In this document: one piece after another, positions 1-64,000 of the stretch
Layout of the letters: every line of letters starts with the position of its first letter
Position numbering within the stretch: the first letter of the stretch is position 1
Position numbers and translations under genes: made by a program
Virus record (IMG/VR): IMGVR_UViG_3300038379_000173
Span: 1-64,000 of that record
DNA from: a virus
Lineage: Duplodnaviria; Heunggongvirae; Uroviricota; Caudoviricetes
Reading direction: 5' to 3' (one strand)
Length of the DNA stretch: 64,000 nucleotides
Notes under the pieces: generated by a model
Told to the model about the DNA's origin: nothing
Seen by the model: only the letters and a program-made list of their open reading frames with translations
The model's database searches: none

Positions 1-315
1 CCAGAGGGAACGTTGACCGCCTACAAGTTGTGCAACGGTATCTTGGTTACCCTCGAAATTCCGGCGGAGGCTAAGCGCACTGCTTCGCTTGTCGGGCCCA
101 AATGCCGCGCGGAATTCGCTATCGTGCGCCACGTGGACCATCCGTGGAAGGTTGCACGTAGTAGTGCTCAGCGTCCTCATAATACGCCCGAAATTGTCTA
201 CATGGAGGGCGCCACCGTTCTCCCCGACCGTTTTGATGACGATATCCGCGTAGAGTGTACGCATGGGGTACATTTCTACAGGACTAAGGAAGAAACATTG
301 GCGAGCGGATTTTAG
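1..315 (+). CDS. pentapeptide-repeat-protein paralog, C-terminal domain (5' partial at window edge)
   Basis: frame-1 ORF is open from base 1; near-identical (nt) and ~93% aa identical to 9815..10129, the C-terminus of CDS 9395..10129. Confidence 0.6.
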   Translation, partial: PEGTLTAYKLCNGILVTLEIPAEAKRTASLVGPKCRAEFAIVRHVDHPWKVARSSAQRPHNTPEIVYMEGATVLPDRFDDDIRVECTHGVHFYRTKEETLASGF

Positions 316-320
316 GTAGT

Positions 321-542
321 ATGAAATCCATATGGAATGAGCGCCTAGCACTCCACCCAGATGTTTCTACGTTAGGTATAGAGATTAATCGCTTAGTAGA
401 GGATTTATTTAATAAATACAAAGCCTATAACCCTAGGGAAATTGCTACTGAAATCATATCAATCGCTTCAATAAAGGCCGCAAAGCGCATTTGTGAGTGG
501 AGACACCCACCAGATGATTGTGTAAACCACATGGTAGGATAA
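321..542 (+). CDS. hypothetical protein (73 aa)
   Basis: ORF starts 6 nt after the upstream stop. Confidence 0.4.
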   Translation: MKSIWNERLALHPDVSTLGIEINRLVEDLFNKYKAYNPREIATEIISIASIKAAKRICEWRHPPDDCVNHMVG

Positions 543-544
543 AC

Positions 545-868
545 ATGGATTGTGAATTAAAAGTACATTGGGTCGCGGCCCTGCGTAGCAAAAAATATAC
601 CCAAGGTCGAGGTAACCTACACAAAAGAACAAACGGCGAATTGTATTACTGTTGTATTGGTGCACTGTGCGACATTATAAACCCTTCCTGGAAGTATTCT
701 CTAGATAATGTAGGCGGCTGGTGGAATGGTTCACTGTACGGTATTGATACAGACACTCTCCATTCTATTGGATTATCTGAGTCAGACCAAACAGTACTTA
801 TTGAGATGAACGACAGGAAGAGTTGTTCCTTCGAAGAAATTGCTTCATATATAGAGAATACCCTATGA
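545..868 (+). CDS. hypothetical protein, paralog family W copy 1 (W-V-A-A-L-R-S-x-K-Y...CCxGxLCDI...FEEIAxYIE)
   Basis: ATG 2 nt after upstream TAA; shares N- and C-terminal motifs with 865..1230 and 29177..29503. Confidence 0.55.
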   Translation: MDCELKVHWVAALRSKKYTQGRGNLHKRTNGELYYCCIGALCDIINPSWKYSLDNVGGWWNGSLYGIDTDTLHSIGLSESDQTVLIEMNDRKSCSFEEIASYIENTL

Positions 869-1230
869 TGAACAAGGAACTAAAAGCACGCTGGGTGGCG
901 GCCCTTCGGTCTGGTAAATACGCCCAGGGCCAAGGATATTTGCGAGTGGGAGATAACTTTTGCTGCCTGGGTGTTCTGTGCGACATTATCGATAGTAAGG
1001 GGTGGACTCCAAATACTTCTCCTTATGACGGCAGCCAGTGGCTAGTCGATTCCATTCATTGGTGGTGGTCTGATGGCGATGGGTGTGCGGCTGGAGCACT
1101 TCCCGTTAAGGTCCTAAATAGGATTAACTTGTTCGATGAGCAAGAAGAATTTGTGTTGATGGATATGAATGACAGTGGTAAAACCTTTGAAGAAATCGCC
1201 CTCTATATTGAAGGAGCCAAAAATGTTTAG
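865..1230 (+). CDS. hypothetical protein, paralog family W copy 2
   Basis: ATGA start/stop overlap with previous gene; motif ARWVAALRSGKY...CCLGVLCDI...FEEIALYIE. Confidence 0.55.
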   Translation: MMNKELKARWVAALRSGKYAQGQGYLRVGDNFCCLGVLCDIIDSKGWTPNTSPYDGSQWLVDSIHWWWSDGDGCAAGALPVKVLNRINLFDEQEEFVLMDMNDSGKTFEEIALYIEGAKNV

Positions 1231-1465
1231 CGACAACGATACTTTTTATGACGACTATGGGGCATATGATTATGATGACGAACATTGCTTCTCGATGATG
1301 TTTGCGGACCCAGGCGGCCAAAGTGCCCTTAGGGCGGCCAGCCCAACTAATCCGCGCATTCATCCGTGCCCAACTTGTGGGGCGCAAGACCGGCTAACCC
1401 CCAAGGATGTTGCGTTGGGCTATCAATGTGATGATTGTGCGGCCACGGACGAAAGGGGATGGTGA
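1223..1465 (+). CDS. hypothetical acidic protein (80 aa)
   Basis: strong RBS aaggag 6 nt upstream of ATG 1223; Cys pairs near the C-terminus. Confidence 0.5.
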   Translation: MFSDNDTFYDDYGAYDYDDEHCFSMMFADPGGQSALRAASPTNPRIHPCPTCGAQDRLTPKDVALGYQCDDCAATDERGW

Positions 1466-1469
1466 AAGA

Positions 1470-1694
1470 ATGAATTTACTCCAACAACTGGAAAAACTTT
1501 TTCTTACTGGGTATAGTATAGGCGTGGCAGATTGTACGCTCAGTGCGTTGAAGCATGGCGTACAAGGCGCGTACACTATAAGCGATACAAGAAAGACACA
1601 AGCTACCAGGGAGTTTCTCTGTAGAGAGATAGCTAAAATAGAGGATGCTATCATAGCAGAGTTTACAAAGCCACCAACGCTATGTCTAAATTAA
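1470..1694 (+). CDS. hypothetical protein (74 aa)
   Basis: ATG 1470 preceded by aaagggg/ggtgaaag; starts 4 nt after upstream TGA. Confidence 0.45.
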   Translation: MNLLQQLEKLFLTGYSIGVADCTLSALKHGVQGAYTISDTRKTQATREFLCREIAKIEDAIIAEFTKPPTLCLN

Positions 1695-1843
1695 TCGCCA
1701 TAGAACGCCCTATATTGTGTCCGTCGTGCGGGCGCCCTAGCGGCTTAAAACAAGGGCCCGCCTGGATTGTTGTGCCCCAGGGAGGGTTAGCTTGCCAACA
1801 CTGTGGGGCAGTTGTTATTTTGCCTCTTAAAATCACTTGGTAG
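1682..1843 (+). CDS. small Zn-ribbon protein (53 aa; CPSCG...CQHCG)
   Basis: short ORF absent from the track (<60 aa); two CxxC pairs. Confidence 0.3.
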   Translation: MSKLIAIERPILCPSCGRPSGLKQGPAWIVVPQGGLACQHCGAVVILPLKITW

Positions 1844-2075
1844 CGACATCCTAGGCGAATTGCTACGTCATAGCTGGCTTCGGCTGGAAATACATATTGT
1901 GTCCCCAAGGGGTTAACGGTAGGCTACCATCGCCAAACTATACTACCCAATGATATGATTAGCAATGTGGGCGGCGGCCGTGGGTCCGTTATTCAAGTAA
2001 TGAGAGGTTCGAGACCTCTGCCGCTCATTCATTACAAATGATTCCACGGTGTGGAACACGGAGTGTGAGTAAAAA

Positions 2076-2264
2076 ATGAAAACGCCAGAACAAATAGCCG
2101 CCGCCATTAAAGCTCAGGCGGAACTTTGCCTCATCGCAAACATTCCTCATTTTGCCCCATACGACGGTCGTTGTTATTCATGCGGCGGCCAAATCTACCA
2201 TGTAGTAGATGGTAAAACATTCATTACTGGATGTCCATTGTGCCATAGGAGTTACTGTGACTGA
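2076..2264 (+). CDS. small Cys-rich protein (CYSCGG...CPLCH)
   Basis: ORF with Zn-ribbon-like Cys pairs; several hairpins lie upstream at 1950..2060. Confidence 0.45.
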   Translation: MKTPEQIAAAIKAQAELCLIANIPHFAPYDGRCYSCGGQIYHVVDGKTFITGCPLCHRSYCD

Positions 2265-2502
2265 AGATGCGCACTTTGATAAACTCCCCAGCTTGCTAAG
2301 AGACTTTGCCGACTATGTTCAAAGTAGCCCCGATAGGGTCGCTAGATGGCGGGTTATGTCTCCCCTCTCTGTTGAATATCGCCTAGCTCTCTCTGATGCG
2401 TGCAGGGGGATTGCTAAGTTAGTTGAGGCTATCCAGAAAGATGATAGTGGGGACTCATACGACACCTTTGAAAAACTCATGGCCTCTATGGGAGAAAGTT
2501 AA
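2257..2502 (+). CDS. hypothetical protein (possible GTG start)
   Basis: aggag sits 5 nt upstream of GTG 2257 inside the track ORF 2209..2502. Confidence 0.35.
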   Translation: MTEDAHFDKLPSLLRDFADYVQSSPDRVARWRVMSPLSVEYRLALSDACRGIAKLVEAIQKDDSGDSYDTFEKLMASMGES

Positions 2503-2529
2503 AATGATTCCTCGTAGGAACGGAGAGGA

Positions 2530-2796
2530 ATGCGGAGCGTGCTAAAACACTTCTTATTTGTCCGCCATGATAGCGGCGCGCGAGATGTAGTGGAATTGAG
2601 TGAAGCCGCGGCGACTATGGTCCGGGAACGGTATGTTTCACTTAAAGGAAACTGGCCGCTCGAAACTGTCCACGGCGACCTAGTACATATCAATTTCTCA
2701 AAAGTCACGCTCTATAGAGTTGTTACTCAAAATACCACCAAGAAGTCGCCAAATCCATTTAACGATGATGAAGTTTATGATGACGTAATGCACTGA
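2530..2796 (+). CDS. hypothetical protein (88 aa)
   Basis: RBS ggagagga before ATG. Confidence 0.5.
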   Translation: MRSVLKHFLFVRHDSGARDVVELSEAAATMVRERYVSLKGNWPLETVHGDLVHINFSKVTLYRVVTQNTTKKSPNPFNDDEVYDDVMH

Positions 2797-2983
2797 GGAT
2801 AGAATGAAAACGAAGAAGGGCCGCCGCATTCCCAATCAACCTATCTATATAGCGCCTGATGGAATAATTAGGTTCATGCCTAACAAAATAGTGAAGATGG
2901 ATAGTAGACCTCATTAGTGATTGGCGTGATGGCGACTATGTGTCGTTTAAACTGCCACACAATACATCTAGTGATGGTTATGC

Positions 2984-3181
2984 ATGGTGATGCGCGAATT
3001 ACTTAGTTCCTTCAGATGTCCCGATTGTGATTCAAGCGACATCGACATTAGTAGAGAGAACTACCATCCAGACGGAGCAGACATTGTGGATTGCGAAGGG
3101 TGTGGACATACCTTCCAAGTGTCGTACAAAATAGATACCGTGAAGAGAATTAAGACTCCAAGGGATACCGAAGATGTTTAA
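2984..3181 (+). CDS. small Zn-ribbon protein (CPDC...CEGCGH)
   Basis: ORF with two CxxC pairs. Confidence 0.45.
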   Translation: MVMRELLSSFRCPDCDSSDIDISRENYHPDGADIVDCEGCGHTFQVSYKIDTVKRIKTPRDTEDV

Positions 3182-3566
3182 TATCATAATGCGCATGGGC
3201 TCTTACGAAGACGCTATGGCGGGGGTTATGATGTGGGAGTCCGACATAGATTTTGACACATCCCAAGAAGCTCTCAACGACTTTGTGGATTTTCTTCTTG
3301 AATTTTACATAGAAGACAACTGCGACCCATTCATGGAGCATTCTGAAGAAGATATTATGGAGTGGCTCCATAGTCTGCCTATGCGCGCTTGTCACACTTT
3401 TTTTATGACAGCCCCAGAAACTTGGAATCCATTCGGACGACTAGATATACAAAATACTCTAGTTTTCATTGATAATGACGCTCTAGAGGATTTTACGCCC
3501 ATTGATATAGTGCGCGCAATGCAAGCAAAAGCAATAGTGGCGGGAATGGAAGGTAAGGATGAGTAA
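3174..3566 (+). CDS. hypothetical acidic protein (130 aa)
   Basis: ORF overlapping the upstream stop; highly acidic composition. Confidence 0.5.
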   Translation: MFNIIMRMGSYEDAMAGVMMWESDIDFDTSQEALNDFVDFLLEFYIEDNCDPFMEHSEEDIMEWLHSLPMRACHTFFMTAPETWNPFGRLDIQNTLVFIDNDALEDFTPIDIVRAMQAKAIVAGMEGKDE

Positions 3567-3810
3567 GGAAATTAAACTCTATAGTTGGCGCGCCAATGAC
3601 AATTTAGGAGAAAAGGCCGAAGCTATCGTAGCAGGGATGAGAGAACCGCGTATTGACTCAATGGATTTGCTTGCCGCGGTTTGGCATGAAGCTAAAAAAC
3701 AAGGTGTCAAATTATCGTTGAGGCGACTTGGTGCCAATTGGGCGACCGAAGCAGAATATACTCACGATGAAATTGAGGTCTGCTTAGAATACAATATAAG
3801 TTGCCTTTGA
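3559..3810 (+). CDS. hypothetical protein (83 aa)
   Basis: RBS ggaagg/aagga before ATG; ATGA overlap with upstream gene. Confidence 0.5.
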   Translation: MSKEIKLYSWRANDNLGEKAEAIVAGMREPRIDSMDLLAAVWHEAKKQGVKLSLRRLGANWATEAEYTHDEIEVCLEYNISCL

Positions 3811-3947
3811 GTGGCTTCATGGCAAATGCGTTGGCTATAACAGAACAAGGCGCAGTTGATAAATTCTACAGACATTTTGCCAGAAGTAAACGTCTCTCTC
3901 GTCCTTGGTGTAAGATAAACCGCCCCATGGGACGACATTAAAAGAGG

Positions 3948-4193
3948 ATGGCCGCACATATTATGAATTCAGCAGATATCGCAGTGAGAAGTAGGTTGGC
4001 CGCCCGACTCCAAGAAGTTATGGCGGTATATCCAGAAGTGTCTCTTGCGCGCCTCATAGTGAATTGTGCCGTGAAGCGCTATAAAACAAGCGAACCTACC
4101 TATGCGGTAACAGCTAATCTGACAGATGAAATGCTCTTAGAATACTTTGACAGTCTGCTTGAGAGCAAACCACTAGTGCGAGTCACCCTATGA
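3948..4193 (+). CDS. hypothetical protein (81 aa)
   Basis: RBS aaaagagg before ATG. Confidence 0.5.
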   Translation: MAAHIMNSADIAVRSRLAARLQEVMAVYPEVSLARLIVNCAVKRYKTSEPTYAVTANLTDEMLLEYFDSLLESKPLVRVTL

Positions 4194-4339
4194 ATTATAT
4201 TTGGTGGAACCTCTTCTCGTGGGTATGTTTGGCCGGTGCCATTATTCTGGCGCTCCAAGGTATTGATGGGTGGGGTTGGTTTTTGTTTGTAGCACTCATA
4301 ACGTGCGTGGCTCCCTCTGCAACTACGAAGAGTAGTTAG
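4190..4339 (+). CDS. small membrane protein (49 aa)
   Basis: ATGA overlap with upstream stop; hydrophobic, Trp-rich; not in the track (<60 aa). Confidence 0.35.
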   Translation: MNYIWWNLFSWVCLAGAIILALQGIDGWGWFLFVALITCVAPSATTKSS

Positions 4340-4367
4340 CTGTAGCTAACCATGTGGAGATTAAAGT

Positions 4368-4562
4368 ATGAAATACTGTGAATGTCAACATTGTGAACGT
4401 TTCCGCGCCAATATGCCCGAGCCGCGACTTCTAAAGGAATGCGCTGAGGCAATGGAGCGTCAATATTCTGCGTCGGAAGATAGCCGGAGGGGAAGGATTA
4501 AGCGCGGGCTTACCAAACAGGGTAATGTGCAAGCGCCAAAAACTCCCACAAGGAGTTACTAG
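4368..4562 (+). CDS. hypothetical protein (64 aa)
   Basis: RBS ggag before ATG. Confidence 0.45.
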   Translation: MKYCECQHCERFRANMPEPRLLKECAEAMERQYSASEDSRRGRIKRGLTKQGNVQAPKTPTRSY

Positions 4563-5401
4563 TGGAATTCCGCAAAATAAAATGCACATATCCCTTTGAC
4601 CCGATTAACGGGGGCCGCTTCATCATGCCGGCCAACACAATTTGTGCGGTATTAGATGTGGCGTTAACACCTAATACGGACAGTGGAGCTAGTGACTATA
4701 CAGTCATCACTCAAAATAATAAGTTTGGGAAAGTGGGTGGGGTTATACTCCCAGACACCTTTGTCAAGGTAACCCCGACCGAAAAAGTTCTTGCCACAAA
4801 ATATAAAGGCTATGACGTGGGCACCCTGTATTACGAGTTAGACAATGCGCTAAATCCTTCGCATCTCTTGATGTTTATTGATGGACGCTTTATTGAAGGA
4901 CCGATTATGTGCACAGATACTCCAGGGGATATAAAGGAAGTAAAGCAGACTCCAGAGTCGCCATCTGAACCAGTTAAACCAACGGTAAAAGAAATGACTA
5001 TGAAACCTATTAATCTAGACGATATCCACCACAATGGAAAATCTATCAAGGATGGTTTTGCCGGGAAAGCCAAAGAGACTACCGAAGAGGTTGTTAAGTT
5101 GCTTGGCGAAGTAGTTGCGGCAGATACTACTATGGAGCTAGAATGTGTGAAGGTTAACTTGCTTAACCGTATACAGGAGAGGGCTAAACTTATCAGTGTA
5201 GCCCAAGATGTTATGCGTAAGTCATCTTCTGTGAGTCTTTCTGAGTCGGCGGCCGATGATGTTAGGGGAAAAATAATCCCAACCCACGCGTACACACCCC
5301 CAGTCGTTGTATGTAAGGGGTATAATGGCCTGGAAGTACTTGTAGCATTTGCATTTGGGGCTATACTTATTCTAACAGCACTCTTTATGGGTTTGCTGTA
5401 A
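4562..5401 (+). CDS. hypothetical protein with C-terminal transmembrane anchor (279 aa)
   Basis: GTG start with aaggag 7 nt upstream; C-terminus VAFAFGAILILTALFMGLL is hydrophobic. Confidence 0.55.
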   Translation: MEFRKIKCTYPFDPINGGRFIMPANTICAVLDVALTPNTDSGASDYTVITQNNKFGKVGGVILPDTFVKVTPTEKVLATKYKGYDVGTLYYELDNALNPSHLLMFIDGRFIEGPIMCTDTPGDIKEVKQTPESPSEPVKPTVKEMTMKPINLDDIHHNGKSIKDGFAGKAKETTEEVVKLLGEVVAADTTMELECVKVNLLNRIQERAKLISVAQDVMRKSSSVSLSESAADDVRGKIIPTHAYTPPVVVCKGYNGLEVLVAFAFGAILILTALFMGLL

Positions 5402-5405
5402 TCCT

Positions 5406-5840
5406 ATGATTTATTTGATAAAGCGCGACGACGACATCTTATTATTCGATGGACCGTCCAACTCATCTGACGTTCTAAAAGAAGCTCTAGATGCATATGA
5501 CTTAGCTAGTTCTAATTTAGAGAATGAAAGGTATGAATATAACCGTAAGATAGACGAGGAATTTGCAGCCGCCCATCCTTTTCCTAAGGAAAAAGAAGTG
5601 TGTCTTAATTGGTTCCAAAGGGTTTTTAGTACAGACGCAACAATACTAAAAAATATCCAATTTACAAAAGACCTCAATGAATACTATGAGCAGCGAAGCA
5701 AGTTTTTCCGCGCTAAAAACGCTGCTAATCCCTTTGTATACACGCTACCAACTCCAAAGTGGTCAGATTTTGTGCCCGAAGGTTTCAAGCAACTGGAGCA
5801 CGAAGAAGTTGAAGTAGAGGGCGCGTGGCCATGCGAATAA
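5406..5840 (+). CDS. hypothetical protein (144 aa)
   Basis: ORF begins 5 nt after upstream stop. Confidence 0.5.
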   Translation: MIYLIKRDDDILLFDGPSNSSDVLKEALDAYDLASSNLENERYEYNRKIDEEFAAAHPFPKEKEVCLNWFQRVFSTDATILKNIQFTKDLNEYYEQRSKFFRAKNAANPFVYTLPTPKWSDFVPEGFKQLEHEEVEVEGAWPCE

Positions 5841-6211
5841 GTCGGAAACATGGCATTATGGGCGGTATAGCTTGTGTCGACGGCACACGAATACCAATCA
5901 CAATGGTTTGCGAGCGTACTGTAGACTATATTAGAGACGACGTTGAATCGGGTAGGACACTTAAACACTCGTTAGAATTGGCCGCTAAAGATTTTAGTGA
6001 CGACTTTGATATAACCCCCGAATTAACTGCCAAAGATATGGCAGATTGCCTGTGGGTTCATTTCGGCGGAGACCTAGAGACAACTACACAAGAGTTTCAG
6101 TCTACTGTGTTTTGTAACAAATATTGTTACCTAGCAAACAAAAAAAGAATCTGTAAATTAGAATTGAACCACAGCGGTGCTCATTATGATGGGCATTTAG
6201 GATGGTGGTAA
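5825..6211 (+). CDS. DUF433-like protein (motif GGIACVDGTRIPI)
   Basis: motif resembles the conserved G-x-P-x-I-x-GTRIPV core of DUF433; start uncertain (5825, 5831 or 5858). Confidence 0.45.
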   Translation: MAMRISRKHGIMGGIACVDGTRIPITMVCERTVDYIRDDVESGRTLKHSLELAAKDFSDDFDITPELTAKDMADCLWVHFGGDLETTTQEFQSTVFCNKYCYLANKKRICKLELNHSGAHYDGHLGWW

Positions 6212-6283
6212 TGTTGTCTCTCGAATTTTCCCATATGAAAATCAATTTGTGAAAATGATTCGCGATAGCGAACATGGTAATGT

Positions 6284-6826
6284 GTGACAAACATGTGGTT
6301 TACGTCTGACACCCATTTCGGCCACTCCAACATCATCACCCTCAGTGCAAGGCCATTCTCCTCCATTGAGGAAATGAATGAGGGATTAATCTCCCGTTGG
6401 AATGAGTGCGTTAAAACGTCAGACGTTGTCTATCACTTGGGTGACTTCTCATTTCGACCGGCTTCACAGTTTCGTAGGAAACTCAACGGCCGCATCTGCC
6501 TCATAAGGGGCAATCACGATAAGGATAAGTTACTAAAGGACGCCGGCTTTGAATGGATTAAGGACGCATATAATGCGCGCGGCGACACAGAGCGTTCAAT
6601 TGGCGCGCGCTTTTGGTTGTCGCACTATCCGCATAGGGCATGGCCGCAAAGTCACAAAGGTTCCTTCCATCTCCATGGCCATTCGCACGGAAATATGCCA
6701 CGGTTGGGCCGCTCGATGGATGTTGGGGTGGACGTAGAAGGGCGCTATCGCCCCTGGCATATCGACGAAGTAATAGATGTATTGAAGGATGCCACAACAA
6801 CAGAACATCATCCGAAGGAAATGTAA
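6284..6826 (+). CDS. calcineurin-like metallophosphoesterase
   Basis: motifs SDTHFGH, GDFSFR, GNHD, GHSHG; start at GTG 6284 or ATG 6293. Confidence 0.8.
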   Translation: MTNMWFTSDTHFGHSNIITLSARPFSSIEEMNEGLISRWNECVKTSDVVYHLGDFSFRPASQFRRKLNGRICLIRGNHDKDKLLKDAGFEWIKDAYNARGDTERSIGARFWLSHYPHRAWPQSHKGSFHLHGHSHGNMPRLGRSMDVGVDVEGRYRPWHIDEVIDVLKDATTTEHHPKEM

Positions 6827-6961
6827 AAAAAGTCGAGACGAGTAGCTTACTACTTCAAATTATTTAGGCGTAACTCTTCAGATGACACACTACGTGGCCT
6901 ATACCAATATTCTTTTATTTATCCCAATACATCAAAGTGGTTACCGTCTACTATCCCGCTG

Positions 6962-7213
6962 TTGTGTTGTAGCGTATATCATTGCTTAATGAGCATTACT
7001 CAATTAACTTCGTTTGCTTATCATTTTGATGAAAAGACCGTTGAGCTTTGGCTGGTAAAAGCCGATATCACAAAACAACAAATAACTACTGATAAAGTAG
7101 CAGTAAGGTCCATTAGACTATTGCGGCAATTGCCTATACCACGAAAGCTCCCAAAGACCAAGAGTGGTTGGCGCACACAGTTGAAACATTGGGAATTAAG
7201 GGCGGATTTTTAA
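6962..7213 (+). CDS. hypothetical protein (83 aa)
   Basis: ORF only; weak support. Confidence 0.3.
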   Translation: MCCSVYHCLMSITQLTSFAYHFDEKTVELWLVKADITKQQITTDKVAVRSIRLLRQLPIPRKLPKTKSGWRTQLKHWELRADF

Positions 7214-7224
7214 GTTGCGCAGCT

Positions 7225-7950
7225 ATGGACGAACATTCACTTTCCGCCGACGTTATATTAGAAGTTATCCATGGTTCAAGGGCCTATGGTACCCACCATC
7301 CTGATAGCGATGTAGACTACAAAGGGGTAGTGTTGCCAACAACCCCTGCCATTTATTTTGGATTTGGACACTTCGAACAGAAAGATAAATGGGCCGACGG
7401 CGTTGACCGTGTATGGTACGATTTGCGCAAGTTTTGCCGACTGGCCCTGATGTGTAACCCTAACATCATTGAGGTCCTTTGGGTGCCGCCAGAATGTATT
7501 AAGGTGTGCACCGATATTGGCCACGAACTCATAGAAATGCGCCAGAGTTTTCTTTCCAAAAGAATCTTTAGGTCATTTGCCGGGTATGCTTATGACCAGG
7601 GAAAGAAATTGGCGGCAAAGGTAGAAAGAGGCGAACAGCCAAACTGGAAACATGCTATGCATCTAGTGCGCCTTTCTAGGATGGCGAACGAGATAGCAAG
7701 TAATGGTTCCATTATAGTACGGCGGCCGGACGCAGAAGAATTGAAAGAAATACGCGCCGGCCGTTGGAGTTACGACAAAATTATGGCGCATGTCGAGTTC
7801 CTAAAGGAATCCACGCACGTCCTTGAGAGTAGTAGTCCGCTACCAGTCCACCCTAATGATAGGGGCGTTGAGGAGTGGGTGGTTGGAGTGATACAACGGA
7901 GATTGCTTGGCGATGATATATATCGAAATTATGGATGCGTTAAAGAATGA
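7225..7950 (+). CDS. pol-beta-superfamily nucleotidyltransferase
   Basis: G-S-x9-D-S-D-V-D motif (GSRAYGTHHPDSDVDY) near the N-terminus; track ORF starts at TTG 7168, ATG at 7225. Confidence 0.7.
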   Translation: MDEHSLSADVILEVIHGSRAYGTHHPDSDVDYKGVVLPTTPAIYFGFGHFEQKDKWADGVDRVWYDLRKFCRLALMCNPNIIEVLWVPPECIKVCTDIGHELIEMRQSFLSKRIFRSFAGYAYDQGKKLAAKVERGEQPNWKHAMHLVRLSRMANEIASNGSIIVRRPDAEELKEIRAGRWSYDKIMAHVEFLKESTHVLESSSPLPVHPNDRGVEEWVVGVIQRRLLGDDIYRNYGCVKE

Positions 7951-8245
7951 GCCACGGCCAGGCGGATTGAGTAAGTTGATGAGGATACTAAACTCAACAC
8001 TCTTAGCTGGCCATTTTAATGCAGTTGATAAGGTATTAAAGATTGCTGACCCGCGCGAACTATCGGTGCGCGCCTCTATAGCACTTCTAACTGTCACATT
8101 GTCTGGGACCGACCAAGGATTACCATCTCGCCTGGGTTTTTTTCAACGCACTCTCGAACACTTTGAATCTATCGGTGAAAACGATATCAGGGGGCTATTG
8201 GGCGGCCTAGGCCCACTACCAGCTAAATATACGGAGATACAATGA
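7907..8245 (+). CDS. hypothetical protein
   Basis: ORF overlapping the nucleotidyltransferase 3' end; start uncertain. Confidence 0.4.
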   Translation: MAMIYIEIMDALKNEPRPGGLSKLMRILNSTLLAGHFNAVDKVLKIADPRELSVRASIALLTVTLSGTDQGLPSRLGFFQRTLEHFESIGENDIRGLLGGLGPLPAKYTEIQ

Positions 8246-8544
8246 CACTAATAGAAAAACTTCATGCGTTGTGGCCAGAAACATACAAAGGGTCAAAAAC
8301 TCTTCGTGGTTTCGAAATCTACCTGTCAAAAACAGGAAATATAATAAGGGTAATAGTCTCGCAAATGTATGAATTTGTTGATTGTTCTTTTAAAATTCTC
8401 AAAGGGCTGGCCGACATTTTTGGCACAGAATCAATCGACGTGGAAGGTTACAGTACGAGTGGCTGCGAGACGTGCGATTTTGGCTCGTCTTACATCAAAA
8501 CCTTCATAATTGAAAAAGCCACTAAACACACAGATGAGATATGA
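8242..8544 (+). CDS. hypothetical protein (100 aa)
   Basis: ATGA overlap with upstream gene. Confidence 0.5.
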   Translation: MTLIEKLHALWPETYKGSKTLRGFEIYLSKTGNIIRVIVSQMYEFVDCSFKILKGLADIFGTESIDVEGYSTSGCETCDFGSSYIKTFIIEKATKHTDEI

Positions 8545-8723
8545 CTAAGAAACATTTCGTTGAAATCGCACGTATTATCAACGGTGTCACCCCGCACGAA
8601 TATGGAACGTGTGATGGTCGTCGTGTTGCCATAGAGATAGCTGAACGTCTTGCTACATTTTTCTCAACACTCAACACCCATTTTGACCGCGCCGTCTTTA
8701 TGGCCGCGGCTATCCCGGAGTAA
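8541..8723 (+). CDS. hypothetical protein (60 aa)
   Basis: ATGA overlap with upstream gene. Confidence 0.45.
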   Translation: MTKKHFVEIARIINGVTPHEYGTCDGRRVAIEIAERLATFFSTLNTHFDRAVFMAAAIPE

Positions 8724-8725
8724 AA

Positions 8726-9391
8726 GTGCTCGATAGAGATACAGTTATAAAAAGAGCTGCCGATAACCTAACACGCATTTGTAATCTATCAAATGCCATA
8801 GAAGAAGTAATATCATCAAAAGACCACGTATTGGTGGGCTCAGCGGTATATAAAGCCCTTTGGGGAATAAACAAAAATATCCGTCACATATGCACCAACT
8901 ACGATTTTTTAGTCTGGGACCGTCCGGATGTCACAAAAGTAATGGCGGCATTTACCAGTGTGGGACTGACTCCGCAAGGTATAAGTAGCTCTTATGGCGG
9001 AAGTGCATTACAAATTACTCTCGCTGGCGAATTAACTGTCGATGTCGTATATGCCCCAGCTATGTCTTGGGACTGTCTCAATGAATTTACAATCCGAACA
9101 CCTCTAACGCACCAGGCCGTCTTCTTTTCAGAAGTGTCCTATCGACGTGGAGTATCTGCAAGTTTGTCCCTACAAGGCCCTGGGATTGACGATGCAATGG
9201 CCGGACAATTTAGAATCAATCCCACTGGGGATTTTAAACCCTCCGTACAATATCCGACAGTAGAAAGCTATGCTGCAGCAATAGCCGCGCGCACTGGATT
9301 TAAATGGTTAGACAGCACACCAGAAAAACACAAGTGTCGTTGTGATATTGTCACTTTGATGGGCCGCGGATGTAAATGTGGCGGGATATAA
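8726..9391 (+). CDS. hypothetical protein (221 aa)
   Basis: GTG start with ggag upstream. Confidence 0.5.
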   Translation: MLDRDTVIKRAADNLTRICNLSNAIEEVISSKDHVLVGSAVYKALWGINKNIRHICTNYDFLVWDRPDVTKVMAAFTSVGLTPQGISSSYGGSALQITLAGELTVDVVYAPAMSWDCLNEFTIRTPLTHQAVFFSEVSYRRGVSASLSLQGPGIDDAMAGQFRINPTGDFKPSVQYPTVESYAAAIAARTGFKWLDSTPEKHKCRCDIVTLMGRGCKCGGI

Positions 9392-9394
9392 AAT

Positions 9395-10129
9395 ATGAAC
9401 GACTTCGAAAAACTCATTGCGGCCCTCCCGGCCCACCGTTTGTATGTCGATACTGACGGCGCCCAAGGCGCTCGAATTGAGATGGTGGGCGCAAACCTCT
9501 GGGGCGCAAATCTCAGGGGCGCAGACCTCAGGGGCGTATACCTCAGTGGCGCAAACCTCTGGGGCGCAAACCTCGAGGGCGCAAACCTCAGGGGCGCAAA
9601 CCTCAGGGGCGCAAACCTCTGGGGCGCAAACCTCTGGGGCGCAAACCTCGAGGGCGCAAACCTCAGGGGCGCAAACCTCTGGGGCGCAAAGCTCGAGGGC
9701 GCAGACCTCAGGGCTGCAAATCTCGTGGGCGCAAACCTCGGGGACGCATACCTCGGGGGCGCAAATCTCGACGGCGCAGACCTTTCTAACGCCACTCTCC
9801 CAGACTTTCAATTGCCAGAGGGAACGTTGACCGCCTACAAGTTGTGCAACGGTATCTTGGTTACCCTCGAAATTCCGGCAGAAGCACGCCGCACTGCTTC
9901 GCTTGTCGGGCCCAAATGCCGCGCGGAATTCGCTATCGTGCGCCACGTGGACCATCCGTGGAAGGTTGCACGTAGTAGTGCTCAGCGTCCTCATAATACG
10001 CCCGAGATTGTCTACACGGAGGGCTCTACCGTTTTCCCGGATTTGTTTAATGACGACATTCGCGTAGAGTGTACGCACGGCGTACATTTCTACAGGACTA
10101 AGGAAGAAGCATTGGCGAGCGGGTTTTGA
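9395..10129 (+). CDS. pentapeptide-repeat protein with ~100-aa C-terminal domain
   Basis: about 20 consecutive GANL(W/R/E) pentapeptides; the C-terminal domain is duplicated at 1..315. Confidence 0.85.
   Translation: MNDFEKLIAALPAHRLYVDTDGAQGARIEMVGANLWGANLRGADLRGVYLSGANLWGANLEGANLRGANLRGANLWGANLWGANLEGANLRGANLWGAKLEGADLRAANLVGANLGDAYLGGANLDGADLSNATLPDFQLPEGTLTAYKLCNGILVTLEIPAEARRTASLVGPKCRAEFAIVRHVDHPWKVARSSAQRPHNTPEIVYTEGSTVFPDLFNDDIRVECTHGVHFYRTKEEALASGF
9488..9786 (+). repeat. 15-bp tandem repeat array (ggcgcaaacctcNNN, ~20 units) inside the pentapeptide-repeat CDS
   Basis: visible periodicity encoding G-A-N-L-x; also explains spurious long antisense ORFs 9268..9795 and 9308..10201. Confidence 0.85.
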
Positions 10130-10130
10130 T

Positions 10131-11261
10131 ATGAAATTACAGCCACTAAATGTCCTTTTAGACGGTAAATTAGATGGTCCGCTAGACCCTATTAGTGTCA
10201 TCCGTCACTTTCATCCATCTCTCCCGCTCGTTGGCCTAAAATACCATAAAACAGAATCCCCAAAATTCCATCCCATCGTGCGCCAATGTCGCGGAACTGT
10301 GTTGGAGTTACCAACCTTTCGTATAGTTGCCCGCCCTTTCAACCGCTTCTTTAATCTCCACAAGGATGTTGACGGCCAGGAAGGCTTCACTTGGAATCAC
10401 TTTACAGCCGAAACGAAGGAAGATGGCACACTTATCATCGCATTCAATTACGAAGGAAGATGGTTAATTAAAACAGGGGGTAGTTGGGCTCTCGGCAATA
10501 TTACCGCAAATGCGCCAACGTGGCAGCAGGCATTTTTTGATATCCTGCCGGTAGCTAATTTTTCTGTTTTAGACCCAGCCTATACTTATATGTTCGAATT
10601 GTGTACGCCATACAACAAAGTAGTAGTAAAATACGACCAACCCAAAGTCTTTCTTCTTGGTGCTATAAATACCTCGTCTGGCTGGGAATTAGACCATTCC
10701 GTGCTGGATTATATTGCTAGCCGCCTTGGATGTGCGCGACCTACAGTTTTTAGTTGCTCAGGCAATAGTGATTTGAAACGCCTAGTTGATAGTCTCTCTA
10801 AAGGCGATGTCAAGGAAGGTTTCGTACTACGCGATATAGCGTGCAGACGTATCAAAGTAAAAACGGCAGAATATCAAGCCCTACACCATCTAAAGGACAA
10901 CGGCAACATACTGCTGCCGCGGCGCTTGGCCGCCCTTGTGCTCTCTTCGAGGGAAAAAGAAACTCTCGCCGTATTCCCTGAAATGGCCGGGGCTCTGTCA
11001 AAGGTATCCGCAGACCTATATAATGCTATGGCGGACGTAGAGAACCTTTGGTGGGCCCACCGACAATTAAGCCGCAAGGATTTTGCGATAGAAATAAAGG
11101 ATACCCCATTTACGTGGGTGCTCTTTGGTCTCTATACAAATCCACCGAGTGATGTTCGCAGCACAATCTATGCAGCATTTGCGAATAACGTCGAGAAGGT
11201 GGCCCAAAAATTGTGGGGCGGCCAGGTGTTTCAGTTTGATTGTGCAGCGGCAGATGAATAG
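10131..11261 (+). CDS. rnlA: T4 Rnl1-type RNA ligase
   Basis: 376 aa (T4 Rnl1 is 374 aa); nucleotidyltransferase motif I K-E-D-G-T (ETKEDGTLI) matches T4 Rnl1 KEDGSL. Confidence 0.8.
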   Translation: MKLQPLNVLLDGKLDGPLDPISVIRHFHPSLPLVGLKYHKTESPKFHPIVRQCRGTVLELPTFRIVARPFNRFFNLHKDVDGQEGFTWNHFTAETKEDGTLIIAFNYEGRWLIKTGGSWALGNITANAPTWQQAFFDILPVANFSVLDPAYTYMFELCTPYNKVVVKYDQPKVFLLGAINTSSGWELDHSVLDYIASRLGCARPTVFSCSGNSDLKRLVDSLSKGDVKEGFVLRDIACRRIKVKTAEYQALHHLKDNGNILLPRRLAALVLSSREKETLAVFPEMAGALSKVSADLYNAMADVENLWWAHRQLSRKDFAIEIKDTPFTWVLFGLYTNPPSDVRSTIYAAFANNVEKVAQKLWGGQVFQFDCAAADE

Positions 11262-11442
11262 GACAAAAGACTGGATAATCATCATTTTATTCATTATCTT
11301 TATTTTACCGGGCAGCTTGATTTCTAAAATAAGACATCAAAATGGTAAATATGATGACGTAGACAACGCAATTACTTTCTGGATATTTTTTTTGAGTGCA
11401 ATCATGGTATGTTATATTTGGATATACGCCTCTGTGGTTTAA
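11256..11442 (+). CDS. small membrane protein (62 aa)
   Basis: ATG overlaps the Rnl1 stop; strongly hydrophobic (WIIIILFIIFILPG...). Confidence 0.45.
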
Positions 11443-11553
11443 GAAGTAGTATGAAACTTTGTATCTCGAGTAATGCGAAGTTAATATTACTTCATAGGAA
11501 AACGTCGCTTCAGAAAGCGAAGATTGCTGGCACGAACCCAGCCTGGGGCATTT

Positions 11554-11659
11554 GGACATGTAGCTCATAGAGTGTGGTTAAGATGCGCACTTAATCCTAC
11601 GCGGATAGAGCACCGAGTATTTAATTCGGAGGATGTAGGTTCGACTCCTACCGTGTCCG
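11554..11659 (+). tRNA. tRNA-like gene, anticodon TTT (Lys), with ~31-nt insertion in the D-loop
   Basis: acceptor GGACATG/CGTGTCC (one G-U); U8; D-stem GCTC/GAGC; anticodon stem CCGAG/TTCGG; loop TATTTAA; 5-nt variable loop; perfect T-arm GTAGG-TTCGACT-CCTAC; discriminator G; total 106 nt. Confidence 0.5.
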
Positions 11660-11668
11660 TATGGAGGA

Positions 11669-11959
11669 ATGATGAATACTGTAGAAATTCTTCGTAATGT
11701 AGATGATATCTTAAGCGATGAAACAAAATGGTGTAAGCATGAGATGATAAACAGCAACGGCGCGTGTTGTTTGTTAGGCGCACTAGAATTAGCAAGCCCT
11801 GATGATTGGCCCACCGAAGCAAGGTTATTGTTGTCTCAAGTAGTTCAAAAAAGAGGACACAATATGGTTATAACGTTTAATGACGCATACAGTACGTCTT
11901 TCAAAGACATCAAAGAGGTAATCCAAGAAGCCATAGATATGGCATCAAGAGACGTATGA
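11669..11959 (+). CDS. hypothetical protein, paralog family X copy 1 (KWCK...CCLLGAL...FND...FKDIKEVI)
   Basis: RBS ggagg before ATG; related to 39592..39915 and 11956..12313. Confidence 0.55.
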   Translation: MMNTVEILRNVDDILSDETKWCKHEMINSNGACCLLGALELASPDDWPTEARLLLSQVVQKRGHNMVITFNDAYSTSFKDIKEVIQEAIDMASRDV

Positions 11960-12313
11960 CAGCCCAGGAAATATTCGACAAAGTCGCAACACATCTTTTA
12001 ACACAAAACCGTAAGACACGTGATTCTCTTGGTTGCCTCTACAGAGGCCCAAGGAACAAAATGCGCCGTTGGTTGTCTCATCCCAGATGACATTTATAGT
12101 GTGGCCATGGAAGGATGGGGTGTGCATGAACTAATAATAGGATGGCCGGCTCTTTCTTGGTTTAAAAAACACGAAGACCTACTTGCTTCTCTCCAATACG
12201 TCCACGATGGTATGACAGAAGATAAATGGCCAGCGGCGCTTCGTGATGTAGTACAACAATACGGTTTGTCGCCTCTAATCCTTGAGAGCTTTAAAAATGT
12301 TGCGCCCTTGTAA
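11956..12313 (+). CDS. paralog family X copy 3, split across two frames (apparent +1 frameshift at the A4 run ~12056..12059)
   Basis: ATGA-coupled ATG 11956 opens frame a to 12090; frame b (12020..12313) continues with KCAVGCLIPDD..., aligning to CCLLGAL of copy 1; joining requires skipping one A. Confidence 0.4.
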
Positions 12314-12932
12314 ATTTTGTGGAACAGAAGCCGGCCACTGCGCATGGCGTGACGAACTTTGCCCCAAACACTATCACACCCGCGTGGTAGTTAAGTTCAA
12401 CGGCGGCAAAGGTGCTTTGTTATGCAATAGTTGCCATGTGATTGTAGCTGATTATCTATCAAGTGAAGAACTAAAAGGTCACACTTATCTCATTAGATGT
12501 GAGAAACATATTGCGCCTCACAAGTATATCATGAAGTGGTGGACCCGCGAAGAAGTAGCCGCTGACCCTACATTCACTTATGTGTTTGGAGATAACGCGA
12601 AAGATGCGAAAAGTGGTTATACTCCTCACGCCACACAAGCCGTCATACGTGGATTACCAAACGCTATCGGAATAGCGACCAAGAAAGACCGCGGCTCCAA
12701 CATTAATTCGTTCTTCAATGAAGAAGACTATGATGAATTTGCCGCGCATCTTAATGCGGCGGCAGACAAAATACGGGCCGCCAGGCGCCCCCTGGCACTT
12801 CCTTATGACGGTATTGGAACTGGGGCAGCGATGCTCTATGAGACTTCACCAAAGTGTTTTGCACTACTAAACTTAACACTCCGGGAGCTTCTGTATGAGT
12901 GCTCAGCCAATAATCGTCCTGCCGGCAATTGA
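12297..12932 (+). CDS. hypothetical protein: N-terminal Zn-ribbon (CKFCG...CPKHYH...CNSCH) plus conserved C-terminal domain (VFGDN...IRGLPNAIGIATKK...GIGTG)
   Basis: ORF; track start is TTG 12282, ATG at 12297. Confidence 0.5.
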   Translation: MLRPCKFCGTEAGHCAWRDELCPKHYHTRVVVKFNGGKGALLCNSCHVIVADYLSSEELKGHTYLIRCEKHIAPHKYIMKWWTREEVAADPTFTYVFGDNAKDAKSGYTPHATQAVIRGLPNAIGIATKKDRGSNINSFFNEEDYDEFAAHLNAAADKIRAARRPLALPYDGIGTGAAMLYETSPKCFALLNLTLRELLYECSANNRPAGN

Positions 12933-13121
12933 TGCAGATAAAGGGCTGTTAGAGTTAGCAAATAAGGAGCGCGGCCAACCGCTATGGTTTACTCTCATTC
13001 CAGAAGAGATGTTAGACTCTCAGAGAAACTATTGGGCGCCGTGGATTGCTCTGACTGACTCTAGATGCCTCCCAGATATAGTAGATGTGAACCCCGAAGG
13101 GCTTCTATTCATAGGTTACAT

Positions 13122-13448
13122 GTGAGCGATGAAATATTGCGGCGGGCCCACAGGAATTTTGTTTCTGGCGCTCTAGACCCTCTTGAATATTATCAATTGA
13201 GATTACGTTATGGCCTGAGAGACCCAAAAGTTACGCCTGTGGTTGGTGATATTGTGTTAGTATACGGTGAAACTAAAGTTTTCTGGAAAAGAAAAGTGAC
13301 GCATGTAGATAAAGATGGTATTTATTGGGTTTTCACAGAAGCGTGTGATGAAGAATATCTAAGTTACTCTTCTTGTTCAGGAAGTAAATTACCACAAAGT
13401 TTGTGGTACTCAGAATTCTGTTATCCTCTTGTCTATGGTGATGAATGA
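13122..13448 (+). CDS. hypothetical protein
   Basis: GTG start inferred from the upstream in-frame stop; weak RBS. Confidence 0.35.
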   Translation: MSDEILRRAHRNFVSGALDPLEYYQLRLRYGLRDPKVTPVVGDIVLVYGETKVFWKRKVTHVDKDGIYWVFTEACDEEYLSYSSCSGSKLPQSLWYSEFCYPLVYGDE

Positions 13449-13870
13449 GGGGCTATGTCGCCATTGGACTATTCTGTCCTTCCAAAGACGTTAATATTGG
13501 CGGCACAATGCGCGCAGCTTACTGTTACGGGGCCGGCTTAGTCGTAATCCAAGGAGTATATAAGCGTTACAGCACCGATACTGTTGCCGCCCACCGACAT
13601 ATTCCAACAGTACTCTGCACTGACATCCTAACCAACATCCCCTATGATTGTGTGCCTGTCGCCGTAGAGATAGTAGAAGGAGCGCGACCTTTGCCATCCT
13701 ACACACACCCACAAAGAGCCTTTTATATCTTTGGCCCTGAAGGCGGCTCGTTACCAGAGAGAATTTTGAAAGGTTGCCGCGATGTTGTTTCTATTCCAAC
13801 GCGCGCCTGTATGAATTTGGCGGCCACAGTAAATGTTGTATTGTATGACAGGGCGGCTAAAGGTCAATGA
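13445..13870 (+). CDS. SpoU-family (SPOUT) RNA 2'-O-methyltransferase, minimal TrmH/TrmL-like
   Basis: 141 aa; motifs IFGPEGGSLPE and CMNLAATVNVVLYDR typical of SPOUT methyltransferases. Confidence 0.7.
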   Translation: MRGYVAIGLFCPSKDVNIGGTMRAAYCYGAGLVVIQGVYKRYSTDTVAAHRHIPTVLCTDILTNIPYDCVPVAVEIVEGARPLPSYTHPQRAFYIFGPEGGSLPERILKGCRDVVSIPTRACMNLAATVNVVLYDRAAKGQ

Positions 13871-14058
13871 GACTAATTAGATTTGTCTTTGTGCCGTTGC
13901 ACATCCTAATAAGATGTGTGCGCACAGTGCCGTTAGCACTCGCGGCTTTGTTAGCCGTTGCTTACGAAGTTTGGGGCAGCACAACATTTGCTTTGACTGC
14001 CATTAGTGTTATTACTATCGCACTCCTAACGCGCTTTTTACTACACGGGAGTTTATGA
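13867..14058 (+). CDS. small membrane protein (63 aa)
   Basis: ATGA overlap; two hydrophobic helices. Confidence 0.45.
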   Translation: MRLIRFVFVPLHILIRCVRTVPLALAALLAVAYEVWGSTTFALTAISVITIALLTRFLLHGSL

Positions 14059-14429
14059 TGTATTGCTTTAAGTTTCTTAATCACTCCATGTGGAGCCCAA
14101 ATAATAACACTCTGTTTCACCAGGATAAGTGGGCACCAAAAATCTCTGGAAAGTTAATACCATGCAAGAGAGGTTATCATGTTCTTCGTACTAGAGATTT
14201 GAGTCAATGGGTCTATATATACCCAGCATATGACTTATGGCTCGTTGAGGTTCCACCCAAAGGACACGTTAAGACTTCAGATAAAATGGTCGTTAGAACT
14301 CTCAAACCTGTAAGAAAGATAAAACTAAACCGTGATTATTATGGTTGCATTGAATTCCGCAGTTGGCCAACAACGCAAGGCGGATGGCGCAAGAAGCTAT
14401 CCTCATGGGGATTGCGGGCGGCGTTCTAA
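14055..14429 (+). CDS. hypothetical protein, paralog family Y copy 1 (PCxxGYHVxRxRxLSxW)
   Basis: ATGA overlap; shares motif with 15840..16238. Confidence 0.55.
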   Translation: MMYCFKFLNHSMWSPNNNTLFHQDKWAPKISGKLIPCKRGYHVLRTRDLSQWVYIYPAYDLWLVEVPPKGHVKTSDKMVVRTLKPVRKIKLNRDYYGCIEFRSWPTTQGGWRKKLSSWGLRAAF

Positions 14430-14438
14430 GGGGTGAAT

Positions 14439-14591
14439 ATGTTTTGGCGCATAACTGTATTATTTCTCTGTATTGTTTTTGCCATAATCACTACACTAAT
14501 CGGGGATATATTTAGTAGTATGATTTTTGGCGCCAACATTGGATTGTTATTGGTCTACATAGCCATGGAAGATTTTGGATGGTGCCCATGA
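14439..14591 (+). CDS. small membrane protein (50 aa)
   Basis: hydrophobic ORF not in the track; its end overlaps the start of the next gene. Confidence 0.35.
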   Translation: MFWRITVLFLCIVFAIITTLIGDIFSSMIFGANIGLLLVYIAMEDFGWCP

Positions 14592-15328
14592 CTAAACTAA
14601 CTTTCGGAAAAGGCAACGTCAAACTGGCCGCTCATATCGCCACTTTTAGTTTGCCGGCCGGCAAAACGTGTCCAGGTGCCCATCAATGCCATAGTTATGT
14701 AGTGAAGCGCGATGGTGCAAGACGCGTAGTAGATGGGCCGCAGACAACCTTTAGGTGCTATGCCGCTTCACAGGAAGCACTATACACTAGTGTCTATGAT
14801 AGTAGGGCCGCCAACTTAAAAGTCCTGAGGGAGGCACTTGGGAATGGTAATGCTGTCGAATTGATTCACAAATCATTGCCACCCGCCTCTCATATCCGCG
14901 TACATGTCTCTGGAGATTTTTTCTCACCTGAGTATTTTAGGGCCTGGATGAAGGTCGCGAAGCTTAATCCATCCAAGGTCTTTTATGCCTATACTAAGTC
15001 CATCAAAATATGGTTGCGTAACCGCCGCCATGTGCCACCAAACTTTATTCTTACGGCATCGCTGGGTGGCCGCTGGGACCATTTGGTTATCAAGCATGGG
15101 CTGAGAACTGTCAAAGTTGTGTGGGCGGAAAAGGAAGCTAAAGTTCTCAATCTGCCAATAGACAAAGACGACTCTAAAGCGTTACGTCCCGATGGGAATT
15201 TTGCACTCTTACTCCATGGAACGCAACCAGTTGGTTCAGCCGCTGGGGTTGCCTGGGGAAAACTAAGAAAGAAAAAACTAAGAAAGACGGGCAAGATGGG
15301 TTATAGCAGGAGGTTGCCCACCCTATGA
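14579..15328 (+). CDS. hypothetical protein (249 aa) with N-terminal Cys/His cluster (CPGAHQCH)
   Basis: ORF; basic C-terminus. Confidence 0.55.
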   Translation: MVPMTKLTFGKGNVKLAAHIATFSLPAGKTCPGAHQCHSYVVKRDGARRVVDGPQTTFRCYAASQEALYTSVYDSRAANLKVLREALGNGNAVELIHKSLPPASHIRVHVSGDFFSPEYFRAWMKVAKLNPSKVFYAYTKSIKIWLRNRRHVPPNFILTASLGGRWDHLVIKHGLRTVKVVWAEKEAKVLNLPIDKDDSKALRPDGNFALLLHGTQPVGSAAGVAWGKLRKKKLRKTGKMGYSRRLPTL

Positions 15329-15504
15329 TAGGTATTGCGATAGTATCACTGATATTCACGGTTCTCTTTTGGATTCTCTGTGTTATGAATTGGGAAGAAC
15401 CTAACCCCTCCATTTTCTTTGGTATCCTTTGGGGTGCGTTAGCTAACGTTTGTTTCGTAATAACTGTTTTGTCGGTTTGTAAATTCATATGGAAGTTACT
15501 ATGA
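15325..15504 (+). CDS. small membrane protein (59 aa)
   Basis: ATGA overlap with upstream stop; two hydrophobic segments; not in the track. Confidence 0.4.
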   Translation: MIGIAIVSLIFTVLFWILCVMNWEEPNPSIFFGILWGALANVCFVITVLSVCKFIWKLL

Positions 15505-15815
15505 GGACTGGGATGATTAGTATTTTTCACTGGCCGCCGGCCAAAGTTTCAATCGGAATTAAGGTAGACCATCTGGGCGCCGCATATTTGTCCATCGCAG
15601 CGTGCCGGCCGCCTGATGTTTTTACTAAAGCGCGCGCCACAGATGAAAATCTTTCCAAAAAACTCCTAGGGCCGGCTCGCGATGCCGTTAGGAGTCTCAA
15701 AAGGCGGCGCTCTATGAAAGATATTCTAGAGGTTGTTTGTCGTGGGGTAGGTGCAACGGTGCAGCCGAAAAAGACAACATACCTACGACGTTCGCCGCTA
15801 AGGCAAACGCACTAA
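15489..15815 (+). CDS. hypothetical protein (108 aa)
   Basis: ORF only. Confidence 0.4.
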   Translation: MEVTMRTGMISIFHWPPAKVSIGIKVDHLGAAYLSIAACRPPDVFTKARATDENLSKKLLGPARDAVRSLKRRRSMKDILEVVCRGVGATVQPKKTTYLRRSPLRQTH

Positions 15816-15839
15816 TAATCCTAACTGAGACAACAATTA

Positions 15840-16238
15840 ATGAGTAATTATTACCTCAAACTCCTCACATCCAAGCACACTGGAGGATGGTCGCGTTATA
15901 AATATCCAAAGAGTGGACAGAAAACCCCTCTTGTTGAAGGACCATTGGTGCCATGTCAGAATGGTTATCACGTAATTCGTCCTCGTAATCTATCTCTGTG
16001 GATAGAACAAAACGTATTTAGTGATATATACCTAGTTAAAGCTATAGGTGAAACGTGCGACGCGGGACATAAAACAGTCGCTAGGCAACTTAAAGTTATA
16101 AAACGTCTTTGTTCTGTGGTAGAGTACAAGGAAATGAAGTACCATTGGCTTATAGCTGATGGACCAAAGACATATGGCGAGTGCGTAAGAGATTTTTTTG
16201 CACCACGCGGGCTAACTATTAACTTACCCCGTTATTAA
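15840..16238 (+). CDS. hypothetical protein, paralog family Y copy 2
   Basis: motif PCQNGYHVIRPRNLSLW matches PCKRGYHVLRTRDLSQW of 14055..14429. Confidence 0.55.
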   Translation: MSNYYLKLLTSKHTGGWSRYKYPKSGQKTPLVEGPLVPCQNGYHVIRPRNLSLWIEQNVFSDIYLVKAIGETCDAGHKTVARQLKVIKRLCSVVEYKEMKYHWLIADGPKTYGECVRDFFAPRGLTINLPRY

Positions 16239-16280
16239 TGATTCGGAACGAAGTGATGAACACGGTAGTGTGAGAACAAA

Positions 16281-18374
16281 ATGAAATTGCAAGTGCCCGA
16301 CACCCCAGTGGTACGCTCAGGACCCTTTAAGGAAACCTCCTTCGGTTTTGGTGACCAACGAGTCATCATGGACATTCTTCGCCGCAGGATGTACCCAAAT
16401 CCTATAAAGGCTATCTGCCAGGAAGTGATGTGTAATGCGCGGGATGCTAATAGAGAGGCTGGGAGGGGCGAAGAACCGATTGTTGTGCGTATACCAACCG
16501 AACTTGCGCCAACCTATGAAGTCTCGGACCACGGACTAGGCATAACCCCCGAGAGAATGGAGGGCGTTTTCGTTCTTTATGGCGCCAGTACAAAGCGCGC
16601 TGACAACATCCAAACCGGCGGCTTTGGATTGGGCGCAAAAACTCCGTTTGCCTACTCAGACTCCTTCACTATTAGGACAACCAGTGATGAATCTGATGGT
16701 GTTAGGCGGACAAGACTCTATAGTGCCTATATTGATGAAACTCAGCTAGGCAAATTGGCTGAGATGTCAGTTGCAGTTACCCCGGACATGCCAACCGGCA
16801 CAACAATAAGTGTGGCAGTTAAACCAATTGACTTTCGCGCGTTCCTTACCTACTCCATTAGAGCCTCCAGGTGGTGGACACATAAACCATCCATACTACA
16901 CGCTAAAGTTACATGGCCAAATAGTTCTCCTGTCGTATGTGGCACTGACTGGTTCATTTCAAATGATGGTGATAGCGGAGTTTTGGTCGACGAAATTGAA
17001 TATCCACTCAATTGGGACTATACAGACAAAAGAAACGTTTTCCACTATATCTCATTGTTTATTAAATGCGGCGCAGCCGAAGTAAGCGTAAATGCTAATC
17101 GCGAAGAATTAGACTATAACGCAACCACAGTAGAATTCCTCAGAACTCGTATTGATGGAGTAATTGAGGAAATAAAAGAGAAGATAAATAAGGAAGTAGA
17201 AAGTGCGCCAAACCTCCTAGAGGCCATTTACACTTGGGAGAGCAAATCCGCCGCATTGGGCAACCTCTTCTATGGAATTACGCCAACGTGGCGTGGCAAA
17301 AAACTCTTTCGTACTATAGACTTTGGTCTCTGTCCACTATTATCAACAACTGATAAACTAGCAGACCATTTGTCGTTCACTAACGTGGAACGCGCAGTAG
17401 TAATGTATGGCAAACCAATTCGCTCATATCATAATAGGGCTTATATATCTGTCAAAACAAGGTGTCTTTGCATTGAAAATGATACTGGTAAGCCGCTAGA
17501 TAAGCGTATGCTGGTAAGCAGTTTTACGGCCGACGCTACCCTCGATTACATTTGGGTTGTAACGTTTAACAGTCAACACGGCCGCGATTGGCTTGAGAAT
17601 ACCTATTCGTGGAGCGACCTAGCTCCAATCAAACTCTCCACTCTCCCAATTCTCCCACTCCCAGTCCCGGATGGAGATGAGGAGAAGGAGGAGGAAAAGT
17701 TAGTAAGAAGGACACGTCCAAAGGGTTACAAAATCATTCCTGTCAAGCGTATCCAGGATGATGGGACAATAGTTAATGACGAAAATAAAAAAGTCGTTGA
17801 CCAGACTGGCGGCGTGTATGTATTAAAGCGCGACAACTATCTCTGGATGGTGAATGGAAAGAAAGTGCGCGCCGAAACAGTAGTAGAGGCCGCCAAGTGG
17901 CTCGGAGTCATTCCATACGTAATTTTAAATAGACACCACGAAAAAATATCTGTAAATTGGGTAAGTCTAGATTGCGCTCTCGAAAAACGCTTTAAAGAAA
18001 TACAGGACAGTGATGATTATAAAGCGTATATGACGTATGGAGAAGATGCTCATGTTGCAACCCTTTTTGGTAAGGTAACCATTAATGCTTTAAGTGCACA
18101 TAAATGGAGAGTAAGTAATTCATTCACCGAATGGCTAAACAAAACTCGTTTAGTGTTAGAAGGTCAGAAAAAACGAAACAGTTTGCACAAATATTGGACA
18201 ATGCTTTATAACACACCGCTTCTGACACCAGAAAACAAGGGTGTAGAGTTATTAGAAGAAGTTCATAAAGAATTTCCGCTTTTTATGTTCTTGACTAGGT
18301 CGTATCGTTTAGATTTTGATACGGCAACCAATGACCTAATTTCGTATTTTGAATTGAAAGGAACACCAGTATGA
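16281..18374 (+). CDS. rIIA: rIIA-like protein with N-terminal GHKL-type ATPase fold
   Basis: 697 aa; N box EVMCNARDA, G1 box DHGLGI, G2 box GGFGLGAK; followed by a translationally coupled rIIB-sized gene. Confidence 0.6.
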   Translation: MKLQVPDTPVVRSGPFKETSFGFGDQRVIMDILRRRMYPNPIKAICQEVMCNARDANREAGRGEEPIVVRIPTELAPTYEVSDHGLGITPERMEGVFVLYGASTKRADNIQTGGFGLGAKTPFAYSDSFTIRTTSDESDGVRRTRLYSAYIDETQLGKLAEMSVAVTPDMPTGTTISVAVKPIDFRAFLTYSIRASRWWTHKPSILHAKVTWPNSSPVVCGTDWFISNDGDSGVLVDEIEYPLNWDYTDKRNVFHYISLFIKCGAAEVSVNANREELDYNATTVEFLRTRIDGVIEEIKEKINKEVESAPNLLEAIYTWESKSAALGNLFYGITPTWRGKKLFRTIDFGLCPLLSTTDKLADHLSFTNVERAVVMYGKPIRSYHNRAYISVKTRCLCIENDTGKPLDKRMLVSSFTADATLDYIWVVTFNSQHGRDWLENTYSWSDLAPIKLSTLPILPLPVPDGDEEKEEEKLVRRTRPKGYKIIPVKRIQDDGTIVNDENKKVVDQTGGVYVLKRDNYLWMVNGKKVRAETVVEAAKWLGVIPYVILNRHHEKISVNWVSLDCALEKRFKEIQDSDDYKAYMTYGEDAHVATLFGKVTINALSAHKWRVSNSFTEWLNKTRLVLEGQKKRNSLHKYWTMLYNTPLLTPENKGVELLEEVHKEFPLFMFLTRSYRLDFDTATNDLISYFELKGTPV

Positions 18375-19432
18375 CAACAGTAGTTAATTTTCTCTTCACT
18401 CCTCAAAGTGCCATTATCATTACAGATGATGGGCGCGCACATACGGCTCTAAAAACTTCCGCGGACTTCCAACGTATTACTGGGCTGCTCCTGGCCGGCA
18501 AGAAGCAAGAAGCTCTAGAAATGCTGGATAAGTCAACGGCAATCAAAAAAGTATCTAAGGGTCATTTTAATATTGTGGATGGTAATGTAGTAATAGATGG
18601 TGAAGTGCTGCCGCCCGCCTTGTCTAACAAACTCATCGCCCTGCTGGAAAGCGGCCAAGATACAAGCCGCCTTGAGTCCTTCTGGGACAACTTGTCACTT
18701 AATCCTTCTGAGCAGTCCAAGGCAGACCTCTTTAAATTCCTCGAGGCTAACAAATTCCCACTGACTAAAGATGGGTGTTTTTTGGCGTACAAAAAGGTAC
18801 GTGACGATTGGAAAGATTGTCATACTGGCTCGTTTGATAACTCTCCTGGGAAGGTCGTAAGTGTGGATAGGGCTAATGTAGACCCAGATAGTTCGCGCAC
18901 TTGTTCGTATGGCCTACACGTTGCCGCCCACGAGTATGCAAAAGGATTTAGCTCCGGCCGCCTACTGGAAGTTAAGGTAAACCCAGCGGATGTAGTTTCA
19001 GTGCCGCCCGACCACTCTCAGCAAAAGATTCGGACATGTAAATATGTTGTGCTGCGCGAAGTTCCAGAAGACCAACCAGAATGCTCAACTGAGATTTTCG
19101 ATGGCGACGAAGGGGCTGCCCCGATTGTCGAGGCGCTAGGCGTCGTAAAGGTCCATGTGGATGGAGAGGGTCGACTCCGCATCCCCGGGAAGTTTGTAAG
19201 GTCTATTGGATGTGGGGTTGGACACACCGTAAAAGTTGTGGCGTCTAATGATGTTGTGACAGTTGAGAATATCGAAACGCCCTACGCATCACAAGATGCA
19301 GAATTGGCCACCTACAAAGTTCAGGATGATAACTCAGTGCGCCTCAGTGCATCGGTGCTAGACCAAGCTGGATTTGGTAGGCGCTCCGTTATTAACGTTG
19401 AGAAGGTAGACGGAGTCCTATGTCTTTCGTAA
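18371..19432 (+). CDS. rIIB: rIIB-like protein
   Basis: 353 aa, ATGA-coupled to the rIIA-like gene; call rests on size and synteny, weak on sequence. Confidence 0.45.
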   Translation: MTTVVNFLFTPQSAIIITDDGRAHTALKTSADFQRITGLLLAGKKQEALEMLDKSTAIKKVSKGHFNIVDGNVVIDGEVLPPALSNKLIALLESGQDTSRLESFWDNLSLNPSEQSKADLFKFLEANKFPLTKDGCFLAYKKVRDDWKDCHTGSFDNSPGKVVSVDRANVDPDSSRTCSYGLHVAAHEYAKGFSSGRLLEVKVNPADVVSVPPDHSQQKIRTCKYVVLREVPEDQPECSTEIFDGDEGAAPIVEALGVVKVHVDGEGRLRIPGKFVRSIGCGVGHTVKVVASNDVVTVENIETPYASQDAELATYKVQDDNSVRLSASVLDQAGFGRRSVINVEKVDGVLCLS

Positions 19433-19608
19433 ATTGCCCTAATCACGGTCCGGATGGTAAACAACGCGGTATTTTATACACGCAGCGCCAAAATTGTCTT
19501 CTTTGTGCTAAGACTCCCGAACATCCCAATAAATGCTCCTGTGGCGAAGAATGGGACGAGGAAGATAGCACAAAAGTCTGTTGGAGATGCGACGGAAATA
19601 GAGAATGA
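19420..19608 (+). CDS. small Cys-rich protein (62 aa)
   Basis: ORF with CPNHG...CLLC...CSCG...CWRCDG. Confidence 0.4.
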   Translation: MSFVNCPNHGPDGKQRGILYTQRQNCLLCAKTPEHPNKCSCGEEWDEEDSTKVCWRCDGNRE

Positions 19609-19614
19609 TTTGCA

Positions 19615-19700
19615 CAGGGCTGGCCCGGCCCTGGCGCACGGGCGCGAAGCTGAGCGGGGTCCCCACGGGGTCGAAGCGCGAGCAGGGCGGCCAACACATA
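19615..19700 (+). terminator. GC-rich cluster of stable hairpins (terminator or regulatory RNA)
   Basis: cagggc-tggcccg-gccctg (19615..19633), gcgc-acgg-gcgc (19634..19645), ggggtccccacgggg; GC far above the local average; lies between two + genes. Confidence 0.4.
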
Positions 19701-19713
19701 GGATGTATAAAAA

Positions 19714-20937
19714 ATGACCATCACTCGCCTCATTAAAACAGACGCAGATGCTAACAATAATAAGTTTTGGGAAGCCGTCCTAGACCCCAATGGCGATAAA
19801 GTAATGTGCCGCTGGGGTAGGGTTGGCGCAAACGGTCAGCGCAAAACATTCAACGGCGGCCAACATTACATTGATAGGAAGGTCAAAGAAAAAACTTCCG
19901 AAGGATATGTTATCGCACAGGTTGTTGGAGGCGGCGAAACTATCACATGTGATACTAGTGCCATCAAAACTATTGCACGTCAGCAAATTGTAGCAGACAA
20001 AGAAACAGTCGCCCTTGTAGATGAATTGGTTGCGTGGAACATCCATAATATAACACAAAAATCTACGATGACAGTAAGTGTCTCATCTGGTACTATCTGT
20101 CTGCCGTCCGGTCTAGGTGTGCTGACACAGTCCGCAATAGATGAGGCCCGTAGACTCCTAAACACCATCGGCAGTAGTTCCAGGACAAATGACCCGGCTG
20201 GACACAAAACTGTTATCAACAAATACCTTTCCCTCGTTCCACAGATTGTTCCGAGAAAGCGCGGCTGGATTAATACCATTTTTTCTACACCCGAAGAAAT
20301 TGCCGCTCAAGAACATCTTTTAGATTCGCTCCAGGCAACTATTCAGACCCTTACACCGACTCAATCTTCTAAGGTCTTTGATGTTACGCTGAACAAACTC
20401 CAAGATGGGAATGAAGTTGGTCGCATTACAAGATTGTATGACGCAACGCGTCAAAACATACACCAGTCGTGTAGTCTACGACCAATCAATATCTATAAAA
20501 TAACTATGGGTGCAATGCGAGAGCGATATAACAAGTGCCAAGTTGGTAACCCAATGGAGTTATGGCATGGAACTGGAGTTGGCAACCTATTATCTATTTT
20601 GAAATGCGGCCTCATAATCCCATCTCATGCTTCGCATGGCCGTAACTTTGGCAATGGAATATATTTAACTGACCAATCTACAAAGGCACTTAATTATGCT
20701 GCTGGTTATTGGGATGGTAGGAGAGAGAAGCGATGTTTTATGTTTTTGGCAAACGTAAAAATGGGCCGGCCGTATACACCAGGGCCATATGACAGGAGTA
20801 ACTTCCCTCGGAGCGGCTATGACAGTGTATATGCCAAGGCTGGCTTCTCTGGGATTTTGAACAACGAAATGATTGTGTACGATACAGACCGAGTCGATTT
20901 AACATTCATTGTTGAATTTTCTGAAAGGGCATTATGA
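19714..20937 (+). CDS. PARP-like ADP-ribosyltransferase (N-terminal WGR domain + PARP catalytic domain)
   Basis: WGR: FWEAVLDPNGDKVMCRWGRVGANGQ; catalytic: ELWHGTGVGNLLSILKCGL (H-G-T), GNGIYLTDQSTKALNYA (Tyr), NNEMIVYDTDRVDL (Glu) align to PARP1 LLWHGSR / GIYFAD / YNEYIVYD. Confidence 0.85.
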   Translation: MTITRLIKTDADANNNKFWEAVLDPNGDKVMCRWGRVGANGQRKTFNGGQHYIDRKVKEKTSEGYVIAQVVGGGETITCDTSAIKTIARQQIVADKETVALVDELVAWNIHNITQKSTMTVSVSSGTICLPSGLGVLTQSAIDEARRLLNTIGSSSRTNDPAGHKTVINKYLSLVPQIVPRKRGWINTIFSTPEEIAAQEHLLDSLQATIQTLTPTQSSKVFDVTLNKLQDGNEVGRITRLYDATRQNIHQSCSLRPINIYKITMGAMRERYNKCQVGNPMELWHGTGVGNLLSILKCGLIIPSHASHGRNFGNGIYLTDQSTKALNYAAGYWDGRREKRCFMFLANVKMGRPYTPGPYDRSNFPRSGYDSVYAKAGFSGILNNEMIVYDTDRVDLTFIVEFSERAL

Positions 20938-21683
20938 TTACTATTGACGATATCGCTGATTCTATTGAGACAATTGTGGACGACTTGACATATTCAGGCG
21001 AGATGTTTAGTGCATTCGATATCACACGTTTAGTGCGTATCGCACTACCTACAACTAAGGTAATGCATAAAACTGTCCGTGACATTTTGCGTCGCGAAAT
21101 TAATTTCACTTCCACGGGATATACTGAACAAACCTATCATGGAGATAGTTTTTCAACCCAAGTGTGGGTACCGCCAGGTGGCGATGTAAATAACTACAAT
21201 CCCGATGGGCACAAACCCTCCGTACCTGCGGTCATAAAATTTATGGCACCAAAAGTGCCCACAACTTATACTGCAACAAACGCAGTGACAATAAATGTAT
21301 CAAACGCAACATTAAAACAGAAGCGTAGCGGCCCAAAGGCTCACTTTAAAGACCAAAAGGACGGTAAGGTATACTGGACTGCAACTCCCAACGCATCAGG
21401 TAAATTGGTAATCACAAAGGATATGATTTTAACTCTCCTTGGTGCATCAATTACTTCACCACTACCATTGGGTACTCTTTGGATTGCTCCGCGCGCACAT
21501 AACCAAGATGGCCTAGTAGTGCTGACCAAGCAGCCAGCCAATCCAGCTTGGTCTATGGGAAGGGCTATCAAGCGCTGTAATATCACAGTGCCAAAGAAAG
21601 CATTGGCCAAAGCTCGTCTAACTACCCCAATGAAGGTCACGGTAACTGATGGAGTCATTGTCATTACCTCCGCTAATGCTTAG
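20934..21683 (+). CDS. hypothetical protein (249 aa), translationally coupled to the PARP-like gene
   Basis: ATGA overlap; Thr/Val-rich. Confidence 0.55.
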   Translation: MITIDDIADSIETIVDDLTYSGEMFSAFDITRLVRIALPTTKVMHKTVRDILRREINFTSTGYTEQTYHGDSFSTQVWVPPGGDVNNYNPDGHKPSVPAVIKFMAPKVPTTYTATNAVTINVSNATLKQKRSGPKAHFKDQKDGKVYWTATPNASGKLVITKDMILTLLGASITSPLPLGTLWIAPRAHNQDGLVVLTKQPANPAWSMGRAIKRCNITVPKKALAKARLTTPMKVTVTDGVIVITSANA

Positions 21684-21966
21684 GCGTGACTCTTTAACCT
21701 CCACCTACTATTTATACACGGCCACATCTGAATGGCGACAAATTTCAAATGTGGCCGCTGAATCTATCATAGAGTATGAGAGAGCGACGATTGCGGCCAA
21801 CGCATTATTCAATGCCGTTCAAGGACTCGAAGTAACAAAAGAAGCCGCCGAATTGTATGTAGAGGAGTTTAAAAAACTATGCGCGCAGCGCATAGAAGCA
21901 TACAAGGAAGTATGTCGGCAACGAAACGCCATATGGATTGCCTATAGTGGAATGGGACTAAATTAA
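21649..21966 (+). CDS. hypothetical protein
   Basis: ORF; start uncertain (21649 or ~21676). Confidence 0.4.
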   Translation: MESLSLPPLMLRRDSLTSTYYLYTATSEWRQISNVAAESIIEYERATIAANALFNAVQGLEVTKEAAELYVEEFKKLCAQRIEAYKEVCRQRNAIWIAYSGMGLN

Positions 21967-22338
21967 ATGATTCATACATCGTGCACAACGTGTGGACTAA
22001 AAGGCACTTATCTTGACCTTGATGACGAAAAAGACCTAAAGAGAGTGAAAGAAGTAGAGACACTCTTGGTAATGGTCAATGGATTATATTATGACTTTAT
22101 CTGCGCCCACGCAGCAGATGGCTATTGTATTGCTTGTGGACAACAAGCCATCCTCTACGAGGATAAGAGATGTAATGGTCCACTTTGGATATGTGCAGAG
22201 TGTATTAATCAACGGTGTGTCCATCGTGGAAGTTGCTATAAAGATGGATGTATGAGTTTGGAAGAGTTTGCCGAAGAATGTCAGATAGTGAACGAGCTTG
22301 AAGCGGATGAACAAGAGAATTGGAAGTGCGGAGAGTAA
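21967..22338 (+). CDS. Cys-rich hypothetical protein (123 aa)
   Basis: several CxxC pairs (CTTCG, CIACG, CAEC). Confidence 0.5.
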   Translation: MIHTSCTTCGLKGTYLDLDDEKDLKRVKEVETLLVMVNGLYYDFICAHAADGYCIACGQQAILYEDKRCNGPLWICAECINQRCVHRGSCYKDGCMSLEEFAEECQIVNELEADEQENWKCGE

Positions 22339-22612
22339 TAAACTACATAACTTGTGGTTTATTTCGATAGACAATTTGGCCGCTGCTGACGAATTCTCCA
22401 CATGGCTCAGCGAACGCTCTAAGTCTTTTGATTGCTCATCGTCCTTTCAAGAGTGGTTAATAGCCCACAAGACCTTTCCGCTCTCCCTCTATATAGGTGG
22501 AGTAATCTACAGAGTATTTTCTCGTGAAGAGGCCGCTATTTGGGCCGCTGGCTTCGAAGCCGCACTCTCGCTGATTAAATCCTCACGACAGACAGACAAT
22601 GATATTTTTTAG
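22298..22612 (+). CDS. hypothetical protein
   Basis: ORF overlapping the previous gene by 41 nt; start uncertain. Confidence 0.35.
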   Translation: MKRMNKRIGSAESNKLHNLWFISIDNLAAADEFSTWLSERSKSFDCSSSFQEWLIAHKTFPLSLYIGGVIYRVFSREEAAIWAAGFEAALSLIKSSRQTDNDIF

Positions 22613-22636
22613 CCCCTCTCTACGGATTTCTTAGGT

Positions 22637-22843
22637 ATGTTCAAAAAAGACTCAGACGATGACGATGTGGACGACAAGGCGGAGCGACGCGGACGTTTTG
22701 CACGACGAAAAAATAGCCGCCCAAAGAATGAATATGACACCCCGCTAAAGTTCACTAAAGGTCGTGCGCGAACGAAAATATCTAAGTTGCACTGGGATGA
22801 CTATGAGGATGTTGAAGATATTCTGGATGATGAGGAAGGATAA
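22637..22843 (+). CDS. small highly charged protein (acidic termini, basic core)
   Basis: DSDDDDVDD...DDYEDVEDILDDEEG. Confidence 0.45.
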   Translation: MFKKDSDDDDVDDKAERRGRFARRKNSRPKNEYDTPLKFTKGRARTKISKLHWDDYEDVEDILDDEEG

Positions 22844-22989
22844 TGGACAAGCCAATCATATCTTTTAGACTCCTATGTTTAATTGCCTTGGGCATAGCGC
22901 CAATTTTGGCTCTCTTCGACAATCCATATTCAATGGCATTCCTCGGAATGTCTTTTATATTTGCAGTAGTATCAACAATTCAGGATTAA
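22843..22989 (+). CDS. small membrane protein (48 aa)
   Basis: taATGg overlap with upstream stop; hydrophobic; not in the track. Confidence 0.35.
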   Translation: MDKPIISFRLLCLIALGIAPILALFDNPYSMAFLGMSFIFAVVSTIQD

Positions 22990-23029
22990 TCTAACGTGCG
23001 ACAAATGTGATTCTGTAAGTATTTTTTGG

Positions 23030-23058
23030 TTGACAACAAATAGGCCCAGTCCTATATA
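23030..23058 (+). promoter_or_regulatory. sigma70-type promoter TTGACA-N17-TATATA
   Basis: consensus -35, 17-nt spacer, near-consensus -10, 20 nt upstream of ATG 23079 (RBS taagg). Confidence 0.6.
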
Positions 23059-23078
23059 AGAGTATGCGGTGATAAGGC

Positions 23079-23381
23079 ATGGTACACCAAGATAAATGCA
23101 AAGAAAAGCTGATATTGCCCCTTGAGGCTCTGGACGAAGAATTGCGTGAGGATATTAAGAAGTGCGCCAAGGGCTGCTACCAACTAAGATTGGTCCAAGG
23201 CAATGCGTGTTGGCTCGGGAATGATTTGCAAGGCAAAGCAAAAACTTGGGCCAACAAATACAATGTTTCGCGCTATAGATTAATGAACCGTATTGTTAAT
23301 GTAATAAGCCACAAATACGTTCCAATCTTAATCTCTAATTTTGCTGATTGGCGCGCACACCTAGTATTTGAAATAAAATGA
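23079..23381 (+). CDS. hypothetical protein, paralog family Z copy 1
   Basis: motif LQGKAKTWANKYNVSRYRLMNRI matches the next gene. Confidence 0.55.
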   Translation: MVHQDKCKEKLILPLEALDEELREDIKKCAKGCYQLRLVQGNACWLGNDLQGKAKTWANKYNVSRYRLMNRIVNVISHKYVPILISNFADWRAHLVFEIK

Positions 23382-23683
23382 CATACTATATCAGAACTCT
23401 CTTGGATATCCCCGAAGAAATTCGCGCTGCTATACTAGAATGTCCAAAAGGGGAATATCAAAGCAATCTCCTAAACGGCACTGAAACATGGAGTGGGAGT
23501 AGTCTAAAGGGCAAGGCCAAAAAATGGCTGACGCGCTATTCCGCCTCTCGAAATAACCTTATAAAGCGCATCAATATGGCGATTGAACCATGTGGATATG
23601 AAGCTTATACTCTCCTAATACTTGATGAAACCTCTAGAAGATACAAAAGGACCCTGGTCATTGAACGCCCCTCTGACATTTAA
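23378..23683 (+). CDS. hypothetical protein, paralog family Z copy 2
   Basis: ATGA overlap; motif LKGKAKKWLTRYSASRNNLIKRI. Confidence 0.55.
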   Translation: MTYYIRTLLDIPEEIRAAILECPKGEYQSNLLNGTETWSGSSLKGKAKKWLTRYSASRNNLIKRINMAIEPCGYEAYTLLILDETSRRYKRTLVIERPSDI

Positions 23684-24605
23684 CGACTTCGTCGGCAACG
23701 CCCACGTTGTTGAAAAACTCAAATTACTCACCGAACGTGCGGCCAATGATAGTTTTGCTCGCATCCCAGATATGGCTTTCCTTGGGCCGCCAGGTCATGG
23801 CAAGAATTTTTGTGCCAAAATCCTGGCAGACAAACTAAAGAGAGGCTTTGTAGAGATTAATTCAACCACGGTGCGCGACCCATTTGTATTCCGCCAATTC
23901 ATTGTTAATGGTGAATACATTTCCAGTGGAGTAATTATCCATTTAGATGAATGCCACCAACTGCCGCGACGTATCCAAGACAATTTGCTAAGTGCTCTAG
24001 AGCACCCACGCCAACTCCACACCGCACATAAGGACCAATTGTTCAAGGATTCTTTGCCAGAAAATCTCTCGTTTATTTTCTCAACTACTCACGCTGGAAA
24101 TTTGCGAAAGCCTCTCCTGTCTCGCCTTGAGACAATAGAATTCCTCGAGTATACCGAAGACAACCTCATGGAGATGGCGGCTAAGTATCTACACAGACAA
24201 TATGGGTTGGCTCTAGACGCCATTGAGCCTAAGGCGCTAGCTGAATTAGCGAAACGGAGTCGTTCAGGCCGCCAAACTATTAGGTTCTGTGATAACTTAA
24301 TGCGCCTTAAGGAACTAAACGGTTGGGATAAAATAACACATGATGCGGCCGTCCAATGCTTTAAAATCATTGGAGTAGATGCAACTGGACTGACGCGAGT
24401 TGACAGAAAGATGCTAGCATATATGGCAAAAGCAGGGTCACACGTCGGTCTAGAAACACTGGAGGCCGTGCTTGATATTTCGAAGAAGGAAATATTGAGC
24501 AACATTGAGCCGTTTTTATTACGCAAGGGCCTCATGGTTCGCCACACCAGCGGGCGTCTTATAACACCACTTGGCAAGGCCCTAATGGAGGCGGCAAATG
24601 ACTAG
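23622..24605 (+). CDS. ruvB: RuvB-like AAA+ ATPase (Holliday-junction helicase family)
   Basis: Walker A FLGPPGHGKN, Walker B IIHLDECH, RuvB-like winged-helix C-terminus (TRVDRKMLAYMAK...GLETLEAV...IEPFLLRKGLMVRHTSGRLITPLG). Confidence 0.75.
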   Translation: MMKPLEDTKGPWSLNAPLTFNDFVGNAHVVEKLKLLTERAANDSFARIPDMAFLGPPGHGKNFCAKILADKLKRGFVEINSTTVRDPFVFRQFIVNGEYISSGVIIHLDECHQLPRRIQDNLLSALEHPRQLHTAHKDQLFKDSLPENLSFIFSTTHAGNLRKPLLSRLETIEFLEYTEDNLMEMAAKYLHRQYGLALDAIEPKALAELAKRSRSGRQTIRFCDNLMRLKELNGWDKITHDAAVQCFKIIGVDATGLTRVDRKMLAYMAKAGSHVGLETLEAVLDISKKEILSNIEPFLLRKGLMVRHTSGRLITPLGKALMEAAND

Positions 24606-25335
24606 CGAGAATGATTCACTAAAGGCAAATACAGTATCCGCAAAAAAACCTGACATAACAGAGTGGATGCGCGAGAATAATAGAATGTTTGTGCATATAG
24701 CCGGCAAGTGTTCTACATCGACCAAAGAATTTGGTGCAGATGAAGTGGATGTACACACACACGAGGAAGTGTTAGCTCAACGCGATTTGTGTCAAGAAGC
24801 TCGCTTGCATGCATTGCATGCACTTGAATCATTTGATTATGAGAACTTTCCAATAGAAAAATTAGGTAATTATGTTTATACTGTCGCACTTAATGCTACT
24901 CGTGAGTATGTCATGGACAATCAAAATAATATAAGGGTGCCCGGCTCAGCACGTAAGGAAAAACAAAAACTTAATGAGTTGTCAAACAAGGAACTCATTC
25001 AACTACCAAAATCTATCAATCTGCCGGTATATAATGATAGTGATAGACACGATAGTCCTGGATATATGAGTCTATCAGGTTTGATAGTAGACCCTGCGCC
25101 AACTCCTGATGTTGTGGTGGATGAGAAGGAACAAATTAGTATACTAATGGAAGAACTTGAAAGTCTGCGGCCTGAAGAACAAAAAGTATTGAAGGCAAGA
25201 TGGTTTAACGGTAGCACCCTCGATGATATTGCACTCCGTGAAGGTGTTAGTCGGCAAAGAGTTCATAGTTTACAGAGTAAAGCGATGGAGAAATTACGCA
25301 AGAAAGTCCTGACTCGACTAAGTGAGGAAGAGTAA
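24598..25335 (+). CDS. sigma-70 family RNA polymerase sigma factor
   Basis: C-terminal region 4.2 HTH (STLDDIALREGVSRQRVHSLQSKAMEKLR); region-2-like segment. Confidence 0.65.
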   Translation: MTSENDSLKANTVSAKKPDITEWMRENNRMFVHIAGKCSTSTKEFGADEVDVHTHEEVLAQRDLCQEARLHALHALESFDYENFPIEKLGNYVYTVALNATREYVMDNQNNIRVPGSARKEKQKLNELSNKELIQLPKSINLPVYNDSDRHDSPGYMSLSGLIVDPAPTPDVVVDEKEQISILMEELESLRPEEQKVLKARWFNGSTLDDIALREGVSRQRVHSLQSKAMEKLRKKVLTRLSEEE

Positions 25336-25745
25336 TGAAAGAAGTAATTGAAAAAAAACCAGGCCGCCGTCGGCATAATCCACTTACTCGTTGGAGTAAT
25401 AGCAAGCACAAAGGTTCCCTGTGGAGTATTCGGCGTGAGACAGTAAAGAGGCGCAACCAGCCCGACCGCATAGAGAATGTTGAATATTATGTGCCGCACG
25501 GATTGCTATACGACCCGAATATAACGGGCGGCCCTGAGCCTTTTGATACATTTAAATTAGATTGGAAGGAAGAATTGCAGCATTATGCAGTTAATAATGA
25601 AGCAAAGCTGCGGGTTCAGCCACTCCCAAATGGTGAATATGTCTATAGGGTTTACAAGGAAGGGGAGTCGAAAGATGACCCAGACCACGTATTAGTTGAA
25701 GTTGTTTCACAAACAAAAATGTTGTTAAAGAAAAGGAAGAAGTAA
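25335..25745 (+). CDS. hypothetical basic protein (136 aa)
   Basis: ATGA overlap. Confidence 0.5.
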   Translation: MKEVIEKKPGRRRHNPLTRWSNSKHKGSLWSIRRETVKRRNQPDRIENVEYYVPHGLLYDPNITGGPEPFDTFKLDWKEELQHYAVNNEAKLRVQPLPNGEYVYRVYKEGESKDDPDHVLVEVVSQTKMLLKKRKK

Positions 25746-25746
25746 T

Positions 25747-26127
25747 ATGGACATTCTATGGGTTGTTGCACAAAACGCATTACCGTTAGTTTTAGCTGTC
25801 CTTGGTATCCTTGGGGTTTTTCTTGCACACAAATTATTGGGGCGCCTAGGTATTCAGCGCTCCGAGGCCATTGATAAATTAATTGATAAGGCTGTGAACG
25901 TCGGTATTAATGCCGCAGAAGTTGCGGCTCGCAAACATCTCACTGCTAAAGCCGAGGCTCTAACATCTGAAAATAAGATGGCTAAGGCTGTAGAGGTGGT
26001 GATGGGTGAATTGAAACAAGCCGGCCTGACAAAGGTAGCCCAAGATTTGGTTGTAGCGCGCATTGAGTCCGCCCTGGAAGCTGGGGGCCATGAGCCTGGA
26101 GTGCCTAGCGACCCAAAAGACTCATAG
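25747..26127 (+). CDS. membrane-anchored hypothetical protein (126 aa)
   Basis: N-terminal TM helix ILWVVAQNALPLVLAVLGILGVFLA. Confidence 0.5.
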   Translation: MDILWVVAQNALPLVLAVLGILGVFLAHKLLGRLGIQRSEAIDKLIDKAVNVGINAAEVAARKHLTAKAEALTSENKMAKAVEVVMGELKQAGLTKVAQDLVVARIESALEAGGHEPGVPSDPKDS

Positions 26128-26159
26128 AACAAGCTCTATCTCGTCTTGATGTCGTAGAG

Positions 26160-26432
26160 ATGACCAAGGCCATCCAATTGATGGCCGCGCAGAAGCTTAA
26201 TTTGCGCAATGAGCTTGATAATGATATGTTTAATCACATCAGCTACGTGTGCAATCAATGTCTGCAAATCTCTAAACGAGAGGGGTTGGGCAGTGATAGT
26301 CTCGTGTCGATGGGCAAGATGTTATGGAGGCTCTTTAGGGTCTTTCAAGCTTACAATGAGAAAAAGTGCGAGGTTACTCTCTCGCGCATCATTGGGGTTG
26401 TAGAGGAATTTAAAGGAGTTTTTGGGGCATGA
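26160..26432 (+). CDS. hypothetical protein (90 aa)
   Basis: ORF only. Confidence 0.45.
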   Translation: MTKAIQLMAAQKLNLRNELDNDMFNHISYVCNQCLQISKREGLGSDSLVSMGKMLWRLFRVFQAYNEKKCEVTLSRIIGVVEEFKGVFGA

Positions 26433-26593
26433 AAAGACTATAGACCAAGCCGGTTGGAATGGCTTTCCAAGTCTTCTTAAAACGCAAAGGGTGTACTCAG
26501 AAAAAGGAATATATCCACGAAGGACAGGCGAAACGCGAAGCTTTCAAAAGGAACATGAGAGCTTATCGTTGTGATAATTGTGACAATTGGCAC

Positions 26594-26637
26594 CTAGCAA
26601 AAAGCTAGCAAAAAGCTAGCAAAAAGCTAGAAAAAAT
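26594..26637 (+). repeat. 11-bp direct tandem repeat (ctagcaaaaag x3 plus a degenerate fourth unit)
   Basis: seen directly; helical-turn spacing of A-tracts; every unit contains TAG. Confidence 0.8.
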
Positions 26638-26666
26638 ACATCTTACTCTATTGGAGAAATGAAACT

Positions 26667-26876
26667 GTGAAACTTATAGTTGAAAAGCGTGGCGGCAATA
26701 TCTATCTTTACCGCTCAAATGGAGTAGGGGTGGCCGCCCTTGATAAAGACCCCGATACGGTCGAATGCGCAGTTCCTGAAAGGGGTGAGGTTGTTTGTTT
26801 GAACAATGAGCCCGAAAGGTGTTATTTTGTCCTAAACCACTTCGAGGAGGCCCACAATGGCTTACAAGCCCGTTGA
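26667..26876 (+). CDS. hypothetical protein (GTG start)
   Basis: ggaga 9 nt upstream of GTG. Confidence 0.4.
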   Translation: MKLIVEKRGGNIYLYRSNGVGVAALDKDPDTVECAVPERGEVVCLNNEPERCYFVLNHFEEAHNGLQAR

Positions 26877-27069
26877 TTTATCCAAAGGTGTTGATTTGAG
26901 TGCTATAGATGAGCGGGAAGAGGCTATAAGAAATGCTATACCACAACTAGCCGTTTCAATTCTGATGTCACTTGTCAATGGCCGTGGTAATGATGTTATG
27001 GTCAACCAAACAGTAGATGTGGCCTTTAAACTAGCGCGCGAACTCCTAGAGCGTAGCCTACGTAAATGA
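26857..27069 (+). CDS. hypothetical protein (70 aa)
   Basis: strong RBS gaggagg before ATG. Confidence 0.5.
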   Translation: MAYKPVDLSKGVDLSAIDEREEAIRNAIPQLAVSILMSLVNGRGNDVMVNQTVDVAFKLARELLERSLRK

Positions 27070-27533
27070 GGTGTTTAACTCTCATGTTGGTGGCGGCGCT
27101 AAGTGGCTGCGGTATACTGCGACCCGGTTGGGTGCGCGAAGATTCATATGACATTGATGATTCTAAGATTACCACCAAGGATTTTGACGGCCCACTCGGC
27201 GGCCACTTTGATTCAGATGGCAATTGGGTTCCGAACAAAACTGAGATAGTCACAAGCTATAAGCTCCCAGATATTTCGGCAGGCTTTTTACTTGACGTGA
27301 AACAATGGGTAGTGACACCTACCATTCAAATAGAGTTATTGGAAGTGGACACTCACATCCCGTATGTGCGCACGTTGAAATTCGACTTTGGGGTTGGTTA
27401 TCAAAGGGCTTATGGCTACGTTGGCAAACTTCTGACTAACATCTTCGAAATCTCAATAGGCGCCGTTTTCGGCTGGAACTTTGAGGACAGAGAATTCTTC
27501 TATGGGCCAGCCTTCACCATCATTAAGTTTTGA
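27066..27533 (+). CDS. lipoprotein
   Basis: signal peptide with lipobox: MRCLTLMLVAALSGC. Confidence 0.6.
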   Translation: MRCLTLMLVAALSGCGILRPGWVREDSYDIDDSKITTKDFDGPLGGHFDSDGNWVPNKTEIVTSYKLPDISAGFLLDVKQWVVTPTIQIELLEVDTHIPYVRTLKFDFGVGYQRAYGYVGKLLTNIFEISIGAVFGWNFEDREFFYGPAFTIIKF

Positions 27534-27542
27534 GTAGCTGAT

Positions 27543-27701
27543 ATGACCAAGAAAGCTATGATGAAGAAAATCGCGCAGTTGGAAAAGCACATAAAGGAAT
27601 TGGAAGCTAAGGAGTCTCCTACTCCTATTGCGTATGTGTCTCCGCCTCAAACGATAAACCCAAGGTGGGGTTTAGGACCTCGGCCGCTCTATTATGATTA
27701 G
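27543..27701 (+). CDS. small hypothetical protein (52 aa)
   Basis: ORF not in the track. Confidence 0.3.
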   Translation: MTKKAMMKKIAQLEKHIKELEAKESPTPIAYVSPPQTINPRWGLGPRPLYYD

Positions 27702-27803
27702 GTTACTTTACATACTCGTTGTGTGCTTTATTGGCTACGGGCCGCCTACTAAGGCTAAAATCTCACGTACTGAGTCGGTAGAGAAAAAAGCAAAGGTGAA
27801 CAA

Positions 27804-28061
27804 ATGAATCAAAAGAACGAATTTTTTACATCCGTAGTAGCAGCAGTCTGGCATGTTTTCTTTCTCGCTTTGTTTTTAAGCGGGATAGTAATCTTTCTGC
27901 CTGATTTTGCCACATCTGGCAGTGTCTTTAGCGGAGTCGTCGGATTAATGTCAAGTGTTTTTGCATTACGTCTTGTTTATACAGGATGTCCTATGTGTTG
28001 GCACTATAAAGTTGTTAGGGAAAATAATGACCGACAAAATCAAAACCCGCGGCCCAACTGA
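27804..28061 (+). CDS. membrane protein (85 aa)
   Basis: RBS aaaggtg before ATG; two TM segments. Confidence 0.5.
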   Translation: MNQKNEFFTSVVAAVWHVFFLALFLSGIVIFLPDFATSGSVFSGVVGLMSSVFALRLVYTGCPMCWHYKVVRENNDRQNQNPRPN

Positions 28062-28281
28062 CGAATATCGCGGGGGCTGGGAGCGAATTTGGGGCGCCGA
28101 TAGGCGTAAGGCTGACTGTGATAGCCTACCTCCATTCGGAGCCGATGCTGCCGATGTAGAATGTCCTTTGCCAGTAAGACGGGGCCGGCCAGTTGAAATA
28201 ACAGACGAAATAATAGAGACTCTTAAATCTTTGCCGCAACCACCAGATGGTGACGATTATTTTGAGGAGAAATATAAATGA
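28027..28281 (+). CDS. hypothetical protein
   Basis: internal ATG of track ORF 27955..28281. Confidence 0.4.
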   Translation: MTDKIKTRGPTDEYRGGWERIWGADRRKADCDSLPPFGADAADVECPLPVRRGRPVEITDEIIETLKSLPQPPDGDDYFEEKYK

Positions 28282-29180
28282 AACATTACGGAGAATTATC
28301 AATAAAACAAATGGCCGCACTTGGCGGCTGCGGCCTATTGGTCTTCCTCGGGAGTATATGTGGTCTGCGCTCATATAAAACCATCGAGCCTGGCACCGTT
28401 GGGTTGGTCACACGTTTTGGCGGTCTCACAGGCAGCGTGCTTACCGAAGGGTTTAATTTAAAGTTGCCCATTGATTCAGTGGACATCATGGATGTAAAGA
28501 TTAATCAACATTCCGGGTTAGGAATGCACGCCTCTTCCAAGGACATGCAGATTGTGACTACGTCGGTGTTAGTAAACTATAAATTAAACATCGAGCGCAT
28601 CATAGATATACGGCGACATATCGGGAAGGATGAAAAAGTTATTGAGGAAGGAGTGCTACAACCTCAACTCAATGAGAGCGTAAAGGCAGTGTGCGCCAAA
28701 TACAAGGCCGACCAATTGCTGGCCCAGCGCGCAAAGGTGCGCGAGGAAATGAACGAAGCGTTCCAGGCCAAGCTGGATGGAATACTAAAGGGCGCCTTCG
28801 TGGTAGTCGAATTTGCTATCACAGACTTTACGTTCTCCAATGCATTTAATCAAGCTATTGAGGCTAAAGTTGAGGCAGAGCAAACTGCTTTGCGCAAAGT
28901 AAATGAATTGGAGCAATCCAAGGCGGATGCAGAAAAGAAAATGGCGGTAGCGCGTGGTGAAGCCGAAAGTGCAAAGATTACCGCGGCGGCCAACGCAGAG
29001 GTAATCAAAATGAGAGCTAAAGCCGAAGCAGACGCTCTCTCTATTCAAAACCAAGTTCTAAAGTCCAATTTGGAATGGTTGGAGATGGAGCGACTGAGAC
29101 GCTGGGACGGTAAGCTACCTCTTGTAGTGGGTAGTGATAAGGTCTTTATGGATATTGGTAAGTTAGGAGGCGGCAAATGA
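28278..29180 (+). CDS. SPFH/Band-7 (prohibitin/HflK-like) membrane protein
   Basis: N-terminal TM helix followed by an SPFH-like core and a long Ala/Glu/Lys coiled-coil tail (AEQTALRKVNELEQSKADAEKKMAVARGEAESAK). Confidence 0.75.
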   Translation: MKHYGELSIKQMAALGGCGLLVFLGSICGLRSYKTIEPGTVGLVTRFGGLTGSVLTEGFNLKLPIDSVDIMDVKINQHSGLGMHASSKDMQIVTTSVLVNYKLNIERIIDIRRHIGKDEKVIEEGVLQPQLNESVKAVCAKYKADQLLAQRAKVREEMNEAFQAKLDGILKGAFVVVEFAITDFTFSNAFNQAIEAKVEAEQTALRKVNELEQSKADAEKKMAVARGEAESAKITAAANAEVIKMRAKAEADALSIQNQVLKSNLEWLEMERLRRWDGKLPLVVGSDKVFMDIGKLGGGK

Positions 29181-29503
29181 ACGAGAATATTAAACGCAAG
29201 TGGGTAAAGGCTTTGAGGTCTGAGAAATATAAACAATGGCAAGGCCAACTAAGAGACGTTAAAGGCTATTGTTGCTTGGGTGTTCTATGCGATATTGCAC
29301 CGAAAAAGGTAGGTCGTTGGTGTGCTGATGACGACAAAATCTTTATGTCTTCTGATAAAGATTCTTCAATTGAATTTCCAACTAAAGCTGTTAAAAAATG
29401 GGCTGGGTTGACGATGCGCCAATGCAAGCAACTTTCACATCTTAATGACAATAACCGTTGGTCATTCGAACAAATCGCTGACCATATAGAGCGGAAATAT
29501 TAA
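29177..29503 (+). CDS. hypothetical protein, paralog family W copy 3
   Basis: KWVKALRSEKYKQWQGQL...CCLGVLCDI...FEQIADHIE. Confidence 0.55.
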   Translation: MNENIKRKWVKALRSEKYKQWQGQLRDVKGYCCLGVLCDIAPKKVGRWCADDDKIFMSSDKDSSIEFPTKAVKKWAGLTMRQCKQLSHLNDNNRWSFEQIADHIERKY

Positions 29504-29805
29504 TGGATAACACTCTATTACTTCTCGTTTTGATTTCTGCGGCCACATTTGGAACCATTTACGTTTCCAGTTGGCTAGGTATGGCTAACTATTCTAATGA
29601 CATTGTCGTAGAGCGCCGACTATCTACCAACCGCGACATGCAAGTAGTGGGTCGCGCCTTTCCCCTCATTGTTGGGGCGGCCATGATTTGTGTGAGTGCA
29701 ACGATTTGGGGTGGAGAAAACAGCGCCGGCCTCATTCTTGTCCTCCTACCTCTCTTTGGTTTGGTGGCATGGAAAACAATAGTTGGGGTTAGTAGTAATG
29801 AGTAA
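29503..29805 (+). CDS. membrane protein (100 aa, three TM segments)
   Basis: ORF; hydrophobic. Confidence 0.5.
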   Translation: MDNTLLLLVLISAATFGTIYVSSWLGMANYSNDIVVERRLSTNRDMQVVGRAFPLIVGAAMICVSATIWGGENSAGLILVLLPLFGLVAWKTIVGVSSNE

Positions 29806-29971
29806 TGAGCATAGAGTTCAAACTCGTCGCATAGAACCTCCACAAATAGAACCTTTTGTGAGCGAAAAATTGCCTGTTGAGCGTTGGCTTGTTCATTTGA
29901 ACATAATAATGGGCGTTGGTATTTGCATTGCGGGTATATATACAGTATTCTATCTACTCTTTTTGAGATAA
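29798..29971 (+). CDS. small membrane protein
   Basis: ORF; C-terminal TM. Confidence 0.35.
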   Translation: MSNEHRVQTRRIEPPQIEPFVSEKLPVERWLVHLNIIMGVGICIAGIYTVFYLLFLR

Positions 29972-29984
29972 GGATTGTAGACTA

Positions 29985-30308
29985 ATGAGTCTGGAATTTA
30001 TTATGTTAAGTGACGACCTTCCTAGTTTTAGGATGCCTACTATAGCAGAGCATGTTATACCTTCTGGTTGCCCAACACCTCCAAGCAACCTAGAATCGCT
30101 ACCTCCGCGACCTGGTGAATTTCAATGGAAGCTCCCGTTTGGGACTTATCTTGCTAAGCATTACAACGGAGACGTGTGCGTACTAGAAGTAACCGATAGT
30201 GGATATTATGTAGCTGGTAGCGATGAAACGTTTGACGACAGTGATTTTTACGAGGTTGAGCGATTGGCCGCCACTGGCGAAGTAATAAAACTTCCAATTG
30301 AAGGTTAA
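29985..30308 (+). CDS. hypothetical protein (107 aa)
   Basis: ORF. Confidence 0.5.
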   Translation: MSLEFIMLSDDLPSFRMPTIAEHVIPSGCPTPPSNLESLPPRPGEFQWKLPFGTYLAKHYNGDVCVLEVTDSGYYVAGSDETFDDSDFYEVERLAATGEVIKLPIEG

Positions 30309-30858
30309 ATGGTTCCAATAACATACTACGACAACTTTGTCCTAGAGCCCAATAAAGTCCTGGCCGCCCTTCAAAAAGACCTCGCATGGGAGCGCCATGG
30401 AGACACGCCGCGCTGCGAATATTACATCAATGATTACGGCGCGCCATATACATATGGGAGGGGCTTGGGGGCAGCGCACATATAAACCTGGTCCATCCCA
30501 TCCTCTGGTGGATGAAATAAGGGTCGCGGCCGAGGAGTCGCTTCATTATACCTTCGACACTTGCTTCCTTAATCGCTATTTGAATCAAAGAGATAGTTTA
30601 GGATGGCATGCCGACAACGAGCCCGAAATGGACAATGAAAGGCCCATCCTAACAGTTTCACTTGGGGCCGAGCGCGAAATTTGGTTCCGTCCTTTAAATA
30701 ACCTGAGTGACGTTACTAAGGTCCTATTGCGGAATAGCTCCTTGTGTGTCATGGCGCCTGGTATGCAACAAACTCACCAACATCGTATACCAAAAGCATC
30801 CTTTATATGTGGAGAGAGAATTTCATTGACGTTCAGGGGGTATGTGCGTGGAAGATGA
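30309..30858 (+). pseudogene. alkB: AlkB-like 2OG-Fe(II) dioxygenase split across two frames (30309..30485 and 30397..30858); +1 frameshift in G-run ~30456..30470
   Basis: N-part MVPITYYDNFVLEPNK...YGAPYTYG ends at TAA 30483; C-part carries LGWHADNEPEMDNERPILTVSLGAEREIWFRP and a second His (HQHRIP); could be a sequencing indel or a real frameshift. Confidence 0.55.
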
Positions 30859-30984
30859 CAATCGTGAGATGTGGTATGTGGCGCTAATCATCTTGGTGGT
30901 TGGTGCGCTAGTTGGAGCCGCAACGTGCTCAATACCACGGCCCGACAGCATCATCAATGAACACAAAGAAAGGTCGAAGACTAA

Positions 30985-31320
30985 ATGACTGAATGGCAGA
31001 AAATTGGCACCATTGGCGTGGATGCGGGTATGTGTTGGATTGGCGACCCATGCTACATCATTGGGAAAGATGCTACAGAGTCGTGGGATACGTGGCGCGA
31101 CTTTCTAAGAGACCTCGGCCGCCCATACAAGGGTTTTAAATCATTTCCCTACAAAATGGGCCACGAGGGACGCGGTGTAGTTGTTGATTCTGGCTTCGGA
31201 GATGGTGTTTATCCAGTTATGGCGCGATTTGATTCTGGCTGTCGTGTAGCCGAAGTTCGTGTGATTTTCATAAGGGAAGATGAAGATAAAGAAAATTGCG
31301 ATGATGACTACGACCCATAG
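30985..31320 (+). CDS. hypothetical protein (111 aa)
   Basis: ORF. Confidence 0.5.
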   Translation: MTEWQKIGTIGVDAGMCWIGDPCYIIGKDATESWDTWRDFLRDLGRPYKGFKSFPYKMGHEGRGVVVDSGFGDGVYPVMARFDSGCRVAEVRVIFIREDEDKENCDDDYDP

Positions 31321-31406
31321 ATTGACAAGCCGCCAGACGAAAAACTCTTAAAGGCCATCGGAGAAGCCGACCAAGCAGCTGAAGGTGCTCATCCTGAGGT
31401 CACTCC

Positions 31407-31790
31407 ATGGACTTAATTCCACACAACAGTTGGTTCTCAATAGAGGAGTTGGACCTACAGTCTATTGGATTGACATTAGGACAAGCTAAGCCGGCGGCCC
31501 ATAGTTTAGCTAAACGTGGATTGCTAGATGAAAAAGTAATAAAAAGTGCGCGACTTATTCTTACAGAAAAAGGCTTTCTTGAAACCATTATGGGTCTCTC
31601 AGAGTTACACATCATGGATGTATTATTTGAACGCGAAGAAAGAGAAAAGGATAAACCTCCAGAGGAGCAGGTTTGGATGAGTCCAGATGAGGTTATTGAC
31701 GAGGTGGTCAGAAGAAGGCAAGTTAAACTTCGTGAATGGCTTGACAAAGCTGCCGATGACACTCATCCTGAGGCTACACAATGGACATAG
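31407..31790 (+). CDS. hypothetical protein (127 aa)
   Basis: ORF. Confidence 0.5.
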   Translation: MDLIPHNSWFSIEELDLQSIGLTLGQAKPAAHSLAKRGLLDEKVIKSARLILTEKGFLETIMGLSELHIMDVLFEREEREKDKPPEEQVWMSPDEVIDEVVRRRQVKLREWLDKAADDTHPEATQWT

Positions 31791-32020
31791 TTTTATTGAA
31801 TGAAGCCAACGACATACGACATTCATTTCAAATTTGGTTAGATGACAACGGTGATGACTCAATTTTAGATGACCTGATAGTTGATAAGGCTATTGATGAA
31901 TTAGAAAAGGCATTCTGTGCGGTTTTAGGCTGCGTGCCGACCCAAGACCATTGCGGCCGGCCCGAACATGATTTTTGTATGTGGTGCCGCAAACCGACAC
32001 CTGGCCTAGCGACACGATGA
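31781..32020 (+). CDS. hypothetical Cys-containing protein (79 aa)
   Basis: ORF. Confidence 0.4.
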   Translation: MDIVLLNEANDIRHSFQIWLDDNGDDSILDDLIVDKAIDELEKAFCAVLGCVPTQDHCGRPEHDFCMWCRKPTPGLATR

Positions 32021-32529
32021 CTAAAATTCGTAACGTGATAGACCACTATGCATACTGGCGCACAGAAGCTATTAAGGCTGAACTAAATACACGCCGCCAT
32101 CCGTTTGGGATATTAATCTCAAACCTTCAAAATGATTTTAATATTGGCACTGTAATACGCTCGGCCAACGCCTTTCTGGCGCGCGAAGTAATTATTTGCG
32201 GCAGGAAAAAGTATGACCGCCGCGGCACTGTAGGAACCCACCATTATGAGAATTTACGCTGGGTGAAGGAAGAAGATGTGGCCGCCCTGGGCTACCATTA
32301 CAATCTCGTGGCCATTGACAATGTGGATGGAGCCGAACCTATTGAGACCTTCAAATGGCCGACGAACCCTCTCATGCTGTTCGGACAAGAACAGGGCGGG
32401 CTGCCTTCTTCTTTGTTGTCTATTGCCGCCCACAAGGTTTACATCCGCCAATATGGCTCTGTGCGCTCATTAAACGTCGGGAGTGCGGCCTCCATTGCAA
32501 TGTATGATTGGTGTGTGAAGAACGGATGA
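32017..32529 (+). CDS. SpoU-family (SPOUT) RNA 2'-O-methyltransferase, TrmL-like
   Basis: ATGA-coupled start; motifs LFGQEQGGLP and RSLNVGSAASIAMYD. Confidence 0.7.
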   Translation: MTKIRNVIDHYAYWRTEAIKAELNTRRHPFGILISNLQNDFNIGTVIRSANAFLAREVIICGRKKYDRRGTVGTHHYENLRWVKEEDVAALGYHYNLVAIDNVDGAEPIETFKWPTNPLMLFGQEQGGLPSSLLSIAAHKVYIRQYGSVRSLNVGSAASIAMYDWCVKNG

Positions 32530-33026
32530 GCAGGAAGAGGGTAGGTAATAGTCGTTGTAAGTGGGCACGCGGCCCAAAGATTGTGCCTGATGCACAAAAT
32601 CGTTTGCCTATTGGCTGGGGTACCAAGTACAGAAGTTATGACGAGCGATGTAGGCAGTGGTTGCTGCGGCCCAACAAAGAAAGGGCCGCCTGTCCACTCC
32701 CACGCTTCGAACAACCGCCAGTAATTACTTACCTTCCTATAGAAGGTTTATGTAGCAGGTTTATATTAGACGGGTTGTCTTTATTTTGGTCGAATGGACA
32801 CGCCTATATAGGCAAGCGGGAAATTGAGAGATTTAGGCCCCGCAAAGGCTTCTGGTATAAAGAAGCATTCGGTACATTCTACATTGGACAGACCGTCCAA
32901 GAAGCACTAACGTGGTTCGAAACCCAAAGTTTTGGGATTATCAATTTTATACTTGGAATGTTAGCTTACAATGATTTTCGTAGACAAATTCAAAAGTTTC
33001 TACAAGAAATCGGTGAAACGGAATGA
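32526..33026 (+). CDS. hypothetical protein
   Basis: internal ATG of track ORF 32508..33026. Confidence 0.4.
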   Translation: MSRKRVGNSRCKWARGPKIVPDAQNRLPIGWGTKYRSYDERCRQWLLRPNKERAACPLPRFEQPPVITYLPIEGLCSRFILDGLSLFWSNGHAYIGKREIERFRPRKGFWYKEAFGTFYIGQTVQEALTWFETQSFGIINFILGMLAYNDFRRQIQKFLQEIGETE

Positions 33027-33406
33027 GTGAGATAAATCGCGAAGACACGATTAAGTTGCTACGCGCCGCTCTCTCTGGGTCGGAGTCGTCTAGCGTCCTA
33101 GAGATTCTAAGTAAGGCTGCGACGTGCAATGGTTCGACTGAAGCAACTCTATTGGTGTTAGAAACCCTATCATGCCAGCCAACCATAGAGATGCAAGAGG
33201 CTCTCTGGGAAGTTATAGAGGATTGTTTGGTATTTAAACATTACGACTGTATGCTTCCTGCTATAAAAGCCGCGAAGTTTTTGGTTGAACCTTGGCGCAA
33301 AAACATCAAGGAGTTGTTAGCGGCCTACATTACAGATGTCTATGATAACTATGACGATTTAGACGAAAAAACAAAGGCCGCGGCCAAGGCGTTCTTGGAG
33401 GAATAA
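33023..33406 (+). CDS. hypothetical protein (127 aa)
   Basis: ATGA overlap. Confidence 0.45.
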   Translation: MSEINREDTIKLLRAALSGSESSSVLEILSKAATCNGSTEATLLVLETLSCQPTIEMQEALWEVIEDCLVFKHYDCMLPAIKAAKFLVEPWRKNIKELLAAYITDVYDNYDDLDEKTKAAAKAFLEE

Positions 33407-33699
33407 TGGGTGAGCTAATGGGCGAGCTAACGAGCGAACAAGATATTGATTGGTCAAAGGTTCATGGATTGCGTTATGGTATTGTGGAGTGGATGGACCC
33501 ACATGGTCGCAATTTCTTTTCAATCGAAACTATCTATGTAGATGACAAAGGTAGAGTTATTACTCATTCGATGGGATATAATGCGGCGGCTGATTCAATT
33601 GAGGAGTTAATAGAGGATTTACGAATAATGTTGAAAGATATTGAAAATAATCCCAATCCTGTAGCGAGGACAGAATATGAGCCGGAGGATAATCAGTAA
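33406..33699 (+). CDS. hypothetical protein (97 aa)
   Basis: taATGg overlap. Confidence 0.45.
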   Translation: MGELMGELTSEQDIDWSKVHGLRYGIVEWMDPHGRNFFSIETIYVDDKGRVITHSMGYNAAADSIEELIEDLRIMLKDIENNPNPVARTEYEPEDNQ

Positions 33700-33887
33700 T
33701 GGATAGCCATATCCTTGAGTTGGAAAGAAAATTCGCTGCGTCAAACTCCATTGAGGATGGTATCAAACTCGGCATTGCTAGAGCGCGGATAACCCCCCCC
33801 TACCCCGGCACCGGCACCGAGGCCCCGGCGCTCGAGGCCGCGTTCAAAAAAATCGTTAATAGAGATATTGGCAAAAGATTTCTGTAA
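33699..33887 (+). CDS. hypothetical protein (62 aa)
   Basis: ORF; contains a GC-rich Pro/Gly-rich stretch. Confidence 0.4.
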   Translation: MDSHILELERKFAASNSIEDGIKLGIARARITPPYPGTGTEAPALEAAFKKIVNRDIGKRFL

Positions 33888-34002
33888 TAATTGGATTGAT
33901 ATAGGAAAAAACCAACATATACTAAATCTTCCAAACGGATGTATTTATGTTGGTTTGAGATATGAGAATTATGCTGTTTTTATTCCTGGAGTAAACGTAT
34001 CA

Positions 34003-34179
34003 TGAAAACTTGGGCTGAAAATATGGCTGAATACTGGAAAGTAACACGCGAAGAATATCACGATGCATATAAAAAGGCTTGCGAGACTCTTAAAGAAGAA
34101 GATATAAAATATGCAAACTTTAAGGCAGATGAGTTGATTAGAATAGCAAAGACTAGATTCGACGAATATGACAATTGAA
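34003..34179 (+). CDS. small hypothetical protein (58 aa) in an AT-rich island
   Basis: ORF not in the track. Confidence 0.3.
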
Positions 34180-34292
34180 GACGATTGTTTTCTACGATTA
34201 GAAAGGTTTTGTTCTCTAGATTGCTTACAAAACAAAAATGAAGCTACTGAAATACAACTTCTGGTATTGAGAATACAAATTTTGGAATTGGA

Positions 34293-34589
34293 GTGTCGTG
34301 TCTCGTCATGGATGAACAATTAAGAACACTAGAGCGTGCCGCCGCCCAAGGAGACACTGAGGCCCAACAGCAATTGGAGAGGCAAGGAGCCAGGTGTGGC
34401 TCACCGTGGGATGAATATGTAGGGAAGAACATTTATTGTCACTTTTCAGATAAAAGAGATTCCAGTGGAGTATTGCGTTGGGTTAAACGTGCTGGTTATC
34501 ACTATGTTGGTCGTGTAGATAGTATACAAAGTAATAAAATTCGTATTGTTAATTTAACACTAGCATTGCTAATAGAAGTAACACCATGA
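34293..34589 (+). CDS. hypothetical protein (98 aa)
   Basis: ORF. Confidence 0.4.
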   Translation: MSCLVMDEQLRTLERAAAQGDTEAQQQLERQGARCGSPWDEYVGKNIYCHFSDKRDSSGVLRWVKRAGYHYVGRVDSIQSNKIRIVNLTLALLIEVTP

Positions 34590-35251
34590 AAATAGTCGCA
34601 ACCTCAGACACTCACGGCCAACTTGGGAAAGTCAAGCTGCCGCCAGGCGATGTATTGGTCGTCGCTGGGGACATCCTAAGGAACTTTACACTAGACCGTC
34701 ACATAGATTCACAAATACAGTTGAAGCATTTAAAGTGCGACTTTGTGCCGTGGCTTATAATGTGCCGCAAAATTTACAGCACCATCCTGGTCATCCCTGG
34801 CAATCACGACAGGTGTTTTGAACATCTAGAGAATGAGTGTAGGCGGCTTGTTGAAGAAGTTGATAGAACATTCCTATTGATTGACCGCACTATCGATATT
34901 GATGGAGTAAAATTTTACGGTAGCCCTTGGACGCCTTGGTTTTACGGTGATGTTTGGTCGTTCAATATACCAGAAAAAGAGGGCGCGGCCAAAGCAATTT
35001 GGGAAAAGATACCCGCAGATACTGACGTTGTGATAACGCATGGGCCGCCTTATGGTATCAGGGATTATTGTGATAGACACGCTGGGTGTTCAGTGTTGGG
35101 CTCTAGGATTTTAGAAATAAAGCCGCGCGCCCATATATTTGGACACATCCACGAAGGTGCGGGACAGTCGTTAATAGACAGTACCCTATATGTTAATGCA
35201 GCATTCATGGATAAAGGTAGCGGGCCGCAAGTTTCTGAGGTTACCAAATGA
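34586..35251 (+). CDS. calcineurin-like metallophosphoesterase (second copy)
   Basis: motifs SDTHGQ, GDIL, PGNHD, GPPYG, GHIHEG. Confidence 0.8.
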   Translation: MKIVATSDTHGQLGKVKLPPGDVLVVAGDILRNFTLDRHIDSQIQLKHLKCDFVPWLIMCRKIYSTILVIPGNHDRCFEHLENECRRLVEEVDRTFLLIDRTIDIDGVKFYGSPWTPWFYGDVWSFNIPEKEGAAKAIWEKIPADTDVVITHGPPYGIRDYCDRHAGCSVLGSRILEIKPRAHIFGHIHEGAGQSLIDSTLYVNAAFMDKGSGPQVSEVTK

Positions 35252-35583
35252 AACTAATTGATGAGATACGTACAATCCGTGAGAAACATACGAAAGATTT
35301 GTCAACAATTAAATCCGATGCACTGAAATGTTTTCTATCTAATACTCCAAGACATATCAAGCATCTAAAAGAAGTCGCGGCTACAACACATAGCTGTATT
35401 TATATTATTCCCGAATTTTATCTGGATGAAAATCTTATGAAGTGCTGGGCGAAAGATACACCGGAAACTTCATTTTATTACTGTCACCACGCCAAGGAAT
35501 ATTTTGAGTCGGAAGGATTTGAGTGTGTAATAGAAAAAGACACTTTAGCAAAATGGCGACTACAAATAAAGTTGCCGCTCTGA
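35248..35583 (+). CDS. hypothetical protein (111 aa)
   Basis: ATGA overlap. Confidence 0.5.
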   Translation: MKLIDEIRTIREKHTKDLSTIKSDALKCFLSNTPRHIKHLKEVAATTHSCIYIIPEFYLDENLMKCWAKDTPETSFYYCHHAKEYFESEGFECVIEKDTLAKWRLQIKLPL

Positions 35584-35601
35584 AGAAATGACACATTAAC
35601 C

Positions 35602-35856
35602 ATGGAAAGATTTCGTCATACACAAATATTTATGGGTAATGGTCGCCATAGTGAAGCTCAATGTGAAGAGATGATAGCACGTTTGGACGAAGCATTTGAG
35701 ATAATAAGTGGGGCTCAACAAGGCGAAGTGTTACGTGGCACCAAAGAATTTGACGACTATATTGAATATCTGAAGGGAGTTACTCTAGACATTGCCACTT
35801 CCCTTGGGATTAAAATAGTAGTGGTAGGAGAATTACAATGGAACGAAAAGCAATAG
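35602..35856 (+). CDS. hypothetical protein (84 aa)
   Basis: ORF. Confidence 0.45.
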   Translation: MERFRHTQIFMGNGRHSEAQCEEMIARLDEAFEIISGAQQGEVLRGTKEFDDYIEYLKGVTLDIATSLGIKIVVVGELQWNEKQ

Positions 35857-35859
35857 CGC

Positions 35860-36036
35860 ATGCCAATCTTTGAAGGTCCCATCCAACAGGATGATTTTGC
35901 CGCCCAACAACGTGCACTTAACGACAAAGTAATGCGCTTGCAATGGCGGCGGCTTGAAGAAACTTTGGAATTAGAAAAACAACTGAGTGTTGAAGCAGAA
36001 GAGATTGAAGAAAGCGGCCAAGATGTCGAAAAATAA
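35860..36036 (+). CDS. small hypothetical protein (58 aa)
   Basis: ORF not in the track. Confidence 0.35.
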   Translation: MPIFEGPIQQDDFAAQQRALNDKVMRLQWRRLEETLELEKQLSVEAEEIEESGQDVEK

Positions 36037-36090
36037 AAATGGTTATCATAATTCCGACCGCAGGGCGGAACGCGGTAGCGTGATATAAAC

Positions 36091-36459
36091 ATGAAACCGT
36101 TCATACACGCTCACATTAGTGCCAAGAAATTTGGCGGCAAACCATCTGACTACCAATCCATCCATGACTTTATCGATAGCACCAAGGCCCACCATGCTGA
36201 CGTACGCCATCGCGCCCTGCTACATTCATCGTGGGGCTGCTTTTTAGTTGAGAAGGTTTTTGGCATCACGATGGTTAATTCAGACGGCCGCGAATTCTCA
36301 ACAAGGGATATAGCCGAGCAACACATCCTAGATGACCTTGGCTCCATTCCTTCGGTGTCCCATTGGTTGAACAACATGGCATTCCAACCCTGGATGGGCG
36401 GCCATGTGAGAAGTAAGGCTCGGCAATATCAGACACTTCCAAGGAAGGATAAAGTATGA
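36091..36459 (+). CDS. hypothetical protein (122 aa)
   Basis: ORF. Confidence 0.5.
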   Translation: MKPFIHAHISAKKFGGKPSDYQSIHDFIDSTKAHHADVRHRALLHSSWGCFLVEKVFGITMVNSDGREFSTRDIAEQHILDDLGSIPSVSHWLNNMAFQPWMGGHVRSKARQYQTLPRKDKV

Positions 36460-36839
36460 ATTTACTAGGTGATTTACAAACCACGCTGGATGAGTTAAAT
36501 GTCCTGAAGGAAACACTCTACTCGAAAATTCGCCAAGAGGGTCGCCGTGCCCTTGAGGAGGGATTTGCGAAGGTTTTTAAGCAACATCCTGAAATACTAA
36601 GTATTACATGGATGCAATTCACTCCTTATTTTAACGATGGGGATGCGTGCACGTTCTCAGTGAATGAACCTGACTTTGAAATAGAAGGGGAGAAGAGTTC
36701 CGAACTTGAGGACTTTTTGTGTGACCTTAGTTACCAAATATTAGACGCAAAGAAAGTTCTTGAGTGGGTATTTGGCGACCACATTAGAGTTACTGTGACC
36801 CCCGAAGGAATAACAACCGACTATTGTCATCACGAGTAA
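36456..36839 (+). CDS. hypothetical protein (127 aa)
   Basis: ATGA overlap. Confidence 0.5.
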   Translation: MNLLGDLQTTLDELNVLKETLYSKIRQEGRRALEEGFAKVFKQHPEILSITWMQFTPYFNDGDACTFSVNEPDFEIEGEKSSELEDFLCDLSYQILDAKKVLEWVFGDHIRVTVTPEGITTDYCHHE

Positions 36840-36841
36840 GT

Positions 36842-37087
36842 ATGATTATGTCTGAAGATGTAGTAGAGATTGACTATACAAATTGGAAGGGTAGCCGCGG
36901 CCAACGGACTATACGTCCTATCTCAATAATATTTAACAACTCTTTATGGCATCCTGAGCCGCAGTGGTTATTGCGCGCTTTAGATATTAAAAAGGACGCC
37001 ATAAGATATTTTGCCCTGAAGGACGTGCATGGTTGGAAAAAATCGGCCCCATCCCAACAAGATAGCCCCACTCTGGGTCATTCTTAG
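36842..37087 (+). CDS. hypothetical protein
   Basis: ATG 3 nt after upstream stop. Confidence 0.4.
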   Translation: MIMSEDVVEIDYTNWKGSRGQRTIRPISIIFNNSLWHPEPQWLLRALDIKKDAIRYFALKDVHGWKKSAPSQQDSPTLGHS

Positions 37088-37370
37088 AGTTGACAGTATT
37101 GTTCCAGCGACAGACTGGACCGTTGAAATTAATGGATTTGTTGTTGGGTCTAATTTTCTATCCACAGGCCCAATTGTCCTCCCTGGTATACGTAAACCAT
37201 TAGAAGAAATAGGTCAGGGTGAAATATTGCGCCTAACTTGGTATGTGTCGAAGAACAAAGTGCGGCCAGACCCAGACGCTACGCTTGCCTTTGCTGACAA
37301 AGGACTTAAGTATGAAAAAGAGGGGGCGGCCGGCTGGGAATTACTCTTTGAGGAGATGGGAGAGGTATGA
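37029..37370 (+). CDS. hypothetical protein
   Basis: ORF overlapping its neighbour; start uncertain. Confidence 0.35.
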   Translation: MVGKNRPHPNKIAPLWVILRVDSIVPATDWTVEINGFVVGSNFLSTGPIVLPGIRKPLEEIGQGEILRLTWYVSKNKVRPDPDATLAFADKGLKYEKEGAAGWELLFEEMGEV

Positions 37371-37654
37371 CTAGAGGAATGTTTTTCAAAAAAGCTATAC
37401 AACTGACTCATGATGCCCTAGAGGCAAATAAAAAAAGAGAGGTAGACAGAACGCGCGAAAAAGCACAACTCGAAATACCCAAAATATACGAAGGAATAAA
37501 TAAGGCTGCGGCCAGAGGAGAAACTAATCTTGCTTGGGGTGTAGGAGATGAGCACAATGAATTTTTTGATGTTATTCATCAAGAACTTCAAGCGGAAGGT
37601 TTTGGAACCTACAGTAAAGGAGAATGTATCTATATCTCATGGAGAGATTGGTAG
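37367..37654 (+). CDS. hypothetical protein (95 aa)
   Basis: ATGA overlap. Confidence 0.5.
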   Translation: MTRGMFFKKAIQLTHDALEANKKREVDRTREKAQLEIPKIYEGINKAAARGETNLAWGVGDEHNEFFDVIHQELQAEGFGTYSKGECIYISWRDW

Positions 37655-38124
37655 TGCTTAAACTTCTCTTCCTAGACATTGATGGCGTTCTAAACACCCA
37701 TGACTTTGACGAGATAGCTAACTCCAATACCATCGAGAGAGATAAAGTAGCACTACTAAACCAAGTATTAGACCGCACTGGATGTCATTTGGTTATTAGT
37801 AGTGCTTGGCGCTACACCATTCTAAATGGCGCACAAACTCTCCTCGGCTTTGAATATATGCTGCGCTCTCACTCCATTCATTGTTGCGGGAAGGTTCATG
37901 GTCATACATGTAGCGACGAAGCAATTGATGGAAGTTTGGTACGCGAAGCCCAAATACTCAATTATCTGAATGTACGGACAACGTTTGGACAAAAATTTGC
38001 AGTGGTGGATGATTTACCGCTTCGACTCCCAAAGGATGTGTTTGTACAAACAGACGCAGAGTGTGGACTAACACAATCAAATGTTGATAGACTCATAGAA
38101 ATACTAGGGGAACATGACAGTTAA
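37639..38124 (+). CDS. HAD-superfamily phosphatase (T4 Pnkp-phosphatase-like DxDGT motif)
   Basis: motif I LLFLDIDGVLN, motif II VISSAW, motif IV VVDD. Confidence 0.6.
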   Translation: MERLVVLKLLFLDIDGVLNTHDFDEIANSNTIERDKVALLNQVLDRTGCHLVISSAWRYTILNGAQTLLGFEYMLRSHSIHCCGKVHGHTCSDEAIDGSLVREAQILNYLNVRTTFGQKFAVVDDLPLRLPKDVFVQTDAECGLTQSNVDRLIEILGEHDS

Positions 38125-38425
38125 AGAAGCTGAGAAAAAATTAGAGAGAGTAAAAAGACAATTCAAAGTTTTAGAACACAAGCTATGGCAAGCTAAGTTT
38201 AATATAACAAAGGCTGAGGAAAACCTAAAGAAAACTGTATGGGTAAAAAAAGTCCGTAAATCAAAATGTATCAAGTGTAAAAGAATGTTAGCACGTGACA
38301 AATCAGCCATGACAGATGGAAGATACGAAAAGACACACACTGGCTTTATATGTAGCAGGTGTGTTTATATACCAACGCCATGTAGTAGACATGGTAACCT
38401 CTATTGTGCTTGTGAAGACAGATAG
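38114..38425 (+). CDS. hypothetical Lys-rich protein with C-terminal Cys cluster
   Basis: ORF. Confidence 0.5.
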   Translation: MTVKEAEKKLERVKRQFKVLEHKLWQAKFNITKAEENLKKTVWVKKVRKSKCIKCKRMLARDKSAMTDGRYEKTHTGFICSRCVYIPTPCSRHGNLYCACEDR

Positions 38426-38433
38426 GAGATATA

Positions 38434-38715
38434 ATGAAAAAGCGTCCATTCTTAAATATCCAAGTGTCGCGCGCTGGCACTTCTTCCAAAGACCCAGATG
38501 TGACTATCCATTGGGATGGGCCGGCCCCAACAACTCAAAAGCGCGACAAGATATATAACGCCATCCATGCTCTATTAGCTGCCCTTGGTCCAGTGCCGCG
38601 CGGCAACTGGGAAGTAACAGTGCGGGCTGAAGATATTGATGGTTATTTTAAAAGGACACCCAAGGATGTTGGGGGTATATTAAAGGAAGAAGAAAAGGAG
38701 GGTCAACCAAATTAA
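38434..38715 (+). CDS. hypothetical protein (93 aa)
   Basis: ORF followed by a terminator. Confidence 0.5.
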   Translation: MKKRPFLNIQVSRAGTSSKDPDVTIHWDGPAPTTQKRDKIYNAIHALLAALGPVPRGNWEVTVRAEDIDGYFKRTPKDVGGILKEEEKEGQPN

Positions 38716-38717
38716 AA

Positions 38718-38749
38718 GGCAACGTTAGTTGCCGCCAAATTATTATTTT
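38718..38749 (+). terminator. rho-independent terminator
   Basis: ggcaac-gtta-gttgcc hairpin followed by gccaaattattatttt. Confidence 0.7.
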
Positions 38750-39119
38750 GGGGGTGAATTAGCTTCGATTAGTATTGCCAAAATATCCGTGCAGGTCGTG
38801 GTGGAGTAGGCCACGTTAAACCGCTCCAAAGTTTAAATGCCAAGACTACGGTCAAAGCAAGCCGGTTCGCCGGCATCCGCGGCTATCGCGTTGTTCGCAG
38901 CGCGCCTGTCGCACTCGTCGCCTAACGAGCAATTAGGTAAAGGCTCCGGGCCTCCTCTCGGAAGTTCCTATGAGGAGTCTAAGTAATAGGTACTAATACA
39001 TAGACTATTTGCTCAATAGAAATTGAGATAGGTTGGTTGAACCGACAAAACAACCCAAGCTTGTGGATGAATGGATATAGCGGAATATTGAGACGCGGGT
39101 GCAAGTCCCGCCACCTCCA
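38750..39119 (+). ncRNA. ssrA: probable tmRNA (ssrA), CCA not encoded
   Basis: 5' GGGGGTG pairs with 3' CACCTCC including a G3-U wobble; discriminator A; T-arm GCGGG-TGCAAGT-CCCGC; 3' end GACGCGGGTGCAAGTCCCGCCACCTCCA closely resembles the E. coli ssrA 3' end; 5' GGGGGTGAATTAGCTTCGA resembles tmRNA 5'; internal frame ends ...SAPVALVA-TAA at 38923..38925; about 370 nt with no protein ORF. Confidence 0.6.
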
Positions 39120-39133
39120 TCGAAAGGGGTTTT

Positions 39134-39580
39134 ATGCGTGCCAAATCGCTTCGGCTTCATACATTCCCAGAAGATGAGAATGTATTGCGGACTAAGTGTC
39201 GTGAAGTAACAGTTGCGGACATCGATACAATACAGAAAGTCGCCCCAGAAATGTATCATTTGGGCCGCTCGCTCGCCGCGGCAGCTATAGCTGCCCCCCA
39301 AGTGGGGCTTGACTTAGCTTTCTTCGTTCACTGCGGATTGCGCTCTGAAGTAGTGATAAATCCCCGCTATAGGGTTTTGTCATACGCCTCAAGCGTGGTG
39401 GCCCCAGAGGGATGTTTGAGTTTCCCAGACAAAGTCCAAGACGTTGCACGTTGGAATTGTATAGCAGTAGATTACTTGACGTCGCGCTGGACTGTAGTAG
39501 AGAAACATCTCTATGATTTTGAAGCAAGAGTTTTTCAGCACGAGGTTGACCACCTCGAAGGTAAATTGTTCATTGATTGA
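39134..39580 (+). CDS. def: peptide deformylase
   Basis: three PDF motifs: G-L-AAPQVG, EGCLSFP, QHEVDHLEG. Confidence 0.85.
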   Translation: MRAKSLRLHTFPEDENVLRTKCREVTVADIDTIQKVAPEMYHLGRSLAAAAIAAPQVGLDLAFFVHCGLRSEVVINPRYRVLSYASSVVAPEGCLSFPDKVQDVARWNCIAVDYLTSRWTVVEKHLYDFEARVFQHEVDHLEGKLFID

Positions 39581-39591
39581 AGGAGCCTAAC

Positions 39592-39915
39592 ATGGCTGTT
39601 GACGCACGAAAACTACTACGTACAGCAGACGAAATCCTCTCACATCCGAATAAGTGGTGTAAGGGAAGTGGACGTACAGAAGGTGGGAGAGTTTGCCTCT
39701 TCGGGGCTTTAGCAGAAGCCGCGGCAAAATTAAATTTGGATGACGACATGAAAATGTTAGATGCGGCTCACGCGATGCTGCTTAACTTTATACCTGAAGC
39801 AACAGATGAAGATGCCGAATATGGTATTAGTTATGGTATAAGTGAATTTAACGACGCCCCCAAAACAACATTCAAGGATGTCAAGAAATTAATCAAACGG
39901 ACCCTCAAGGGTTAA
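39592..39915 (+). CDS. hypothetical protein, paralog family X copy 2
   Basis: RBS aaggag before ATG 39592; motifs KWCKG...CLFGAL...FNDA...FKDVKKLI. Confidence 0.5.
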   Translation: MAVDARKLLRTADEILSHPNKWCKGSGRTEGGRVCLFGALAEAAAKLNLDDDMKMLDAAHAMLLNFIPEATDEDAEYGISYGISEFNDAPKTTFKDVKKLIKRTLKG

Positions 39916-39925
39916 GGAGTTTAAG

Positions 39926-40363
39926 ATGGATAGCGGCCAAACATTTGTTGTTGATGAACAAGCGGTTCAAGATATTGCAAAGGTTTTCAAGCGCAACCCA
40001 GACAAATTGCGCGACAAAATCTTGGGACATACATTTATCATTCCAAAGTCTCTTTCTGGTGTTCCCAACATAGATGCGGTTTTGGTTCGTGGCGCTCGCA
40101 TTATCAACGGTAATATTCAGCGTGGTCGGCCGGCCAAATTCCCGCGCTTTGTTGTGGCCCGCCTTTTGGGCGAGATGGATGACCCCTCAATTGAGGACTA
40201 CGAAACAAAAATAACAGACACAAAATTTGTTGCACAAAGTACACCAACAGCACCATCTAATGTAATATCACAAGAAGTTTTGGCGGCCAAGGTTGCTAAA
40301 GAGGATGCCGAAAGGGAAGCTAAAGCACTACGTATTCTAAGTACTCTTCCAACTGAAGGTTAA
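39926..40363 (+). CDS. hypothetical protein (145 aa)
   Basis: ORF. Confidence 0.5.
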   Translation: MDSGQTFVVDEQAVQDIAKVFKRNPDKLRDKILGHTFIIPKSLSGVPNIDAVLVRGARIINGNIQRGRPAKFPRFVVARLLGEMDDPSIEDYETKITDTKFVAQSTPTAPSNVISQEVLAAKVAKEDAEREAKALRILSTLPTEG

Positions 40364-40442
40364 CTTGACGACTTTAGGGGCGCCCCGTGTATTATTATGC
40401 GGGCCGCCAACTTCTCTGACCCCGCGCGGCTATGGGTTTTTC

Positions 40443-41147
40443 ATGCAACGTAAAAAAGGTAAACATGGTGGACGTTCTAAGATTCTTTTTAAACCGCGAA
40501 GTGAGGGTCAACGACGATACGTCGAATCTATAGAAAATAATACAGTAACTTTATGTGCGGGATATGCTGGGACTGGCAAGACACTCTGTGCAATTGCTAC
40601 TGCTATCGGACTTTGTCAAAATCCGACAACACCATATAGGCGTATTATTTTAGTTAGGCCCGCGGTTGAAGCTTGCGGTGAGCGTATTGGTTATTTGCCA
40701 GGCGGCATTAATGACAAAATGCGCCCACTTGTCCAACCTATCATTGACGCTATGCGTGTGCTTACAGACGATGAGTCGTTTATCAATGAATTGATTGACG
40801 GCCATAGTATTCATGGGCCTGGTATGGAAATAGTCCCCATGGCTTTTATGCGCGGCCGGACATTTTCCAATGCCATTGTGCTATTGGATGAAGCACAAAA
40901 TGCCTCACCGGCGCAGATTAAACTTTTCCTAACGCGCATTGGGGAAAACTGCAAGGTTATTATCGAAGGCGACCCGACTCAATCGGACATCTATGATGAT
41001 AGAGATAAAACAGGGTTGATGGATGCGATAAGGCGCATTGGAAGCTTGGACGACGTTGGAGTTGTGACCCTAGAGGTCTCAGATATACAACGCAACCCAA
41101 TCCTAGAGAGTATTTTGAAACGCTATGGGGATGTGAAGGGTACGTAG
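40443..41147 (+). CDS. phoH: PhoH-family ATPase
   Basis: Walker A GYAGTGKT, LLDEAQN, GDPTQSD; internal ATG 40443 gives the PhoH-typical size (track ORF starts 40365). Confidence 0.8.
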   Translation: MQRKKGKHGGRSKILFKPRSEGQRRYVESIENNTVTLCAGYAGTGKTLCAIATAIGLCQNPTTPYRRIILVRPAVEACGERIGYLPGGINDKMRPLVQPIIDAMRVLTDDESFINELIDGHSIHGPGMEIVPMAFMRGRTFSNAIVLLDEAQNASPAQIKLFLTRIGENCKVIIEGDPTQSDIYDDRDKTGLMDAIRRIGSLDDVGVVTLEVSDIQRNPILESILKRYGDVKGT

Positions 41148-41666
41148 TTGGCGTCAGTCCACAAAGAGTGTAAAGAGACCGTTCATCTAACACCGCCAAA
41201 AATTATTGCACTCGTAACAAAACATTTTGGTGGTCAAATATCACTGGACCCAGCCACTGAACCTAATAATCCAACTGGAGCCGCCACATTCTACACAGAA
41301 AAAGATAACTGCTTAATTTTACCCTGGCTGCCCAACACTTTTGTTAATCCGCCCTATGGGCGCGATTTACCACTTTGGGTCGAGAAAATAGCAACCGAAG
41401 TTGCACTCGGACATCCTACAATAGCTCTATTGCCCGCCGGCAGTGGGCGGCCAGGAACTAAATATTGGCAGAAATATGTGCTAAATAGCAATCTGCGCGC
41501 CATTTGCTATACACGTGGCCCCATAGCATTTCTAAATGCTGCTGGAGTACCACAAAAGAATAATACATACCCGAGTTATTTTTTCGGCTACAATGTAGAT
41601 TTTAACCGTTTTCTAGAGTGTTTTGGCACCCTGGGTAAAGTTCTCAGGGTTACAGTGGAGAATTGA
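41148..41666 (+). CDS. dam: phage-type DNA N6-adenine methyltransferase (Dam)
   Basis: FGGQISLDPATEPNN and NPPYGRD motifs; TTG start. Confidence 0.55.
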   Translation: MASVHKECKETVHLTPPKIIALVTKHFGGQISLDPATEPNNPTGAATFYTEKDNCLILPWLPNTFVNPPYGRDLPLWVEKIATEVALGHPTIALLPAGSGRPGTKYWQKYVLNSNLRAICYTRGPIAFLNAAGVPQKNNTYPSYFFGYNVDFNRFLECFGTLGKVLRVTVEN

Positions 41667-41667
41667 A

Positions 41668-41832
41668 ATGAATGATTGGCTGCCAGAAGATGCACGTGAA
41701 GCGTTAGATGGTGAACACACACACCCAAATTATGTGGCATATTTAGCGCCAGATGGTTCAACCTATTCTTATATTGCTAGTGACAAAGAAATCGCTTGGT
41801 ATAAAAAGGCTTTCCAATGGACTTTGAAATAG
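41668..41832 (+). CDS. small hypothetical protein
   Basis: RBS ggagaa before ATG. Confidence 0.4.
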   Translation: MNDWLPEDAREALDGEHTHPNYVAYLAPDGSTYSYIASDKEIAWYKKAFQWTLK

Positions 41833-42077
41833 TACGTGAACCAATTCGTTGGGTGCAAAAGTTTGTTAATGCTTCCACTGGCTTTATAGATAGCTTAGTA
41901 GTCGGCGTACAATCCATCCTCTTGGCGCCCGTTGTTTTTATCCAACAATTAGCGCGCCATGAAATTGTCTTGTTGGTTCCAAAGGATACCCAACAGCCAA
42001 CCCAAGTAATCTCACCAGATGATGGTGAAGACTGGAAGCGTCAACATGATGAATTGTATGGAGGTAACAGTGGCTAA
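41817..42077 (+). CDS. hypothetical protein (86 aa)
   Basis: ORF. Confidence 0.4.
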   Translation: MDFEIVREPIRWVQKFVNASTGFIDSLVVGVQSILLAPVVFIQQLARHEIVLLVPKDTQQPTQVISPDDGEDWKRQHDELYGGNSG

Positions 42078-42738
42078 AATACGATGTGTTGTGTTCGACT
42101 TAGCCGGGACACTTGTGGTGGACAGCGGCCAAGTGGCTTCCTGCCTCCTCACTGCGACACAAAGTGACTTGGCGCGTGACTCTATCGGCCGCATTGGGTT
42201 GGATGACATTGAGCGCTTCATGGGTGAGTCTAAGATGGATACAATAAAGAAGGTGTTCCAGCCGACATTTGTTGCAATAGAGAATATATTTAACGGCCTC
42301 ATGGCTTCTAAGTATATGAAAAAAGTTGAACTTTACGATGGCGTAGTAGAGACACTGGAAGTTCTGAGGAACTCAAAGTATGAAGTGGTGTGTAATACTG
42401 GATTTCCTGAGGTTGTAGCGAAAGTCATTATTGAAAACTCTCAACTTAAAGACCTTATTACATTTGTTGTAACCCCCGATGATGTAGGAGGACGCGGCAG
42501 GCCGCAGGCCGACATGCTTTTCTATATCAAAGACAGATTATATTTTCCATCTACCACTTGGATAGCTAAAGTTGGCGACACAAATGCGGATGTTGAAGAG
42601 GGTCGCAATGCGCGCGTTGGACTTAATATCTGGAAAGATAATGGTACTCGCACTAAACCAGCAGGCGACGATTATCATACTATCTCTAAAATAGAAGAAA
42701 TAATTCCACTTTTGGAAAAACACAATGGCAAACAGTGA
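42058..42738 (+). CDS. HAD-superfamily hydrolase (motif I D-x-A-G-T, phosphonatase-like variant)
   Basis: motif I RCVVFDLAGTLV near the N-terminus; ATG 42058 inside track ORF 42019..42738. Confidence 0.6.
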   Translation: MEVTVAKIRCVVFDLAGTLVVDSGQVASCLLTATQSDLARDSIGRIGLDDIERFMGESKMDTIKKVFQPTFVAIENIFNGLMASKYMKKVELYDGVVETLEVLRNSKYEVVCNTGFPEVVAKVIIENSQLKDLITFVVTPDDVGGRGRPQADMLFYIKDRLYFPSTTWIAKVGDTNADVEEGRNARVGLNIWKDNGTRTKPAGDDYHTISKIEEIIPLLEKHNGKQ

Positions 42739-42788
42739 ATATGTAAAATTACGCCAGTTAGTGAAGGTTATCCTATGGGAACTAGGAT

Positions 42789-43124
42789 ATGACTTGCGCG
42801 ACTGTAAAGAATGTGCTGGTGATGGCCAGCGTAACAATTTACAATGTTTCTTCTGTGCTGGAGCCGGCTCAACAATTGTGGAGACACACAAACTTCATGA
42901 TTAATGAAAACGATATTGATAGGGCTGTTGGTAAACTAGAAAACAGAATAGAAGAACAATTTTACGAGATAAATCGCAAACTTGACGCACTTTTACGAAA
43001 GTTTAATTTAGAGATTGCAGATTGTTACGATTGTACTAGCGGTAGAGTTAAAATAGACGACCATCCTTGGTATACTGATTGTAAGACATGTAGTGGTTCA
43101 TCTATTGTGGTTAGAGAAATATGA
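42789..43124 (+). CDS. Cys-rich hypothetical protein
   Basis: CKECAGDG...CFFCAGAG and CYDCTSG...CKTCSG pairs. Confidence 0.4.
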   Translation: MTCATVKNVLVMASVTIYNVSSVLEPAQQLWRHTNFMINENDIDRAVGKLENRIEEQFYEINRKLDALLRKFNLEIADCYDCTSGRVKIDDHPWYTDCKTCSGSSIVVREI

Positions 43125-43714
43125 ACGAATATTTGGAATGGCTGGCCGCCGATGGTTGGATGGCGTGTCAGCGTTGTCCGCGATTGGCTGGCAATCGCAC
43201 ACAAGTTGTGCCAGGGTATGGACAAACAGTCCGACCCATCCTTTACCTATTAGGTGAAGCTCCAGGAACAACAGAAGACAAAGTGGGCCGCCCTTTTAGC
43301 GGGCGAGCCGGCTTAGATGTCCTAAATGGATTGCTTAAAATAGCCGGCGTGACGCGCGAAGAAATTTTCATCGCCAATACGTGTTTGTGCCGGCCGCCGG
43401 CAAATGCAAAACCGACACCAACTGAGGTTTACAATTGCCTGCCACGTCTCACACAGGAAATAAAAATGCTAGCGCCCCACGTTATCGTATCTATGGGCGC
43501 CACACCACTTTTCGCACTTACTAAACAAAGTGCACTGGCAAAAAACCGCGGCTGGAAAAAAACCGCCTTACATCCTAAGGTTTTTATTACCTACCATCCG
43601 GCTTCCGTTTTTTATGGTACACACGCGGAGATGGCAGCAAAGCGTGCCGCCATGGAAGAAGATTGGGCCAAAATAGGGCAGGCTGCCAAGGAACTTAGAA
43701 ATGAAACCGCTTAG
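43121..43714 (+). CDS. family-4 uracil-DNA glycosylase
   Basis: GEAPGTTEDKVGRPFSGRAG motif; conserved Cys; HP motif near the C-terminus (ITYHPASV). Confidence 0.75.
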   Translation: MNEYLEWLAADGWMACQRCPRLAGNRTQVVPGYGQTVRPILYLLGEAPGTTEDKVGRPFSGRAGLDVLNGLLKIAGVTREEIFIANTCLCRPPANAKPTPTEVYNCLPRLTQEIKMLAPHVIVSMGATPLFALTKQSALAKNRGWKKTALHPKVFITYHPASVFYGTHAEMAAKRAAMEEDWAKIGQAAKELRNETA

Positions 43715-43997
43715 CTATCAACAACCAATAACTTCTGCTCACTATCCGCCAAAATTACCCCCGAAGGGCGACGTTGTGCGCCTGGGGCGTGAAAGTCAAA
43801 TCGTGACTCACTTACCTACAAACTCCAGGGGAGATGTAGTAGTTGCTTGGGAGGGAGTTGTGGAGTATGACAAGAGAAGAAAGGTGACCAAAGGGGTATG
43901 TTCAGTCTTCCATTGGGCAGATAAAAAGCGTCTAGCGGCTCGGTTAGCAGAAACAATTTTTGCTGTAGACGCCGATGATGCGATGGATGTAGGATAA
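43701..43997 (+). CDS. hypothetical protein (98 aa)
   Basis: ORF. Confidence 0.45.
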   Translation: MKPLSYQQPITSAHYPPKLPPKGDVVRLGRESQIVTHLPTNSRGDVVVAWEGVVEYDKRRKVTKGVCSVFHWADKKRLAARLAETIFAVDADDAMDVG

Positions 43998-44251
43998 TGA
44001 CTAAGGATGAATTTTGGCGTAACCTTTGTTCGATTGTTGATTCTACTAGAATATCTTCGATAGATTTAGAGATGTTAAGTTTGTACCGTCTTAATGTGCT
44101 ATTGCGCACACAACATAACTACAATACGGCACCAAATTCTTTAGATGAAGTTTTGGAATTGATTGACGTAATGGGTTGTTTGCGCATTCTAACTGCTTCG
44201 GATATTTATGTAAAACGCATGGAAGCAAAGTCGCTATGGACGAACGATTAA
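43997..44251 (+). CDS. hypothetical protein (84 aa)
   Basis: ATGA overlap. Confidence 0.4.
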   Translation: MTKDEFWRNLCSIVDSTRISSIDLEMLSLYRLNVLLRTQHNYNTAPNSLDEVLELIDVMGCLRILTASDIYVKRMEAKSLWTND

Positions 44252-44736
44252 AACGTTTGGCCGCGGCTCATGCTGCAAATCCTTACGACATTGAATTACA
44301 TGCTCAATTAATACGCAATGCTTATAGGGCCGGACTAATTCCACGCGAGAATGTTGGATTAGCCTCCCTCATTAGGGTTCCAGTGATAGTTCAAGTTTTT
44401 CCCGATATAGTAAAATCGACTTATATGATTTGGGAAAATGAAAAACTCATCAACTACACAATACAGGATACGCTTAAAATCATACAGCGACCTCTGTTCG
44501 AACATAAACTACGTCTAATTCTCCTAAAGAATTTTTGTGAGTGCGCAGTCAAATACGTTTGTGTGTTCTCGATTAGGTATAATGTAGGTCTTATAGAAAA
44601 AATGGTTTCTATCCGAAAGATTGTTAATTTTGCGTGTCATTTAGATAGACATGCAAAAGTGAAAGTTTCGGAGAATGCGTTACGTTCAGAATGGGCCGCG
44701 GCTTGCGCCCCTTTGCTTCTTGGAGAATTTGCATGA
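44236..44736 (+). CDS. hypothetical protein
   Basis: internal ATG of track ORF 44176..44736. Confidence 0.4.
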   Translation: MDERLKRLAAAHAANPYDIELHAQLIRNAYRAGLIPRENVGLASLIRVPVIVQVFPDIVKSTYMIWENEKLINYTIQDTLKIIQRPLFEHKLRLILLKNFCECAVKYVCVFSIRYNVGLIEKMVSIRKIVNFACHLDRHAKVKVSENALRSEWAAACAPLLLGEFA

Positions 44737-44939
44737 TTCTATCATGGGACAAATATTTCGAAGATGGGGCGAGTGTATTTAACTCATTAAAATTCTACTA
44801 TGTGGTTACTGAAAAATACATGTGGCCAGATTTGATTGGCGTCAATGGATGTTTACACGAAGACGCAACGGACCTTGAAATAGCATGGATGGATTTGGTC
44901 ACACCATTTCGCCATTATTACAGACAGAGAGACCCATGA
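44733..44939 (+). CDS. hypothetical protein
   Basis: ATGA overlap. Confidence 0.4.
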   Translation: MILSWDKYFEDGASVFNSLKFYYVVTEKYMWPDLIGVNGCLHEDATDLEIAWMDLVTPFRHYYRQRDP

Positions 44940-45451
44940 TAATTGCTCTAACTGGTCACCGGCCCGATAAACTTAACAATGAGTGGGATGGCCGCGGCCC
45001 ATGTAGCGATTATTTGCGTTACTGTCTCGCTCCGTATGCCGAAAAAGCCTCAGTGGGGATTAGCGGGATGGCGCTCGGAGCCGATTTGTTGTGGGCCGAA
45101 GAGGTGATTAAGGCTGGGAAAGAACTTTGGGCCGCAATCCCGTTTGAAGGACAAGCGCAAACGTGGTCACACAAACATCGCAAACGTTATAGAGACATAA
45201 TTGACAAGGCTGACTGTTTCGTTTTGGCGAAAACTCCTAATAAGGCCGCCTATCAAGTTCGTAATCAATGGATGGTCGATAGGTGCGATTTGTTAGTAGC
45301 CATTTAGGATGGCTCTAATGGCGGCACTGCGAATTGTGTGAGATATGCTGAGAAAGTGGGGCGGCAAATTCAACAGATACATCCTTCGGGATGGTTAACG
45401 TGGCGACCCGAAAGAAAGTCAGGGGGAGAATTAGGGAATGAAAGTCTATAG
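44936..45451 (+). CDS. SLOG/YpsA-like (DprA-related Rossmann) protein interrupted by an in-frame TAG at 45305..45307
   Basis: N-part MIIALTGHRPDK...GMALGADLLWAEE ends at TAG; the same frame continues DGSNGGTANCVRYAEKVGRQIQQI (the expected GGT...A...GK motif) to TAG 45449..45451. Confidence 0.55.
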
Positions 45452-45656
45452 ATGTCCCAAAGGACACAAGGACAACTTGCAAGTTCACTCTGTTTTAACG
45501 CGCTGTACGTTCCTATCAGATGACTCAGGATATCCAATCCCCGGCACTTTAGAATTAGAAGAGATAGATAGTAATTATCGATACTGTTGGTTTTACACAT
45601 GCGGTGTATGTAAGGAGTTTGTAGATGCTACCGAAGTGTCCGAACCCACTATGTAA
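45438..45656 (+). CDS. small Cys-containing protein (72 aa)
   Basis: RBS gggggag before ATG. Confidence 0.45.
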   Translation: MKVYRCPKGHKDNLQVHSVLTRCTFLSDDSGYPIPGTLELEEIDSNYRYCWFYTCGVCKEFVDATEVSEPTM

Positions 45657-45822
45657 CAGCACCACAATTTGTAAGTTAGTTCAAGGTAACATCATTGTAG
45701 AAAAAGACCTAGAAGGTAATGTCGTTGATTTGGAAATAGTTTCATATATCAACGAAGAAGGTGAGATGTGGTGTGGAAAATGCTGCGATGACATCCCAAG
45801 AGAGAATAATACAGATAGGTGA
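45625..45822 (+). CDS. small Cys-rich protein (65 aa)
   Basis: ORF; CPNPLC...CGKCC. Confidence 0.4.
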   Translation: MLPKCPNPLCNSTTICKLVQGNIIVEKDLEGNVVDLEIVSYINEEGEMWCGKCCDDIPRENNTDR

Positions 45823-45973
45823 CTTGTTAGATTTATTCTTTAGAGAACAACGCACATACGAATATGACCTATGTGGCAAAAGTTGGTTTGAGTTTTCCGA
45901 ACATTTAACCCCGAAGGCCATCAAAACTCTTCGCACTATACATAAACTTCTCTATGGTTATGAATTGAGGTAA
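45788..45973 (+). CDS. hypothetical protein
   Basis: internal ATG of track ORF 45761..45973. Confidence 0.35.
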   Translation: MTSQERIIQIGDLLDLFFREQRTYEYDLCGKSWFEFSEHLTPKAIKTLRTIHKLLYGYELR

Positions 45974-45974
45974 T

Positions 45975-46490
45975 ATGTTACGCGCCCTTTGCATTGTCAT
46001 TGTATTCTTCCTAATCTCGTGCGGCGCGCCTTCGCCGAGTGTCAAGGCGCCAATCACCTTTGAGGTGCGACCAGCTAATTTTGTATTCCATAGCATATAT
46101 AAAGGCGCGGCATTGCATTTTCATCGTGACACACAGGGATGGCAACGCGTCCTGCTCCAGGAAGCTGCTTCGAAACACATCGATGTGTTCTGTAATGATT
46201 GGGACATTAAGCGTATAAAACCTGTTGACATCTATTGTTTTGATGTTCGTAATGTCCCATGTGGTGTGTTACGGGGTAAGTTTACCGGCTGCCACTATGG
46301 GAACGCTAAAACTAGCGCAGTAATACACGTAACATACGGTAAGGAACTTACTCTTCCGGCTCTATATCATGAATTGGTCCACGACATCCTACCGGGATTT
46401 GACCGCGACCATACGGATAAGCGTTGGTATCTCTGGGACGCTCGTTGTATAGACATTCATAACAAGATTCTAGAAGAACGATTAAAATAG
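45975..46490 (+). CDS. lipoprotein (171 aa)
   Basis: signal peptide plus lipobox: MLRALCIVIVFFLISC. Confidence 0.55.
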   Translation: MLRALCIVIVFFLISCGAPSPSVKAPITFEVRPANFVFHSIYKGAALHFHRDTQGWQRVLLQEAASKHIDVFCNDWDIKRIKPVDIYCFDVRNVPCGVLRGKFTGCHYGNAKTSAVIHVTYGKELTLPALYHELVHDILPGFDRDHTDKRWYLWDARCIDIHNKILEERLK

Positions 46491-46493
46491 AAA

Positions 46494-46515
46494 GGCGCCG
46501 GACAAAGCCGGCGCC
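46494..46515. terminator. bidirectional terminator hairpin between convergent genes
   Basis: ggcgccgg-acaaag-ccggcgcc; a U-run follows on the minus strand (tttctattt). Confidence 0.6.
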
Positions 46516-46542
46516 AATTCGGACCCCCTAAACTAGGCTAAT

Positions 46543-47331
46543 TTAGAGGCTTACACCCCACTTTGAAGCAAGGTGGGTCTTTACACTGTCCTCTTCGGAA
46601 GCACTAAGAATACGCGAGAAGACAAGTACCTCGTGGATGTCACCAGTGAGTTTGGTGTCGAATGTGCTACGCGCAACTGCGCCAAGGACTGTGTAGTTGC
46701 CGGCGAGACCAATTGAAGAAGAAGCATTGGCACTCTCGTTGGCTCCATTGTATTTAACTGAGTGGTAAGTAGCCGCTTCAATCTTTGCACTGTAAAGACC
46801 AACTTCGTTGTCTACTACGGTTGTGGTCGCTAGAGCTTGCACAGGGGTGCCACCACCACGCAATATGCAAACTGGAACACTAGCCGAATTACCAACTGTC
46901 GCATAAACACTTGAAGAAGTACTTTGTCCTTGAGACCAGAACGTATGATTACTACTTACGCCACTAATGGACCCAACAAGGAAAATGTGGGCTGGACGGC
47001 TAGCGAGTAAAGCTGCTGCATGTTGCAGACGCTCAGTGGCCGCGCCATTAAACCTTATGGCTGGCTTGCCATTAGCGACATTAGCGACGAAAAGTGGACC
47101 AATCGCAACGGGTGTCATGTCGAATGCGCTAGCAGACTTATCTGCCCATTCAGTTACACGATTGCTACCATCTAGGGTAAGTGTTGATGCGTCCGCGGCA
47201 TCGTGCCACATTACTAGGCCGCTTACGCTCTCTGGCGTGAATCCTTCATCAGTTACCGACAAATTGAGAACTAGAGAAGTTCCCGCGATTTGAATTGATA
47301 GAGGCTGGTTCAATAGTATACTCATGTTCAC
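46543..47331 (-). CDS. putative structural/lectin-like protein, paralog A (262 aa)
   Basis: ~40% identical to the adjacent 47362..48150; shared motifs DGSNRVTEW.DKS, GNVANG.PA.RFN, GDIHEV.V...L..EED. Confidence 0.55.
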   Translation of the reverse strand: MNMSILLNQPLSIQIAGTSLVLNLSVTDEGFTPESVSGLVMWHDAADASTLTLDGSNRVTEWADKSASAFDMTPVAIGPLFVANVANGKPAIRFNGAATERLQHAAALLASRPAHIFLVGSISGVSSNHTFWSQGQSTSSSVYATVGNSASVPVCILRGGGTPVQALATTTVVDNEVGLYSAKIEAATYHSVKYNGANESANASSSIGLAGNYTVLGAVARSTFDTKLTGDIHEVLVFSRILSASEEDSVKTHLASKWGVSL

Positions 47332-47361
47332 TCCTATGTGGTTGTTCTATAGTTAATACAC

Positions 47362-48150
47362 CTAGAGTCCAAGTCCCCATTTGTCAGACAAATAATCAAC
47401 TACCTGGTCTTCTTCACCACTTGCGAGAATTACATTGTAAACTATGACTTCATGTATATCGCCATCTAATTTATTATCGAAGCCACTACGGGCGTTGCTT
47501 CCGATGACTAAGTGTGTACCCGTTATTGCTATTGCCGCGCTAGCTAATCCTCCAGCGACAGAGTCATACTCAATAAGGAATTGATTTCCTTGATGAAAGC
47601 GACCCATATAAATACCTATGTTGCCACTTCCGATTGTAGTGGAGACTGTCGCGTCTATGGGCATTCCACCACCACGTAGCGTAGCTCGTGGCACACCAGT
47701 AATACTCCAGATATTACAGTAGATACTTGTTGATGATGTATTTCCTTGTGAGAAAAATGTATAGGAGTTAGCCAAACTATCATGAGAAGCAACAACAAAT
47801 ATCGTCGCTGGGCGACCTGGTATTAAAGCCGGTGTCCGCTGTAAACGCTCTGAGGCGTTAAAACGCAGTGCAGGCCGCCCATTTGCGACATTACCAACAT
47901 ATTGCGGCCCAGTGGCAGCAGGCGTCACGTGATAAAGAGATGGTGATTTATCGCGCCATTCTGTTACTCTATTTGAGCCGTCAAGAGTGACAGTCGCTTC
48001 ATCAGAGCCATCTAGCCATAATATTGTTCCGGAAAGTGTCGCTGGAGTAAAAACAAATGGATATGTAGCAGTAGATGGCCTAATGCTAAATGGGCCAACG
48101 AAATCTCCTGCGCCCAAAAGTACAGACGGTTTAATGAATTTACTAGCCAC
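47362..48150 (-). CDS. putative structural/lectin-like protein, paralog B (262 aa)
   Basis: tandem paralog of 46543..47331. Confidence 0.55.
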   Translation of the reverse strand: MASKFIKPSVLLGAGDFVGPFSIRPSTATYPFVFTPATLSGTILWLDGSDEATVTLDGSNRVTEWRDKSPSLYHVTPAATGPQYVGNVANGRPALRFNASERLQRTPALIPGRPATIFVVASHDSLANSYTFFSQGNTSSTSIYCNIWSITGVPRATLRGGGMPIDATVSTTIGSGNIGIYMGRFHQGNQFLIEYDSVAGGLASAAIAITGTHLVIGSNARSGFDNKLDGDIHEVIVYNVILASGEEDQVVDYLSDKWGLGL

Positions 48151-48464
48151 TAATTGACTTTCTTATACTTACGTGTTACCCTTTTGACATCACCTAGGCC
48201 CTTTGTTACTTCTTGCACTATATCATCTAATTCTGCGGCTACACCACAGTCTTTGGTGCGCTTTGCAATTTTGCGTGCAACCTCTTTGCGTATCTCTACT
48301 GGAAGGTCTTTTTTTGCGTCTTCAACCCCTTCGATAGTCGACACTAGTAATTTTTCATTATTATCAGCGCGCGCAGCTTCTTCTTTAGCTTTGCGCCATT
48401 CAAAATATGCTTTGGCCGCTCCGGCTAATGTTGTGAGCAATAAAATGGCAGTTTCAATATTCAT
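48150..48464 (-). CDS. membrane-anchored protein (104 aa, N-terminal TM)
   Basis: MNIETAILLLTTLAGAAKAYF, then a charged helical tail. Confidence 0.45.
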   Translation of the reverse strand: MNIETAILLLTTLAGAAKAYFEWRKAKEEAARADNNEKLLVSTIEGVEDAKKDLPVEIRKEVARKIAKRTKDCGVAAELDDIVQEVTKGLGDVKRVTRKYKKVN

Positions 48465-48524
48465 TGTAGCCCCTGGGGAATAATACCCTGTAGGTGTGTC
48501 GTTTGGCGCATATGTTAAATCTGC

Positions 48525-48553
48525 TTGATTAGAGGATTTTACAACTCTATATT
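48525..48553 (+). promoter_or_regulatory. sigma70-type promoter TTGATT-N17-TATATT
   Basis: 17-nt spacer; 13 nt upstream of RBS agagga and ATG 48567; in a divergent intergenic region. Confidence 0.5.
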
Positions 48554-48566
48554 TATAGAGGACACT

Positions 48567-48734
48567 ATGGATGACTACACGCTCAAGTCAGACAAACCGC
48601 ATAGTAAATATTGGGAGAAGATTATAGAGATGGCTAGAAACAATCCTGAGTATAAAAGAAAATATGGGCGCAGGAAGCTTAGACGTAAAACTAATGAAAA
48701 ACTTCGCCACCTAAAGGATTTACATGACATTTGA
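48567..48734 (+). CDS. small basic protein (55 aa)
   Basis: ATG downstream of the promoter; track lists TTG 48525. Confidence 0.4.
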   Translation: MDDYTLKSDKPHSKYWEKIIEMARNNPEYKRKYGRRKLRRKTNEKLRHLKDLHDI

Positions 48735-49017
48735 GGACTACTATAATGACGTTTATTTGCCGCGCCACTCTGCTGGAATTAACCGCGCACTCCATGTTGT
48801 TGGCACGCTTTGTTCCTTTGGAGTGTTTATTGGCGGCCTTGCTACTCTATCTCTAGGACTAACACTCTTGTCATTTCTTGTACCGTATCCTTTTGCATGG
48901 TTTGGTCACTTTTTAGAGGGCAACAAGCCAGTCGCTTGGAACGGTCCGTTGCGTGCGCGATTAGCAGATTGGCGTATGACTTATGAAACGATAAAGGCTA
49001 TTGTATGGCGCAAGTAA
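48724..49017 (+). CDS. membrane protein (two TM; DUF962/Mpo1-like?)
   Basis: YY..Y.P.H...N...H..G then two TM helices; family assignment tentative. Confidence 0.45.
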   Translation: MTFEDYYNDVYLPRHSAGINRALHVVGTLCSFGVFIGGLATLSLGLTLLSFLVPYPFAWFGHFLEGNKPVAWNGPLRARLADWRMTYETIKAIVWRK

Positions 49018-49460
49018 CTCTTTGCGATTTTTGCGGTGAAAAAGCTACTGTGCTCGAACTAAATATTTATTCTGAATTGTCGCAGAAAAACACTGTAGTG
49101 ACTATCAAAGAAACGGCCATCGACCTTTGTGCATCTTGCTTCGAATTGGTACGCGAATCACATGGAATAGGGGCTATGCCGGCAAAGTTAAATCAAACAA
49201 AACCCAATACTACCAAAGTACCATCAAAAGAATTGGCCGCTGATGAGATGGTTTACGTGCCATCCGCTGTAGATATCCGTAAGGGCAGTACGGGTTATAA
49301 ACAGTTGAGTGAGAAGGTTTCTGCTATACGGCCATGCACCCATCCGTTTAAAGGATTTGAAAATAATAGATTCGTATGTAGGTCGGCCCCTGCTGGAATG
49401 CATGGGGAGTTGGCCTCTTTCAAAGGATGTGGAGCAGTCTTAGAGGAGAACGAAGTGTGA
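49005..49460 (+). CDS. hypothetical protein with N-terminal Zn-ribbon (CDFCG...CASC)
   Basis: ORF. Confidence 0.5.
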   Translation: MAQVTLCDFCGEKATVLELNIYSELSQKNTVVTIKETAIDLCASCFELVRESHGIGAMPAKLNQTKPNTTKVPSKELAADEMVYVPSAVDIRKGSTGYKQLSEKVSAIRPCTHPFKGFENNRFVCRSAPAGMHGELASFKGCGAVLEENEV

Positions 49461-49720
49461 TGGATGAAGAAGAGTCGGAGAGTGACTATACTTCAGTTTT
49501 AACTGATGATGAAAAAAACTTCATACAGAAATATATGAAGCAATTAGCAACGCTTATCAATCAAATAAGGGAGCCAATGGACCCGCGTATAGAAGGACTA
49601 TTGGTTATTTCTGGCCAACTTCTTGAACAACAACTAGAGATGGACCTACGTTTCCAATATACAGATGATAGTGATGGTAAGATTCCGTCATCGGATGACC
49701 TAAAGGATTGGTTTAAATGA
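49460..49720 (+). CDS. hypothetical acidic protein
   Basis: internal ATG of track ORF 49427..49720. Confidence 0.4.
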   Translation: MDEEESESDYTSVLTDDEKNFIQKYMKQLATLINQIREPMDPRIEGLLVISGQLLEQQLEMDLRFQYTDDSDGKIPSSDDLKDWFK

Positions 49721-49959
49721 GCACACACTTTGTACCATCTAGGGATAAGCGCGCAATACGCCTAGAACAATTTGAAAAACTTCTAGAAGAGAAATTGAAG
49801 GAGTTGGGGATTGCAAAAAAATACTGCAAACTTCTATCAGATTTCCTGCGCCCTTGGCTCAAACTTCCAGAGGCACCATCTAAAGGTGCAACCATTATGA
49901 CAGAGGCTGCTGCGACTAATAAAGATGGTAAATATATTAAGCCGCCGGAGAGCGTATGA
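49717..49959 (+). CDS. hypothetical protein (80 aa)
   Basis: ATGA overlap. Confidence 0.45.
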   Translation: MSTHFVPSRDKRAIRLEQFEKLLEEKLKELGIAKKYCKLLSDFLRPWLKLPEAPSKGATIMTEAAATNKDGKYIKPPESV

Positions 49960-50219
49960 ATATTAAATTAGACGACAATGATGTCGTGCGGCTTGAGCGA
50001 ATAATTCTTAAAGAAGAGAATGCACAATTGCGTTTTTCGCTAGCCCAACATGAATGCCTAGAGGAGCGGAGTGAACTATTCCGGCTTATAGCCGCAAAAT
50101 ACTCAATTGATGTTACCAAACACCAAATGTCTGTTAATTTGTCAGAGCGCACAATTACTTTAATGCCGCGTGAAATGCCGCCCGCTCCTCTATGTCCTGG
50201 CAACCCTCAACCCGCGTAG
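49956..50219 (+). CDS. hypothetical protein (87 aa)
   Basis: ATGA overlap. Confidence 0.45.
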   Translation: MNIKLDDNDVVRLERIILKEENAQLRFSLAQHECLEERSELFRLIAAKYSIDVTKHQMSVNLSERTITLMPREMPPAPLCPGNPQPA

Positions 50220-50512
50220 GAAATAACGACGAGACTTGTGCGTATGATGATTGCAGAGAGCGCAATACTGACACTTCTTTATATGTAGTGGAGGGGTTTG
50301 AGTGTGTGCGATATTTATGTGCGCAACACTTTGCGGAGATTGCGCGACTTTTTAGATTGATTGAAAAATGTCATAGGTGTGAAAGAAATAAAGCGGCCGA
50401 GAATGACCGCTTTTTACTTTCCTTTTTTAGTTTAAAGTTCAACGGTCGCGTCTGGGAATGTTGCGATAGCCATCGGCTAGCCTACGACTCCCTTGTTATT
50501 CCGCTTTATTGA
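50192..50512 (+). CDS. hypothetical Cys-rich protein
   Basis: ORF. Confidence 0.35.
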   Translation: MSWQPSTRVGNNDETCAYDDCRERNTDTSLYVVEGFECVRYLCAQHFAEIARLFRLIEKCHRCERNKAAENDRFLLSFFSLKFNGRVWECCDSHRLAYDSLVIPLY

Positions 50513-50937
50513 TTACCAGCGACGTTTGGTACCCGCGTAATTGTTTTGCCAGTATAAGAAGCAGCGCGTGCTGCGGCTTTTGTAATTGGCGTGCGCTCAT
50601 CAAATTGATAGTAGTATGCTGTAACTTCTACGCTCCCAGATGTTTTCATCTGTCCATATAGACCACTGCCGATACCTAAATCAACCGGGCCTTGGCCGGG
50701 TTTGTCCCAAATGAGAGTGCCGGAAGCCCCAAGAGCGATTTGAGGGCAAAGTTTAGAAGTGCGTTGTTCATAAAAGTTAATAGCACGCGTGTCTGTTTCT
50801 AGGTTGGCCGCCAATAAATTTGTAATAGCATATTGATAGCCACTAGCTGGTGCTAAAATCTCAGTAAAGCCGTTCGGAGCGACTCCGCTTACTATAACAG
50901 TTATGCGTTTTTCATTAAACCTTAAGTGAGGCGTCAT
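50506..50937 (-). CDS. Gly/Ser/Thr-rich protein, last gene of the tandem array (143 aa)
   Basis: ATGA-coupled to the upstream gene. Confidence 0.5.
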   Translation of the reverse strand: MTPHLRFNEKRITVIVSGVAPNGFTEILAPASGYQYAITNLLAANLETDTRAINFYEQRTSKLCPQIALGASGTLIWDKPGQGPVDLGIGSGLYGQMKTSGSVEVTAYYYQFDERTPITKAAARAASYTGKTITRVPNVAGNQ

Positions 50938-51389
50938 TAGGCCGCCGGGTCAATGCTGCCTGAGTTTACAGCGCGAGTTATTAATGTGTCGCCGATAGAT
51001 TGGCGGCCTACTAAACGATTTCCAGTATGGACCCAGCCTTCTTGGGCGTTGTCATTCTGAAGGGTATCAGCTACCACAGCAATTGTAGCATTCCCGGATG
51101 TATCAGCAAATACAGTACGCGAAGCACCGACTTCGGAAGCAATGCGTGCGGTAGTAAAGCGCGCCTGGAAAGCACCACCCCAGACAACTTCATCAAAATA
51201 ACTTGTAGTGCCGTTATCACGCACTATACTGCCGCTTCCAAGCGGACGAACTAAATCATGACGATGTGAAGTGACAGTTGTTACTGTGTCATCTTCCGAA
51301 GCAGTAGCAGTAATACGAGCAGAGCGCTGCCGATAAGAAACATTGTCCTTTGCTACCACTGAAATACCAGAAGCGTTTAATGAACCCAT
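50937..51389 (-). CDS. MGSLN-family protein 3 (150 aa)
   Basis: starts MGSLNAS; RBS aggag; part of the tandem paralog array. Confidence 0.55.
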   Translation of the reverse strand: MGSLNASGISVVAKDNVSYRQRSARITATASEDDTVTTVTSHRHDLVRPLGSGSIVRDNGTTSYFDEVVWGGAFQARFTTARIASEVGASRTVFADTSGNATIAVVADTLQNDNAQEGWVHTGNRLVGRQSIGDTLITRAVNSGSIDPAA

Positions 51390-51397
51390 GGGAACTC

Positions 51398-51949
51398 CTA
51401 GATAATATTGTAAGTGGCCTCAGGTAGCGAGTCCATATCGGTTGTGCCAGCCGAAGCCCCAACCGCAAGGCCAGTAGCATTAAAAATGGTCCAGTCAGCA
51501 AAACCGCTTGTGCGACCACGGTCAGAATCAATAAAAAATACCTTGCGCTCTTGGACTGTGCGTAGAGCGTCATGTGTTGCGTCTGCTTGTAAGTGCGAGA
51601 CAGATGAATGAATACCCATGGCACGGGTCACTTGATGTGAAAGATAGCCTGAGGCATTAACGTATTTTATTTTGTCTAATCCCTCTATACCAGAGCCGGC
51701 CGCGCTCAGTTGTAATTCAACGCGATTACGCGGCATACCACTAACAAAAGTGCGCCCATCGTTATCATACTCGAGTGAAACGCCAAAAGGCTCAGCGTAA
51801 TTACCACGGTCAACTGTCCCACTATTAGACAGCTTCACAATTTCTGTATCTGTGGCAGTATTCGTACGCCGCAGATAATTCCCATAGTGAGAAATTCTTA
51901 GCACGTTACCAGATTGTGTTATAACACTACCATTATTCAGGCTACCCAT
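51398..51949 (-). CDS. MGSLN-family protein 2 (183 aa)
   Basis: starts MGSLNNGS; RBS aggtgg. Confidence 0.55.
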   Translation of the reverse strand: MGSLNNGSVITQSGNVLRISHYGNYLRRTNTATDTEIVKLSNSGTVDRGNYAEPFGVSLEYDNDGRTFVSGMPRNRVELQLSAAGSGIEGLDKIKYVNASGYLSHQVTRAMGIHSSVSHLQADATHDALRTVQERKVFFIDSDRGRTSGFADWTIFNATGLAVGASAGTTDMDSLPEATYNII

Positions 51950-52380
51950 TATCCACCTGCGAATGAAGTGTTAGCTGTCCGAGTAGTAACGTCCGAAGCT
52001 GTATCACTATTCAAAATACGTGCGCCGGCGTGAGCGTGATGATTTGTTGTGATATCTAATAGACCAATTTCAGGATGAGCACCAGAGGCTAGTGACACTG
52101 TATCTGTTAGACGCCTAATTGTAAAATCTTCAGCAGAATCAGTAACTTTCACCCCACGACTCATAATATACGTACTTTGGACTAGGCCAGTCGGAGGAGT
52201 TATAATAAGTGTGGAAGTTCTAAATTGCCCTTCGACCAACCCACCATCTATTGTAAGGTCAGATGATTGAGCGAAATGTGCAACATCTCCACTTGCTATA
52301 GTTATATTGCGGCCCAGTGACCTTGTGGTCAAATTCCTCTTAGGTTGAACGTTTACATCCGAGGAATTAAGAGAGCCCAT
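51949..52380 (-). CDS. MGSLN-family protein 1 (143 aa)
   Basis: starts MGSLNSS. Confidence 0.55.
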   Translation of the reverse strand: MGSLNSSDVNVQPKRNLTTRSLGRNITIASGDVAHFAQSSDLTIDGGLVEGQFRTSTLIITPPTGLVQSTYIMSRGVKVTDSAEDFTIRRLTDTVSLASGAHPEIGLLDITTNHHAHAGARILNSDTASDVTTRTANTSFAGG

Positions 52381-52382
52381 TT

Positions 52383-52811
52383 TTAAGCCTCGAGATAGGT
52401 AATTCCAACTCGACCTTGGAGTGCCCTGTTGGTATCAAGGGCTGTACCGACAGTATAGCGCATTGTGAGTGTGCTACCGCTAGCAAGCACGCGCGCGTTG
52501 CCCTGGTCCTCACTCCAAGTAAACATGTGGCCTTGTAGGCTATCAAGAGTGCCAGAGGCAAGTAAGCCAGTGTTGGACCACAGTGCAACGTCAGGACCGG
52601 CGGCTTCTGCTGTATCAATTTCGAAGCTCACGAAATCAAGTGATGCGCGGCGAGCAAGAAAATGTGTGCCGATACCGTTAGCGGTACTTAATAGTACTTG
52701 GTTGTTAATTGTCCCAGAGAGGGATGTGGCGTTACCAAGAAAAACATCGCGCCCTAAAACTGTTGGGCGACCTTGAAGTTCCTTGACGCGTTTTTTATAT
52801 TCACGGCCCAT
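52383..52811 (-). CDS. Gly/Ser/Thr/Leu-rich protein, first gene of the tandem array (142 aa)
   Basis: starts MGREYKK; composition similar to the downstream paralogs. Confidence 0.5.
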   Translation of the reverse strand: MGREYKKRVKELQGRPTVLGRDVFLGNATSLSGTINNQVLLSTANGIGTHFLARRASLDFVSFEIDTAEAAGPDVALWSNTGLLASGTLDSLQGHMFTWSEDQGNARVLASGSTLTMRYTVGTALDTNRALQGRVGITYLEA

Positions 52812-52893
52812 GGTAATTCCTCCGATGTGGCGTTAATCGTCATAGAATAATACACCACGAAGGAAAAAAAGAAAGGTCTATATAGATACTTCC

Positions 52894-53406
52894 TTACCAT
52901 CCCAAAATAATTTCTACACCGCGCCTAAGTGCAACTAGAAGAAGGGCCGCCTCATCCATTCCAACTGGAATTGACAATTTGGTTAATTCCTCACCCTTGC
53001 CTTTTTGGGCCGCTACGCTCATGAAATAGCCGGGCCGCTCCTTGTATTCCTGATATTTAAACTCAATGGATTTATTACCACCACCTGGAGTTTCGTGATA
53101 GAGTTTAAGTGGATAGGACGGTTTGTGTTCTTGAAGGTAGGCTAAAAACTTTGAAATGTCTGGTAAGCCTAACTTCACACATACCTTGTTATCCCAGTCG
53201 TACGGTCGCTCGCTATCCATTGGAGCGATTTGTTTTGCACATTCCAAAAACATGCAATCGCGGCTGCTACTAATAGAAAACTGGGCCGCACTCCCGGTAT
53301 TTTTTTGGTTGGCTTTGTAGATAGACAAATTGCGCGTGCGCTTTTTGAAAATCTTTTTGCCTGCCGATTTTTCTTTTTGCTCAACTTTTTCTTCTTGCTC
53401 AGACAT
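52894..53406 (-). CDS. hypothetical Lys-rich protein (170 aa)
   Basis: ORF. Confidence 0.5.
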   Translation of the reverse strand: MSEQEEKVEQKEKSAGKKIFKKRTRNLSIYKANQKNTGSAAQFSISSSRDCMFLECAKQIAPMDSERPYDWDNKVCVKLGLPDISKFLAYLQEHKPSYPLKLYHETPGGGNKSIEFKYQEYKERPGYFMSVAAQKGKGEELTKLSIPVGMDEAALLLVALRRGVEIILGW

Positions 53407-53408
53407 TT

Positions 53409-53684
53409 TTAAACCTCGATTTTACGTGTGCATTTACAATAAGATAGGATTGGTTGCGGAACGTCTTGTTGTGGTAGCCTACTGTTGTAGAGGGGATTTT
53501 GCTTAGATGGACTTGGTGTGTAATAAACAGTTCCTTGGCCCCAACACATGCCACAGTTTTTTTTGGCAACCATAACAAATTGAGGGTCGGAACGCATTAC
53601 TTTGTCGGGGTCTAACCCAACAGCAGCAGCAGAATCTCTGATACCCTGGATGGCTTCCGATTGATTTGTAAAAATATCGCTCAT
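53409..53684 (-). CDS. hypothetical Cys-containing protein (91 aa)
   Basis: ORF. Confidence 0.45.
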   Translation of the reverse strand: MSDIFTNQSEAIQGIRDSAAAVGLDPDKVMRSDPQFVMVAKKNCGMCWGQGTVYYTPSPSKQNPLYNSRLPQQDVPQPILSYCKCTRKIEV

Positions 53685-54334
53685 TTGTTTAGAGCCTTAA
53701 TAAGAGTGCTCGCCTCATCCTTTGTTAGTTCATCCGCCGAAGACTTCTTAGATTTGATAAGTGCCAAAGCGGCTTTTTCATTAATCTTCTTGCGTTCCGA
53801 CAAATTCTTAATGGCGTTTAGTTGAGCATCCGTCACACTCTCATCTTCGGGCTGCCCAATTTCCTCGCGTGTGGCCTTAGAGATATTGAACGCTTGACGA
53901 AAGGCTCTTGAGGCCGCCTTTGATTCTGCGACTGCTACAAGGTGATGACTGTAGGGTGCTTTATGTGCAGTTGGCGTCGCGTCGGCCACTCCACTAAATT
54001 GTGTGCCATCTTTGAATATCACAACGACTTTAACGGCAGCTATTGGATTATCCCTGGAGGGCGTATTGATAATCTCTGCACTGTAGATTTGAATACCACC
54101 GCGGTGTTTGTGGGCAATTCGTTGTAAGCCGCGCAGTAGAGGATACTCAGAGTCACCTTCCTTCCATCTCTCTTCGGATGTCAACTCGGCATAGTAGTCT
54201 TTGTCGGCATCAAATGGATTGGTGGTATACAATATACCTATTGAGGTAGTTGGAGATGGTAATTCCCCATAAGTTGTTTGGGGAAACAATGGTTTCATCC
54301 ATTGTTGTGGGTCGCCTGCGGTTGTCTCAATCAT
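53681..54334 (-). CDS. hypothetical protein (217 aa) with helical C-terminus
   Basis: ATGA overlaps. Confidence 0.5.
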   Translation of the reverse strand: MIETTAGDPQQWMKPLFPQTTYGELPSPTTSIGILYTTNPFDADKDYYAELTSEERWKEGDSEYPLLRGLQRIAHKHRGGIQIYSAEIINTPSRDNPIAAVKVVVIFKDGTQFSGVADATPTAHKAPYSHHLVAVAESKAASRAFRQAFNISKATREEIGQPEDESVTDAQLNAIKNLSERKKINEKAALALIKSKKSSADELTKDEASTLIKALNK

Positions 54335-54935
54335 ATAATGTCTCCGGTGCTCCTTGAGTTAAATAATACTCGACTTTACCATCCATCATTTCAACGGCAT
54401 GAACGATGTAAGCCTCGACGAATTGAGGAATGACAGGGGATGACCAGGCGCGGCGGCCATGGTGACTTAGAATAATATGGAGGAGGTTATTAGCCAACGC
54501 TGTGTTTATTCGAAGGGCCGGGTCAGCAAATTCATTCCACTTATCAATAGCCTTAGAAATATAAATTGTTCCCATCGGAATGTGATGTAGAAGGGCTGCC
54601 TGCTCATTGTATGAAGGTTTCCCGTTCTCGTCATACGAATAACTCCACGACTTTCCAATGTCATGTAGTAGTGTGCCCGCAACAACAAGGTCTTTGTCTA
54701 CATTAAAACCCATTGCGATATAGTGGTCAGCGATTGAAGCGGCTAAGCGAGTTGCGTGGACTGTATGAAAGGCTAGTCCACCTTTATATGCATGATGCTT
54801 ACCAGTTGAGCCGGCTGCCCCATAAAAATCTGTTGCACATTGCCCACCTGGCGCAAATAGCCACAATATAAAGCCGGCTAGATTTTTCTTGGCCATGCCG
54901 GCCGTCAAATCTTCGATGATGTTATATAAGTTCAT
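54327..54935 (-). CDS. HD-domain phosphohydrolase (YhaM-like)
   Basis: HHAYKGGLAFHT, LLHDIGK, ILSHHG motifs. Confidence 0.65.
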   Translation of the reverse strand: MNLYNIIEDLTAGMAKKNLAGFILWLFAPGGQCATDFYGAAGSTGKHHAYKGGLAFHTVHATRLAASIADHYIAMGFNVDKDLVVAGTLLHDIGKSWSYSYDENGKPSYNEQAALLHHIPMGTIYISKAIDKWNEFADPALRINTALANNLLHIILSHHGRRAWSSPVIPQFVEAYIVHAVEMMDGKVEYYLTQGAPETLYD

Positions 54936-54937
54936 GT

Positions 54938-55717
54938 TTACCTAGCATTAATATAGTGGACTTTATGCCTGTCGCCATTTTTCATTACTTCCTCAATGGC
55001 ATCCACAGCGCGCTCACAGAAAATCTTAGAGTGACTAGTAGAATGGTCACGCACTCTAAGGACAGTCCAATTATTTGACAACAACGTGGCATTTTTCCGC
55101 TCATCCTTATCTTGGACGCGTGCTAAATCATCTTCCCCGTAGATTGGACTAAAATGTGCTGGGCCATCCCACTCAATCGCAATGGCTTCGGATGGGATAG
55201 CGATATCAATTTCGAATGCGCCTCCTGGCGTATATTCTGTTGTACGCTGGGCCAATTTATAGCCGCGTGCAGCTAAAAGTCTTGCCACCATATTTTCATT
55301 TTTACTGCCGCGCCCCTGAGCCTTCCTATTTCCGCTCGTCATTTTACGAACTGCGAGGTCTTTTTCCTCGTCAGTCTTGCTTTGCCAAGTGCGCTTGGAA
55401 CGCTGAGCAATTTCCTCACACCGCTCTCTTTTTTCGTCCTCACTCATCCTATCCCAGTGGGCTTTTATGCCAGACGTAATGCGCTCCTTGGCTTCTTGGC
55501 TACGCGTGGTGCCAGTCGCAGGATGGTCGTGGGCCGCCAAATAATTAACCTGAGCATCAGAGCGCTCGCGCAATTTAATACCGAAGGATTTTAGAGCGCG
55601 CCGCACAGTGTTGGGGTGTGTACCAACATCACGTGCGATTTGCCACGTTGAAAGATTTTTATTGACATAATGCTCAGTCAGCCATGCGGCTGTTTTCCAA
55701 TTAATCTTGTTTGTCAT
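54938..55717 (-). CDS. HTH + Vsr/DUF559-like PD-(D/E)xK endonuclease-domain protein
   Basis: N-terminal HTH LSTWQIARDVGTHPNTVRRAL; C-terminal GGAFEIDIAIPSEAIAIEWDGPAHF (Vsr-like FVDG..H); ATG 55717 preferred over TTG 55744. Confidence 0.55.
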   Translation of the reverse strand: MTNKINWKTAAWLTEHYVNKNLSTWQIARDVGTHPNTVRRALKSFGIKLRERSDAQVNYLAAHDHPATGTTRSQEAKERITSGIKAHWDRMSEDEKRERCEEIAQRSKRTWQSKTDEEKDLAVRKMTSGNRKAQGRGSKNENMVARLLAARGYKLAQRTTEYTPGGAFEIDIAIPSEAIAIEWDGPAHFSPIYGEDDLARVQDKDERKNATLLSNNWTVLRVRDHSTSHSKIFCERAVDAIEEVMKNGDRHKVHYINAR

Positions 55718-55874
55718 TGTCTTTAAAAATTCGATGTGGGGCAAGACGCCGAAGTTCTGCTAAAATCTCTTCCGCACTCCTACCGTATTTCTTCTCCAAA
55801 AACTCAATGCCATAGTCAGTATATTCTGCTAAAAAGGCCCGCTCACGCTGCTTATTACCCTCTGGGATTATCAC
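55701..55874 (-). CDS. small hypothetical protein (57 aa)
   Basis: GTG with perfect RBS aggagg 6 nt upstream; not in the track (<60 aa). Confidence 0.4.
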   Translation of the reverse strand: MIIPEGNKQRERAFLAEYTDYGIEFLEKKYGRSAEEILAELRRLAPHRIFKDNDKQD

Positions 55875-56137
55875 TGAGACCTCCTGCGATTTTTAAGCTC
55901 CTCTTGGAGTTGACTCCAAAGAGTTTCTAATTCCCTGCGTAATTCGTCACGGCGCGCTTTTTGTTTCTCGCGTGCTTCGTTATCCGCAATTGAGACTTTT
56001 GGCATCGAGACCATTTCTTCGCGAATAGCGTTGTAACGACGGTAATAAGGCGCCAGGAAACTAGCGTCCTTAACTTCTTCGTCACTCTGAAAATTAAACT
56101 GGCGACGCAAACGTTTCATTGAAGCACCATTATCCAA
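55871..56137 (-). CDS. hypothetical charged helical protein (88 aa)
   Basis: ORF. Confidence 0.45.
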   Translation of the reverse strand: MDNGASMKRLRRQFNFQSDEEVKDASFLAPYYRRYNAIREEMVSMPKVSIADNEAREKQKARRDELRRELETLWSQLQEELKNRRRSQ

Positions 56138-56332
56138 CGCTTCTATGAACGCCTTCCGTTCCTCGTCATTTAAACTGCGACCGCAGTCAGGTTTGGAGCC
56201 TCAGCGGCGCCTTGGTTTCTTTTCAGTCATTATTGTCAAACAAGCTCAAGATTTCAAAGATTACACCAAAAATAAACAAGTAAACAAGAAATTCTAGCAA
56301 ACATGACATCAGCCATAACATAACTGTGGACA

Positions 56333-57298
56333 TTAGCCGCCCAAGCGCTTAAGGTCCGCACGCACCATTTCAGCTACTAACTCACTAAAGAAATAGAGCG
56401 GCTGCCACCCCAACGTCTCACGAATTTTGGTAGCATCCCCACAAAGCAAATCGACTTCAGCCGGCCGCATATAAGCCGTGTCACTTTGGACGTAACGCTC
56501 CCAATCATTAATACCCACAAAATGGAAAGCTTCGCGGCAAAAATCTGCCACACTATGAGTTTTACCAGTTGCAATAACAAAATCGTCCGGGGAAGAGTGT
56601 TGGAGAATGCGCCAGATTGCCTCCACTGAATCTTTGGCGTGCCCCCAGTCGCGTTTAGCCGCCAAATTCCCTAGGGTGAGTTTATCAGCTAGACCGAGCT
56701 TAATGCGTGCTACTCCATCTGTGATTTTGCGTGTAACAAATTCCAAACCCCTACGCGGGCCTTCTGAATTAAATAATATACCATTGGCAGCAAACATTCC
56801 GTAGGACTCGCGATAATTTCGTGTAATCCAATAGCCATATAGCTTGGCCGCCGCATAAGGGCTACGGGGATAGAAAGGTGTGGACTCGCGCTGTGGTGTC
56901 TCTTGCACCTTCCCATACATTTCGCTGGAAGAAGCTTGATAAAACCGCGTCGTTGGTGATATTTGTCGGAGAGCCTCAAGACAATTTGTAACTCCAAGGC
57001 CAGTCACCATTCCGGTATGAAATGGCTCATTCCACGAAGCTTTGACAAACGACATGGCCGCTAAGTTATAGAATTCATCAGGCCGCCACTTCTCTACCAA
57101 TCTATTGATTGACCCAGAATCTATGATATCGGCTTGTTCTAAATGAAACTTCTCAGAAGTGACGTGAGATAGATTGTCAAGACCGCCGACTGCACGACGG
57201 CGAGTCGTGCCAACTACCGTATAGGACTTTTCTAGTAGAAGGTCGATTAGGTGGGAGCCAAGCTGCCCATTAGCACCTGTTACTATAGCGACGGCCAT
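56333..57298 (-). CDS. gmd: GDP-mannose 4,6-dehydratase-like SDR
   Basis: N-terminal Rossmann VTGANGQLGSHLIDLLLEKSY; 321 aa extended-SDR. Confidence 0.75.
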   Translation of the reverse strand: MAVAIVTGANGQLGSHLIDLLLEKSYTVVGTTRRRAVGGLDNLSHVTSEKFHLEQADIIDSGSINRLVEKWRPDEFYNLAAMSFVKASWNEPFHTGMVTGLGVTNCLEALRQISPTTRFYQASSSEMYGKVQETPQRESTPFYPRSPYAAAKLYGYWITRNYRESYGMFAANGILFNSEGPRRGLEFVTRKITDGVARIKLGLADKLTLGNLAAKRDWGHAKDSVEAIWRILQHSSPDDFVIATGKTHSVADFCREAFHFVGINDWERYVQSDTAYMRPAEVDLLCGDATKIRETLGWQPLYFFSELVAEMVRADLKRLGG

Positions 57299-57516
57299 GA
57301 TGCACCTCTGCTATTAATTAAGCTTTTGAATTCACTATGATGATATAGTATTTGTCGTATGTATTCTACAACCTGAACAAAGCGGACCTTGTCTTTTAAC
57401 CTGTCATATATTGCTTCATTATCTAGGTCGCAGTTTAAAAAATCGTCAAGTCGCTCAACGTGGTAGAGTAGCTCTCGAAAGCTACCCCATTCTTCATTGC
57501 TTAAAATATGATGCAT
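57283..57516 (-). CDS. hypothetical protein (77 aa)
   Basis: ORF. Confidence 0.4.
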   Translation of the reverse strand: MHHILSNEEWGSFRELLYHVERLDDFLNCDLDNEAIYDRLKDKVRFVQVVEYIRQILYHHSEFKSLINSRGASWPSL

Positions 57517-57581
57517 TTGTTACCTCATTTGTTCCGCAAAAGTTGCGCAAACATTTGCGTGTAAAACCATGTGAACATCCT

Positions 57582-57935
57582 CTATTTTTGACACGATGAT
57601 ACTTTGAGTAGCACGCAACCGTTGGGACCGGCCACAATACGATGTAGGAGCGGCGGACGCACTATGATTGGTGTGAAATATAGCATGGTAAGGTCAATTA
57701 GGTTGTAGTTGTCCCACTCGTCGGGTTGCTCTAATTGGAGAGTAGCCGCCCCTTTTATGAGACTAAGATACTCCACTACAGATTGATTGTAAGTGAGCGG
57801 TAATCGTTCATTTGGTTTGATTTGTAGTTCTTCAACTATATATTTGGGCTTAGCGACCAATACCTCAGACGTGCCCCATGACATAGTGGCGACAGCTCGC
57901 GGTAATTCATTTACTTCTTCTATTGTCATCAGCAT
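57582..57935 (-). CDS. hypothetical protein (117 aa)
   Basis: ORF. Confidence 0.45.
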   Translation of the reverse strand: MLMTIEEVNELPRAVATMSWGTSEVLVAKPKYIVEELQIKPNERLPLTYNQSVVEYLSLIKGAATLQLEQPDEWDNYNLIDLTMLYFTPIIVRPPLLHRIVAGPNGCVLLKVSSCQK

Positions 57936-58591
57936 TGCTTACCCCGCATTCTACTAATATGGTCAAAGAGAGTGCGTACGTTTAAATCCTCGAAAGAGGA
58001 TAATTCCCAGACATAACATCCAGCTTCGCGGGCGCTTTGAATCCCCTTGGGGCTATCCTCTACTACCAAACAATTCTTAGGCGGAACATACAAGAGATGG
58101 GCCGCCTTTTGATATGGAAAAGGAGATGGTTTAATAGCTTCGCCCACATCTTCGTTCGTAACAACAACGCTCATAAATTGCTTTAGATGAGCGCGTTCCA
58201 ACATCATCTCGGTTGTATAGCGAGAACAATTTGTTACTAGACCTACGGGCGCTAAAGATTCGGCATATGCGACTGTATCTGTTACGCGTGTTATTGGGTG
58301 ACAATATTTCTCTATGTATTGAACGGTCAAAAGCTGTTTCTGTTGGTTTATTGTGTCCCAGAGAGCTTTATCGTTTGATAGCCGACCTTCAGCAGCCAAT
58401 ATTTGCAGTTTGCGTTGTGTAGATAGACCGTTGAATCGTTGGGAGTGTTCTAGTTCGGTAACCTGAATACCAGCACACCAAGAAAGTGCGGCCAAAAACG
58501 CCTGTTCGTGCCACTGGGCCGCATTAACTAGCGTTCCATCTAAATCAAACAGGAAAGCTGCTGGGATTCTAGGTCTATCCAGACTGTCCAT
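57929..58591 (-). CDS. HAD-superfamily hydrolase (beta-phosphoglucomutase/phosphatase-like)
   Basis: motif I FLFDLDGTLV. Confidence 0.7.
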   Translation of the reverse strand: MDSLDRPRIPAAFLFDLDGTLVNAAQWHEQAFLAALSWCAGIQVTELEHSQRFNGLSTQRKLQILAAEGRLSNDKALWDTINQQKQLLTVQYIEKYCHPITRVTDTVAYAESLAPVGLVTNCSRYTTEMMLERAHLKQFMSVVVTNEDVGEAIKPSPFPYQKAAHLLYVPPKNCLVVEDSPKGIQSAREAGCYVWELSSFEDLNVRTLFDHISRMRGKQC

Positions 58592-58826
58592 AGGACTTTA
58601 CCTCATCTGTAACATTAGCAGCCCCAGGGGTCATTTTATTCAGGAGATTTTTGAGTTTAGACCGTTGCTCGCACAACGCTATGTCTTTAGCCATTAGAGC
58701 GGCCAACTCTTCCTTTGTATAATTCTCTGGACTACGCGCCATTAAAGTTTTGGTATTACACAAATCATACATTTTTGCGTTAACTATAGAGAGAGCATCT
58801 ACCAAATCACCAAGTAGCATTACCAT
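58575..58826 (-). CDS. hypothetical protein (83 aa)
   Basis: ORF. Confidence 0.45.
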   Translation of the reverse strand: MVMLLGDLVDALSIVNAKMYDLCNTKTLMARSPENYTKEELAALMAKDIALCEQRSKLKNLLNKMTPGAANVTDEVKSYGQSG

Positions 58827-59644
58827 TTCTCCAAATCTAGCCCATAAGCAGCTAGGGCTGCTGCGTTTTTAGCTTCACGTTGCTCTCGCGGACAATGCAA
58901 TTGGTTGCCGAAATGTATAAATGAACCCCAGTGAGAATGCACACCCCATTGAACCGGGCGATGCTTGCAAACTTTGTATGTGAGACGGTCCAACAAAATA
59001 GTAGTAGTATCACCCCAGCCACAATACTTGCGGTAAGTTTTCTCTACAAGATTCTCAACTAAAGTTTTCTCTGTAGAGAATTGTTCTTGTAATGAAGAGA
59101 CCTTCATGTCATACAAAAATGTAGTATCCTTTGCAAATTCGTGGTCTACTGCAAAAATCTGCGGCATAATTTCATGGCCATCAAATGTTAGCTCAAAGGA
59201 CTGTCCACCATGCTCCATTTGATATGGCCCCTGTGGCCCTACCGTATCACATGCGACTGGCCGCCCGCTTACCTTCCACTTTTCAAACTCAGCCCAAAAC
59301 CCCTGTTCGTTCAACAGTAGTATGTCCCCGTGCATATGCAGGATGTTTTCAATTGGCCCCATCTCGCGCTCTAAGTCCTTTATTTCCAACATTCCATGTG
59401 TGATTTGGCGCATGATGGAAGTGGAGACCAATTCGTTGAATTTCTTTCCTACTATATCTTTCAGATGCACCACGCGCGTGTATGGGTCGCTTTCAAAGCG
59501 TAAGGTGTGGTCCTTGTCGCCAGTAATAACCACTACGATGGGCGCTTCGCGCGCGGAGGTCCATTTGGTGCGCAACATATTGACTGTAAAAGTCACTTCC
59601 TTCATAGTATCGTAGGAAGTTATTAGGAAAGCTAGCTTAGGCAA
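58820..59644 (-). CDS. hypothetical protein (274 aa), possible glycosyltransferase
   Basis: position within the sugar operon only; no motif confidently recognised. Confidence 0.45.
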   Translation of the reverse strand: MPKLAFLITSYDTMKEVTFTVNMLRTKWTSAREAPIVVVITGDKDHTLRFESDPYTRVVHLKDIVGKKFNELVSTSIMRQITHGMLEIKDLEREMGPIENILHMHGDILLLNEQGFWAEFEKWKVSGRPVACDTVGPQGPYQMEHGGQSFELTFDGHEIMPQIFAVDHEFAKDTTFLYDMKVSSLQEQFSTEKTLVENLVEKTYRKYCGWGDTTTILLDRLTYKVCKHRPVQWGVHSHWGSFIHFGNQLHCPREQREAKNAAALAAYGLDLEKW

Positions 59645-60530
59645 GTGTCACCATTCTTTGTAATTTTCCATCCCAATTAAAAGCTTCAAACGATTCAGTG
59701 TCGTTTAGAGAATAAATGGCCACCTTGTAGTCGTCTGGGGTTCCCATTGGAACCATCAACTCAACTGGATATGTTCTAATATCAAATTTTAGTATTTCAT
59801 TGTAAACTGGACAGACATAAAATTCGCCATTAACCCTCTTATTTTGTTTTATCATAGAGTGCGCCGCATCAACGAAGGTCCCGCCGGTCCAAAAATAATA
59901 GATACCGACTGTAGCTCGGTCACTTATTGGCTGTTTCTCTGCAACTTCTTCAACAAAACCGCGTTGGTTCAACTTAGCATACGACCAACGAGTATCATTC
60001 TCCTTGTAAGGTTTAAAGGTCGCAATCATACCTCCGCACGAATCGTAAATTGCTTGGTTCAACATGTCTTGGATTGTACCAGTCTCCATAATCCATTGAT
60101 GGCCACCCTGGAACGCACGGACATGCACTTTATTTCGCACATTCCAAACACACAATTGGTCTGAATTCGCAATGACTAACTCGTCATAATTATCGATTAG
60201 GTCTTCTGCCATCAAGACAGTACAAGCCGCACCCTCAGTTACTTTGTCAACTACACGAACGACTGTTTTAGCCCTCAACTCTTCTGGCATCTGTGATTCC
60301 CAGAGAGGAAGATGCTCTGAGCGTAATAGAACAATATAGCGATGTGGCATAAGGGGCATGACATTATACATTACGCGCGCCAACATTGGCAGACCACCAA
60401 CATCCAAGAATGGTTTTGGCGTAGTATAGCCAGCTTCCAAGAAGCGCCGACCAGCCCCAGCCGCAGGTATAACAATATTAAGCATTTTTGTTCCAAACCC
60501 CAAAGATAACAGCGCCGCCATCTGTGCCAA
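59637..60530 (-). CDS. sugar-phosphate nucleotidyltransferase
   Basis: N-terminal IVIPAAGAGRRF...PKPFLDVGGLPM signature. Confidence 0.75.
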   Translation of the reverse strand: MAQMAALLSLGFGTKMLNIVIPAAGAGRRFLEAGYTTPKPFLDVGGLPMLARVMYNVMPLMPHRYIVLLRSEHLPLWESQMPEELRAKTVVRVVDKVTEGAACTVLMAEDLIDNYDELVIANSDQLCVWNVRNKVHVRAFQGGHQWIMETGTIQDMLNQAIYDSCGGMIATFKPYKENDTRWSYAKLNQRGFVEEVAEKQPISDRATVGIYYFWTGGTFVDAAHSMIKQNKRVNGEFYVCPVYNEILKFDIRTYPVELMVPMGTPDDYKVAIYSLNDTESFEAFNWDGKLQRMVTLA

Positions 60531-61083
60531 TTTGTGCCGCGCACTGTTTCACCCTATGATAATTCCTATCGCAATCGACAGTAAATCCCAGGGCGACTAA
60601 ATCCTCCGTAACCCATGTACTTTTGTGTCGCTGTGCCTCTACTGCCACTTCTTTTTCACCCTTAGCTTCAATTTTAGCAGCACAGCTTGTTTCGCCAAAC
60701 CCGAAAGATTCTTCACCACTCTGGTTACAAGTCCCGTGTGGCGCAAAGATAATGATGCGCCGCGCGACTTTTTGAAGACGCTTAAGTAAATCCAACCCCG
60801 CATCTTTTTCTACGTGCTCGAGAAAATCAATGAGAGTGAAAACATCGGGAGTTATACCAGATGTGGCTAACAGTCTATCGAATTCAAGAGCGTTCCCATG
60901 TATGACAACCCAATCGCCTGGCACGCGGTTCTCAATATAAGATGAAATTAACTCTATACCAACACGCTGCCGACTACGGTAGTGTGGAAAATTCTCGAAG
61001 TGTCCAGCGCCCAATTCACACACACTATACATATCCTTAGTATTGTCGGACAAGAAACTCAAGAATTTAGGCATGTTGGCCAT
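60478..61083 (-). CDS. putative SAM-dependent methyltransferase
   Basis: VCELGAGHF (motif I-like) and VFTLIDFLEHV; tentative. Confidence 0.45.
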   Translation of the reverse strand: MANMPKFLSFLSDNTKDMYSVCELGAGHFENFPHYRSRQRVGIELISSYIENRVPGDWVVIHGNALEFDRLLATSGITPDVFTLIDFLEHVEKDAGLDLLKRLQKVARRIIIFAPHGTCNQSGEESFGFGETSCAAKIEAKGEKEVAVEAQRHKSTWVTEDLVALGFTVDCDRNYHRVKQCAAQIGTDGGAVIFGVWNKNA

Positions 61084-62188
61084 TATGAAGTCTCCTAAAG
61101 TATTCTACTACTTCCTTGACTGTCTCTTCTAGAGAGATATCTGCCTTCCAACCTAACTCATTGGCTGCTAACTCAACAGATGGTAGACGCACTTGAACGT
61201 CATGTTCAAATGGTTTTTCGCTTTCCCACGCAAATGGGACTGCCGACCCGTGAACTTCTCGCCATACCATTTCGGCCAACTCTAATATGGAAGTTTTACG
61301 GGCAACAGAGATATTAAAAGCGCGGTTAATCTTTCCTCTGTGTTCCATGACCGCAGCGACGCCACGCGCAATATCCTTGCCATGCGTAAAACATCTTACT
61401 TGCTGACCATCTCCGTAGAGTCTCAGTGGATTTTGGCCGCGCAAACATTTTACGACTAGGTCAGGTAGCACATGAGACATGCGTAACTTGATATTGCCAC
61501 TTTGAACTTCAGGCTCATTCGGTGACTCTTCCTCGCCTAACCCCACAGCATTGAATGGTCGCACTATACCATAGTCTAGTCCGTATTGAGTGTGAGCGCC
61601 CTCGGCAAAATATTCAATGGCCAACTTGCTAAATCCATAGGTACTATAGGGGGGTGGAAATTGTTTAGTTTGCCACTCGTGAGAAGGCCAAATAGATTTG
61701 TGTAACGCGCTCTGGTAAACTTTATCATCTACAGAATTATCATTAGATATATATTGAAGGTGTTCTAAATGTGCGTCCGCACCTTCGTATACCATCGAGG
61801 AAGATATAACAACTACTTTCTCTAGGGCCGATTCTTTGTATGCTTTAATAGCCGCATCGAAAGTGTTGGCCGCAATCCGCTCGTTTGTTGCCAGGAGGTC
61901 ATAGGCCCTGTCATGGAAGTATTTAATGCCGCCGACCATTGCGGCCCCGGCAATCAAATATTTAACTGAATAGCGCTTTAGAACATTGAATAACTTCACC
62001 ACAGCATACATGCCAGTAAGGTCCATCTCAACAAAGCGGAAATATGGATGGTTATCGTAGTCGCGTGCAACCTTCCCATATTTTGAATAGTTATCAATTC
62101 CAATAACGCGATAATCGTTCTCAAGTAGGTGGCGGCAAATATAGCCACCAAGAAAACCCTGGGAACCCGTCACACAGACAGTTTTCAT
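61067..62188 (-). CDS. NAD-dependent sugar epimerase/dehydratase (extended SDR)
   Basis: VCVTGSQGFLGGYICRHL Rossmann; YGFSKLAIEYF (YxxxK). Confidence 0.8.
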   Translation of the reverse strand: MKTVCVTGSQGFLGGYICRHLLENDYRVIGIDNYSKYGKVARDYDNHPYFRFVEMDLTGMYAVVKLFNVLKRYSVKYLIAGAAMVGGIKYFHDRAYDLLATNERIAANTFDAAIKAYKESALEKVVVISSSMVYEGADAHLEHLQYISNDNSVDDKVYQSALHKSIWPSHEWQTKQFPPPYSTYGFSKLAIEYFAEGAHTQYGLDYGIVRPFNAVGLGEEESPNEPEVQSGNIKLRMSHVLPDLVVKCLRGQNPLRLYGDGQQVRCFTHGKDIARGVAAVMEHRGKINRAFNISVARKTSILELAEMVWREVHGSAVPFAWESEKPFEHDVQVRLPSVELAANELGWKADISLEETVKEVVEYFRRLHNGQHA

Positions 62189-62481
62189 TGGGCCACATCA
62201 CCTTTCAATTCATTCTTGGGCGGCAAATCGTAATCATATAAGCCAAGTCGTTGGGCCTCGGCTGTTAATTCGTCGGCTGCTGCTTTTAGTTTTTCGTTAT
62301 CGTCACCGAAGAACTGTTTATTCCACAAAGAGGCAAGGCCCCACACTTCCCTTTGGTCCTCTGGCGACAATTGTTCGTAGATATCATCTAAGGATGAATG
62401 TAGTGCGGCCATTCTTTCATAGAGTTTGGCACGTACCCTTAGTAGGGTTAGATACACGCCTTTGTAGTCATCTATTGTCAT
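62185..62481 (-). CDS. hypothetical protein (98 aa)
   Basis: ATGA overlap. Confidence 0.45.
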   Translation of the reverse strand: MTIDDYKGVYLTLLRVRAKLYERMAALHSSLDDIYEQLSPEDQREVWGLASLWNKQFFGDDNEKLKAAADELTAEAQRLGLYDYDLPPKNELKGDVAQ

Positions 62482-62633
62482 AGATAAATCCTAAGGAGAA
62501 TAAGGATGGTGGCAAGTAAACATACTGTGCCGTAGCACACACCGTATTGAATATAGGTCAATAGACACAAAATAGCCGCACAAAACCATGCACCATATTC
62601 AACATGGGCTAATGACTTAAACTGACGATTCAT
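62478..62633 (-). CDS. small membrane protein (51 aa)
   Basis: ATGA-coupled at both ends; hydrophobic; not in the track. Confidence 0.35.
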   Translation of the reverse strand: MNRQFKSLAHVEYGAWFCAAILCLLTYIQYGVCYGTVCLLATILILLRIYL

Positions 62634-63523
62634 TTGCGCATCCCACTTGGGACAGTAACATCATAGAGTTTGTTGTCATCGCGCACTACACGAAATATTT
62701 CGGCCGGAACATCTAAGTCACTGGCAAGTTTTGTGAACGCTGAAACTTCCTTGGGTAGACATTGGCCTGCATACCCACGCCATTGTTCATTACAATCCAA
62801 ATAGGAATTTTCAATGCAAGATTGTTTGCACACCGCGTTTTTAACTGCTGTGTAATCAGCCCCAAGACGCTCGCATACCTCATAGAAACCATTGGCAAAA
62901 ATAATTTTGGTGGCCCTATAGACATTATTAAAGTATTTGACCAATTCTGCCTCAGTGGAGGTGAGGCGAACGAAATTTTGTGGGTAATGACCATGAAGGT
63001 CGCAGATTATCTTGTATACCTGTGCGTCATAATCTACCCAATGCGGCATTGGCTCAGAACGATAAGGTAGGCCCACAACACATACTTCATGGTGCTCAGT
63101 GAAGTCGCTAAAAGCCGAACGCTCACGTAAAAATTCAGGGACGAAACAAAGGCGGAGTAGATGGCCATCGCGAAATTCATCTGAATACTTTTGGTAAGTC
63201 TCTTGATATTTATTGAAAAGCCGCTGTGTCGTGCCAGGTAAAACGGTAGACTTAATCGCAATGATTCCAAGATAGCGCGCAGCTATCAATTCGTCAACTA
63301 CACCCTCAACAATGGATGTGTCGCAACTACCATCAGCAGCCATTGGCGTAGGCACACAGATAAAACACACTCCGGTGTTGAGTACCGCCTGGATTGTAGT
63401 GCCAAGACGTAAATCGTGCCTAAAAATGCGGTGGCCGAGGCGCTCGAGACCGAGCGCCACGGCACTACCGACACAACCTTCACTGCCAATAATGCCTATG
63501 GGGACATTAATCAATTGGAACAT
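62630..63523 (-). CDS. UDP-glucose/GDP-mannose dehydrogenase-family protein (shortened)
   Basis: GIIGSEGCVGSAVALGLERLGH; CVPTPMAADGSCD; VPEFLRERSAFSDF; ATG 63523 preferred over 63598. Confidence 0.65.
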   Translation of the reverse strand: MFQLINVPIGIIGSEGCVGSAVALGLERLGHRIFRHDLRLGTTIQAVLNTGVCFICVPTPMAADGSCDTSIVEGVVDELIAARYLGIIAIKSTVLPGTTQRLFNKYQETYQKYSDEFRDGHLLRLCFVPEFLRERSAFSDFTEHHEVCVVGLPYRSEPMPHWVDYDAQVYKIICDLHGHYPQNFVRLTSTEAELVKYFNNVYRATKIIFANGFYEVCERLGADYTAVKNAVCKQSCIENSYLDCNEQWRGYAGQCLPKEVSAFTKLASDLDVPAEIFRVVRDDNKLYDVTVPSGMRK

Positions 63524-63869
63524 TAACCTCATCCAGTCTTGTTGACTGTCTCGGCACACGAATTGTAAGTACTCCATCTGCAAGAGTAGCCTTAACATCC
63601 TGTGGAGTAGCCGTTCCGATTGTCACCGACTTAGCGAAACTAAGACCTTTCTTAGAGCCCGAAACATTAAGTCTGGTAGGCGTTACAGTTACTTTTACAT
63701 CCTTCTTGGAAACCCCAGGAAGTTCCAATGTATAAACCCATTCTTTATCAGTTGGCTCAACTGATAAACCAGAAGATGCTGACAAATCCATAAAAAGAGA
63801 CGATGGCCAATCCAAAATTTGTCGGGTTGGCGCATTAAAAACATCATCCAAGAGAGACAACATTCCCAC
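63507..63869 (-). CDS. Hsp20/alpha-crystallin small heat-shock protein
   Basis: C-terminal ADGVLTIRVPRQ motif; ~120 aa; GTG 63869 or ATG 63863. Confidence 0.7.
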   Translation of the reverse strand: MGMLSLLDDVFNAPTRQILDWPSSLFMDLSASSGLSVEPTDKEWVYTLELPGVSKKDVKVTVTPTRLNVSGSKKGLSFAKSVTIGTATPQDVKATLADGVLTIRVPRQSTRLDEVNVPID

Positions 63870-63892
63870 AATACACCTTCCTTTCTGTCTTT

Positions 63893-63921
63893 AATATAGG
63901 GCGAGTGACATTAAAAGTCAA
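63893..63921 (-). promoter_or_regulatory. sigma70-type promoter TTGACT-N17-TATATT (minus strand) for the Hsp20/sugar operon
   Basis: reverse complement of 63893..63921 reads ttgact-17 nt-tatatt, ~25 nt upstream of the first start codon. Confidence 0.55.
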
Positions 63922-64000
63922 CAGGTGAGCATTTTTCATTTTGCATCATTTTTTGTGGCACAAAGACGACACACAGGGACTATTTAATGATACGTAAATC

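Follow-up and report, generated by a model that had tools for sequence, protein, structure and literature searches.

The stretch of DNA analysed here (the window, 64 kb of a 167-kb phage contig) contains a contiguous series of genes on the plus strand, in which homologues of rIIA and rIIB are followed by a PARP homologue and then by a 249-aa gene, which we refer to as the partner. The features of the locus are as follows:

16281..18374, + strand: rIIA homologue with a GHKL ATPase N-terminus (PHROG 612, E=1.2e-73; Pfam HATPase_c, E=1.5e-4)
18371..19432, + strand: rIIB homologue (PHROG 609, E=2.7e-66, aa 11-235)
19133-19429, + strand: AbrB-like module in the C-terminal ~100 aa of rIIB, common to the partner C-terminus
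19612..19700, no strand: intergenic stretch rich in GC, directly before the PARP start (base composition)
19714..20937, + strand: PARP homologue, WGR-HD-ART, 407 aa, ATG start and TGA stop (Pfam, PHROG, AF2, Foldseek)
19726..19911, + strand: WGR domain, aa 5-66, motif CRWGRVG (Pfam PF05406)
19954..20352, + strand: helical (PARP_reg-like) domain, aa ~81-213 (PARP1 alignment, AF2 helices, weak Pfam PF02877)
20383..20925, + strand: ART catalytic domain, aa ~224-404 (Pfam PF00644)
20566-20568, 20662-20664 and 20866-20868, + strand: catalytic codons of the PARP ORF, H285, Y317 and E385 respectively
20934..20937, + strand: ATGA stop/start overlap of PARP and partner (read from the sequence)
20934..21683, + strand: partner gene, 249 aa, with a conserved N-domain, a disordered linker and an AbrB-like C-terminus
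20943..21167, + strand: N-terminal domain of the partner (aa 4-78), predicted to be winged-helix-like, with the motif F-S-A-F-D-I-T..R ... V.H..V
21366..21680, + strand: C-terminal region of the partner (aa ~145-249), with AbrB/MazE-like units in tandem

The open-reading frame at 19714-20937 is a PARP homologue with a WGR domain, an H-Y-E catalytic domain and, between them, a probable helical regulatory domain. Pfam detected the PARP catalytic domain (PF00644, aa 234-355, E=1.6e-21, 77.2 bits, cutoff 26.7) and the WGR domain (PF05406, aa 5-66, E=1.2e-10, 41.8 bits, cutoff 22), and the full length of the protein is covered by PHROG 23333 (E=3.4e-57, aa 7-402 aligned to positions 9-382 of a 383-position profile), a family annotated as 'polymerase' which corresponds to PARP. 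The PARP_reg match (PF02877) was weak and below cutoff (E=0.015, 15.9 bits, cutoff 26.8); the same domain is precomputed as present in many relatives of the window PARP, HMMER against PDB sequences aligned aa 134-330 to the helical and ART domains of PARP1 (aa 134-230 to the helical domain), and the AF2 model places helices at 81-116, 139-174 and 193-213 of this regulatory region. This helical domain went unmentioned in the preliminary description of the locus. Besides these three, Pfam returned only ART-PolyVal, far under its cutoff, and no profile of the T4 Alt/Mod-type R-S-E family was found in the protein, whose triad is H-Y-E.

H285, Y317 and E385 line up with the PARP1 motifs HGS, GIYF and YNEY, at positions which we take to be His862, Tyr896 and Glu988 of PARP1. 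The window sequence NNEMIVYD is aligned to YNEYIVYD, with Asn where the YNEY motif of PARP1 has Tyr. Through the PARP1 alignment the catalytic His, Tyr and Glu correspond to those of the human PARP1, PARP2 and PARP3 cores, at an identity of only about 18-20%; compared with the human enzymes the window PARP has no zinc fingers, BRCT domain or N-terminal tail, and its helical domain is shorter. The triad is invariant in one alignment of relatives (56/56 sequences) and in a larger one of phage relatives (85/85), and K324 and Y328 are also kept in all 85. The residue mapped to what we assume to be Ser904 in PARP1 numbering is Ala in the window PARP, as in 23 of the relatives, whilst 62 others have Ser. 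Polymer synthesis requires an H-Y-E triad but is not guaranteed by it, as PARP3 and PARP4 possess the triad yet are mono-transferases. Across the 85 phage PARPs, the WGR motif retains G35 in 83 and R36 in 81, with Y, W or F in the first position, as is also the case in bacterial PARPs (PMC5966428).

The AF2 model of the window PARP (pLDDT 87.6, pTM 0.80) was closest in Foldseek to WGR-CAT chains of PARP1 and PARP2 on DNA breaks, the PARP1 chains 4dqy_C and 4opx_C being matched with a TM of 0.72-0.73 and an E-value of about 1e-22. The preliminary description, made by eye, had proposed a WGR domain fused to an H-Y-E PARP domain and had named a Pfam scan and a structure prediction as checks. Both domains exceeded their Pfam cutoffs, the model superposes on the WGR-catalytic fragments of PARP1 and PARP2, and the three motifs that it quoted are all present, so that together with the PARP1 alignment and the invariant triad this identity is borne out.

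Its further suggestion, that an H-Y-E PARP is unusual in a phage, does not hold. PARPs are annotated in at least nine GenBank phage records (e.g. XacN1, FBKp34, phi4:1), they constitute PHROG 23333, and 86 relatives of the window PARP were found in IMG/VR. Phage PARPs have been listed by Perina 2014 (PMC4245714) and Iyer 2021 (PMC7824862), and were counted among the most frequent viral ART families by Iyer 2022 (PMC9503650). As the family is already recorded in phages, the presence of a PARP in this one is not news. Full-length homologues with 27-36% identity occur in large phages, including XacN1 (ORF414, BBA65562.1), Xoo-sp13, FBKp34 (gp111) and phi4:1 (gp031), and the record of the Klebsiella phage FBKp34 lists WGR, PARP_reg and PARP catalytic domains, the same set as in the window PARP. 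The genes downstream of PARP differ from the window in Xanthomonas phage XacN1, where a vWA protein gene follows, and in Cellulophaga phage phi4:1, where a 154-aa ORF and then a DNA ligase follow. A megablast of 8 kb around the PARP gene gave no match among GenBank phages, which means that the phage is not closely related to any deposited genome, and the nearest relatives found in bacterial genomes, in Armatimonadota, are 41-43% identical to the window PARP. The window PARP is a new and fairly divergent representative of a family known before from large phages and from a number of bacteria.

By published description, the bacterial enzymes HaPARP (Herpetosiphon aurantiacus) and CdPARP (Clostridioides difficile CD160) share the WGR-helical-PARP architecture and the H-Y-E triad of the window PARP, whose expected mass of about 46 kDa lies near the 47-52 kDa of this bacterial type, and both have been shown by experiment to be DNA-dependent and to make PAR (PMC5966428). 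The bacteria that encode HaPARP and CdPARP possess a PARG, whereas none was seen in the 64-kb window. A partner gene, which the window PARP has, is not described for the bacterial three-domain PARPs.

The partner, rather than the PARP, appears to be the new element at this locus. The ATGA overlap with the 249-aa reading frame at 20934..21683, already pointed out in the preliminary description, is real and visible in the junction sequence (...GCATTATGATTACT...). No description of a PARP partner was found in the literature searched or in four profile libraries: the window partner, including its ~75-aa N-domain, had no match in Pfam, PHROGs, NCBIfam or PADLOC, PADLOC likewise returned nothing for the PARP or for two partner relatives, and NCBIfam nothing significant for the PARP. 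We gathered the partner family by iterated HMM searches followed by an exhaustive HMMER scan with a two-sequence profile, which yielded 64 cluster representatives; a word-index search with the N-domain alignment gave no matches. The HMM of the N-domain matches the partner at E=2.5e-18 and nothing else in the window.

Across the family the N-domain is the conserved part, whilst the C-terminus varies, its AbrB-like portion being swapped or absent in many members. The N-domain is predicted to be winged-helix-like: a moderate AF2 model from a two-sequence alignment (pLDDT 72-83) has a helix-helix-helix-hairpin arrangement, for which the best Foldseek matches were the winged-helix proteins PadR, RTP and LmrR (probability up to 0.93, E >= 0.15), and a search of PDB sequences with the N-domain profile gave nothing meaningful. 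The C-terminus in the clade of the window partner resembles AbrB/MazE domains, judging from relatives and the family profile. Three partner relatives match MazE_antitoxin in Pfam (best E=5.5e-5) and one an AbrB-like family (E=3e-4), and the profile of the C-terminal alignment matched AbrB (E=0.011), MazE-type antidotes (E=0.025-0.044) and MraZ (E=0.21) in the PDB; an AF2 model of this region, also from two sequences, was of low confidence and unreliable.

The coupling of PARP and partner is evolutionarily conserved. The HMM of the N-domain detected a partner in 50 of 87 phage loci, always downstream of the PARP and on the same strand, no more than 1 kb away in 42 of the 50 and no more than 100 bp away in 23. 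The domain also stands beside the PARP in 15 of 64 bacterial loci, in 14 of which the partner gene is on the same strand and directly downstream of, or overlapping, the PARP end, and in one directly upstream. These bacterial pairs are chromosomal two-gene units, one of which adjoins a SRAP DNA-damage protein. A HMMER scan made independently of PARP gave a similar picture, with five of seven sampled partner homologues lying no more than 2 kb downstream of a WGR-PARP and two having no PARP within 4 kb. The distribution of the partner on the PARP tree can be explained by 8 parsimony changes, where shuffled traits need 27.9 on average and never fewer than 20, and partner-linked PARPs reach down to ~30% identity with the window PARP. 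No family besides PARP and partner reaches even 15 of 85 loci, and in other respects the genes of these accessory regions are freely rearranged.

The N-domain was absent within 5 kb of the PARP in the remaining 37 of 87 phage loci, which implies that the PARP does not strictly need the partner; none was present within this distance in the cultured phages XacN1, FBKp34, phi4:1, RAS14 and Xoo-sp13. A tblastn search of GenBank phages with three partner proteins gave a single match, in the uncultured 595-kb phage LR756511, ~1.6 kb downstream of the PARP match of that phage, and found no cultured phage carrying the partner. Genes downstream of the PARP in partner-negative clades (the 150-aa ORFs of loci L067-L071 with phi4:1 gp030, a ~260-aa family, cluster 13, and a 212-aa family) were considered as hidden N-domain homologues and rejected, each with an hhalign probability of <1% against 99.4-99.6% for positive controls.

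In the window, the PARP-partner pair lies in an early-type accessory region among RNA-repair genes, with phage sigma factor and RuvB-like ATPase genes a few kb downstream of the PARP. The rIIA/rIIB-like pair which the preliminary description placed upstream is confirmed by the PHROG 612 and PHROG 609 matches, and rIIA/rIIB is regarded as a poorly understood counter-defence locus (PMC7824862). Such surroundings are in keeping with an accessory function or one in phage-host conflict, and the host-takeover or anti-defence role acting on NAD+ which the preliminary description suggested stays plausible. The 'GC-rich hairpin cluster' described before the PARP stood as far as its composition goes (79% GC against 45% in the window); the hairpins are unsupported, as the fold of 19612-19700 is no more stable than that of shuffled sequences (z=-0.17), and the stretch was rejected as a structured RNA, with no significant Rfam match either. 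No tRNA was found in the 64-kb window, and scans for sigma-70 promoters and terminators around the PARP and partner genes were at background level.

Two further observations touch on the rII genes. Partner HMMs match the window rIIB at E=7.6e-24 and E=2.5e-8, and the C-terminus of this rIIB aligns with partner C-termini in the family alignment. In Abditibacteriota, the partner N-domain is fused to a rIIA-like GHKL-ATPase protein encoded right after the PARP, and the window rIIA matches the fusion protein of locus L129 (BLASTP E=5e-17). From the rIIA fusion, the contiguity of rIIA, rIIB, PARP and partner and the AbrB-like module on rIIB, it could be argued that the N-domain is a dedicated adaptor coupling WGR-type PARPs to the rII system, although we think this unlikely.

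In related loci, the PARP and partner are found among NAPRTase, NAD synthase, NMNAT-type/Nudix, Nudix and Macro genes, neighbours which also fit an accessory or conflict role. A 171-aa neighbour family matches TARG1/OARD1 and a macrodomain protein in the PDB (phmmer, E=3-5e-4), and is likely a macro family on this similarity, with no Pfam confirmation. Likely erasers occur near the PARP in other loci. Within the 64 kb of the window, the HMMs built from the TARG1-like macro, Nudix and NMNAT-type/Nudix clusters had no match, and the cluster HMMs detected neither an ADP-ribose eraser nor a gene for NAD salvage. Ligase genes also occur near the PARP (DNA ligase in 13 and RNA ligase in 10 of 85 loci, these loci being mutually related), which may hint at a repair link.

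The best explanation, which we regard as probable, is that the PARP transfers ADP-ribose once DNA ends switch it on and works together with a partner that binds DNA, with a role in DNA ends or damage or in counter-defence. The WGR domain would sense nucleic-acid ends, the helical domain would hold the NAD+ site shut until the WGR domain is engaged, and the H-Y-E domain would then spend host NAD+. Judging from the bacterial enzymes that share this architecture and have been tested, the switch would most likely be DNA breaks or ends, and the active enzyme may attach ADP-ribose, probably as chains, to itself and nearby proteins. The partner, which is co-translated with the PARP and presumably its second subunit, could serve as a DNA-bound adaptor, a regulator and/or a preferred acceptor; in its predicted layout a disordered linker joins the winged-helix-like N-domain to a C-terminal module which is exchangeable and, here, AbrB/MazE-like. 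HPF1, the accessory factor of PARP1/2, offers an analogy in concept only, as a small separate protein working with a WGR-type PARP; it is not known to resemble the partner in sequence or fold, and presumably lacks the winged-helix plus AbrB-like organisation predicted for the latter. PARP and partner make up a self-contained module that occurs in large phages and in some bacterial chromosomes, most likely used for handling DNA ends or damage during infection, or for countering host defence.

Alternatively, the PARP might serve host takeover in the manner of T4 Alt, ModA and ModB, modifying the RNA polymerase, the translation factors or further proteins of the host, with the partner an unrelated early transcription regulator that shares the operon. 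The T4 enzymes are phage NAD+-dependent ADP-ribosyltransferases, as the window PARP is predicted to be, and Iyer 2021 (PMC7824862) considered that phage PARPs may resemble phage ARTs in action but add chains; the early-type region, with its sigma factor and RuvB-like ATPase genes, and the transcription-factor type of the partner domains would also suit such a role. The T4 enzymes belong to the R-S-E clade and have neither WGR nor helical domain; the window PARP is an H-Y-E enzyme with a WGR and a probable helical domain. The family-wide retention of these two domains argues for nucleic-acid-dependent activation over a constitutive effector. Takeover makes no sense for a PARP-partner unit among housekeeping genes of bacterial chromosomes, and a gene that shared the operon by chance would not have stayed linked so persistently; we consider this explanation unlikely.

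The similarity of the partner C-terminus to MazE_antitoxin, AbrB and 'addiction module antidote' structures raises the idea of a toxin-antitoxin-like or abortive module for superinfection exclusion or addiction, in which the PARP would be an NAD+-consuming or ADP-ribosylating toxin and the partner its antidote and autorepressor. DarT-DarG has a toxin-first order and overlapping genes, which the PARP-partner order resembles, and the pair is isolated as a two-gene unit in bacterial chromosomes. It is, however, the N-domain of the partner that is conserved and the AbrB-like part that is dispensed with or exchanged, the PARP carries its own autoinhibitory domain, PADLOC gave no matches, and an obligatory antidote is hard to square with the many phages that have a PARP without a partner; we find this reading quite improbable. 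The same grade applies to an NAD+-centred anti-defence, raised in the preliminary description, in which the PARP would mainly drain or redirect NAD+/ADP-ribose pools and so blunt host immunity that uses NAD+ or its derivatives. Adjacency to the counter-defence locus rIIA/rIIB and the NAD-related, Nudix and Macro neighbours of related loci speak for it, yet these neighbours, of which the window has none detected, would be just as expected if they simply made good the NAD+ that a signalling PARP uses up, and a DNA-gated enzyme would be an odd choice for bulk NAD+ removal. Conserved synteny of an independent small DNA-binding protein would account for the PARP loci without partner and the two homologues without PARP, but is very improbable given that the partner stays immediately downstream of PARPs only ~30% identical to the window PARP, in phages and bacteria, despite fluid gene order.

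For the preferred reading, a DNA-end-activated PARP working with its partner, the significance lies in the second gene. A partner that travels with the PARP in phages and bacteria provides a concrete starting hypothesis for what such a PARP binds or modifies, or how it is controlled, and the two proteins define a simple system for reconstitution. The rII genes are a classic genetic system, and the fusion of the N-domain to rIIA, with the module common to rIIB, gives a faint hint that ADP-ribosylation and the rII proteins may be connected. If true, this would place ADP-ribosylation signalling and the long-enigmatic rIIA/rIIB in one pathway, and would provide a testable handle on rII biochemistry.

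The window gene at 19714-20937 encodes a genuine PARP1-3-type enzyme, predicted from its sequence to be, almost certainly, active, and its identity as an enzyme is near certain. A Pfam scan placed both the catalytic and the WGR domain named in the preliminary description above cutoff, with a sub-threshold match to a helical domain between them.

The PARP gene, its domains and its immediate surroundings
16281-18374 (+): rIIA
18371-19432 (+): rIIB
19612-19700: GC-rich island directly 5′ of the PARP start, 79% GC (window 45%)
19714-20937 (+): PARP open-reading frame, 407 aa
aa 5-66: WGR domain PF05406, E=1.2e-10, 41.8 bits (cutoff 22)
aa 133-207: PARP regulatory helical domain PF02877, E=0.015, 15.9 bits (cutoff 26.8), sub-threshold
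aa 234-355: PARP catalytic domain PF00644, E=1.6e-21, 77.2 bits (cutoff 26.7)
20934-21683 (+): partner, 249 aa

A HMMER search of all PDB sequences aligned residues 134-330 with human PARP1 across its helical and ART domains (E ~8e-11) and paired the C-terminal NNEMIVYD with PARP1 YNEYIVYD; H285, Y317 and E385 therefore line up with the PARP1 catalytic triad of His, Tyr and Glu, which we take to be residues 862, 896 and 988. An AlphaFold2 model computed from 56 homologs was confident (pLDDT 87.6, pTM 0.80), its best PDB matches being WGR-catalytic chains of PARP1 and PARP2 with DNA breaks bound (4dqy_C and 4opx_C, TM 0.72-0.73, E ~1e-22). The triad is invariant across 85 phage PARPs, as are a second Tyr and a Lys that presumably corresponds to PARP1 Lys903, while the position we equate with PARP1 Ser904 is Ala in the window PARP and Ser in 62 relatives and Ala in 23, so variation here is tolerated. 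In the WGR motif of the same 85 proteins, G35 and R36 come close to invariance, and the first position is taken by Y, W or F, just what has been reported for bacterial PARPs (PMC5966428). By analogy with bacterial enzymes of this architecture, the simplest inference is that the phage PARP would be gated by nucleic-acid ends through its WGR and helical domains and would consume NAD+.

The factual elements of the preliminary description were all confirmed, the word 'hairpin' excepted. The genes 5′ of PARP are rIIA and rIIB homologs, and the PARP stop codon and partner start share an ATGA; the supposed 'GC-rich hairpin cluster' is indeed GC-rich, but matches no RNA family and folds no better than shuffled sequence. 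A second short intergenic GC island lies at 33790-33850 (both islands 70-79% GC against 45%), and a putative 62-aa Cys-rich, zinc-ribbon-like ORF (19420-19608, +; CPNH...CLLC...CSC...CWRC) overlaps the rIIB stop, between rIIB and PARP.

An H-Y-E PARP had been called unusual in a phage, an argument from rarity which fails because phage PARPs are already recorded in GenBank, PHROG 23333, IMG/VR and the literature. Searching GenBank phages with tblastn recovered full-length relatives (27-36% identity) in 14 records and a partial relative in a 595-kb uncultured phage; of these records, nine carry the label poly(ADP-ribose) polymerase or 'ADP-ribosylation', and that of phage FBKp34 names the three domains also found in the window PARP. 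PHROG 23333 matches the window protein end to end. A word-index search returned 510 proteins at E<=1e-5, nearly all 400-440 aa with the same domains among the 120 matches listed, including an identical protein on a 167,041-bp contig (JGI label 'poly [ADP-ribose] polymerase'), and an IMG/VR scan gave 86 viral contigs with PARP relatives, many of 140-545 kb. Aeromonas phage Aeh1 and Cellulophaga phage phi4:1 PARPs appear in the list of Perina et al. 2014 (PMC4245714), jumbo-phage PARPs were noted by Iyer et al. 2021, citing the XacN1 protein (PMC7824862), and the PARP family is among the most frequent viral H-Y-[EDQ]-clade ARTs (Iyer et al. 2022, PMC9503650). The literature searched yielded no experimental study of a phage PARP. 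The window PARP itself adds a new member to a kind of enzyme that phages and bacteria were already known to have.

The partner has no match in Pfam, PHROGs, NCBIfam or PADLOC. The word-index search gave it a single relative, 49% identical, which again comes straight after a WGR-PARP and an rIIA/rIIB pair. Sequence comparison revealed an N-terminal motif that the partner has in common with genes found downstream of more distantly related PARPs. When every ORF of the PARP loci was searched by HMM in iterations, the set settled at 52 ORFs. The HMM of this N-domain (~75 aa, motif F-[ST]-x-x-D-[IV]-T..R ... V.H..V) matches 50 of 87 phage loci, always downstream of PARP on the PARP strand, with 42 matches within 1 kb and 23 within 100 bp (counted from the listing); it has no further match in the 64-kb window beyond the partner.

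Three controls speak against circularity in this linkage. An exhaustive HMMER scan, run independently of PARP over 1.84 billion representatives and queried with the window partner and its one close relative only, found 64 partner families at E<=1e-3, nearly all of 110-325 aa and matching through their N-terminal ~100 residues. Seven of these were checked in their contigs: five follow a WGR-PARP at a distance of less than 2 kb, in one case with a LAGLIDADG endonuclease gene inserted in between, and two lack any PARP within 4 kb. Partner presence changes 8 times on the PARP tree (shuffled labels: mean 27.9, minimum 20), and the clades that have the partner extend to PARPs sharing only ~30% identity with the window PARP. 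The pairing of PARP and partner is therefore of long standing and has been kept up in regions whose gene order is fluid in other respects; every other neighbour family stays below 15 of 85 PARP loci. No partner lies within 5 kb of PARP in the remaining 37 phage loci, among them all cultured phages checked, and such losses indicate that the enzyme can work without it. Hidden partner homologs among the downstream genes of partner-negative clades were ruled out, as profile comparison found no homology.

Phage contig L161 (809-6577) reads NAPRTase, PARP, LAGLIDADG homing endonuclease, partner, four small ORFs, Macro, and thus has a homing endonuclease gene inserted between PARP and partner. Locus L091 carries two separate N-domain genes (2373-3128 and 4477-5151) downstream of one PARP, which suggests partner duplication.

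Behind the N-domain, the partner has a Pro/Thr/Ser-rich linker, predicted disordered, and a C-terminus that varies between clades. In the window clade this comprises tandem G-R-L-x-I-P... and N-I-R-I... units; three relatives match Pfam MazE_antitoxin (best E=5.5e-5), one matches AbrB-like (E=3e-4), and the C-terminal profile matches AbrB (E=0.011), MazE-type antidotes and MraZ in the PDB. Other clades have a different small module (K-Q-I-Q-S-A-I-K...) or none. The N-domain is thus constant and the predicted DNA-binding-type C-terminus exchangeable, and this pattern fits a putative adaptor with a PARP-specific N-domain. The C-terminal ~100 residues of window rIIB (19133-19429) also match partner HMMs (E=7.6e-24 and 2.5e-8), and window rIIB therefore has the partner's AbrB-like module; rIIB of two related phage loci (L003, L012) is likewise matched at its C-terminus. 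In L049 and L073 rIIB is shorter (279 aa), apparently without the tandem AbrB/MazE-like module.

Scanning one bacterial genome per species yielded 64 loci with PARP relatives, in Armatimonadota, Blastocatellia, Abditibacteriota, mycobacteria, Variovorax, Paracoccus plasmids and clostridia. The N-domain occurs in 15 of them: in 14 its gene shares the PARP strand and either overlaps the end of PARP or comes directly after it, and in one it lies directly upstream. The inspected loci are chromosomal, not prophage. Three Abditibacteriota, one of them with a complete genome of 7.4 Mb, encode a three-part protein of 1260-1280 aa directly after PARP.

N-domain-rIIA fusion genes in Abditibacteriota
L127, 6373-10155
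L128, 6505-10347
L129, 6365-10162, bacterium IAD-21, AP024152.1

Residues 15-75 of the fusion are the N-domain; its other parts are an rIIA-like region (PHROG 612, E=5.6e-30 and 4.6e-36), which BLASTP aligns with aa 38-342 of window rIIA (E=5e-17), a span that takes in the GHKL ATPase part, and a long Leu/Ala-rich tail. L129 is flanked by housekeeping genes (LpxD, oxidoreductase). In a Blastocatellia chromosome, a SRAP (SOS-response-associated peptidase) gene immediately follows the PARP-partner pair (L112, 6824-7501). Among phages, the window and five other loci (L003, L012, L049, L073 and L037) have rIIA/rIIB less than 5 kb from PARP, at four separate PARP-tree positions. This proximity alone is not above what chance could give, and the fusion is a stronger argument for an rII link. 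The literature puts rIIA at the core of a counter-defence system that is poorly understood (PMC7824862). It describes rIIB as an anti-RexAB factor and as a trigger of bacterial gasdermin systems, and in Acinetobacter phage 133 another anti-defence gene adjoins rIIAB (PMC10312443). We treat a functional PARP-partner-rII connection as a lead, and an improbable one.

Within a ~167-kb phage, the window forms an accessory region of early type, with stretches dense in RNA-repair and modification genes (6284-11261, 13445-13870 and 30397-38124).

Other window genes
6284-6826 and 34586-35251: metallophosphoesterases (RNA-repair set)
7168-7950: RlaP nucleotidyltransferase (RNA-repair set)
10131-11261: T4 Rnl1-like RNA ligase (RNA-repair set)
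37624-38124: HAD_SAK_2 protein (RNA-repair set)
13445-13870 and 31975-32529: SpoU methylases
30397-30858: 2OG-Fe(II) oxygenase
23622-24605: RuvB-like AAA+ ATPase
24598-25335: sigma factor

PhoH, pentapeptide-repeat and SPFH proteins are also encoded. ORF 9395-10129 is a Pentapeptide plus DUF5758 protein, in which a near-perfect tandem 15-nt repeat, GGGGCGCAAACCTCN (9561-9761), codes part of the pentapeptide repeats. In related loci L003, L005 and L006 the RuvB-like and sigma pair is found again, 2-3 kb downstream of PARP; just upstream of the pair in the window, two adjacent ~100-aa ORFs (23079-23381 and 23378-23683) look paralogous by eye (...GKAK.W...Y..SR..L..RI...) and have no PADLOC or NCBIfam match.

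Within 5 kb of PARP, an ATP-dependent DNA ligase occurs in 13 of 85 loci (including L067-L071; L005, 4324-5421; L006, 220-1329) and in phage phi4:1 (L092, 4977-8023), ordered tRNA nucleotidyltransferase, PARP, 154-aa ORF, DNA ligase; this recurrence may indicate a repair link. The same distance takes in a T4-type RNA ligase in 10 related loci, a TARG1-like macrodomain in eight (PDB match E=3.4e-4, no Pfam match), an NMNAT-type/Nudix protein in five and a Nudix protein in five, and loci reached via the partner hold NAPRTase, NAD synthase and Macro genes. Judged by annotation, such ligase, macro, Nudix and NAD-salvage neighbours would fit an enzyme spending NAD+ at nucleic-acid ends; HMMs detected none of these eraser or salvage families in the 64-kb window.

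We propose that PARP and partner would form a two-component module in which ADP-ribosylation is gated by DNA ends, a mechanistic picture that we hold, as a whole, to be somewhat probable. The rival readings, namely a T4-like takeover effector, a toxin-antitoxin-like pair, manipulation of the NAD+ pool and mere synteny of the two genes, each agree less well with three observations: the sensor domains have been retained, copies sit in bacterial chromosomes, and the partner has its own pattern of conservation. The proposed module may serve either end or damage management or counter-defence. The value added here is the partner and not the PARP gene itself: it appears to be a new, previously undescribed family with a signature N-domain that is linked to WGR-PARPs in both phages and bacteria and, in one phylum, is fused to an rIIA homolog.

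Follow-up and report, generated by a model that had tools for sequence, protein, structure and literature searches.

A phage-encoded tmRNA gene directly upstream of peptide deformylase in a clade of large uncultured phages

The tmRNA locus and its genomic context

We analyzed a 64-kb stretch of DNA (the first 64,000 nucleotides of the IMG/VR record IMGVR_UViG_3300038379_000173, referred to here as the window), in which the ORFs are small, closely spaced, and located on one strand. Annotation of the PHROGs and Pfam type identified it as phage DNA: the window encodes rIIA, rIIB, a T4-type RNA ligase, and a clamp loader (all four assigned by PHROGs), as well as PhoH, Dam, a uracil-DNA glycosylase, a sigma factor, and the RNA-repair proteins RlaP and HAD_SAK_2. 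The source contigs are 148,759 bp and 167,041 bp long. We did not find a close isolated phage, and the identity of rIIA was below 60% everywhere. Within this region, a one-piece tmRNA (ssrA) gene of 370 nt lies on the plus strand (38750..39119; predicted mature ends), and a gene for peptide deformylase (def; 39134..39580, plus strand, 148 aa) begins 14 nt after it. As the tmRNA gene is surrounded by phage hallmark genes, on a contig of phage size, and has been kept by related phages, it is encoded by the phage and not by a bacterium.

The presence of a phage tmRNA directly upstream of peptide deformylase had been proposed in a sequence-only reading of this DNA, and it is now supported by a covariance model, relaxed ARAGORN settings, folding, and comparison with relatives. 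The interval was also described there as free of ORFs, and indeed the plus strand from 38715 to 39134 contains no listed ORF of at least 50 aa. A hairpin (GGCAAC-GTTA-GTTGCC, 38718..38733) is located between the stop codon of the upstream ORF (38713-38715) and the tmRNA. This had been taken for a clean terminator, but it is a 6-bp hairpin without an immediate T-run on the plus strand, and a terminator scan scored it as terminator-like on the minus strand only. The whole tmRNA element recurs with 100% identity on an independent JGI contig (L003) and is therefore not an assembly artefact. We also considered a protein-coding reading of the interval, which we rejected given the absence of an ORF and the strong base-pair covariation described below.

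RF00023 was the sole Rfam family matched in the window. The covariance-model search that had been suggested for this interval gave a match at 38750-39122 over the full model (positions 1-374), with 89.9 bits and an E-value of 1.3e-33, compared to a gathering score of 47. The outcome with ARAGORN, which had also been suggested, depended on its settings: nothing was found in the window by default, while at the 95% threshold (-ps95) a tmRNA was called at 38750-39119. Across the eight copies of the clade introduced below, default ARAGORN detects only two. Changing G55 of the T-loop to T and restoring the CCA in silico did not lead to detection by default ARAGORN, so these two features alone are not the cause of the failure. 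The unconstrained minimum free energy (MFE) fold recovered the acceptor stem, the T-arm, and the long helix 2; the fold has a z-score of -3.68, and all 100 shuffled sequences folded less well. Apart from the PK2-PK4 region, every testable defining feature of a one-piece tmRNA was found at 38750..39119, and we identify it as such.

The downstream gene matches PF01327 (E-value 2.3e-30; 105.7 bits against a cut-off of 22.8), and the deformylase motifs AAPQVG, EGCLS, and HEVDH are all intact. A Shine-Dalgarno-like AAAGGGG, read from the plus strand at 39123..39129, is separated by 4 nt from the start codon of def (ATG, 39134).

Clade relatives and conserved RNA structure

Homologs of the def protein are at most 40% identical, which is too distant for finding relatives. 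Relatives were reached instead through PhoH, encoded 1.2 kb downstream, which has one 83%-identical homolog and a series of homologs at 48-61% on contigs of up to 170 kb. This gave seven distinct loci (L082, L085, L086, L087, L088, L089, and L091), in each of which the gene order is conserved; a shorter contig, L090, has the same gene layout and Rfam score as L089. The tmRNA occupies the same slot in all eight clade loci, and the seven relatives score 59.7-86.7 bits against the Rfam model and are 43-69% identical to the window copy. A called def gene follows the tmRNA in seven of the eight loci; in the eighth, L087, tblastn detected a def-like sequence that had not been called as a gene. The two genes are separated by 14-17 nt in the window, L086, L089, and L091 and by 46 nt in L085, while a tRNA lies between them in L088 and an 80-aa ORF in L082, where def is 433 nt away. 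In both L082 and L088 the tmRNA adjoins a tRNA. Caulobacter phage Cr30 and phage 023Pt_psg01 have def with no tmRNA near it, and we therefore regard the arrangement as specific to the clade, whose members are uncultured phages of large size (about 100-170 kb) in which the tmRNA-def unit is fixed. Separately, L081, an unrelated phage-like contig, has a tmRNA 1.1 kb from def.

When 50,697 phage records (INPHARED) were searched by blastn with the tmRNA, no match was returned. Scans of IMG/VR with gapped tmRNA patterns, with the 3' 25-mer of the tmRNA, and with the def protein found no homolog, and the 25-mer retrieved only L001, a different element of 76 nt. Pattern scans of metagenomes and genomes recovered G55 tmRNAs from other lineages and no close relative. 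The closest of the scanned tmRNAs, at about 59-65% identity, do not surpass false positives, and because identity in this range fails to separate true tmRNAs from false ones, we name neither a donor lineage nor a host. The closest bacterial PhoH matches belong to Planctomycetota, and their identity of 42-46% is too weak to assign a host.

To describe the structure shared by the eight copies, we used a consensus of 60 base pairs. Standard pairs fill 91.2% of its cells, a figure that is somewhat inflated because the structure was derived from the same alignment, compared to 35-46% in controls in which the pairing partners are shifted by 1-3 columns. Double changes that keep the pairing occur at 41 of the 60 pairs, as opposed to 8-17 in the shifted controls, and none of 500 column shuffles reached any of the observed measures. 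The core of the consensus, namely the acceptor stem, T-arm, helix 2, and P3, is also the core imposed by the independent Rfam model.

The acceptor stem is formed by GGGGGUG (38750..38756, plus strand; G3 at 38752) and CACCUCC (39112-39118; U70 at 39116), and the latter strand extends with the discriminator A (39119) over 39112..39119. The pairing of the two ends, with its G3:U70 wobble and A discriminator, had already been noticed in the DNA as GGGGGTG/CACCTCC, and the MFE fold forms this stem. All of its cells (100%) are paired in the eight copies, with double changes at three of seven pairs. G3:U70 is present in 8/8 copies while acceptor positions 4, 5, and 6 covary, as expected under selection for alanine identity. 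The last 28 nt of the window tmRNA differ from E. coli ssrA at three positions (25/28 identical); the E. coli sequence given for this comparison in the sequence-only reading was correct, with a 100% match to annotated ssrA in 5422 of 5426 genomes. CCA is not encoded in the window copy, where the 3' trailer is UCG, and all eight copies have a U after the discriminator and no CCA. The 3' end would therefore require endonucleolytic trimming and CCA addition.

Helix 2 is formed by 38769..38796 and 39057..39091 (both plus strand), which pair in the MFE fold as well as in the RNAalifold consensus, and double changes were found at 12 of the 17 pairs of the corresponding consensus helices 2-4. Pseudoknot PK1 (38797..38828, plus strand) lies just upstream of the resume codon. 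Its P3 stem, CGUGG/CCACG (38797-38801 with 38811-38815), is 100% paired with two covarying pairs, and its P4 stem, UGGAGU/GCUCCA (38802-38807 with 38823-38828), which cannot enter a nested consensus structure, was found by a complementarity search. A script recovered P4 stems of 5-8 bp in six copies that differ in sequence and are complementary in each (UGGAGU/GCUCCA, UGGAG/CUCCA, UGUGGU/GCCACG, GUAUGAU/GUCAUGC, UGAUGACC/GGUUAUCA, and GAUAGUU/AAUUAUC). The script gave only an out-of-register 4-bp stem for L086 and no P3 match for L087, and P4 of these two copies was identified by visual inspection of the alignment. A shuffle test on single sequences is uninformative for P4, and the argument for this stem is the sequence differences between copies.

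Two further hairpins are located inside the tag ORF. The first, GCCGG-UUCG-CCGGC (38861..38874, plus strand; consensus helix 6), encodes an RFAG motif and is 97.5% paired with double changes at four of five pairs, and the second structured segment (38879..38912, plus strand; MFE stems and consensus helix 7) is 83% paired with double changes at five of six. The equivalent of helix 5 follows (38921..38937, plus strand; consensus helix 8), in which CCUAA, containing the stop codon, pairs with UUAGG. This stop-codon helix is 87% paired and preserved in every copy; L089 uses UGA as its stop, and a U-to-C change in the partner strand compensates for this. At the canonical place of PK2-PK4 there is a divergent 3' domain (38938..39056, plus strand), where the Rfam alignment is poor, with low posterior probability and part of the model deleted, and where only two hairpins (39012-39027 and 39031-39055) have covariation support. 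Covariation had been suggested as a check on helix 2 and all four pseudoknots, and it supports helix 2 and PK1, whereas in the PK2-PK4 region it extends to these two hairpins only. Pseudoknots PK2-PK4 of tmRNA are reportedly replaceable, according to published mutagenesis.

The T-arm, GCGGG-UGCAAGU-CCCGC, is present where it had been described (39095..39111, plus strand), and it has a 5-bp stem (100% paired, four of five pairs covarying) and a 7-nt loop. The second loop position is G55 (39101), which had been flagged as a possible divergent variant. The dinucleotide analogous to that of the D-loop (38761..38762, plus strand) is AG, in place of the GG of canonical tmRNAs, and the two changes go together: G55 is accompanied by the D-loop AG in 18/18 distinct tmRNAs (four clade copies and others from metagenomes and from Omnitrophota and Clostridia MAGs), and U55 is accompanied by GG in 4/4 clade copies. 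The clade is thus split into four copies with G55 and four with U55. The UGCAAGU loop is also found in Omnitrophota and Clostridia tmRNAs, an identical T-arm occurs in phage tRNAs called by ARAGORN, and the T-loop of L082 (GGCAGAA) is further from the canonical form than that of the window. Because it is paired with the D-loop AG in all 18 tmRNAs and also occurs in bacteria, G55 is not a defect, and on these comparisons it is a coherent variant with no sign of decay. In tRNA, the D-loop and T-loop are in contact through G18 and psi55, and by analogy we infer that the D-loop A and G55 may form a co-varying tertiary contact. We found no description of A18/G55 covariation in the literature, and we do not claim novelty for the G55/AG variant. 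The pairing of G55 with the D-loop A would represent a natural double-mutant test of the contact between the T-loop and D-loop of tmRNA.

Tag peptides, transcription, and partner proteins

ARAGORN (-ps95) located the tag reading frame at 38839..38925 (plus strand), with a GCC resume codon at 38839, a tag of 28 codons, and a TAA stop at 38923-38925, thereby supplying the resume codon that the sequence-only reading had left to be found. The frame without a start codon that had been noticed there, ending in SAPVALVA-TAA, is the end of this tag (AKTTVKASRFAGIRGYRVVRSAPVALVA). Directly 5' of the resume codon is a UAAAU leader (38834..38838, plus strand), which aligns with the Rfam consensus UAAuU followed by GCa. 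The leader is exact in four of the eight copies, and the others have AAAAU, UAACU, AAAGU, or AAAUU. In all eight copies the tag frame runs uninterrupted from its resume codon to a stop at the corresponding position: the aligned frame contains 0 stops in 218 codons, whereas the two alternative frames contain 3 and 12. Between the window and its nearest relative, L082, the tag (90% identical) and PK1 (94%) are the best-conserved parts of an element that is 69% identical overall, and in the alignment the eight differences in the tag consist of four synonymous and four conservative changes.

The tags of the relatives are AKTTVKARRFAGVRAYRVVRNAPVALVA (L082), AKTTVKARRFSGLRSAKARMGSSTALVN (L085), VKNDVTRVLGLTRKVVARRAVALAA (L086), VENSVSASRRYYGTRARVACNAVALAA (L087), AKKSIKVSRRISGPRAARVSRGASLAAVA (L088), VKTLKTRRLSGLRSASVRTAVALAA (L089), and VKTSVKTRRFSGVRSSKVRIGATASLAA (L091). 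Together with that of the window they are 25-29 aa long, with 4-8 Lys/Arg and 0-1 Asp/Glu, and their net charge is +3 to +8, as opposed to about -2 to +2 for the tags of six bacterial or metagenomic tmRNAs that we recovered. They have in common a [S/R]R-x-x-G-x-R core of the RRFSG type. This core overlaps the covarying hairpin of consensus helix 6, and constraint on the peptide and constraint on the RNA are therefore inseparable in this part of the tag. The hydrophobic tail had been described as degron-like, which agrees with its ALVA end and with the ordinary ssrA-type degron that ends seven of the eight clade tags (ALAA in three, ALVA in two, SLAA and AAVA in one each); the L085 tag ends in ALVN. 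In E. coli, a tag ending in -ALVA is an effective degron, as LacI-LVA has a half-life of ~13 min compared to ~8 min for LAA (PMC3511798).

In L086, L087, L088, and L091, a sigma-70-like promoter, with a -35 hexamer separated by 16 nt from TATAAT or TATTAT, lies 10-11 nt before the 5' end of the tmRNA. A promoter scan found no recognizable sigma-70 promoter for the tmRNA in the window copy or in L082, and these two are probably transcribed by read-through from upstream. There is no terminator before def. Taken together, the promoters and the missing terminator suggest that one transcript made by the host polymerase yields both the tmRNA and the def mRNA. We did not find an SmpB-like ORF in 149 kb of clade DNA by tblastn with an E. 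coli SmpB query, and the phage tmRNA therefore presumably uses the SmpB, AlaRS, EF-Tu, and proteases of its host.

Proposed function of the tmRNA-def unit and its significance

The phage tmRNA resembles E. coli SsrA and RF00023 in its acceptor stem with G3:U70, A discriminator, T-arm, helix 2, and PK1, as well as in its UA-rich leader with a GCN resume codon, hydrophobic Ala-rich tag end, and stop-codon helix. It differs from them in its two extra ORF hairpins, divergent PK2-PK4 region, and lack of an encoded CCA, and its UGCAAGU T-loop and D-loop AG stand in place of the UUC T-loop start and the GG of the Rfam consensus. The 28-aa tag is strongly basic, whereas the E. coli tag, ANDENYALAA, has 10 aa and is acidic. 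The tmRNAs of Omnitrophota and Clostridia MAGs, which score >100 bits against the Rfam model, share the UGCAAGU T-loop with G55 and the D-loop AG, but their tags are unrelated (e.g., ADKLSWANRSFGPVALPLAV) and their identity is about 61-65%, no better than false positives.

Mycobacteriophages of cluster C, such as Bxz1, have been reported to encode a tmRNA. A survey with ARAGORN reported tmRNAs in 402 of 18,146 phage genomes (PMC9004378), and huge phages have been found to carry numerous translation genes, including those for tmRNAs, SmpB, and peptide deformylase, in a study that also used ARAGORN (PMC7162821). Like these reported cases, the tmRNA described here is a complete gene in a large lytic-type genome with other translation and RNA genes and an apparent reliance on host SmpB. 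In contrast to them, it has no INPHARED match and belongs to a clade known from metagenomes only, and its slot directly upstream of def is fixed across that clade; it is also a one-piece molecule, unlike the two-piece marine forms. Peptide deformylases of phages include that of cyanophage S-SSM7 (Frank et al. 2013, as cited in PMC7162821). The window protein is likewise a short deformylase with intact EGCLS and HExxH motifs, but it is only 31-39% identical to those of isolated phages. Phage tmRNAs and phage deformylases are thus each already documented, and what is specific here is the clade-fixed tmRNA-def unit, the long basic tags with internal hairpins, the G55/AG variant, and the under-detection by ARAGORN.

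The core features of the molecule have been kept by compensatory evolution across eight syntenic copies, which supports the reading that this is a functional one-piece tmRNA gene, long resident in a clade of large uncultured phages. Judging from the sequence comparisons, we give this reading a probability of roughly 0.8. The RNA would be made within a transcript that runs on into def, its 5' end would be cut by RNase P, and, once the 3' end has been trimmed back to the discriminator, the CCA-adding enzyme of the host would complete it. After charging by host AlaRS, host SmpB and EF-Tu would bring it to ribosomes that have stalled on broken or non-stop mRNAs, where the stalled peptide would gain Ala and the 28-residue tag, and the ALVA end would pass the tagged peptide to ClpXP-type proteases. 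The likely benefit would be that ribosomes are kept available during infection, when mRNA may be cleaved by phage-induced decay or by nuclease defenses of the host. The same general purpose may be served by the neighboring deformylase and by the RNA-repair genes that this genome carries.

It is conceivable, and in our view unlikely, that an RNA derived from tmRNA has taken on an altered purpose. It would then still enter stalled ribosomes or bind SmpB and AlaRS, but the basic tag would give tagged proteins a fate other than that conferred by the host tag, or else the RNA would compete with the host tmRNA and displace it, for example to blunt a host response that depends on trans-translation. 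The length and charge of all eight tags, which set them apart from the six others, would fit such a role, as would their common [S/R]R-x-x-G-x-R core, the two extra hairpins in the ORF, and the non-canonical T-loop. However, the tags of seven copies end in ALAA, ALVA, SLAA, or AAVA, all ordinary ssrA-type degrons, and ALVA is a working degron in E. coli (PMC3511798). The basic core may moreover reflect a constraint on the RNA hairpin that it overlaps rather than on the peptide, and there was no sign of a phage-specific partner in the data.

Another question is whether the element acts mainly as tRNA-like punctuation, its tRNA-like ends recruiting RNase P and a 3' endonuclease that would cut a polycistronic transcript and so free a def mRNA with a short leader, with the tag-coding part being vestigial. 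The distance of 14-17 nt between discriminator and def in four loci, the U after the discriminator in 8/8 copies with CCA never encoded, and the position of the tmRNA beside a tRNA in L082 and L088 are consistent with this. Against this, conservation is highest in PK1 and the tag frame. Punctuation would call for neither an open frame nor a degron at the tag end, yet the 218 codons contain 0 stops and standard degron ends are found in 7/8 copies; in addition, def is 433 nt away in L082. We consider such a role very improbable. It is scarcely plausible that the gene is a recently captured host ssrA, or a remnant of an attachment site, without function in the phage. tmRNA genes often serve as integration sites, and prophages are known to carry ssrA fragments (PMC9004378), but here the gene is full-length and sits in a conserved slot in eight phages, and its copies are only 43-69% identical while compensatory changes have kept the structure. 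The blastn search of the 50,697 phage records gave no match, the closest scanned tmRNAs are at the level of false positives (about 59-65%), and no integrase was noticed among the annotated neighboring genes. We rejected an attachment-site remnant in particular in view of the full length of the gene and its conservation throughout the clade.

Returning to a functional tmRNA, one could ask whether the tmRNA-def unit forms a trans-translation system tailored to the phage, beyond topping up the tmRNA of the host. The long and strongly basic tags, the hairpins within the tag frame, and the remodeled contact between the T-loop and D-loop could be read in this way, and we regard the idea as a fairly unlikely extension. 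If it were true, the basic tag would give rescued peptides a phage-specific fate, or alternatively the RNA would be tuned to conditions in which host defenses, such as nucleases that attack mRNA or tRNA, are active, and would work alongside the RNA-repair genes of the phage.

These results leave current understanding standing and would come as no surprise to a specialist. They add a structurally validated family of phage tmRNAs from a clade of large uncultured phages. As the published surveys were based on ARAGORN, which finds only two of the eight clade copies by default, they probably undercount phage tmRNAs. The tmRNA-def arrangement is conserved, and in four members it lies behind a consensus sigma-70-like promoter, which points to a compact, probably early-expressed unit for the maintenance of translation in these phages.

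Promoters and T-loops of the tmRNA genes

We predicted near-consensus sigma-70 promoters ahead of the tmRNA gene in four members of the clade that comprises the window phage and its uncultured relatives, at approximately 6608-6636 in L086, 2350-2378 in L087, 1972-2000 in L088 and 2484-2512 in L091. These predicted promoters end 10-11 nt upstream of the tmRNA 5' end and combine TTGACG, TTGACC, TTGAAA or TTTACA with TATAAT or TATTAT across a 16-nt spacing. No near-consensus sigma-70 promoter precedes the tmRNA in the window or in L082, the locus carrying the nearest relative of the window copy. The T-loop of the L082 tmRNA (GGCAGAA, within 5990-6014) is more aberrant than that of the window copy, lacking U54 and having G in place of A58, and the Rfam score of this tmRNA, 59.7 bits, is the lowest in the clade.

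A G at the T-loop position where U55 is expected (G55) is also found in a family of Omnitrophota-type tmRNAs, which carry the tag ADKLSWANRSFGPVALPLAV and are represented by the gene at 4563-4947 of L068, an Omnitrophota MAG. Tags in this family terminate in LAV or FAV, not LAA, and some members were called by ARAGORN only at a relaxed threshold. The other loci with a tmRNA of this type are L033, L037, L039, L043, L044, L047, L050, L055, L058, L060 and L064.

An interrupted tmRNA and shorter tRNA-like elements

The phage-like contig L081, which has a homologue of def, encodes a tmRNA at 4233-5284 on the plus strand (Rfam, 95.7 bits) whose T-loop is split by an insert of about 675 nt. Beyond the insert, the 3' strands of the T-stem and acceptor stem (CCCAG-CGCCTCCA) resume at 5272-5284. 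The insert overlaps a LAGLIDADG-like ORF and probably represents an intron or a homing element, although the Rfam search of L081 gave no group I intron at E <= 0.01.

Six tRNA-like mini-elements of 67-76 nt have a 7-bp acceptor stem with G3:U70 and the same T-arm as the window tmRNA (GGGUGCAAGUCCC), and lack a normal D arm or anticodon arm. One lies on a viral contig (L001, 2689-2764, plus strand) and five in genomes of Alphaproteobacteria (Methylocystis, Bosea, Beijerinckiaceae and two MAGs), on the plus strand in L074 (5893-5960) and on the minus strand in L067 (4781-4849), L069 (3665-3732), L073 (7535-7601) and L077 (7178-7244). None of the six was called by ARAGORN, and their top Rfam matches, all below threshold, were to a tmRNA with its middle deleted or were mascRNA-like. 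In L067 another tRNA-like element directly follows the mini-element, and in L073 an ORF of 439 aa abuts it.

The G55 T-arm of the mini-elements and the window tmRNA is also shared by an element of about 95 nt (GGCGGTGCGGCGTGGAGA...ACAAAGCGGGTGCAAGTCCCGCCACCGCC) with tRNA-like ends (GGCGGTG/CACCGCC), which was not called by ARAGORN and recurs in IMG/VR contigs (L004, L006, L010, L014, L016, L019, L023, L024, L026, L027 and L029-L032).

Translation and RNA-repair genes

On the phage-like contig L080 (7-3614 and 3028-3266), an array of 26 tRNAs precedes Cpn10 (GroES), which in turn precedes def. Within the array, archaeal RNase P RNA gave a weak Rfam match (31 bits vs a gathering score of 84). 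Large tRNA arrays also lie downstream of PhoH in most clade relatives of the window phage. The relatives also have Thg1 (in L088), a SpoU methylase (in L085) and, at 69.8 bits, a group I intron (in L087). These arrays and other features occupy 9308-16628 in L086, 6175-7860 and 8371-8559 in L087, 4774-5514 and 5589-8640 in L088, 5181-7742 in L089, 5562-8482 in L091 and 12086-12607 in L085. L082 has one or two tRNA genes, and ARAGORN found none across the 64 kb of the window.

The window phage encodes an RNA-repair-type set consisting of an RlaP nucleotidyltransferase, a T4 Rnl1-like RNA ligase, a metallophosphoesterase and a HAD_SAK_2 phosphatase, together with a WGR-PARP protein, a sigma-70-family factor and a pentapeptide-repeat protein (7168-7950, 10131-11261, 34586-35251, 37624-38124, 19714-20937, 24598-25335 and 9395-10129).

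What the first reader, a model, noticed from the sequence alone, without database searches (positions are those of the whole stretch)
44936..45451. In-frame amber codon inside a SLOG/YpsA-like gene
The ORF encodes MIIALTGHRPDK...GMALGADLLWAEE and then hits TAG at 45305..45307. The same frame continues for 47 codons with DGSNGGTANCVRYAEKVGRQIQQI. This is the conserved GGT...A...GK segment expected in the C-terminal half of the DprA/YpsA Rossmann fold. The gene therefore looks intact except for a single stop. Options are a nonsense mutation (pseudogene), a sequencing error, or programmed read-through/suppression. Other genes end normally with TAG, so genome-wide amber reassignment is unlikely.
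Basis: seen in the sequence. Interest (0 to 1): 0.55.

Follow-up and report, generated by a model that had tools for sequence, protein, structure and literature searches.

The report
Nonsense-mutated phage SLOG (YpsA-like) gene
An accessory gene of an uncultivated large phage carries a single premature stop codon where its relatives have tryptophan; this is most likely an ordinary, recent knock-out mutation rather than an unusual way of reading the genetic code.

Summary
The ORF at 44936..45451 (+) is a YpsA-like SLOG gene of 171 codons, interrupted by one in-frame TAG at 45305..45307 (codon 124). The 47 codons after the stop are homologous to the family C-terminus, in exact register (34 bits, E about 1e-12, against an HMM built from homologs only). 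They keep all 9 highly conserved columns, including the invariant GGT. The stop column is Trp in 97 of 117 homologs, including the nearest relative, so the simplest event is one TGG-to-TAG transition. The TAG is reproduced in three assemblies from at least two samples, and no full-length allele is on record. TAG is otherwise a normal terminator in this genome. It ends 25 of 134 ORFs, and those ends match the orthologous ends in a sister phage. Treating TAG as sense raises coding density only from 91.6% to 92.1%. No tRNA was found in the roughly 74 kb of this phage I could reach. On a confident model of the nearest homolog, truncation removes the GGT loop and the last helix-strand-helix of the Rossmannoid fold. 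Verdict: a young nonsense mutation (loss or strong knock-down) in a dispensable accessory gene. Functional suppression is not excluded but has no support. Interest is low. Side finding: a phage-encoded tmRNA at 38750..39122.

The parts
44936..45304 (+). N-terminal 123 codons of the YpsA-like SLOG gene (MIIALTGHRP...CDLLVAI). The ATG overlaps the stop of the upstream gene (ATGA at 44936..44939).
   Evidence: Pfam PF06908 at 34.3 bits against a cutoff of 27.7. The homolog HMM gives 148.6 bits over profile positions 1-128. The exact 123-aa product is on record as P0001.
45305..45307 (+). In-frame amber codon TAG (codon 124), in the column that is Trp in 97 of 117 homologs (Tyr 9, Phe 7, His 3, Ser 1). 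The inferred ancestral codon is TGG.
   Evidence: It is identical in Logan SRR12687280 (L001) and JGI 3300043242 (L002).
45308..45448 (+). 47 codons that encode the family's C-terminal segment: the invariant GGT loop, a helix, the last strand, and an 18-residue tail. They are not translated unless the TAG is read through.
   Evidence: 34.2 bits and E about 1e-12 alone, over profile positions 130-159. All 9 conserved columns are retained. It maps to the loop at 142-144, helix 143-153, strand 158-161 and helix 163-167 of the P0002 model.
45449..45451 (+). Original stop codon of the gene (also TAG). It overlaps the start of the next gene by 14 nt.
45438..45656 (+). Downstream 72-aa Cys-rich gene with its own Shine-Dalgarno sequence (GGGGGAG at 45423..45429). 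Its expression therefore need not depend on translation of the SLOG gene's 3' end.
   Evidence: It is called as a gene in L001 (10503..10721).

Best explanation
A single G-to-A transition changed the conserved Trp codon (TGG) to the amber codon (TAG) at codon 124 of a YpsA-like SLOG accessory gene, in an uncultivated phage of about 150-167 kb. Ribosomes terminate there and release a 123-residue fragment. That fragment lacks the invariant GGT loop and the last helix-strand-helix of the Rossmannoid fold, so the gene is inactivated, or at best reduced to the trace of full-length protein that ordinary background read-through gives. The mutation is evolutionarily young, because nothing else in the gene has decayed. 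It is the consensus allele in every sample in which this phage has been assembled. The gene is dispensable. Viral YpsA-like SLOG proteins are predicted, but not shown, to sense or degrade NAD+/ADP-ribose-derived immune signals, so losing the gene would matter only on hosts that use such defences. Shown here: the stop, its register, the homology and intactness of the downstream part, its reproducibility across assemblies, normal use of TAG elsewhere, and what the truncation removes from the fold. Inferred: the ancestral codon, the loss of function, the recency and the dispensability.
For: The stop occupies exactly one profile column, and homology is continuous on both sides. That column is W in 97 of 117 homologs and in the nearest relative P0002, and TGG to TAG is one transition. 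All top-120 homologs other than the window's own product are 152-284 aa and span the stop. G129, G130, T131 and A138, which are invariant in the family, lie after the stop. In the AlphaFold model of P0002 (pLDDT 95.7), the stop falls just after strand 132-136. Truncation removes the GGT loop, helix 143-153, strand 158-161 and helix 163-167. The fold is YpsA/DprA/LOG-like (2NX2, TM 0.77, E 6e-11). The TAG is identical in a 148.8-kb Logan contig, a 949-b JGI contig and the window. The samples are not the same data: there is 1 mismatch in 970 bases in L010 and a 49-bp indel in L009. TAG is a normal terminator here. It ends 25 of 134 ORFs, and in-frame extensions after it (median 6 codons) match those after TAA (8) and TGA (6.5). 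Nine other TAG-terminated ORFs end within 0-13 residues of their L003 orthologs, while only the SLOG gene ends 32 residues early. Coding density is 91.6% under the standard code and 92.1% with TAG as sense. Neither ARAGORN nor Rfam finds a tRNA in the window or its reachable flanks. The RNA fold around the stop is not significant (z = -0.73).
Against: The 47 downstream codons are perfectly preserved: 9 of 9 conserved columns, and a bit score per residue similar to the N-terminal part. Continued selection on a read-through product would also predict this. With one haplotype and no intermediate relatives (the next homolog is 58% identical), recency cannot be told apart from constraint. About 75-95 kb of this genome could not be reached, so a phage-encoded suppressor tRNA is not excluded. 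The host is unknown. No reads were available to check for a minority TGG allele.
Confidence: 0.8

Rival explanations
1. Functional suppression or leaky termination. The TAG is decoded at a useful rate, either by a phage- or host-encoded amber suppressor tRNA or by near-cognate read-through. The phage then makes a small, possibly regulated, amount of full-length SLOG protein, for example to limit the dose of a protein that is toxic when abundant.
For: The downstream segment is fully intact, with all conserved residues. The TAG allele is the only allele on record, in at least two samples. Tyr, a common product of amber suppression, occurs naturally at this column in 9 of 117 homologs. Overproduced B. 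subtilis YpsA is toxic (PMC7376506). More than half of the genome was not searched for tRNAs.
Against: No homolog among 117 has a stop at this position. No tRNA was found in about 74 kb by two methods. TAG terminates 19% of ORFs, with no depletion, no excess of back-up stops, and conserved orthologous ends, which does not fit efficient suppression during infection. There is no significant downstream structure. The base after the stop (G) is the commonest after genuine TAG terminators here, 8 of 25. The stop lies inside a compact domain rather than at a domain boundary, unlike known programmed read-through.
Confidence: 0.1
2. Sequencing or assembly error, or a minority variant promoted to the consensus. 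The real phage population carries TGG.
For: No read data could be inspected. All three assemblies are 100% identical over the region, so they might share some underlying data.
Against: Three assemblies made by two pipelines (JGI and Logan) give the same base. The JGI 3300043242 contigs differ from the window elsewhere (1 mismatch in 970 bases), and there the phage is fragmented into contigs of about 1 kb, whereas SRR12687280 gives 149 kb, so these are different datasets. A substitution error at one position in a consensus from deep coverage is improbable. No full-length allele exists among 15 billion catalogued proteins.
Confidence: 0.04
3. Genome-wide or block-wise reassignment of TAG to an amino acid, as in crAss-like and Lak phages that use genetic code 15.
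For: The only support is the existence of one in-frame TAG in a phage gene.
Against: Coding density is already 91.6% and gains 0.5 points with TAG as sense. Twenty-five ORFs on both strands end in TAG with short extensions. Their ends coincide with the ends of orthologs that use TGA or TAA in the sister phage. PHROG 5209 ends at the TAG of ORF 30985..31320. No suppressor tRNA was found.
Confidence: 0.01
4. A naturally short or split form. The 123-aa product is the functional protein, or the C-terminal part is made separately and the two pieces associate.
For: The 123-aa product still passes the Pfam YpsA threshold (34.3 against 27.7 bits).
Against: None of the other top-120 homologs is shorter than 152 aa. 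The only in-frame start after the stop is the GTG at 45338, which has no Shine-Dalgarno sequence and lies after the GGT motif. The ATG at 45309 is out of frame and gives 10 codons. The fragment lacks invariant residues and two core secondary-structure elements.
Confidence: 0.03

Closest known systems
YpsA / DUF1273 (Pfam PF06908) clade of the SLOG superfamily, e.g. Bacillus subtilis YpsA (PDB 2NX2) and the SPbeta prophage protein YoqJ. Phage members are variously annotated as 'DUF1273', 'DprA-like' or 'GTP-binding domain' (PHROG 289).
   Same: The Pfam hit is above threshold. The family motifs are present: TGHRP, GMALGxD, AAxPF, RN and GGT. The nearest intact homolog models as the same Rossmannoid fold (2NX2, TM 0.77). 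It is a stand-alone small gene in an early or accessory block of a large phage, as described for viral SLOG domains (PMC9503650).
   Different: It is interrupted by a stop at the conserved Trp. It is only about 20% identical to YpsA itself and at most 41% identical to any cultured-phage homolog. No biochemical function is established for the phage clade.
Classical amber (nonsense) mutants of phages such as T4 and lambda
   Same: A single base change creates UAG inside an otherwise intact gene, and the product is a truncated polypeptide unless a suppressor tRNA is present (established knowledge).
   Different: This one arose naturally in an environmental population and sits in a gene that is presumably non-essential, so no suppressor host is needed for propagation.
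Stop-codon recoding in phages (TAG to Gln, genetic code 15) of crAss-like, Lak and other gut phages (bioRxiv 10.1101/2021.08.26.457843; PMC9523058)
   Same: An in-frame TAG within a conserved phage protein-coding gene.
   Different: Recoded phages have many in-frame TAGs, chiefly in late genes. They show a marked gain in coding density under the alternative code, usually carry a suppressor tRNA, and avoid TAG as a terminator. None of this applies here.
Programmed stop-codon read-through (e.g. the Qbeta A1 coat extension at UGA, or MuLV gag-pol at UAG with a downstream pseudoknot)
   Same: One in-frame stop followed by an open, coding-looking extension.
   Different: In those systems the stop is conserved among relatives, lies between functional modules, and (in MuLV) is followed by a stimulatory structure. 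Here the stop is unique to one lineage, lies inside a domain, and has no significant structure downstream.

Membership tests
YpsA-like SLOG (Pfam PF06908 / DUF1273) | Sequence match to the family profile above the curated threshold | tested here: met
   34.3 bits for the truncated product and 42.5 bits for the read-through product, against a cutoff of 27.7. 197-203 bits against an HMM of close homologs.
YpsA-like SLOG (Pfam PF06908 / DUF1273) | Three-layer Rossmannoid alpha/beta fold like YpsA, DprA and LOG | tested here: met
   Tested on the nearest intact homolog, P0002 (58% identical, syntenic): pLDDT 95.7; Foldseek gives 2NX2 at E 6e-11 and TM 0.77, then DprA, ShosA, LOG and ThsA-SLOG.
YpsA-like SLOG (Pfam PF06908 / DUF1273) | Conserved motifs, including the C-terminal GGT loop | tested here: met
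   41 of 45 columns conserved at 85% or more are retained, and all 9 columns after the stop are retained. However, the GGT loop is encoded downstream of the stop.
YpsA-like SLOG (Pfam PF06908 / DUF1273) | Uninterrupted reading frame that yields the whole domain | tested here: not met
   TAG at codon 124 of 171. It is a member by descent, but the gene as it stands encodes only 72% of the domain.
YpsA-like SLOG (Pfam PF06908 / DUF1273) | Binding or processing of a nucleotide or ADP-ribose-derived ligand | not testable with these tools
   This is only predicted for the viral clade (PMC9503650).
Phage TAG recoding (genetic code 15-like) | Many in-frame TAGs, and coding density clearly higher with TAG as sense | tested here: not met
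   91.6% against 92.1%. This is the only interrupted gene among the ORFs comparable with the sister phage.
Phage TAG recoding (genetic code 15-like) | TAG not used as a genuine terminator | tested here: not met
   25 of 134 ORFs end in TAG. Their orthologous ends are conserved. PHROG 5209 ends at a TAG.
Phage TAG recoding (genetic code 15-like) | Suppressor tRNA with a CUA anticodon encoded by the phage | tested here: inconclusive
   None found in the window or reachable flanks, about 74 kb, with ARAGORN and Rfam.
Programmed translational read-through | The stop codon is conserved at the same position in relatives | tested here: not met
   All 117 homologs have a sense codon there.
Programmed translational read-through | A stimulatory sequence context or RNA structure 3' of the stop | tested here: not met
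   The fold z-score is -0.73. The only local hairpin has the TAG in its loop and follows from the codons for A-I-x-D-G. The +4 base, G, is the commonest after genuine TAG stops here. No Rfam element was found.
Programmed translational read-through | Measurable full-length product | not testable with these tools
   This needs a reporter assay or proteomics.

The most novel reading that the evidence does not exclude
The amber codon is kept because it acts as a dosage valve. A suppressor tRNA in the unsampled part of the phage genome or in the host, or unusually leaky termination in that host, would yield a small amount of full-length SLOG protein. This would make it a natural case of single-gene amber attenuation of a potentially toxic anti-defence protein in a phage that otherwise uses the standard code.
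Probability: 0.07. Interest if true: 0.5.

Novelty: new member of a known kind. Interest (0 to 1): 0.12.

Why it matters
It matters little beyond correct annotation. The gene should be labelled as a nonsense-interrupted (pseudo)gene of the YpsA-like SLOG family, not as an intact 123-aa 'YoqJ-like' protein as it currently stands in the JGI annotation. It is a clean natural example of a very young loss-of-function allele in a phage accessory gene, from a family predicted to counter NAD+/ADP-ribose-based host immunity. If time-series samples exist, it could serve as a marker for gain and loss of such genes. Only if suppression were demonstrated would it become a mechanistically interesting case.

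Tried and rejected
1. Genome-wide or block TAG recoding: rejected on coding density, TAG terminator usage and conservation of orthologous ends.

2. Frameshift or indel instead of a substitution: rejected, because the HMM register is continuous (1-128, stop, 130-159) and the other frames do not match.

3. Re-initiation or a split gene: the ATG at 45309 is out of frame (10 codons), and the GTG at 45338 lies after the GGT motif and lacks a Shine-Dalgarno sequence.

4. Ribosome hopping over the stop, as in T4 gene 60: there are no matching take-off and landing codons around ATT-TAG-GAT. I considered this from the sequence only.

5. Pyrrolysine: the aligned residue is Trp, Tyr or Phe, and no tRNA is present. 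I did not pursue it further.

6. Stimulatory RNA structure: not significant.

7. Other interrupted genes: I checked same-frame neighbouring ORF pairs (22298-22843, 30985-31416, 35248-35856, 21649-22338). No family spans a stop. The pair 8726-9391 plus 9392-10129 is two genes, the second encoding a pentapeptide-repeat protein.

8. Looking for a TGG allele or more contigs: an exact-pattern scan of viral contigs and a scan of metagenome contigs with NNN at the codon both found nothing.

9. Reaching the rest of the genome: look-ups with two longest-ORF translations failed because the called starts differ.

11. No DNA-level relative was found among 50,697 cultured or deposited phages. The PhoH protein is at most 43% identical to that of any cultured phage, so host and taxonomy remain unknown.

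Full report
**1. The observation**

The sequence at 45299..45313 reads GCC ATT TAG GAT GGC. The TAG at 45305..45307 is in the frame of the ATG at 44936. The same frame continues for 47 codons to a second TAG at 45449..45451.

The ATG at 44936 overlaps the stop of the preceding gene (ATGA). It also aligns with the N-termini of most homologs (MIIALTGHRP). The ancestral product was therefore 171 aa, not about 188. The larger figure corresponds to an ATG at 44885, inside the upstream gene.

An open run of 47 codons after a stop is unremarkable on its own: about 10% of ORFs in this window have one. The homology, however, is decisive:
- Against an HMM built only from 33 homologs, the N-terminal piece matches profile positions 1-128 (148.6 bits).
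- The 47-aa piece alone matches positions 130-159 (34.2 bits, E about 1e-12).
- The other two frames match nothing.
- Pfam YpsA (PF06908) extends from profile 2-131 to 2-164 of 168, and rises from 34.3 to 42.5 bits, when the stop is read through.

The lesion is thus a substitution of exactly one codon, with no frameshift or indel.

**2. What the codon replaced**

In an alignment of 117 homologs, the stop column is Trp in 97, Tyr in 9, Phe in 7, His in 3 and Ser in 1. None has a stop or ends there. The nearest relative is P0002 (168 aa, 58% identical), encoded at the syntenic position of a sister phage, and it has Trp. TGG to TAG is one G-to-A transition, the simplest explanation.

G129, G130, T131 and A138 are invariant in the family and lie after the stop. 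All nine highly conserved columns after the stop are retained. Over the whole gene the sequence departs from consensus at 4 of 45 conserved columns. That is within the range of intact homologs (mean 1.8, sd 1.7; 17 of 117 are at least as deviant). Apart from the stop, there is no sign of decay.

**3. Is the TAG real?**

The exact 123-aa product is on record (P0001). It is encoded on a 148.8-kb Logan contig from SRR12687280 and on a 949-b JGI contig from metagenome 3300043242, and both are 100% identical to the window over the region.

Other contigs of the same phage differ slightly from the window: 1 mismatch in 970 bases in sample 3300043242, and a 49-bp indel in sample 3300043259. The phage is fragmented in one sample and nearly complete in another. 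These are therefore different datasets, assembled by different pipelines.

No full-length allele appears among the catalogued proteins; the next hit after P0001 is 58% identical. A sequencing or assembly artefact is therefore unlikely. I could not inspect reads.

**4. Is TAG read differently in this genome?**

No, on four lines of evidence:
- Under the standard code, a simple greedy ORF set covers 91.6% of the window. TAG ends 25 of 134 ORFs on both strands. In-frame extensions after TAG (median 6 codons) match those after TAA (8) and TGA (6.5).
- Treating TAG as sense raises coverage only to 92.1%.
- Across the roughly 20 kb shared with sister phage L003, nine other TAG-terminated ORFs end within 0-13 residues of their orthologs' ends, and many of those orthologs use TGA or TAA. 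Only the SLOG gene stops 32 residues early.
- PHROG 5209 ends at the TAG of ORF 30985..31320.

The known hallmarks of recoded phages are many in-frame TAGs, a gain in coding density and suppressor tRNAs (bioRxiv 10.1101/2021.08.26.457843; PMC9523058). They are absent here.

**5. Suppressor tRNA and read-through signals**

ARAGORN and Rfam find no tRNA in the window, or in the flanks I could reach (window -1.2 kb to +8.2 kb, about 74 kb in all). The sister phage has a tRNA-Asn and an aberrant tRNA-like gene, but neither has a CUA anticodon. The remaining 75-95 kb of this phage could not be fetched, so a suppressor there is not excluded.

The RNA around the stop does not fold better than shuffled controls (z = -0.73). 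A 7-bp hairpin with UAG in its loop follows from the codon choices for Ala-Ile-x-Asp-Gly, and it would exist equally with UGG. The base after the stop (G) is the commonest after genuine TAG terminators here (8 of 25). No in-frame restart could deliver the C-terminal part with its GGT motif.

**6. What the truncation does**

The nearest intact homolog models with high confidence (pLDDT 95.7, pTM 0.89) as a Rossmannoid alpha/beta domain. Its best structural match is B. subtilis YpsA (2NX2, E 6e-11, TM 0.77), followed by DprA, ShosA, LOG and the ThsA SLOG domain.

The stop maps to Trp137 of that model, immediately after strand 132-136. Termination deletes the GGT loop (142-144), helix 143-153, strand 158-161 and the terminal helix. 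I infer that a fragment lacking invariant residues and two core elements is inactive and probably unstable. This step is inference, not measurement.

**7. Function and context**

The gene lies in a long plus-strand block of small auxiliary genes: HAD phosphatases, a tmRNA, peptide deformylase, PhoH, Dam and a UDG-family protein.

Viral SLOG domains are mostly of the YpsA-like clade and are more frequent in larger phages. They have been proposed, on comparative grounds only, to sense or degrade cADPR-like immune signals (PMC9503650). Overproduced B. subtilis YpsA blocks cell division and is toxic (PMC7376506).

Cultured-phage homologs are at most 41% identical. They are annotated as DUF1273, 'DprA-like' or 'GTP-binding domain'. 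The phage has no close cultured relative: there is no DNA match, and PhoH is at most 43% identical.

**8. Verdict**

The most likely explanation (about 0.8) is a young TGG-to-TAG nonsense mutation that inactivates a dispensable accessory gene and is the consensus allele in the sampled population.

Functional suppression or leakiness (about 0.1) would also explain the intact downstream frame, but it has no positive support. Error, recoding and split-gene readings are each unlikely.

This is an ordinary kind of event in a new member of a known family, and interest is low.

**9. Side observations**

The most notable is a full-length tmRNA gene at 38750..39122 (Rfam, 89.9 bits against a gathering score of 47). 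ARAGORN misses it. It lies directly upstream of the peptide deformylase gene and is conserved in the sister phage. Phage-encoded tmRNAs are already known (PMC7162821; PMC9004378). A tmRNA does not decode stop codons, so it does not bear on the amber codon.

Noticed in passing
window 38750..39122 (+); sister phage L003 3148..3547: A full-length tmRNA gene (Rfam RF00023, 89.9 bits against a gathering score of 47, E 1e-33). It has a G3:U70 acceptor stem, a canonical T-arm and a putative 28-codon tag, AKTTVKASRFAGIRGYRVVRSAPVALVA*. ARAGORN does not detect it, even on the isolated region. It sits 11 nt upstream of the peptide deformylase gene (39134..39580) and is conserved in the sister phage (59.7 bits), where a tRNA-Asn precedes it. 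Phage tmRNAs are known, but the tmRNA-deformylase pairing may be worth a look.
   Followed up: partly
L003 2418..2488 (+): A tRNA-like gene in the sister phage, found by Rfam (45 bits) but not by ARAGORN. It has a 6-nt anticodon loop (AAAAAU) and an A3-C68 mismatch in the acceptor stem. It is a degenerate or unusual tRNA and not an amber suppressor. The window has no counterpart.
   Followed up: partly
window 9392..10129 (+) and the region just upstream of window position 1 (L009 710..1534): Two paralogous pentapeptide-repeat genes, about 92-94% identical over about 640 nt and roughly 10 kb apart. The 297-aa minus-strand ORF 9308..10201 is a spurious antisense frame of the repeat.
   Followed up: partly
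window 1710..1758: A 49-bp insertion/deletion polymorphism between samples. It is present in the window and in SRR12687280 but absent from JGI 3300043259 (L009). It lies in a 560-bp non-coding gap, is flanked by a CGCC direct repeat, and is GC-rich with hairpin potential.
   Followed up: no
window 45298..45314: A 7-bp hairpin, AGCCAUU-UAG-GAUGGCU, places the amber codon in a 3-nt loop. It follows from the codons for Ala-Ile-x-Asp-Gly and would form equally with UGG. The regional fold is not significant (z = -0.73).
   Followed up: yes
window 54300..64000 (-) continuing to about 72000 (L006 1..10000): A large minus-strand cluster of nucleotide-sugar and glycan genes: UDP-glucose/GDP-mannose dehydrogenase, GDP-mannose dehydratase-like and RmlD-like epimerases, UDP-GlcNAc 2-epimerase, a glycosyltransferase and an NTP transferase. 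It also includes HSP20 and a faint LAGLIDADG hit. This suggests the phage modifies a surface glycan or its own DNA or virion.
   Followed up: no
window 40365..41666: The TAG stop of the PhoH gene (41145..41147) is followed directly, in the same frame, by the ATG of the Dam methylase gene (41148). These are two distinct genes, and in the sister phage they overlap by 1 nt in different frames. An automated scan for 'interrupted genes' would flag this pair falsely.
   Followed up: yes
window 44936..45307 (database record P0001): The JGI annotation lists the 123-aa fragment as an intact 'uncharacterized phage-like protein YoqJ'. The premature stop is not flagged in public data.
   Followed up: yes
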